Shown here piece after piece: positions 1 to 20,000 of a stretch of 20,000 nt of DNA (position 1 is the first letter of the stretch; every line of letters starts with the position of its first letter). Below the pieces are notes generated by a model. That model ran no database searches. It was given only the letters and a program-made list of their open reading frames with translations, and had not been told where the DNA came from. The stretch is from IMG/VR virus record IMGVR_UViG_3300031867_000012. One strand, 5' to 3'. A program made the translations under genes and the position numbers. This stretch comes from an uncultured virus (IMG/VR IMGVR_UViG_3300031867_000012). Lineage: Duplodnaviria > Heunggongvirae > Uroviricota > Caudoviricetes.

Positions 1-1599
1 TTCTGAATTTTCATTATAAATCCAATTAAATCCTTCTGAAGCAAGATGTGAGAAATCAGGATCTTCACCAAGGAAATATTTTACAACTTGTTCTGTAACT
101 TTATCTCCACAGAACTTAAAGTTACATGATTTAATAATATCATTAAGAGTAAGATTATCAAGAATTTCTTTAAATGCCTTTTCAGCATTCTTACCTGATT
201 TACCGGCACCAACACCAAAGAACATATCTTCAGGAGAAATTAGAAGAACATTAAATGGAAGATCTTTCTTTTCCTCACCAAAGAAATCCATTGTTGTTTC
301 ATCTGATTCTCTTTCAATAAATTCAAATATCTCTTTAGCTGTTTGTCCACCTACAGTAGGAATATTTAAAGCAGCAATAGAATTAATAAACTTATATCTA
401 CGTCTATCATTTTCAGAAAGAACAGCCATCAAATGAATATCATCTTCATAATATTCATGATTTGTTGGCATTGGAATTTCTCCGTCTTTATTTTCTTGAG
501 TTACTTTATACATGAAAGGAATAATATCACCAGCAAGACTCATAATAATTTTTGCTCCAATTGTAATTCCTTTTTCTCTCAAATAACCAAGATTATGGCC
601 AGAACATTTAGCAACCATTCTACCATCCATTTCTACTGGTTTTACCCAAATAATAGGAGTATATTCACCGGTCTTACCAAGATTCCAAGTGATATTAGTT
701 ACTTCAGTCTCCTCAAGCATTGGAATGAACTTAATAGCTACACAATCGGAAGGACGACGTTCTGTAGTATTATTAATTCTTTCTTTAGCAATTGGTTTAA
801 TTACAATGCCATCAAGAGCAAACTCACAATTATGTCGATAATTAGAAAAATCTTCATAAACTTTTGCAAAATATTTTGGTGTTTCAATTTTATCATTCTT
901 TCTGTAAAATCCAGGGAATGGTTCACCACAAAATCCTATTTCTGTAAAATCATAATCTATCCATTCACCATCTTCAAATCTACGATAATCATAAATAACT
1001 AAAGATAGATCATTAAGCATACTCATAAAATTTTCATCTTTAGAATCAAAATCTCTATTGAGTATTCCAGAAACAAATGAACGTGGATTAGTAAATTGAT
1101 CTGAATATTTCTTTTCAAAAATATCCTTCTTAATCAATACTTCGCCACGTAAAGTATAATGTCCACCAAATTCTGTTAATTCTTGTGGAATAAATTCAAC
1201 TAAATGATCATATAAATCTCTTCCCCATGATCCATCACCACGAGAAGAAATTGATTGGATTATATCTTCATCAATATCAACTTCAAATGAACACCCATCA
1301 TACTTTGGAGTAATAATAAGATGTTTATTACCAAAGTACTTACGTGCTTCAGTGAAATATTTGTTCCAATCAATATTTCCTTTCTTATCTTTATGAATTT
1401 GAACCTTAGAAATGGAACCCATTACAAAAGGATGTTTGACTGTATAAGATGGGTTATGTTTTGTTCCAACTTCTGCCTTGTTTTCCAACCCAAGTTCCTT
1501 TTCGAGAGTGTCAAACTCAAAGTCAGTCATAATTTCCTGACCATTATAATAAGCTTCCTTAGCTCTGTAATAAAGTTCAAGCTTTTCTTTCTTTGTCAT
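1..1599 (-). CDS. ligA: NAD-dependent DNA ligase (3' end outside window)
   Basis: Manually translated frame from ATG at 1599 (MTKKEKLELYYRAKEAYYNGQEIMTDFEFD...), open to base 1. LigA motifs: YY..G....D.EFD, H...MGSISK, TPKYDG, SRGDG, RGEV, NPRSFVSG, LDGIVIK, VAIKF, W.LGKTG.YTP, AGDIIP. Not listed in the ORF track. Confidence 0.95.
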   Translation of the reverse strand, partial: MTKKEKLELYYRAKEAYYNGQEIMTDFEFDTLEKELGLENKAEVGTKHNPSYTVKHPFVMGSISKVQIHKDKKGNIDWNKYFTEARKYFGNKHLIITPKYDGCSFEVDIDEDIIQSISSRGDGSWGRDLYDHLVEFIPQELTEFGGHYTLRGEVLIKKDIFEKKYSDQFTNPRSFVSGILNRDFDSKDENFMSMLNDLSLVIYDYRRFEDGEWIDYDFTEIGFCGEPFPGFYRKNDKIETPKYFAKVYEDFSNYRHNCEFALDGIVIKPIAKERINNTTERRPSDCVAIKFIPMLEETEVTNITWNLGKTGEYTPIIWVKPVEMDGRMVAKCSGHNLGYLREKGITIGAKIIMSLAGDIIPFMYKVTQENKDGEIPMPTNHEYYEDDIHLMAVLSENDRRRYKFINSIAALNIPTVGGQTAKEIFEFIERESDETTMDFFGEEKKDLPFNVLLISPEDMFFGVGAGKSGKNAEKAFKEILDNLTLNDIIKSCNFKFCGDKVTEQVVKYFLGEDPDFSHLASEGFNWIYNENSE

Positions 1600-1617
1600 A
1601 TTATATATTTTTAATAT

Positions 1618-1773
1618 TTACTCAGTATAATATGTATCAATAATTTGTTGGTCCATTACTATTTCAACGGTATCATCATCGATTTTTGGTATATTTCTAT
1701 ATTTATGATCAAGATAACCACAAAATAATATAATTGAAATTATTAAAATGATTCTCCAAATTAAATTCTTCAT
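1618..1773 (-). CDS. small membrane protein, 51 aa (MKNLIWRIILIISIIIFCGYLD...)
   Basis: Manually found ORF just downstream of the promoter-like motif at 1792-1830; N-terminal hydrophobic helix. Confidence 0.7.
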   Translation of the reverse strand: MKNLIWRIILIISIILFCGYLDHKYRNIPKIDDDTVEIVMDQQIIDTYYTE

Positions 1774-1791
1774 ATTATATTGTTTATTTAA

Positions 1792-1830
1792 TTACATAAT
1801 TAAAATAGACAATAAATTAAAAAATTCAAT
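1792..1830 (-). promoter_or_regulatory. conserved phage promoter-like motif, copy 1
   Basis: Minus strand ATTGAATTTTTTAATTTATTGTCTATTTTAATTATGTAA, matching the other copies. Confidence 0.7.
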
Positions 1831-1860
1831 TTATTTTTAATTAAATAAAATTTAAATAAA

Positions 1861-2376
1861 ATGAAAAGTGTTTCTGAATATATCGATGAATCCTTTAAAT
1901 CATCCATTATGAATTTTTTTAGTAAATTATTTAAAAAAGAAAATAAAGATGATAATAAAACAAAAGAAAATGAATATGAAATAAAAATTAAAGGATCTTT
2001 AGATAATCAAACAATTAAATTAAATAAAGATGAATTATATAATAGTATAAAGAAATTATCAGAAACTAATAATATCAAAAACTTTATTTTTATTCTTTGT
2101 GAAATGGAAACTGCTGATGATGTTTCAAGACCATATGTATATAAATATAAAGAAATGAAAAATAAAGAAATTATATTATCTAAATGGGATTGTAAAAATT
2201 TGAATGAAATAAAAAATAATATTGATCAATTCATAAAAGATTTAGAAAATATTAAAGAAGAAGAATTAATCATAAATATTAATAAAGAAGCTTATAGATT
2301 TAATGATTCTAAAGTTGTATTAGAACGTTTTAATATGACAGATTTTGTTTGTGTATTAGTAAGTTTCTTTGTATAA
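1861..2376 (+). CDS. hypothetical protein with capsid-targeting-like N-terminus
   Basis: 171-aa ORF, the only convincing plus-strand gene; begins MKSVSEYIDE; followed by a hairpin terminator. Confidence 0.8.
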   Translation: MKSVSEYIDESFKSSIMNFFSKLFKKENKDDNKTKENEYEIKIKGSLDNQTIKLNKDELYNSIKKLSETNNIKNFIFILCEMETADDVSRPYVYKYKEMKNKEIILSKWDCKNLNEIKNNIDQFIKDLENIKEEELIININKEAYRFNDSKVVLERFNMTDFVCVLVSFFV

Positions 2377-2380
2377 ACAT

Positions 2381-2410
2381 AAAAATGGAGAGGTTTGCAC
2401 CTCTCCTTTA
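2381..2410. terminator. bidirectional intrinsic terminator
   Basis: GGAGAGG-tttgca-CCTCTCC hairpin flanked by A and T runs, between convergent genes. Confidence 0.8.
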
Positions 2411-2435
2411 TTCATTATTTATGTATTTACTTTGA

Positions 2436-2909
2436 TTATGATTTAACAATCCAATCGGCTGCACTAGTTACAAGTGGACAAAGTGTCTTATATCGAACTT
2501 CATAACCCATACTTTCAACCCAACCTTTAGCAGTTTGATAAACCTCATTTGATTTAAACTTTGGGTTTGGATTAATATCAATATCAATATAATTAATTCT
2601 ATTGATACCTGCATTTTTTAGATTTTCCGCAATCTCAAGACTCATTTCTACCTCATGAAGAAGACGAATACTTCTTATTGTTTCTTTCTTTTCGTGCCAC
2701 TTCCTATAAATACAATGTGCACCATGACCAGGATTATACATTGCAATTACTGTTGAATATGTTGTCTTACGGCCTTTATTTTGTGAGTCAGTACCTATTA
2801 TAAGCTCAATATTATCATTTTTATGTTTGTCAAGGTAATCCTTAACATATGTTGTTACATCACTAAGAATTTCTGAATTAAACTTCTTAAACTGTATATC
2901 TGCAATCAT
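2436..2909 (-). CDS. RNase H-like YkuK (DUF458) family protein
   Basis: IIGTDSQ, RLLHEV..SLEIA, IDIDIN and C-terminal AAD motifs typical of the family. Confidence 0.8.
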   Translation of the reverse strand: MIADIQFKKFNSEILSDVTTYVKDYLDKHKNDNIELIIGTDSQNKGRKTTYSTVIAMYNPGHGAHCIYRKWHEKKETIRSIRLLHEVEMSLEIAENLKNAGINRINYIDIDINPNPKFKSNEVYQTAKGWVESMGYEVRYKTLCPLVTSAADWIVKS

Positions 2910-2911
2910 TT

Positions 2912-3055
2912 TTAAATGTTATTTATTAATATTTTTGTTATTAAAAATGCTATCATTATGATAACTATAATAATTTTTATCCATTCTATTTTTGGATTAT
3001 CAGGAAAATTTACTATATTTCCCGTCTTTAAATCACGAACTGCTAAATTTCCCAT
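2912..3055 (-). CDS. small membrane protein, 47 aa
   Basis: Manual translation MGNLAVRDLKTGNIVNFPDNPKIEWIKIIIVIIMIAFLITKILINNI; fills the gap and has a C-terminal hydrophobic helix. Confidence 0.6.
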   Translation of the reverse strand: MGNLAVRDLKTGNIVNFPDNPKIEWIKIIIVIIMIAFLITKILINNI

Positions 3056-3263
3056 TGTCTATCTTTTTATCTATTTTTTCATTATATCTTATATCCCATT
3101 CAGAGAGATTTCTCCATTTATCTATAATAAGATAATTCTTGCACCACTCTTTGTAAGAAACTAACCATTTATGATTTTTCCCATCATTAAGTTCTACCTT
3201 ATTTATATTACAAGCAAAACTATAATTAAAATACTTGTCATTAATTAAATTCTTACAAATCAT
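3033..3263 (-). CDS. hypothetical protein
   Basis: 76-aa ORF directly downstream of promoter copy 2. Confidence 0.6.
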   Translation of the reverse strand: MICKNLINDKYFNYSFACNINKVELNDGKNHKWLVSYKEWCKNYLIIDKWRNLSEWDIRYNEKIDKKIDNGKFSSS

Positions 3264-3285
3264 AATTATATTATCTCTTATTTAA

Positions 3286-3324
3286 ATACATAAATAATAT
3301 AGTAAATCAAATAAAAAATTCAAT
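3286..3324 (-). promoter_or_regulatory. conserved phage promoter-like motif, copy 2
   Basis: Minus strand ATTGAATTTTTTATTTGATTTACTATATTATTTATGTAT. Confidence 0.75.
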
Positions 3325-3336
3325 TTATATTTAATA

Positions 3337-3364
3337 AAAATGGAGAACTTTTTATTGTTCTCCA
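3337..3364 (-). terminator. intrinsic terminator
   Basis: TGGAGAAC/GTTCTCCA stem followed by a U-run on the minus strand. Confidence 0.6.
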
Positions 3365-3903
3365 GATTTCATACTTTCTAATTTCTTTAATATAATTGGA
3401 ATCATTTTATCTACTGCATCTCTTGATTCCACTTCTATATATTCTAAATTATATTTATTATACGTTTCTTTTATAATTTTATCTAATTCTTTAGATTGTT
3501 TCAAATTATGTATTCTCCCATAATCCTCAAATTCAATATTTCCACGTTTAATAAAAAAATCTAAATTAACAAATTTCTTATATTCTGAAATTATTAATGT
3601 ATCAAATTCTGGATTTTCTCCTTGTTTATATATAATATTATTGATAAAAGATCCATCATGAACAATACAATCCACTTTTCCTAATTTATTTGAAATTGAA
3701 TAATGTTCCATACCAAAAATAGGTATTTGATTGATCGGCATTGTTTGATTTTCTTCATATATACGTTCTTTAATATATTCCGAAACTAATTCACAATGTA
3801 CTCCCATTTTCTTAAGTCTTGCAAACAATTCAGCCGCTACTGTGGATTTTCCACTACAGGGCCCACCAATTAAATTAATAACTAAAGTGCTATTATAATC
3901 CAT
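3352..3903 (-). CDS. P-loop NTPase / nucleotide kinase-like (NadR/AAA_28-like)
   Basis: Walker A GGPCSGKST, VSEY, Walker B-like CIVHDG, GRIH. Confidence 0.8.
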   Translation of the reverse strand: MDYNSTLVINLIGGPCSGKSTVAAELFARLKKMGVHCELVSEYIKERIYEENQTMPINQIPIFGMEHYSISNKLGKVDCIVHDGSFINNIIYKQGENPEFDTLIISEYKKFVNLDFFIKRGNIEFEDYGRIHNLKQSKELDKIIKETYNKYNLEYIEVESRDAVDKMIPIILKKLESMKSGEQ

Positions 3904-3926
3904 TTCATCTCTATATCATATTTTTA

Positions 3927-4283
3927 TTATTCATTAATATAATTAACTTTTACGAAAAACATATTTTTAATTTTTTCAAATGTATTAATAACTCTATTAT
4001 AATATCCTTGTGCAAAATTAGATCTAATACCCGGAAAATATTTAACAATTTCTTTCTTTACCTTCTGAGGAACAAACAAATCAAATGTCTTACTATTTAT
4101 TAAATCAAACATCTGATTCATATATACTTCTACAATATACTTAATCTCATCTTTACTATAATAACCATTCATTTTCTCATAAATCTTATTGTATTTAATA
4201 AGACCGTTTAATGATAAATCATAATCATGAGTTAATTGATTATATATCGATAAATTGAATATATTTAAAGTATTTTTACTCAT
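3927..4283 (-). CDS. hypothetical protein
   Basis: 118-aa ORF in the minus-strand gene run. Confidence 0.7.
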   Translation of the reverse strand: MSKNTLNIFNLSIYNQLTHDYDLSLNGLIKYNKIYEKMNGYYSKDEIKYIVEVYMNQMFDLINSKTFDLFVPQKVKKEIVKYFPGIRSNFAQGYYNRVINTFEKIKNMFFVKVNYINE

Positions 4284-4293
4284 ACAGAAATTA

Positions 4294-4395
4294 ACACAGG
4301 GACATTTATTTGTTAATAAGTATATAATTTTATTAATTATCTATAAAAATTAACCTGAGTGTCCCAGGCGACTTCCTGTGATAATCAGGTTAATT
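4294..4395 (-). ncRNA. putative structured (pseudoknotted) intergenic RNA
   Basis: 11-bp stem AATTAACCTGA/TCAGGTTAATT whose loop segments CACAG and GGACA are complementary to downstream TGTCCCTGTG. Confidence 0.45.
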
Positions 4396-4593
4396 ATTCT
4401 TACTGGTATATTCTGAAAATTTCTTTAAATGGTACTGAATAGGTTCATTTACATAAATTCTATCTTGAAATTCAGGACAATAATTATTTTGTGAAGCTTT
4501 ATTCAATTTCCACATCTTACCATCACATCCTTTATTGAATTTCTGACAAAAATTACAAATATCATTAGTTTGGTATTTGTTTAGATAATTCAT
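4390..4593 (-). CDS. small Cys-rich hypothetical protein
   Basis: 67 aa with CxxC...C...C. Confidence 0.65.
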   Translation of the reverse strand: MNYLNKYQTNDICNFCQKFNKGCDGKMWKLNKASQNNYCPEFQDRIYVNEPIQYHLKKFSEYTSKNN

Positions 4594-4639
4594 AAAAGTT
4601 AAAATATATTAATTTAATATAGAATTTTATAATAATAAA

Positions 4640-5269
4640 TTATAAATCTTCATATAATAAAGTAATATGATTCTTTTTTATTTCTGGGGCATCTAAACCT
4701 TGTTCAATACATAAATTCTCAAATTTTATTGTATTGAATGGGTGAGTAATAATATGTACACCTGATTTTGTTGGCAAACATATTACAATTACCTTTTCAA
4801 ATTTACTATCACAAGATTCAATGAATTCACAATATTTTTTTAATCTTTCATCATCAATATTCATTTCATCTACATCAAGAATCCATCTCTTCTCTTTACC
4901 ATCAAGACCGCCATTAACTGAGTCACAAAACCTCCATGGTTTCTTGAATTCTCCTGTGGCTACCATCTCAGCATATTTCAAAAGGGTCTTTTTTGAAAGT
5001 TCAATCTTTGATTTTGCATTTACACTAATATAAGCACGCAAACCAAATAGCTTACAACATGTCTTGATTTCATCAATATATCTATCAAATAACTCAATAG
5101 AATCTATATAATATTGTTTGAATGTATAGTTAGCTGCAGGAAGATTTGGATGGTCCTTGCCTCTACGTACTAAAGATACATCAAAATACAAATCTTTCCT
5201 ATACATTTGCTTGACAGGAATACCTAGATCAAGCATATATTGTCTCATTGTTAAAATATTATCTGTCAT
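4640..5269 (-). CDS. hypothetical protein with AEP/PrimPol-like motifs
   Basis: WILDVD (hhhDxD) and TKSGVH (sxH) resemble AEP motifs I and II. Confidence 0.6.
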   Translation of the reverse strand: MTDNILTMRQYMLDLGIPVKQMYRKDLYFDVSLVRRGKDHPNLPAANYTFKQYYIDSIELFDRYIDEIKTCCKLFGLRAYISVNAKSKIELSKKTLLKYAEMVATGEFKKPWRFCDSVNGGLDGKEKRWILDVDEMNIDDERLKKYCEFIESCDSKFEKVIVICLPTKSGVHIITHPFNTIKFENLCIEQGLDAPEIKKNHITLLYEDL

Positions 5270-5273
5270 ATAT

Positions 5274-5576
5274 TTAATAATTTAATATATTTTGTTTAAA
5301 CAATACAATATCAGAATTGCTTCTCCAAGCTTTAGTTAATTTCTTGGTAAAAGTAAGTTTATCTCCATTTTTTTGTTCCCATTTTTTCTTGTTACAATAA
5401 AGTCTACCATCCCAATATTCTACAAGAACTTCACAATGAAAATAATCACCACGTTGCCATGCATCTCTAAAATCCTTGACAACTGCTTTACGATATGATG
5501 CATCTGTCTTTGGTACTAAAACCAATATCTCATCACCAACTTCAATCTTATTACCTACATTATCAAAATATTCCAT
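5274..5576 (-). CDS. hypothetical protein (SH3/KOW-like start)
   Basis: 100 aa; D..G.KIEVGDEI pattern. Confidence 0.7.
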   Translation of the reverse strand: MEYFDNVGNKIEVGDEILVLVPKTDASYRKAVVKDFRDAWQRGDYFHCEVLVEYWDGRLYCNKKKWEQKNGDKLTFTKKLTKAWRSNSDIVLFKQNILNY

Positions 5577-5579
5577 AAT

Positions 5580-5831
5580 TTAATATTCTGTACTTAATTT
5601 AACATTATCATATTCTTTAATAAATTCATCTGCTGACATCCTATCCATATCCCAATCACCAGGATATAAATTACCATCTTCGTCTTCATAATCACCAAGA
5701 AAATGCCAATATTCAATTATATTAGAATAAGAACCCCATATTACATAGTTACCATATTCATCAACATATAATCTTTTATCAGGATTATTTACCAACCAGT
5801 TAAGAGCTTCTTTTGAATTATTAAATTTCAT
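5580..5831 (-). CDS. hypothetical acidic protein
   Basis: 83 aa; ATGA overlap with the upstream gene. Confidence 0.7.
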   Translation of the reverse strand: MKFNNSKEALNWLVNNPDKRLYVDEYGNYVIWGSYSNIIEYWHFLGDYEDEDGNLYPGDWDMDRMSADEFIKEYDNVKLSTEY

Positions 5832-6079
5832 TTTTTATTAACTTTAATCAAATAAACATTCTTCCAATTAATTTTATAAGACTTTTTAAGTTTAATCTCT
5901 TTATTTGATCTATAACCAATATCAGGGATTATTACTATCTTATCATCACCTTTCTTATCTTTATTGAACCCAACAACGTGCCCATAAATTCGACATTGAG
6001 AAGTCAAACATAATACAGTTGAACCTAATACCAATTCATGTCCAAGACTATCATAGTAATTTTCAAATAAAGTACTCAT
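5828..6079 (-). CDS. hypothetical protein
   Basis: 83 aa; directly downstream of promoter copy 3. Confidence 0.7.
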   Translation of the reverse strand: MSTLFENYYDSLGHELVLGSTVLCLTSQCRIYGHVVGFNKDKKGDDKIVIIPDIGYRSNKEIKLKKSYKINWKNVYLIKVNKK

Positions 6080-6091
6080 ATCTTTCTTAAT

Positions 6092-6130
6092 TTACATAAA
6101 TAATATAGTAAATCAAATTAAAAATTCAAT
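6092..6130 (-). promoter_or_regulatory. conserved phage promoter-like motif, copy 3
   Basis: Minus strand ATTGAATTTTTAATTTGATTTACTATATTATTTATGTAA. Confidence 0.75.
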
Positions 6131-6141
6131 TTATATATAAC

Positions 6142-6174
6142 AAAAAATCCACCTACTTTCACAAGCAAGTGGAT
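6142..6174 (-). terminator. intrinsic terminator after the RNA ligase gene
   Basis: Minus strand ATCCACTTGCTT-GTGA-AAGTAGGTGGAT-TTTTT. Confidence 0.8.
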
Positions 6175-6198
6175 CTATTATAAAATAACCCCTAATTT

Positions 6199-7047
6199 TT
6201 ATTTTTGATAATTCTCATTCTTAGGTTGATCAACCTTTTCATCAGTACCATAAACATTACGATACTTCTGAAAATCTTCATACTTAACCTTTACAATAAG
6301 TCGCTTACCCATACGATTACGAAGACCTAAATCAGTACGAAGAACAAGACCTTCAGCCATCTTTGCATTCGGATTCTCGGCAACCTTAGAACGGAAGCCC
6401 TTACGAACAAAATCAATTGCTTCATCAAGAGTAAAGTAACCAATCAATGGTACAATAGGTGCCCCAAGCTTAGTTGCAATCTCATCACGAGCAGAAGTCA
6501 AAAGATAAATGTCATTTACTTTAACATCAAATACAATAAACTCATTTCCATCTTTGATATACCAACTACCAGACTGGATTCCTGCTCCATAACCTTCACC
6601 ATAAATAGTATAAATATTAGGTATAACATCATAATTAGGTGTTACCCCATCTTCCATAACCCACTTATGATCAACAAACTCTTCTACAGGAATAAACTCT
6701 TTAAGACCAAGTGATGCAAGTACTTTTTCATTTGGGTACTTCTCTTGCATATGCTTAAGCAAATTCTTTGGAATCTGGGCATTATCTGTCTTTCCAGCAA
6801 TACGTACATTAAACTGTACACCAATAAGTTTTACTTCAGGATTATCCTCATAAATTGGCTGCTTAGTAACCTCAATACGGATATTTGTTCCGTCCACTTT
6901 TTCTTCCCCGCGCCACTTCAAACCACGAAGATAGTTGAACTCAGGCTCAACAAATGGCTCATAAGGCATAATGACATTCTTTGCATCACGCATGAAGATA
7001 GTGTTAATCTTCTGATAAGTGTTCTCGCTTCTTTTCTGTTTTCCCAT
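6199..7047 (-). CDS. ATP-dependent RNA ligase (Rnl2-like nucleotidyltransferase)
   Basis: Motif I EKVDGTN, III IYGEGYG, IIIa FIVFDV, IV EGLVLR, V VKVKYEDF; no OB domain. Confidence 0.85.
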   Translation of the reverse strand: MGKQKRSENTYQKINTIFMRDAKNVIMPYEPFVEPEFNYLRGLKWRGEEKVDGTNIRIEVTKQPIYEDNPEVKLIGVQFNVRIAGKTDNAQIPKNLLKHMQEKYPNEKVLASLGLKEFIPVEEFVDHKWVMEDGVTPNYDVIPNIYTIYGEGYGAGIQSGSWYIKDGNEFIVFDVKVNDIYLLTSARDEIATKLGAPIVPLIGYFTLDEAIDFVRKGFRSKVAENPNAKMAEGLVLRTDLGLRNRMGKRLIVKVKYEDFQKYRNVYGTDEKVDQPKNENYQK

Positions 7048-7125
7048 AATTTTTAATTTTTTAATGTTTTTACTACTAATTTGTTTTCGATCCTATATAG
7101 CTCAGTAGCAGAACATTATTTATTG

Positions 7126-7365
7126 TTAATAACTTTCACACATTTCAGTATAACATTCAATAGAATAAATAGAAGGCCAAAATCCTTGATATTTTCTATA
7201 CCACTTTGCATACAAGAAACAATGTGCCATATCACCTTCATAAAGGATTTTTGTAGTACTATCAAAAACTACATATTTACCTGACTTAGATTCCAACTGA
7301 AGTTCAAAATCATCTTCTATCAAAGTTTCAAAAAACTTATCTGAATTATTTGAAGGATTAAACAT
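7126..7365 (-). CDS. hypothetical protein
   Basis: 79 aa, downstream of promoter copy 4. Confidence 0.7.
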   Translation of the reverse strand: MFNPSNNSDKFFETLIEDDFELQLESKSGKYVVFDSTTKILYEGDMAHCFLYAKWYRKYQGFWPSIYSIECYTEMCESY

Positions 7366-7381
7366 ATTATTTATTTATTAG

Positions 7382-7420
7382 TTACATAAATAATATAGAC
7401 ATATTTTTAAAAAATTCAAT
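7382..7420 (-). promoter_or_regulatory. conserved phage promoter-like motif, copy 4
   Basis: Minus strand ATTGAATTTTTTAAAAATATGTCTATATTATTTATGTAA. Confidence 0.75.
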
Positions 7421-7903
7421 TCAAGTTGGATAAATTTGTGCTGATTGTTTCCAAGTTAACTTATCATAGAAGAAAAGTATTCTCTTAGTTGGTGCATTTT
7501 CAAAAGCTGATACTTTGGCAAATCCTAAATGTTTCATTGCAAAATATTCTTCTTGGAAAGTACCTTGTGGTTTATGATCATAGAATGAGGCAGGCACTTT
7601 CAAATATTCATCAAGATATTCCTTCAATACAATTTGCCTGATAATTCCTTCGTGCTCACATTGGTTGCAGGAATAAACTTTTCCATCTATATCTATATAT
7701 CCAACCCATGGAAACTTTTCACTTAATTCATTTTGATTAGGAATATCAAAGAAATTATTAAATTTATATGCTAGTTCATTATATTTCCTTTCCCATTCAT
7801 CTGCTTTATCTTGATAATAAGGTAAATAATCACTATCATCATAAGGTACATTAAAATGCAACTCATGTTGATGATTAAGCAGTCTTTCTAATTTTGTAAT
7901 CAT
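7421..7903 (-). CDS. hypothetical protein
   Basis: 160 aa; ATGA overlap with the upstream gene. Confidence 0.75.
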   Translation of the reverse strand: MITKLERLLNHQHELHFNVPYDDSDYLPYYQDKADEWERKYNELAYKFNNFFDIPNQNELSEKFPWVGYIDIDGKVYSCNQCEHEGIIRQIVLKEYLDEYLKVPASFYDHKPQGTFQEEYFAMKHLGFAKVSAFENAPTKRILFFYDKLTWKQSAQIYPT

Positions 7904-8238
7904 AACTCAAAACTTTCGATAATTTCACATTTACATTTATTGCCATAATTAACTTCATGCCAATCTTTGATATACTTTTTCATTTCATCTAAAGTATGTG
8001 TTGTATGTTGGATTCTTTCTCCTTCATAACCATATTCATGTCCTACTTTATGCCAGAATCCAAATATACGACCTTTACGTTTTACTTCATACCATTCACT
8101 TTGTTCAATTGAAGTAGATTCTGGTACATATTGTCTACTAATTGGAAATTTACCTGAAGGTATAACCTTTAAGGATTTAGAATATTTTTTAATTATTTTA
8201 TATTTCATAATCTTTATCTTCAAAAAATATTTCTTCAA
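7900..8238 (-). CDS. hypothetical protein (start may be the internal ATG at 8208)
   Basis: ORF track; the MKYKII start would reduce overlap with the upstream gene. Confidence 0.7.
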   Translation of the reverse strand: MKKYFLKIKIMKYKIIKKYSKSLKVIPSGKFPISRQYVPESTSIEQSEWYEVKRKGRIFGFWHKVGHEYGYEGERIQHTTHTLDEMKKYIKDWHEVNYGNKCKCEIIESFEL

Positions 8239-8515
8239 TTATTATTATGCCTTTACAATTTTGAAGTGTTTCTTCATCTTCCCATGCTTTTATATTAAAT
8301 ATAATTTGACTATTATCTATTGTTCTTATCAAATTTTCTGGGATGATATTAAGTGATGGGTCTTGAAGATTACACCATTTTGTTATATCTTCAAGAATTA
8401 TTTCCATTCTTTCTTGACCTTTATCTTTTGAGTGATAATAGAAAGGGCCCCATGTAAGCATTGTCTCATTTGGGTAAATTATATTTCCTTCTACTTTATA
8501 GTTTCTTTTATTCAT
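8198..8515 (-). CDS. hypothetical protein
   Basis: 105 aa in a tight operon. Confidence 0.7.
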   Translation of the reverse strand: MNKRNYKVEGNIIYPNETMLTWGPFYYHSKDKGQERMEIILEDITKWCNLQDPSLNIIPENLIRTIDNSQIIFNIKAWEDEETLQNCKGIIIIEEIFFEDKDYEI

Positions 8516-8525
8516 ATAATTATCT

Positions 8526-8798
8526 TTATGATTGAATATAATTAATTAATTTATTATAATTATCTAACCATTCTTGAGATTCTTGATAAGATTTAAGTAT
8601 ATCATTAAATTCTGGATCTGTCTCGTCTAATATCCACTCCTTTTTATAAATACTACTTAATGAAAAATGAGAACCTTTCATATGGTTTTCAGTTTCATCT
8701 TGAATATTATCAATTTCTTCAGCACTAGTACCTATATATTCTTGAGTAATATCCGAATAATATGGATCAATTGCAATGTATTTTATAATTCTTTTCAT
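8526..8798 (-). CDS. hypothetical protein
   Basis: 90 aa; ATGA overlap. Confidence 0.7.
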   Translation of the reverse strand: MKRIIKYIAIDPYYSDITQEYIGTSAEEIDNIQDETENHMKGSHFSLSSIYKKEWILDETDPEFNDILKSYQESQEWLDNYNKLINYIQS

Positions 8799-9250
8799 AT
8801 CTCTTCTACTTTTAATCTAACTGTCATTCGATGCCTATCACCTTTTTTATGTATAACTATTTCTTCAAGAGTTTTATTGTCAAATGAAGTAAAATCTTCA
8901 TTAAAGAATCTATAATTATCTATAACATATGGGAAACACATATTATATAATTTAATATTATGTTGTATACATCCTATTCTTAATGATCCATCATCTTCCC
9001 ATGTAATTACACCAAAATAATCTATACAATTCTCGTCATAATTCTTATCTTTAAATTTATCTTTTAAAAGAACATCTTCTTCTATAATAGTTAATTTACA
9101 ATTAATAACATTTTCTGGTTTCTCCCCATATATATTAGCATGTTTTTTAGATATCCCAAATGCCCTATAATAAACTTCACCTGTTTTTGATAACCGTTTT
9201 GCACATGTTGTTATTAATGTTGTTCCTATTCTATAATTATCAATCTTCAT
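8795..9250 (-). CDS. hypothetical protein
   Basis: 151 aa in a tight operon. Confidence 0.75.
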   Translation of the reverse strand: MKIDNYRIGTTLITTCAKRLSKTGEVYYRAFGISKKHANIYGEKPENVINCKLTIIEEDVLLKDKFKDKNYDENCIDYFGVITWEDDGSLRIGCIQHNIKLYNMCFPYVIDNYRFFNEDFTSFDNKTLEEIVIHKKGDRHRMTVRLKVEEI

Positions 9251-9836
9251 ACCTATAATGGAAATCTTGTTTTAAATTATTATATTTATGTAATTCTTCC
9301 GATTTATTTGGGAGTTCTTGACATTTTTTAATCCATTCATTTCTTAATGTAAAATTTAATCCTAGACAATTAAATATATATAACCCATTAAGTATTTTAA
9401 TTGCATAAATAGTTTCTGATTCTCCAATACCGTGTTCATAATTAGTTTGAACAAAATGATATAATTGTTCATCTAACATATCGGCATCATCATCTATTAT
9501 AACATAGTTTTCTACTTCAGGGTGTTCATTTAGCCATGTTTGTATTTCACCACCTCTACCAGTTCCATAATATTTTTTATCTGAAAACCAAGGAGTTACA
9601 TCATAAAGATTATCAACAAACCATTGTAATATTTTATTTTTTGAACATTTTTTATTTTCATCTAATATAAACTCTTTTGTGTGTTCAACAGTATTACAAC
9701 GCCAAGATGATGAAACAACAATCTTAGCTCCTGTTTCATCTACAATTTTTTTAACCCATTTTAATTTCTTTAGATTAATATACCACTTTGGTGGAATTGT
9801 TATAACTCCATCAAAATCAAGAAATATTACTTTCAT
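9240..9836 (-). CDS. HAD-family phosphatase (Swiss-Army-Knife RNA-repair-like HAD domain)
   Basis: IFLDFDGV, IVVSSSWR, RGGEIQTWL, YVIIDD motifs. Confidence 0.85.
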   Translation of the reverse strand: MKVIFLDFDGVITIPPKWYINLKKLKWVKKIVDETGAKIVVSSSWRCNTVEHTKEFILDENKKCSKNKILQWFVDNLYDVTPWFSDKKYYGTGRGGEIQTWLNEHPEVENYVIIDDDADMLDEQLYHFVQTNYEHGIGESETIYAIKILNGLYIFNCLGLNFTLRNEWIKKCQELPNKSEELHKYNNLKQDFHYRYED

Positions 9837-10168
9837 AATTGTTTTGCTAATCTATATAAATATTTATTTCTATATTTATCTTTAATGAATCCTTTACGTT
9901 TATACCAATCAAATACAAATGAATCTTTCTCAGCGGTTAAATATATTTTTTGTAATTTAAGATCTTTAGCCAAGTTTTCGCATTCTTTAAGTAATCTATT
10001 ACCTAATCCTTTCTTTCTTGCTTTATCAAATACACTTAAATTACTAATCCACCCAAAAGTCTTGTTATCATTATCGATCTGTAATGTAATCATACCATTA
10101 CCATTATCTAATATAATATAGTATGATTCTCCCCAATACCAATAATTATGATGTATTACTTTTTGCAT
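9833..10168 (-). CDS. GNAT-family N-acetyltransferase
   Basis: LSV...RKKGLGNRLL acetyl-CoA binding motif; WYKRKGF. Confidence 0.85.
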   Translation of the reverse strand: MQKVIHHNYWYWGESYYIILDNGNGMITLQIDNDNKTFGWISNLSVFDKARKKGLGNRLLKECENLAKDLKLQKIYLTAEKDSFVFDWYKRKGFIKDKYRNKYLYRLAKQL

Positions 10169-10449
10169 TTCTTAGACCAATAATAAGGGCAATATGGAGT
10201 TTTTCTTAAAGCATCTTTATACATTTCAAAAGCTTCTGAAACATTCTCTACTTTATCAAAATATTGATTTAATGATTCTACAAATTTCTTTTCTGCACTA
10301 TCTTCAGTTAAATACCAAATATCAACCCAAATATCAGTTTCATACCCAGTACTTGCAGTAATATGAAACTTATCAGGTTCTGAATATCCTGTACCACAAC
10401 TACAATTAGGTACTAAATGCTCTAATAATTCAATTTTTATTATCTTCAT
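10156..10449 (-). CDS. hypothetical protein
   Basis: 97 aa in operon. Confidence 0.7.
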   Translation of the reverse strand: MKIIKIELLEHLVPNCSCGTGYSEPDKFHITASTGYETDIWVDIWYLTEDSAEKKFVESLNQYFDKVENVSEAFEMYKDALRKTPYCPYYWSKKCKK

Positions 10450-10615
10450 AATCTAATTCTTTAGGGTATAAATCATATTTTTTCAAACTTTCAAAATATT
10501 CTTCTACAGTAGGCCCAACATTATTCCATTTCTTAAGTTCTTCCCATTCTGCATCTAATTCTTCTTGGGACATCGAATCAAGGTTTTTCTTAAATTCTTC
10601 TAACAATTTATTCAT
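10430..10615 (-). CDS. hypothetical protein
   Basis: 61 aa; ATGA overlap. Confidence 0.7.
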   Translation of the reverse strand: MNKLLEEFKKNLDSMSQEELDAEWEELKKWNNVGPTVEEYFESLKKYDLYPKELDYEDNKN

Positions 10616-10953
10616 ATATTTTCTTCAGTATATGTTATCTTAATCTCTTTTACAATAGCATTAAACTGTCCATATTCATTTACATATTTTGCATTTCTAT
10701 CTGCATATTCCTTAATTTGCCATTTCTTTGCAAATCTTTTCTGACGAGTAAATGGCAAATATGAACTTGACCAACCTTGATATGGATTCTTGTCCTTACC
10801 ATATCCTACATACATTTCATTAGCCGATGCCTTAGGATTAAAATAGACTATATCCCCTTTATGAAATACTGTTATTTGATCTTCACTCCACCCGGTTTTG
10901 AATTCTATATCATCTTTGGCTGTACATTCAATAAAATAAAGTGACTTATTCAT
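10612..10953 (-). CDS. hypothetical protein
   Basis: 113 aa in operon. Confidence 0.7.
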   Translation of the reverse strand: MNKSLYFIECTAKDDIEFKTGWSEDQITVFHKGDIVYFNPKASANEMYVGYGKDKNPYQGWSSSYLPFTRQKRFAKKWQIKEYADRNAKYVNEYGQFNAIVKEIKITYTEENI

Positions 10954-11299
10954 AATTTAATAAAATATTTAAAATTTTCTTAGCATCTTTAATTGGAAAT
11001 GAATCACAAAGTTTATTATATAGATAATCTTGTACTTCCTTTTGTGAAATATAATCAGAAATCTCTTTAATTTTCTTTTCAGCTTGTTCTTTTTTGAAAT
11101 TCTTAACTTCATCAGAATCCGGATCCAAAATATCTTCTTCAGTAACAAATTCTCCACCACCATTTTCAGTAACATATGTAAAGAACATTGTTTCTAAATC
11201 TGAATTGTCTTCCTCCTCAATTTTAAGACAAATCTCTTCATGAATAATACCATCAAGATCTTTCCAATAAAAATTTTCGCCTACTTTTGGTAATTTCAT
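10946..11299 (-). CDS. hypothetical protein
   Basis: 117 aa in operon. Confidence 0.7.
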   Translation of the reverse strand: MKLPKVGENFYWKDLDGIIHEEICLKIEEEDNSDLETMFFTYVTENGGGEFVTEEDILDPDSDEVKNFKKEQAEKKIKEISDYISQKEVQDYLYNKLCDSFPIKDAKKILNILLNYE

Positions 11300-11300
11300 A

Positions 11301-11729
11301 TTATATATTATTTAAATCTTCATCGTTTGGTTCTCTAATATCATCAACAAGATCTTTAAGATATTCAATTGTCTTATTTGCCCATAACTTAGTTATATTC
11401 AAATCTCCTTTTCGAATAGAATGTTCAGCACCAATAATTGCCATATAATTCAATGTTTGATAATAAAGTGTTCCCCATGTTGTTGAATTAGGAGAATCAT
11501 CATCTAAATTAAGTTTATAAATCTTAGGCAATTGAACTTCCTTAAGCCAATTAATAGCTTCAAGAGCCAGTGATTTTGCTTGGTCTACATTAAAATTCTC
11601 TAAATCATATAATGTATGGATATTATTATGATCCCGAGCATATTTATTAAATCTAAGATAGTCATAAATAGTATAAAATAAATCTCCATCTATGACAAAA
11701 TTATAAAATACCTTATTCTGCTTTAACAT
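11301..11729 (-). CDS. hypothetical protein
   Basis: 142 aa in operon. Confidence 0.7.
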   Translation of the reverse strand: MLKQNKVFYNFVIDGDLFYTIYDYLRFNKYARDHNNIHTLYDLENFNVDQAKSLALEAINWLKEVQLPKIYKLNLDDDSPNSTTWGTLYYQTLNYMAIIGAEHSIRKGDLNITKLWANKTIEYLKDLVDDIREPNDEDLNNI

Positions 11730-11736
11730 ATTTATT

Positions 11737-11913
11737 TTAATATTTTAAAACTTTAAATTGATTAAAATACTTACTATAATTATTTATAATTTCAAAATAC
11801 TCATCTTCAGTCAAATGTGCATCATTCATTGCCGCTTTAGCCTCCATAATCATATTATATCGACCACTCATTTGAACTCTATAATAAGAGAAAAATTTTG
11901 CTTTTGTAATCAT
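11737..11913 (-). CDS. small hypothetical protein, 58 aa (MITKAKFFSYYRVQMSGRYNM...)
   Basis: Manually found ORF that fills the gap between its neighbours. Confidence 0.7.
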   Translation of the reverse strand: MITKAKFFSYYRVQMSGRYNMIMEAKAAMNDAHLTEDEYFEIINNYSKYFNQFKVLKY

Positions 11914-11916
11914 AAT

Positions 11917-12150
11917 TTATTTATCGTTTAAAGGTGAAAGAAGTTCTCTAATTAAATCAAATGTATCAAACACTCCTAAATTTCTATAAACATCTTTAAT
12001 ATGATTAGGATTATAGTTTGATATAACAGTAATCTCAAAATCTGTATGAGGATATTTAGAAATCAAAAGAGAAATATACTTTCCTTCTTCTTTCCAAAAG
12101 AATGAATTTTTACTTTCATATATTTCTTGGAGTCTTTCTAATGTAATCAT
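11917..12150 (-). CDS. hypothetical protein
   Basis: 77 aa in operon. Confidence 0.7.
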   Translation of the reverse strand: MITLERLQEIYESKNSFFWKEEGKYISLLISKYPHTDFEITVISNYNPNHIKDVYRNLGVFDTFDLIRELLSPLNDK

Positions 12151-12156
12151 AATCTA

Positions 12157-12327
12157 TTATATAACCTTATGATAAACAATTCTTGAATTACATACAGGAC
12201 AATCAATAGCCCTATTCAAATTACCAAAGCCGACAGCATAAGTATCTTCTTTATCAAATGAAAACTTACAACCACACGTTTCACATTTAATAACGAAATT
12301 TGGTTTCTTTAATATTTTTATTGCCAT
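12157..12327 (-). CDS. zinc-ribbon protein, 56 aa
   Basis: Manual translation with CETC...CPVC; fills the gap. Confidence 0.75.
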   Translation of the reverse strand: MAIKILKKPNFVIKCETCGCKFSFDKEDTYAVGFGNLNRAIDCPVCNSRIVYHKVI

Positions 12328-12329
12328 AT

Positions 12330-12674
12330 TTAATCCTCCTTAATGATTATCAATTTTACAAACTTACCATCATCTTGTGGTTGGCAACCCATAGATAAGC
12401 ATTTGATACGTAAGTAATCATCTCCATTCTCTAACTGACCATCAACAGCCTCTTTCATTATTTGCTTTTCCTTCCAGTTAGCACCTTTCTTAAAACCATC
12501 CATAAATGTATCATTTGGTTCATAATACTGATGTGCCACCTCTTCTAAATTATCGCTTACCGGCTCTTCTTGCAAGGAGTCAATAAATTCAGCAACCATC
12601 AATAGATAATAATTTTTTGGGTATTTTTCCAATAACTTATCTATATATGCCATTATTTTCTCTTTTTCTGCCAT
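12330..12674 (-). CDS. hypothetical protein
   Basis: ORF track gives a TTG start at 12686; the ATG at 12674 (MAEKEK...) avoids overlap with the upstream gene. Confidence 0.7.
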   Translation of the reverse strand: MAEKEKIMAYIDKLLEKYPKNYYLLMVAEFIDSLQEEPVSDNLEEVAHQYYEPNDTFMDGFKKGANWKEKQIMKEAVDGQLENGDDYLRIKCLSMGCQPQDDGKFVKLIIIKED

Positions 12675-12682
12675 ACCTCTTC

Positions 12683-12850
12683 TCAATATCTAATACTATA
12701 AAATAACCAAAATCCTAAATCAAATACTACATTAATTCCAAATGCTATAGATAATGGAATACCTAACAAATGTAGAATAAACCAAAGTGAAAACATTAAG
12801 ATAGTAACAGGTGCAGCCCACCATATATAATCATCTTTCTTTTGTTTCAT
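12683..12850 (-). CDS. small membrane protein, 55 aa
   Basis: Manual translation MKQKKDDYIWWAAPVTILMFSLWFILHLLGIPLSIAFGINVVFDLGFWLFYSIRY; two hydrophobic segments. Confidence 0.7.
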   Translation of the reverse strand: MKQKKDDYIWWAAPVTILMFSLWFILHLLGIPLSIAFGINVVFDLGFWLFYSIRY

Positions 12851-12855
12851 TATCT

Positions 12856-13203
12856 TTATATTTCTTCAACTTTGAAAAATTTAATCCAATCAATATTTCC
12901 ACACCCATAAGGAGTAAAACGAAGGAAGAATTCTTTAACTAAATTCACATCTTCAACTTTGTAACCAAAATTTTCATCCATTTGTTTGCAAAGTTTCCAT
13001 GTATCAAGAACATAATGATTACCATCCCATTTATCGGGAAGTCTATCAAACCAATTCCAAGGTTTATTACCAGAATTCTTATTAATCATTTCAGCAAGAT
13101 TTGAAAACTTAGTAAGGTCATTCAATGTAATATCATTTGTAATTATAGGAGATCCACCTTCCCAATTACTTGTCTTAATTTGGATTTGAAATTTTGTATT
13201 CAT
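12856..13203 (-). CDS. hypothetical protein
   Basis: 115 aa; first gene after promoter copy 5. Confidence 0.75.
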   Translation of the reverse strand: MNTKFQIQIKTSNWEGGSPIITNDITLNDLTKFSNLAEMINKNSGNKPWNWFDRLPDKWDGNHYVLDTWKLCKQMDENFGYKVEDVNLVKEFFLRFTPYGCGNIDWIKFFKVEEI

Positions 13204-13215
13204 ATTATCTAATTT

Positions 13216-13254
13216 TTACATTATAAATATAGTATATTATATAAAAAATTCAAT
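13216..13254 (-). promoter_or_regulatory. conserved phage promoter-like motif, copy 5
   Basis: Minus strand ATTGAATTTTTTATATAATATACTATATTTATAATGTAA. Confidence 0.7.
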
Positions 13255-13265
13255 ATTTTATAAAC

Positions 13266-13303
13266 AAAAAATGAGACTTCTAAAATAAATTAGAAATCTC
13301 ATT
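13266..13303 (-). terminator. intrinsic terminator after the tRNA cluster
   Basis: Minus strand AATGAGATTTCTAA...TTAGAAGTCTCATT followed by a U-run. Confidence 0.7.
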
Positions 13304-13306
13304 ATG

Positions 13307-13381
13307 AGCGGGCAACGGGATTCCAACCCGCCTTATTTCACATTGGAAGTGTGATGCCATAAGCAACTAGGCGATGCCCGC
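13307..13381 (-). tRNA. tRNA-Gly(TCC)
   Basis: Acceptor GCGGGCA/TGCCCGC, anticodon arm TCACA-CT TCC AA-TGTGA, U73; T-loop variant TTGGAAT; no encoded CCA. Confidence 0.85.
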
Positions 13382-13406
13382 ATTTACTGATACAACAAAA
13401 TTAAAG

Positions 13407-13485
13407 TGGATGCAATAGGATTCGAACCTATGTTTATTTCTTTTATAAAAAAAGACTATACCCAAAGTATACCTTACACGCATCC
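13407..13485 (-). tRNA. atypical tRNA-like gene, apparent anticodon TTA
   Basis: Acceptor GGATGCG/TGCATCC, canonical T arm ATAGG-TTCGAAT-CCTAT, anticodon arm TCTTT-TT TTA TA-AAAGA; abnormal D region. Confidence 0.5.
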
Positions 13486-13534
13486 ATTAAAAAATAAAAC
13501 TAAAGAATATTTATAAACAGCTAAATTTATAATA

Positions 13535-13609
13535 AAACATTTCAAGTGTTTCGCGTATACCATTTCGCCATTCGGGGAACATCCCCAAATCTGGAATCGA
13601 ACCAGAATA
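13535..13609 (-). tRNA. circularly permuted tRNA, anticodon TGA (Ser)
   Basis: The 3' half (TCTGG-TTCGATT-CCAGA-TTTGGGG-A, 13606-13582) precedes the 5' half (CCCCGAA-TG-GCG AAATGGTATA CGC-G-AAACA-CT TGA AA-TGTTT, 13577-13535), with a 4-nt TGTT linker. Confidence 0.8.
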
Positions 13610-13682
13610 TCGATGAAACTGTTTATATGACTATTAGTTTTTTACCATTTGATAATTTTATATTATCAATAAAATTATTTAG

Positions 13683-13822
13683 TGGCCGAGGCTGGACTTG
13701 AACCAACAATCTTTAATTTCCAAATAATTAACGTGTTTACCTTCGAAGTACCTCTACATCATGACTACGTTTTAACGAGGAAGTAGACGAGAGCTAATTT
13801 CTTTTAATTTCACTACTCGGCC
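13683..13822 (-). tRNA. tRNA with a ~64-nt D-loop insertion (anticodon ambiguous, TTG or TGG)
   Basis: Acceptor GGCCGAG/CTCGGCC, D stem GTG/CAC with GGTAAA, T arm GTTGG-TTCAAGT-CCAGC, anticodon arm TTAAT-TATTTGGAA-ATTAA; insertion at about 13742-13805. Confidence 0.7.
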
Positions 13823-13830
13823 AAATTTAA

Positions 13831-14271
13831 TTACTTAATATTTTCTTTTTCAAAAATATACTTAATAACTGAATCCCAATTTGGGAATTTATTTGAATGA
13901 ATCTGAATATGTTCTCCAGTAAAATTACCAGCTCCATTCTTTATAGAATCATCAATCAAATAATCACCAATATTAAGATCTTTATGGTGGCTAAAAATAA
14001 CATTCTTATATGCATTAGGCAAATATCTCTTAACCCATACAAGTTTTTCCATCAAAGCATTAGGATTACTCCAAGGAGAAGTTGAAAGAATATAAACATC
14101 AAAATATTTCTCCAATTCATTATAAGATTCAATAGCACCTTCCATAGGTTTCAAATCTCTAAAAAATCCAATAATGTGTTTTGCATCTTTTGGGTCAACA
14201 TTAAGTTCTTTAGCAGCACCCAAATAATCGGACATTGTATTGTCCAAATCAATATAAATTATTTTCTTCAT
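13831..14271 (-). CDS. 5'(3')-deoxyribonucleotidase (NT5C-like HAD)
   Basis: IYIDLDNT, FFRDLKPMEGA, ILSTSPW, EKLVWV, K.L..GDYLIDD. Confidence 0.85.
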   Translation of the reverse strand: MKKIIYIDLDNTMSDYLGAAKELNVDPKDAKHIIGFFRDLKPMEGAIESYNELEKYFDVYILSTSPWSNPNALMEKLVWVKRYLPNAYKNVIFSHHKDLNIGDYLIDDSIKNGAGNFTGEHIQIHSNKFPNWDSVIKYIFEKENIK

Positions 14272-14308
14272 ACAAATATAATATAGTAAATTGAATTAAA
14301 AATTCAAT
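14270..14308 (-). promoter_or_regulatory. conserved phage promoter-like motif, copy 6 (abuts the ATG)
   Basis: Minus strand ATTGAATTTTTAATTCAATTTACTATATTATATTTGTAT(G). Confidence 0.7.
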
Positions 14309-14324
14309 TGTACAGATGTAAATT

Positions 14325-14361
14325 TTACATTTACAATAGACATTATCTATAAAAATTCAAT
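14325..14361 (-). promoter_or_regulatory. variant promoter-like copy 7
   Basis: Minus strand ATTGAATTTTTATAGATAATGTCTATTGTAAATGTAA. Confidence 0.5.
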
Positions 14362-14380
14362 AATAAATAAAAATAATTTA

Positions 14381-15478
14381 TTATTTAATAAATTCTAAAA
14401 ATTTATCTATTTTTTCTTTCATTTTTAAAGAACCTTGTTTAGAATTAATTTCATTCCAATCGATTCTATAAACTTCAATTCCATTTTCTTTTATATATTG
14501 ATCTCTTATAATATCCTTTTCTTTACGATCTTTATATTTATGTTGTTTACCATCAATTTCAAGATCAATTTTTCTATTATTAATTTCAATATAAAAATCT
14601 AAAAAATATCTTTCACCTTTACCTAAATTACCATATTCAAATACTTTTTCTCTAATATAAGGTATATTATTATTATCTAAAACTTGTTTCCAAAATTTTT
14701 CAGCATAACTTGTAATATTTCTGGATTTCCATCCTTGAAATCTACCTTCTTTAATTACTTTATTTATAGATTCTTTTGATTTTATTGATATAAGTTTTTT
14801 ATGACATTCATCACAACAAGTAGTACCTCCACCAACTTTACCAGATTTAATTATTCTTGCATAAAATTCTTTATTACAAATAGCACAATTATGTTTATGC
14901 AAATGAATAATATTAATTAATTCATCTTTATAATCATAATTATCTAAATTTAAAATTTTACCAGCATTAATTAATTCAGAAATTAATTTATAATTTTTTT
15001 TATTAAAATAATTTAATTTTTCTTCTTCTGATAAATATTTAGATTTAGATATATATTGTTCTTTATTTTTTCCTGTATATTGGTTATGTGGAATATATGT
15101 ACCATTTTTTAAAGATTTATATATTCCTTGTGAAATTTTTTCTTTTGTTTCTTGAGAATGTACTCTTGAATGAGCACATTTACTTGAGCAACATTTAGGA
15201 TATAAACCTTTATTAAATTGATTATCCGTTAAATCCAATATATATTCTTTTCCACATTTTTTACAAATCAATTTTCTAAGTTTTTTAGATTTTTCATCAA
15301 TTTTATTTAATTGTTTAGATTTATCAATACGATTTTTTGTAGCTCTTTCTGAAGCTAATTTTTGTATTGATTTATCTCTTTCTTCATTATAATTTGGATT
15401 TAATTTACAATGACTCATATGACCCATTAATCCAAATTGATTATTAAATTCCTTTCCACAATATTTACAACAACACAT
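14381..15478 (-). CDS. putative free-standing homing endonuclease (Zn fingers + NUMOD3-like + Vsr/DUF559-like nuclease)
   Basis: N-terminal CxxC/H motifs, HSQETKEKIS NUMOD3-like motif, C-terminal YFLDFYI...LEIDGKQH...D..RD...G..VYRI.W. Confidence 0.75.
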   Translation of the reverse strand: MCCCKYCGKEFNNQFGLMGHMSHCKLNPNYNEERDKSIQKLASERATKNRIDKSKQLNKIDEKSKKLRKLICKKCGKEYILDLTDNQFNKGLYPKCCSSKCAHSRVHSQETKEKISQGIYKSLKNGTYIPHNQYTGKNKEQYISKSKYLSEEEKLNYFNKKNYKLISELINAGKILNLDNYDYKDELINIIHLHKHNCAICNKEFYARIIKSGKVGGGTTCCDECHKKLISIKSKESINKVIKEGRFQGWKSRNITSYAEKFWKQVLDNNNIPYIREKVFEYGNLGKGERYFLDFYIEINNRKIDLEIDGKQHKYKDRKEKDIIRDQYIKENGIEVYRIDWNEINSKQGSLKMKEKIDKFLEFIK

Positions 15479-15554
15479 ATTAATATTATTATCTTTATTT
15501 AAAAATAAACATTTTGTGTAGGAATAGATAAATTTGAACCAACAAAAATTTACG

Positions 15555-15627
15555 TCGGGGTAACCGTACTCGAAACGATTCCACTTGGTCCCAAACCAAG
15601 TATGCTACCATTAAACACCATACCCCG
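15555..15627 (-). tRNA. tRNA-Pro(TGG)
   Basis: CGGGGTA/TACCCCG acceptor; CTTGG-TT TGG GA-CCAAG; A73. Confidence 0.9.
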
Positions 15628-15630
15628 AGT

Positions 15631-15726
15631 TATTTCAAAGAAAATGTTAATACTAAAAATCTTAAATGTTAAAAAATCCTTATTTATCAAAATTATCGAA
15701 GTAAGTATTAACTGACTATTGAAATA
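15631..15726 (-). ncRNA. third copy of the conserved tRNA-associated structured element
   Basis: TATTTCA-ATAGTCA-GTTAATACT-TACTTCGA-(41 nt)-AGTATTAAC-ATTTTCTT-TGAAATA. Confidence 0.65.
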
Positions 15727-15730
15727 TATT

Positions 15731-15769
15731 TATAATTTAATATAGTATATAATAATAAAATTATTCAAT
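15731..15769 (-). promoter_or_regulatory. degenerate promoter-like copy 8
   Basis: Minus strand ATTGAATAATTTTATTATTATATACTATATTAAATTATA; spacer 2 nt longer than the other copies. Confidence 0.45.
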
Positions 15770-15791
15770 ATTAATATTATATTAAATTTTG

Positions 15792-15872
15792 TACCCCGCA
15801 TGGGACTCGAACCCACACCTCCGAAGAGCTAGATCCTTAATCTAGTGCGTATACCCATTCCGCCAACGGGGT
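15792..15872 (-). tRNA. tRNA-Leu(AAG)
   Basis: ACCCCGT/GCGGGGT acceptor, CTAGA-TT AAG GA-TCTAG, variable arm CTC-TTCG-GAG, A73. Confidence 0.9.
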
Positions 15873-15877
15873 GTAAT

Positions 15878-16060
15878 ATCTCTTAATTCTAACCAATTGA
15901 ATAATGCTTGTGCACCGGCACTAATCAATGTTTATGGTCCTACTTAAATTGAATAATGTTGCCAGCACATGGTCATTATCCTAATTTGTTTCAGCTTGAT
16001 GAGATCCTTGGTTTAATTGGTAACGATAACTTCCAATCATCAAGTCATTGAATAAGAGAT
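15878..16060 (-). ncRNA. unidentified ~183-nt structured RNA
   Basis: Terminal stem ATCTCTTA/TAAGAGAT; internal stems CTTGATGA/TCATCAAG and TGTGCTGGCA/TGCCGGTGCA; no ORF in the track. Confidence 0.55.
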
Positions 16061-16171
16061 CAATTTGCATAGTTATTTTTGTTTTACTAAGTGACGTACG
16101 ATCTTAATAAAATCTAAATGTAACACTACATTTACGGATCAAACTATTGCATAAACTACGTATCGTATTTG

Positions 16172-16244
16172 TGGGGCCACCCAGATTCGAACTGGGGTGA
16201 TGACCTTGTAAGGGTCACATACTCAACCACTATATGATGTCCCC
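16172..16244 (-). tRNA. tRNA-Val(TAC)
   Basis: GGGGACA/TGGCCCC acceptor (one mismatch), TGACC-CT TAC AA-GGTCA, canonical T arm. Confidence 0.85.
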
Positions 16245-16255
16245 AAATAATTATG

Positions 16256-16336
16256 TGCCCCATGTGGGACTCGAACCCACACCCAATTAAGGATAGCTTC
16301 TAAGGCTACTGACTATACCAGTTCGTCTAACGGGGC
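16256..16336 (-). tRNA. tRNA-Leu(TAG)
   Basis: GCCCCGT/ATGGGGC acceptor, GTAGC-CT TAG AA-GCTAT, variable arm, A73. Confidence 0.9.
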
Positions 16337-16342
16337 AAATTG

Positions 16343-16411
16343 TCAGGGATGATTGAGTTAAACAACCGTCTCATAGTAAAATCCATGGCTCTATCGTTGA
16401 GCTAATCCCTG
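16343..16411 (-). tRNA. degenerate tRNA-like gene (anticodon undetermined)
   Basis: All four stems pair (CAGGGAT/ATCCCTG, GCTC/GAGC, CATGG/CTATG, GGTTG/CAATC), but the D-loop lacks GG, the T-loop is TTTAACT and the anticodon loop has 6 nt. Confidence 0.55.
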
Positions 16412-16581
16412 AATACACATGGCTCTTTCGGAGTTTTTGGGCTTCTAATCCTTCAAGTTGCTCCTCAAACTAAAGGTATCACAGACCATGTACTTATGAT
16501 ACGAGACTTACGATTCTCCCTAAACCCGTAGCCTTAGGCTCTTTCGATTTGTAAACATGTATACCTATTTACAACTATAGG

Positions 16582-16670
16582 CGGAGAGCAGAGGAATCGA
16601 ACCTCATCCGGTTATTAGCCGAACGCATTGCTTAGCAGGCAACCGCTATCACCGTCAAGCGTTACTCTCC
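16582..16670 (-). tRNA. tRNA-Ser(GCT)
   Basis: GGAGAGT/GCTCTCC acceptor, GTTGC-CT GCT AA-GCAAT, long variable arm, G73. Confidence 0.88.
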
Positions 16671-16674
16671 AAAT

Positions 16675-17049
16675 TTATGATAAATTACTAAACCATTTGC
16701 ATATATCATTAAAAGCATCATTAACAGAAGAATAATAAACAATAATATCATCTAATTTAAAATAATAAAATGTTTCTCCAGCACCTTGATTACTTTCTTC
16801 TATTTCAGCAGTATCAAAAATTTCTTTAGGTATGATTTTTTTATAATAATCTAATTCATCTGTATCATCAGACATAACACAAAAATGGAATTTATGATCA
16901 TTTTTAATATTTTCAAATTCTCCATATTGTCTTCCGAATTTTTGATATAATTTTTTAGCTAATTCATTAATTTCTTCTTTACTAAAACCTATTTTAGTAT
17001 TCTTATTTATGGTAAGTTTTTCATTTATAAAACAATTTAATTCTTTCAT
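16675..17049 (-). CDS. hypothetical protein with capsid-targeting-like N-terminus
   Basis: 124 aa beginning MKELNCFINE. Confidence 0.75.
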   Translation of the reverse strand: MKELNCFINEKLTINKNTKIGFSKEEINELAKKLYQKFGRQYGEFENIKNDHKFHFCVMSDDTDELDYYKKIIPKEIFDTAEIEESNQGAGETFYYFKLDDIIVYYSSVNDAFNDICKWFSNLS

Positions 17050-17061
17050 TATTTAATTATT

Positions 17062-17730
17062 CTATTTCTTTGTTATTGCTTCTGCTGGAATATTTGAATA
17101 TATAAATACTGATTCTTTTTCTTCCATATAATCATCTGTATAGAAATCAATATTATTTAATTTATCTTTATCTATTTCAAATATAGTAACACCATATTCA
17201 TCTATATCAAATTCATTAAGAATTTTCTTAATGAATTTTTCAATATTTTTATCATCATTAATATTCTTAGGTGTTATATTCTTATCTGTTGAATATAAAT
17301 AAACTCTTTTAGGGAAATATCTATATTCACCATTCTTAGATCTTAAACCATTATTCAATATAGATTCCTCATTATTACCAGTTGTAAAATGGTAAAGATG
17401 TTTAGTTTTATTTACTTGTTCAGTTACCTTTTCTGAATATAATGGACTAACAACAAGTGAATCATAGAATTCTTTTGTTATATAGTAATTATAGAATTGC
17501 AATAAACTAATGAATTTCTCATCATTCTTGATTTTATTCATATCAGAATAATTATCTAATTCAATTAAGAATGATTTATTATCATATCTATTCTTTAATG
17601 ATTTCTTTTCTAATGTTGAATAAAAATCAAATCTATAATTTGGAAAATATTCTTTTATCTTTTTTTGTAGTTTATTTGCATCATGTGTTTTAAGATTTTC
17701 ATTAACTACAAATGATTCTAATTTAATCAT
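17062..17730 (-). CDS. protein with a C-terminal Tpt1/KptA-like (ADP-ribosyltransferase fold) NAD-binding domain
   Basis: LYHFT...SILNNGL...RVYLYS...IFEID...FY...VFI...IPAEAI parallels the Tpt1 C-terminal lobe pattern. Confidence 0.6.
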   Translation of the reverse strand: MIKLESFVVNENLKTHDANKLQKKIKEYFPNYRFDFYSTLEKKSLKNRYDNKSFLIELDNYSDMNKIKNDEKFISLLQFYNYYITKEFYDSLVVSPLYSEKVTEQVNKTKHLYHFTTGNNEESILNNGLRSKNGEYRYFPKRVYLYSTDKNITPKNINDDKNIEKFIKKILNEFDIDEYGVTIFEIDKDKLNNIDFYTDDYMEEKESVFIYSNIPAEAITKK

Positions 17731-17755
17731 AAAAGGATATATTTAAATATATTTG

Positions 17756-17862
17756 TGGTGATATATTGGATTCGAACCAACGTGGGATATCTTAGTTTCC
17801 TTAGATCCGAAAAAACTTAGTACTGTGTCTAGCCTCTGTACAATTGCCTTAATATACTCCCA
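17756..17862 (-). ncRNA. atypical tRNA-like RNA with a T arm and terminal CCA
   Basis: GTTGG-TTCGAAT-CCAAT T arm followed by ATATCACCA; 5' TGGGAGTAT partly complementary; internal hairpins; no standard cloverleaf. Confidence 0.45.
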
Positions 17863-17868
17863 TGATAA

Positions 17869-18933
17869 TTATTTAATAAATTCTTTATTTATGAAATCAA
17901 ATAATTTTTCAAAATGTAATTTATTTTCTTTGTTAACATAAATTAATGTGTTTTGTGGTGTTCTATTTATTTCAATAATTAAATTTCTACCATTTTTACA
18001 ATGCATTAAATCAACCCCACACCATATCATTCCTGTAGCTTTAGCCGCTTTTAATGCTAATTCTTTTTGTTCGGGCGTTAATTCTATTTGGGATAAAGTT
18101 GCTCCTAAATGGGCATTACATCTAAAATCACCAGATATTTTATTTCTTTGAATACATATAAGTATTTCTTGATTATCATTATGAGTTAAAACTTCTATTC
18201 TAATATCTGCTTCACATTCTTCCTTTTCTTGTATAATAAATTTTTGATCTGGTTTTAATTTAAAACATGTTTGCATTATAGAATATATTTCTTCACCATT
18301 ACACATAAATACCCCTATACCACATGAACCATCTGGAATTTTAACAACAAATTCATAATTATCTTTATTATTTGGAGTTATGTCTTTATAAATATCTTTT
18401 AATTTTTTAAAAAATGTTTCTTTATCTTTAATATCTGATTTGGTTATTATACAAAATGCTGGCTGATCAACATCATTTTTCTTTAATAATTCTGCAGTTT
18501 CACATTTATCAAATTTTCCTTCATCAGGTTTATTTATACATAAATAACCAATATCACTGATCTTTTTAGTAATTTCATTATTAGATTTATCAATTGATCT
18601 TATTAATACTAAACTTTCTTTTGATAAATTTTTATTAAATGTATGAGTTTTTCCATTAATATCGGTTATTTCTGCTGATGTTTGATTTATTTTATATTTT
18701 AGGTTTTTAAAAGGAAATAAAACAACATCAATGTTTTTATATTGTTTAATAGCATTTAATTGAAACTTTTCCGGTTCTTCACCACCAAACATATATACTG
18801 TTTTAAACCAATAATCTTTATTATTTGATTTATCTTTATTTTTTATATCTATAACACTATCAACTTTTGTATTAAATTTTTTGTCATTATAAAGTGATGG
18901 ATATTCTTTTAAGAGACTAGAAAATTTTTTCAT
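17869..18933 (-). CDS. RimK-like ATP-grasp ligase
   Basis: DK......L....V.QP, VVKIPDGSCGIGV, IIQE, DIRI, R...GDFRCNAHLGA, GVDL, IIEINRTP. Confidence 0.85.
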   Translation of the reverse strand: MKKFSSLLKEYPSLYNDKKFNTKVDSVIDIKNKDKSNNKDYWFKTVYMFGGEEPEKFQLNAIKQYKNIDVVLFPFKNLKYKINQTSAEITDINGKTHTFNKNLSKESLVLIRSIDKSNNEITKKISDIGYLCINKPDEGKFDKCETAELLKKNDVDQPAFCIITKSDIKDKETFFKKLKDIYKDITPNNKDNYEFVVKIPDGSCGIGVFMCNGEEIYSIMQTCFKLKPDQKFIIQEKEECEADIRIEVLTHNDNQEILICIQRNKISGDFRCNAHLGATLSQIELTPEQKELALKAAKATGMIWCGVDLMHCKNGRNLIIEINRTPQNTLIYVNKENKLHFEKLFDFINKEFIK

Positions 18934-18934
18934 T

Positions 18935-20000
18935 TTAAAGATCTTCTTTATTTATTTGTATGCCTTTTTTATTATTTAGTTCATAACTAATAGAAGGATC
19001 TACTACTATGCCCATTTTGTTCATTGTTTCTCTATTTATTAAAATTTCAGTAGATTTAGTTCTATTATCAACTAATGCAAATTCAACATCTTTTAAATGT
19101 CTACTTCCAATAATTATTTCAGGAATTATAATTGTTTGTCTTGTTTCATGTGATTGACCAACAATTGCATTAATTTGACCATGTCTATCAAAAACATATG
19201 TTTTATTTTTAATTTTCGCTTTAATTTTATTATTAGAAATATTTACTTCATCACATCCAATTGTTGATGCATATGTTCCATTTCCTGTATCAAATTTAGC
19301 AGTAAAATCGATAAATTCGTTCTTTAATTTTATTTTAATATTTTGTTCATATCCTATAGGGTATTTTATTAAAGGCAAATTATTAATATCATTTATGTTA
19401 TCTAATATTTCATCAAATAAATTGAATCCTAAAACTTTAGAAGCATCTTCAGTACCAGGAGATGCATTATATTCAATAATTACATTTGAATAATTATCAA
19501 TATTATTTTTTACTGGCATTAAATCAATAGCACACCAAGTTAATCCTGATATTTTAGCAACTTTTAGTGCTAATTCTTTTTGTTCAGTGTTTAAATTATA
19601 TTTTATATTTTCTCCTTTTTGATTACTTCTAAAATCATTATTTCTTTTCTTTCTTAATATTGCTCCTAATATAACTTGATGATTATTTAAAGTTATAATA
19701 TGAACTCTTATATCTCCTTCATTTTCTTCTTTACGTTGAACTAAAACTTTATTATTTTCATCTAAAGCAAATATAGTTTGAAGTTCAGATAATATATTTG
19801 TACCATTTGTAATTGTTACTCCTATACCACCACTTCCACTTAATAATTTAATAACATATTCATATTCTTTATCTTTTTTTGGATTTTTACCTGCATCTGG
19901 ATAAATATTTCTAAGTTTAGAATATAATTGTTTATTATTATCTTCTTTATGATCTTTTATATCATTATATTCTATTAAACAAAATCTTGGTTGTGGTAAA
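18935..20000 (-). CDS. RimK-like ATP-grasp ligase fused to a C-terminal retropepsin-like (RimB-like) protease domain; 5' end outside window
   Basis: The frame of ORF 18935..19519 is open to the window edge: LPQP...VIKLLSGSGGIGV...VQR...DIRV...DFRSN...WCAIDLMP...IEYNASPG, then AKFDTGNG...E.R...ILINR...VVDPS. Confidence 0.85.
   Translation of the reverse strand, partial: LPQPRFCLIEYNDIKDHKEDNNKQLYSKLRNIYPDAGKNPKKDKEYEYVIKLLSGSGGIGVTITNGTNILSELQTIFALDENNKVLVQRKEENEGDIRVHIITLNNHQVILGAILRKKRNNDFRSNQKGENIKYNLNTEQKELALKVAKISGLTWCAIDLMPVKNNIDNYSNVIIEYNASPGTEDASKVLGFNLFDEILDNINDINNLPLIKYPIGYEQNIKIKLKNEFIDFTAKFDTGNGTYASTIGCDEVNISNNKIKAKIKNKTYVFDRHGQINAIVGQSHETRQTIIIPEIIIGSRHLKDVEFALVDNRTKSTEILINRETMNKMGIVVDPSISYELNNKKGIQINKEDL

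Follow-up and report, generated by a model that had tools for sequence, protein, structure and literature searches.

A tRNA-shaped RNA of a giant rumen phage, probably a rearranged relative of the Y RNAs that partner Ro60

The focal RNA gene is 140 nt long, lies on the minus strand (13683-13822) of the 20,000-nt stretch of giant cattle-gut (rumen) phage DNA analysed here (the window), and encodes a cloverleaf with an insert in the D loop. The RNA probably represents a novel rearrangement of those Y RNAs that mimic tRNA and act as partners of the Ro60 protein. Its fold is conserved in related phages, its insert is a module shared with other RNAs of this phage group, among them RNAs with the architecture of the Y RNA YrlA, and in relatives module-bearing RNAs are encoded close to the gene for a Ro60 homologue. 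The specific reading that we favour, with modest confidence, is that of a circularly permuted, tRNA-shaped Y-RNA relative.

Structure and conservation of the focal RNA

The RNA has the features of an elongator-type body (cloverleaf, 7-bp acceptor, discriminator base, T and D arms), and its variable loop is AGAUU (Table 1). Acceptor, D stem and T arm are intact, as the first-pass annotation claimed, and every item that it listed was found where it had been placed. The structured element that it described just before the GG of the D loop is a helix conserved across 18 relatives, and the enlarged anticodon loop is also real: 9 nt in the window, or 7 nt (AUUUGGA) if an optional sixth U:A pair extends the anticodon stem.

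A blastn search with 13250-13900 against 50,697 phage records gave zero matches, and synteny via two flanking proteins reached no orthologues of the focal RNA; these were reached by DNA search inside related records. A full-length orthologue with 80% identity was identified in a 410-kb IMG/VR phage record. The 474-kb contig L192 carries a near-identical copy of the focal RNA.

Covariation was assessed in an alignment of 18 distinct members, comprising the cloverleaf and the insert helix. Pairing is kept in 97.5% of 486 cells, with changes on both sides at 16 of 27 pairs; none of 500 shuffles matched the observed pairing, and slid controls were 35-47% paired. Covariation is present in the acceptor, D, anticodon and inner stems, and every variable helix, including that of the insert, is compensated on both sides. 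The acceptor forms 7/7 pairs in all 18 members, using 9 different stem sequences. Also kept are the positions of tRNA tertiary contacts (U8, A14, A15:U48, G18G19 and the T loop); no variation is seen at A14, A15, U48, G18 or the T-loop UUCAA, and 16 of the 18 rows have G19 (the other two are shifted by one column). Since the insert occupies the variable D-loop position 16/17 and the tertiary contacts are retained, the L-shape can form with the insert in place.

This conservation bears on the idea that the gene is a tRNA pseudogene, broken by a mobile or repeat element and decaying, which we consider highly improbable. Standard tRNA finders do miss the RNA, and at 13407-13486 the window has a positional homologue without the module that its counterpart in the related genome G001 carries, from which we conclude that modules are gained or lost. 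However, the compensatory changes in every variable helix, insert included, bring this idea close to refutation, the internal-loop strand B3 and the block B4 are invariant across 18 diverged copies, and the stems differ from copy to copy, so there is no repeat family with fixed ends. A mobile element with fixed inverted ends and an integron-like site were rejected on the same ground.

ARAGORN does not call the focal RNA, nor does Rfam at the gathering score; at E<=10 the only Rfam match on it is a partial tRNA match of 13.2 bits. Among the intact family sequences ARAGORN calls a tRNA in 1/18, and after in-silico deletion of the insert columns in 16-18 of 18.

The 12 closest members have near-identical bodies with invariant stems and 10 versions of the anticodon-position loop, of 7 nt (five members), 8 nt (three) or 9 nt (four), and the column entropy of the loop (0.75 bits) lies near that of the unconstrained cap region (0.90) as against 0 in the stems. 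Position 33 is not U in several family members (e.g., UAUGGAA), and strain variants occur at 13720-13723 in RNA-library contigs. The 'anticodons' read by ARAGORN after in-silico removal of the insert are ttg, gga, gg, tgg, agg, tg, gag, atg, gtg and catg, with 2 or 4 bases in 5/18. Thus, the combination that marks a decoder (7-nt loop, U33 and an anticodon conserved among orthologues) is lacking from the focal family, and from the drift of the loop the RNA is probably no decoder. Judged from the sequences, the variability looks like a lost decoding constraint and not like a tuned frameshift device.

A working tRNA that keeps its extra arm and decodes through an expanded loop, either as a frameshift or quadruplet reader or as a nuclease-resistant substitute, is therefore very unlikely. 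The intact cloverleaf and tertiary-pair positions, the open acceptor with A73 and the recurrence of 8- and 9-nt loops across the family would suit such a tRNA, and phage tRNAs are known to escape anticodon nucleases via loop changes, but length and sequence of the loop shift between near-identical genes and U33 is missing in several. The proposal in the first-pass annotation that the large loop promotes frameshifting is unsupported, given a loop about as variable as the cap, and nothing was found in support of its proposal of anticodon-nuclease evasion.

Table 1. Coordinates of the features discussed, with 5' strands of the minus-strand RNAs at the higher positions
Feature	Position	Strand	Basis or remark
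RNA ligase gene	6199..7047	minus	PF09414, E 7e-13; RNA-repair context
HAD phosphatase of 'Swiss Army Knife' RNA-repair proteins	9240..9836	minus	PF18143, E 1.3e-22
Neighbour YrlA-like Y RNA ('permuted tRNA')	13496..13641	minus	Fold and 5-sequence alignment
Neighbour RNA, outer stem; inner stem	13641-13634 / 13503-13496; 13626-13619 / 13520-13513	minus	
Neighbour RNA, blocks UAGUCAU; UUCAUCGA	13633-13627; 13617-13610	minus	
Neighbour RNA, tRNA-like part: T arm; closed acceptor-like hairpin; D arm	13606-13590; 13589-13571; 13569-13552	minus	
Neighbour RNA, extra hairpin, loop CUUGAAA	13551-13535	minus	
Focal tRNA-shaped RNA	13683..13822	minus	Open 7-bp acceptor stem, A73, no encoded CCA
Acceptor 5' strand GGCCGAG	13822-13816	minus	Pairs with 13684-13690
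D-stem 5' strand GUG, preceded by UA	13813-13811	minus	Read from sequence
Insert, about 65 nt, 3' end ...UACUUCGAA	Abuts G18G19 (13741-13740)	minus	Read from sequence
B1, A-rich block AAAUUAAAAGAAAUUAG	13794..13810	minus	Mean column entropy 0.32 bits
H5', inner-stem strand CUCUCGUC	13786..13793	minus	Pairs with 13752-13760, one bulged U
B2, internal-loop strand UACUUCCU	13778..13785	minus	Family consensus ANNNUUCU
Cap, minimised outer stem CGU-UAAA-ACG	13768..13777	minus	Fold; stem for the window row read by eye
B3, internal-loop strand UAGUCAU	13761..13767	minus	Nearly invariant, entropy 0.12
H3', inner-stem strand GAUG-U-AGAG	13752..13760	minus	Covariation alignment
B4, UACUUCGA	13743..13750	minus	Invariant, entropy 0.00 in 18 sequences; abuts A-G18-G19
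D-stem 3' strand CAC	13735-13733	minus	Read from sequence
Anticodon stem UUAAU/AUUAA	13731-27 / 13717-13	minus	Read from sequence
Anticodon-position loop UAUUUGGAA, 9 nt	13726-13718	minus	Hypervariable across the family
T arm GUUGG-UUCAAGU-CCAGC	13707-13691	minus	100% of cells paired; loop nearly invariant
Acceptor 3' strand CUCGGCC; A73	13690-13684; 13683	minus	Read from sequence
Third module, small unit without tRNA-like domain	15631..15726	minus	Pairings by eye; just 5' of tRNA-Pro
Third module, outer stem; UAGUCAG; inner stem; UACUUCGA	15726-15719/15638-15631; 15718-15712; 15711-15705/15653-15647; 15703-15696	minus	

A module shared with YrlA-like RNAs

A tRNA nested inside a tRNA was rejected as a description, since the insert contains no tRNA and the halves run 3' before 5'. 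The insert is a fixed module: an inner stem, an asymmetric internal loop, an outer stem with a short cap loop, and then UACUUCGA. The internal loop is conserved (UAGUCAW opposite ANNNUUCU), UACUUCGA(A)G(G) is invariant across the focal family, and the first 4 nt of B1 double as D-loop positions 13-16. In the inner stem, 98.4% of cells are paired and 4/7 counted pairs changed on both sides. For a pairing of B1 with B4 that would extend this stem, the columns are invariant in the focal family and, by eye, uncompensated in permuted relatives.

Both open and hairpin-type modules were identified. All 16 open modules examined for it have an outer stem of 5-10 bp in one register, its 5' strand ending at UAGUCAW and its 3' strand beginning 8-9 nt past the inner stem, and the B2 block follows H5' in all of the open modules too. 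The hairpin-type modules (n=21) have 10 distinct short cap stems of 2-5 bp, with GAAA, GCAA or GUGA four-base loops in 12/21. Inner and outer stems differ in every module copy. In a shuffled-stem partner search, shuffles equalled the observed length in 0-14 of 50 cases for inner stems and 2-63 of 200 for outer stems; this statistic is weak because the DNA is AT-rich, and we rely on the fixed register and the covariation alignments.

The motif pair occurs twice in the window (0.03 expected; none of 200 shuffles reach two), and a relaxed scan found a third module. Six occurrences were counted in G001 and five each in G005 and G006, which are near-identical copies of one phage, all on the strand of the tRNA genes; G002, G003 and the reversed-pattern controls have none. 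When the collection was scanned with the bare motif, most matches were due to chance (among 81 listed matches examined, 9 had a nearby T-loop-like motif and 6 were judged real), and subsequent patterns were made more specific. Module copies number up to 6 per genome and are dispersed in tRNA clusters. A reading of the motif pair as promoter or terminator was rejected, since the variable parts covary with their partner strands and thus both belong to RNA. Rfam gave no match at E<=10 to small ribozymes (hammerhead, twister, pistol, hatchet, HDV-like), and a hammerhead-like reading of GUC/CUGAUGA was rejected by eye, as the required blocks are not conserved.

In the window and in related phage records of 110-410 kb, a further set of RNAs is closed by the module, which there encloses a T arm, a closed acceptor-like hairpin and a D arm in that order; in the same phage group the module also closes the ends of small hairpin RNAs. 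The immediate neighbour of the focal RNA is of the former type. In a 5-sequence alignment of such RNAs, 93.3% of cells are paired, 22/33 pairs changed on both sides, and 0/500 shuffles are as good. The order of arms is the one described for YrlA by Chen et al. (2014; PMC4201824). One of these RNAs (L146:247-372) matches the whole YrlA model of Rfam (RF02553) with 42.1 bits (E 2e-8 in 221 nt, 1.9e-6 in 20.5 kb); this is the sole YrlA match and is below the Rfam gathering score of 69. In this alignment the inner stem falls on the second stem of YrlA and UAC of UACUUCGA on the YUAY block, UAGUCAA occupies the GNCGAA position, and CGA of UACUUCGA lies beyond the second stem. The resemblance of CGA(A) in UACUUCGA to the 'CGAA motif' may, on these sequences, be a coincidence. 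Neither 13200-16800 nor 13490-13840 of the window matches RF02553 at E<=10; given its permuted topology, the focal RNA cannot align to this model.

Like YrlA (PMC4201824), the RNAs of these phages combine a tRNA-like domain, in which the T and D arms, an acceptor-like stem and tertiary pairs such as 15:48 are kept, with a long, bulged stem whose unpaired nucleotides are conserved, and they have a Ro60/TROVE gene as a same-strand neighbour (here in relatives); the neighbour RNA in the window shows the YrlA architecture. The differences are several. The long stem of YrlA is built from the 5' and 3' ends, as in the neighbour RNA, whereas the focal RNA ends at its acceptor stem and has the Ro-type stem as an internal D-loop hairpin, a permutation absent from the descriptions in the portions of that paper covered. 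The focal RNA also keeps an arm at the anticodon position. Instead of the conserved GNCGAA(N0-1)G (CGAA) motif that YrlA has near the 5' strand of its stem, the conserved loop sequences are UAGUCAW, ANNNUUCU and UACUUCGA. The sequences of both the T and the D arm are unlike the nearly invariant ones that this source gives for YrlA, and there are up to 6 copies per genome in tRNA clusters, with the module also flanking true tRNAs (tRNA-Gln in G001). The placement beside ordinary tRNAs is left unexplained by a pure Ro60-docking role.

Linkage to genes for Ro60 homologues

The Ro60 homologue of G001 scores 26.2 bits against Pfam TROVE (cut-off 23), and that of G005 scores 29.8 bits against VWA_2 and 25.6 bits against vWA_Ro60. 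A profile of the family matches only Ro60 proteins among PDB sequences (9L5Y/9KOP, 4e-16; 1YVP, 1.2e-8; 2NVO, 0.016). An AlphaFold model of the homologue from a 7-row alignment was unusable (mean pLDDT 47.7). The best PDB match is the protein of Thermus phage phiLo, in which a Ro60 homologue, with the Y-like Yrl1 and Yrl2 adjoining its gene, is reported to form a complex with host PNPase (PMC12135203). These Yrl RNAs differ from ours in being described as simple stem-bulge-stem structures, found via a CGAA motif, and the sections covered make no mention of a tRNA-shaped form or a D-loop insertion.

Genes for the Ro60 homologue were identified in all four distinct motif-bearing phage records searched (G001, G005, G007 and G008). 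In three of these, module RNAs share the strand of the Ro60 (TROVE plus vWA) gene and lie about 35-570 nt from it. In G005 the gene has a YrlA-like RNA on its upstream side, ending about 35 nt away, and a focal-type RNA downstream, beginning after 42 nt; G007 has the same arrangement around the gene, with the focal-type RNA about 335 nt downstream; in G008 the YrlA match lies 572 nt upstream. In G001 the gene is about 11 kb from the orthologue of the focal RNA. Lacking is a Ro60 gene in the 20-kb window, which extends 6 kb to one side and 13 kb to the other (best tblastn E 0.68). For comparison, PMC4201824 places nearly all Y RNAs within 4 kb of a Ro60/TROVE gene on the same strand, and lists 22 phages with members.

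We surveyed 80 Ro60-homologue loci. The motif is present on the gene strand at 4/5 loci with at least 58% identity, a count that includes the near-identical records G005 and G006, and at 0/75 loci with 31% identity or less; it was never found on the strand opposite the gene. At one close locus (L213, 65% identity) the module is absent within 2.5 kb, and G003 has a Ro60-like gene and no motif.

These patterns can be weighed against a role of the module as a general processing or stability element (a site for a double-stranded RNase, polycistronic punctuation, or another protein's site), for which nearness to Ro60 genes would reflect mere clustering of RNA genes. We consider this unlikely. Modules are found throughout tRNA clusters and flank ordinary tRNAs, those of the window and G001 are at least 11 kb from any Ro60 gene, and the focal RNA begins, in punctuation-like fashion, 8 nt past the stop of the upstream nucleotidase gene. 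However, the loop sequences are strictly conserved on both strands, which indicates a sequence-specific partner, and the motif is confined to one Ro60 subfamily; modules directly flank the Ro60 gene in G005, G007 and the L212 record, and one module-closed RNA scores as YrlA.

Fate of the insert and a permuted design

In assembled contigs from four metatranscriptome runs the insert is never bypassed by a joint, and one contig crosses it in unspliced form; as evidence against splicing this is weak, because contigs drop rare forms. In RNA-library contigs the region including the insert is deeper than its flanks, although contig depth is not taken as a measure of level. An apparent joint (13636->13679) was rejected as splicing and is a strain indel in the spacer. 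A group I tRNA intron has a catalytic core (P3-P9), usually exceeds 200 nt and lies in the anticodon loop; the insert, at about 65 nt in the D loop and with no match to RF00028, was rejected as one; the same model detects a group I intron at another place in G001.

Introns of the bulge-helix-bulge type are marked by a pair of 3-nt bulges, separated by 4 bp, where exon and intron meet, and by eye no such motif was seen at the borders of the insert. In archaea and red and green algae, tRNA genes may be split, circularly permuted or interrupted by non-canonical introns (including in the D loop), with bulge-helix-bulge signals. By analogy, the focal gene might encode a real tRNA from which an intervening sequence is removed, the module being a shared, bulge-helix-bulge-like splice or processing signal; an unknown nuclease would cut and the phage RNA ligase would seal, or a two-piece tRNA would be left. 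This reading, to which the first-pass annotation pointed, is in our view as unlikely as a general processing element.

Several observations fit excision. One structured signal is found inside tRNA bodies, where it may sit in the D loop or the anticodon stem, between the leader and the trailer in permuted tRNA-like genes, and flanking ordinary tRNAs, mirroring the logic of archaeal and algal intron-bearing, permuted and split genes. Genes for an RNA ligase, an RNA-repair-type HAD phosphatase and a P-loop kinase lie in the window. Removal of the insert gives tRNAs that ARAGORN can call, and some permuted units (in G005 and G001) have a 7-bp acceptor followed by CC(A). At L132 it is the anticodon stem that is interrupted by the module, in its 5' strand, and removal of the module restores a perfect 5-bp stem; this arrangement fits excision and a three-way junction equally.

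However, the products would have loops of 6, 7, 8 and 9 nt and at least 8 'anticodons' on near-identical bodies, unlike selected decoders. Several permuted units (L146, G007) have closed acceptor hairpins of 5 bp, from which no 7-bp acceptor with a free 3' end can arise; there are also 'empty' modules with no tRNA inside, and both architecture and gene linkage match Y RNAs. The signal is conserved in sequence and lacks the 3-4-3 bulge-helix-bulge form, and the contigs contain no spliced form. Our literature search, in the portions of the sources it covered, turned up no bacteriophage tRNA gene that is permuted or has a D-loop intron, and a bacterial host is evident here from the C1:A72 mismatch (by eye) of an initiator-type tRNA in G001 and an NAD-dependent DNA ligase. 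Thus, with the module recurring as the closing stem of YrlA-like and small hairpin RNAs, the D-loop insertion finds no support as an intron. Bacteria provide precedents for grafted stem-loops and circular permutation in the intervening sequences of 23S rRNA, which RNase III excises without ligation, and in two-piece (permuted) tmRNA; these are different RNAs and have no module in common.

Under the Y-RNA reading that we favour, the focal RNA would be a stable non-coding RNA and no interrupted decoder tRNA. Its tRNA-shaped scaffold (open acceptor, D stem, T arm and elbow contacts) would display the Y-RNA stem module from D-loop position 16/17. The insert presumably stays in the mature RNA, and the loop at the anticodon position would have no decoding role. 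By analogy with Y RNAs, the module would dock a Ro60 homologue of the phage, and the tRNA-like body may recruit or mimic a partner of tRNAs: RNase P, the enzyme that adds CCA, modification or repair enzymes, or PNPase, the latter as found in known particles of Ro60 and Y RNA. The outer stem of the focal RNA is closed by a short loop and the RNA ends at the acceptor stem; in the neighbour RNA the module is built from the 5' and 3' ends and the acceptor-like stem is closed. Since the end positions are swapped between module and acceptor, the two RNAs would be circular permutations of one design.

A bifunctional adaptor, in effect a Ro60-armed decoy, seems quite unlikely. Its acceptor end would be handled as that of a tRNA (with CCA and perhaps an amino acid), and its D-loop module would carry Ro60. 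Host factors or tRNA-cutting defence nucleases would treat the matured end as a tRNA, and the module would bring the phage Ro60, and via it PNPase or phage RNA-repair enzymes, to those sites. The fast-changing loop at the anticodon position could then reflect an arms race with host anticodon nucleases, and the docking stem would be a cassette, transferable to any tRNA in cis and in several topologies.

Y RNAs that mimic tRNAs are already known, and the question touched here is the purpose of their tRNA-like part. In these very large rumen phages the presumed Ro60-docking stem appears movable among four arrangements: it closes a YrlA-like RNA, it closes small hairpin RNAs, it brackets ordinary tRNAs, or it is grafted into the D loop or anticodon stem of an RNA that has the whole tRNA shape and free ends. 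Were the intron reading true, these phages would provide the first case, as far as the portions of the literature covered extend, of tRNA splicing of the protein type or of a permuted tRNA system in a bacteriophage. For annotation, tRNA finders miss such genes, and phage tRNAs described as 'permuted' or 'intron-bearing' may be Y-RNA relatives. In these natural permutations the module and the tRNA elbow stay together, and the position of the ends and the anticodon loop may vary; the role of the tRNA-like part thereby becomes testable by a few binding and processing assays.

Genomic setting of the RNA genes

The window is phage-like and AT-rich (G+C about 22-35%), and its minus strand carries nearly all genes, including those for an NAD-dependent DNA ligase, a 5'-nucleotidase, a GNAT acetyltransferase and two RimK-type ATP-grasp proteins. 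Six tRNAs were identified by ARAGORN, all on the minus strand. Sequencing runs that contain window DNA are mostly bovine-gut metagenomes, and the relatives identified via flanking proteins and DNA search are IMG/VR records of 110-435 kb. The RNase H-like, kinase, ligase and phosphatase genes form an RNA heal-and-seal set that lies close to the cluster of RNA genes and is reminiscent of rsr-yrl-rtc operons. Insertions into tRNA bodies seem common in this phage lineage.

Coordinates of RNA and protein features in the window and in related phage records (G001, G007)
Feature	Location (strand)	Description
Focal tRNA-shaped RNA	window 13683-13822 (-)	acceptor stem 7 bp (GGCCGAG/CUCGGCC) plus A73; D stem 3 bp (GUG/CAC); insert about 65 nt, between D-loop position 16 and G18G19; anticodon stem 5 bp with 9-nt loop UAUUUGGAA, or 6 bp with 7-nt loop; variable loop 5 nt, then normal T arm
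Permuted unit	window 13496-13641 (-)	146 nt; T arm, closed 7-bp acceptor-like hairpin, D arm, hairpin; two-stem module around all
Module-only small RNA	window 15631-15726 (-)	directly upstream of tRNA-Pro; UAGUCAG / CAUUUUCU loop; outer and inner stem; interior about 41 nt
Weak tRNA-like gene	window 13407-13486 (-)	Rfam tRNA 27.6 bits (below cut-off); acceptor 7 bp, T arm good, D region odd; positional homologue of G001's second focal-type RNA, aligning as if a 51-nt module were lost and UACUU left
AU hairpin	window 13649-13669 (-)	8 bp, UUGAUAAU...AUUAUCAA; spacer between focal RNA and next module; also in G001, ahead of the orthologous permuted unit
tRNA with shortened anticodon loop	window 16343-16411 (-)	tRNA match 36.8 bits, missed by ARAGORN; matching place in G001 (L019:6565-6635) holds an ARAGORN '???' tRNA with two-base anticodon
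RNA-repair-type genes	window 2436-9836 (-)	RNase H-like (PF04308), AAA_28 P-loop kinase, RNA ligase (PF09414), HAD_SAK_2 phosphatase ('Swiss Army Knife' RNA-repair type), all inside 8 kb
Homing-endonuclease-like gene	window 14381-15478 (-)	between both tRNA groups; N-terminus zinc-finger-like, C-terminus DUF559/HNH-type
Long tRNAs	G001 L020:8520-8604, L020:9035-9125, L019:603-683, L019:1118-1198	80-91 nt, yet Met, Glu, Trp, Pro, not Leu/Ser/Tyr
Group I intron match	G001 L019:4720-4948	in tRNA cluster; 46.6 bits, slightly below gathering score of 50
G+C-rich region	G001 L020:9240-9900	about 650 nt between tRNA genes; no ORF noticed; weak RAGATH-33 match; may be a large structured RNA
tRNA match	G007 L211:4182-4349	168-nt Rfam match directly after Ro60 gene

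A tRNA-shaped RNA with a module in its D loop

The first-pass annotation had described a tRNA with intact arms, a D-loop insertion and an enlarged anticodon loop. The minus-strand sequence bears this out for the acceptor, D stem, insert, loop and T arm, and tRNA finders do not call the gene. The RNA is real and selection acts on it. An orthologue in G001, a 410-kb record, is 80% identical, with compensatory changes. A pattern scan of metagenome contigs returned 26 matches and 20 unique sequences, of which 18 have the focal architecture (L190 and L196 were excluded because their layout differs). Across the cloverleaf and insert helix of these 18 sequences, 97.5% of 486 cells are paired and 16 of 27 pairs are changed on both sides; none of 500 shuffles matched this pairing, and slid controls were 35-47% paired. 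All 12 unpaired cells fall in two rows (L144 and L193), where ten result from a one-column shift of the 5' strands of the D and anticodon stems and two from an A:A mismatch in the inner stem. With pairing kept at this level, decay of the RNA is extremely improbable. What this establishes is a conserved tRNA-shaped RNA whose D loop holds a two-stem module that is conserved as well.

The excluded L190/L196 contigs have three module motifs inside 250 nt, one of them ahead of the 3' part of a tRNA, running from the D arm to the 3' end, with the 5' acceptor strand not found nearby. They may represent yet another topology or else a split gene.

The anticodon-position loop is variable. Among the 12 closest family members there are 10 loop versions on identical stems, with lengths of 7 nt (five members), 8 nt (three) and 9 nt (four), and its entropy (0.75 bits) is near that of the cap region (0.90). 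With the module removed in silico, the ARAGORN assignments are Gln, Ser, Pro, Leu and His; in 5 of 18 sequences the 'anticodon' is undefined and has 2 or 4 bases. Contigs of related strains from RNA libraries depart from the window exactly at 13720-13723. The simplest reading is that decoding constraint is absent, although diversifying selection, indistinguishable here from such an absence, may act on the loop. An intact cloverleaf would fit a tRNA that decodes and bears an additional arm; given such a loop, we consider this reading very unlikely. Orthologous module-flanked tRNAs of G001 (L019:1-56) and the related record G007 (L206, minus strand, about 3545-3475) share body and trailer stem and have anticodon loops CUGCUAA and CUAUUAA, respectively; therefore, anticodon change on a constant body extends beyond the focal family.

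Four bovine-gut metatranscriptome runs, from three studies, yielded contigs across the region, and in all four the bin 13684-13804 has the top depth among bins 13200-14900 (these are contigs, and DNA carry-over is possible). The insert had been read as a possible intron. No insert-skipping joint occurs in the contigs of the four runs, which are uninformative on ends and strand and could miss a rare spliced form; one contig covers 13742-13905 unspliced. Excision or cleavage of the module is, in our view, unlikely. Related-strain contigs lack about 40 nt that include the 13649-13669 hairpin (joints 13636->13678/13679 and 13642->13680).

Anatomy and distribution of the module

Comparison of all copies identifies the insert as a fixed module. 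From 5' to 3' it opens with an A-rich block AAAUAAAAGAAAUUAG, whose initial bases double as D-loop positions 13-16. The inner-stem strand H5' comes next, then a loop strand of 8 nt, ANNNUUCU, and a short outer stem with a small closing loop (CGU-UAAA-ACG in the window, from folding and by eye). After these follow the loop strand UAGUCAW, the H3' strand of the inner stem with a single bulged U, and one free base before an invariant UACUUCGA that continues into A-G18-G19. Sequence hardly varies in the loop strands (entropy 0.12 bits) or in UACUUCGA (0.00 bits), and the stems vary between copies and covary. Ten different cap stems occur among the 21 hairpin-type modules, and in 12 of the 21 the cap is a four-base loop (GAAA, GCAA or GUGA); in three rows of this comparison the script took a wrong TTC as its anchor.

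Two copies of the motif pair UAGUCAW-N(8-11)-UWCWUCGA lie in the window (0.03 expected), and a relaxed scan adds a third module copy. In related records the tRNA-gene strand holds every copy of the pair: six in G001 and five each in G005 and G006, the latter being nearly identical to G005. The pair is absent from the records G002 and G003, and reversed-pattern controls gave zero. Other copies are open, with UAGUCAW-H3'-UACUUCGA on the unit's 5' side and H5'-ANNNUUCU on its 3' side. Bases before UAGUCAW pair with bases 8-9 nt past H5' to form an outer stem of 5-10 bp in 16 of 16 open units (two hairpin-type rows were left out, and the shuffle control is weak due to the AT-rich DNA). The contents of open modules differ: a T arm, closed acceptor-like hairpin and D arm with or without another hairpin (the permuted unit), about 40 nt without tRNA features (the small RNA), or a complete ordinary tRNA, such as tRNA-Gln of G001. 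Thus, the same module closes YrlA-like and small RNAs and brackets tRNAs. The small RNA may be the counterpart of YrlB, the small second Y RNA of Salmonella.

YrlA-like units and the Ro60 gene

The permuted unit resembles a tRNA in circularly permuted order, and its layout agrees with the architecture of YrlA, a tRNA-mimicking bacterial Y RNA. As described in PMC4201824, YrlA has a T arm, a closed 'acceptor' stem-loop, a D arm and a long stem of the RNA ends around these, and units of the permuted type share this order. The paper reports YrlA in 254 bacteria and 22 phages, with genes that adjoin those for Ro60 and share their strand, almost all of them at most 4 kb away, and cutting by RNase P and attachment of CCA only for the form whose acceptor-like stem has 7 bp. 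In five orthologues of the permuted unit, 93.3% of cells are paired and 22 of 33 pairs are changed on both sides (0 of 500 shuffles equally good). The last hairpin has a conserved loop, CUUGAAA in the window, CUUGUAA in three relatives and UUUGUAA in one. Acceptor-like hairpins run from 7 bp followed by CC(A) in G005 to 5 bp in G007, where the 6-nt loop includes two terminal mismatches; in L146, a permuted unit of another layout, the hairpin has 5 bp and a 3-nt closing loop. This module-closed RNA (L146:247-372, from a 113-kb relative) matches the whole Rfam YrlA model RF02553 at 42.1 bits, below the gathering score of 69 (E 1.9e-6 in 20.5 kb, 2e-8 in 221 nt); its inner stem aligns with the second stem of YrlA, its outer stem with the terminal stem and its UAC with the YUAY block. 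The window's own RNAs gave no match to RF02553 at E<=10. We found no description of the D-loop module arrangement in the accessible literature on phage permuted or intron tRNAs or YrlA; subscription journals and supplements could contain one.

A homologue of Ro60, the protein partner of YrlA, was identified in four of four distinct motif-bearing phage records searched (G001, G005, G007 and G008). The 565-aa protein of G001 matches TROVE at 26.2 bits (cut-off 23), and that of G005 has VWA_2 and Ro60-type vWA domains. PDB matches of the family profile are Ro60 proteins only (Thermus phage Ro60, 4e-16; Xenopus Ro60, 1.2e-8; Deinococcus Rsr, 0.016), and in 89 phage records tblastn identified relatives at full length that carry the annotation 'RNA-binding protein'. 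The Ro60 gene of G005 has a YrlA-like RNA upstream, whose end is about 35 nt away, and a focal-type RNA that begins 42 nt downstream. The order in G007 is tRNA, module-flanked tRNA, YrlA-like RNA, small module RNA, Ro60 gene and, about 335 nt downstream, focal-type RNA; the YrlA match of G008 lies 572 nt upstream of the gene. Among 80 Ro60-homologue loci, the gene-strand motif is present in four of five with at least 58% identity (two of the four being the near-identical G005 and G006) and in none of 75 with at most 31%; none of the 80 has it on the opposite strand. YrlA-like and module RNAs, the focal type included, are thus linked to a Ro60 gene in related phages.

Counting against a Ro60/Y-RNA reading, no module lies within 2.5 kb of the L213 locus (65% identity), the motif is missing from G003 despite its Ro60-like gene, and a Ro60 gene was not found in the window. 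We regard a processing element independent of Ro60 as improbable beside the linkage in the related phages. Taking the evidence jointly, we lean towards the module being a putative Ro60 docking site that is kept in the mature RNA, which would make the RNA a circularly permuted relative of Y RNAs and not a decoder.
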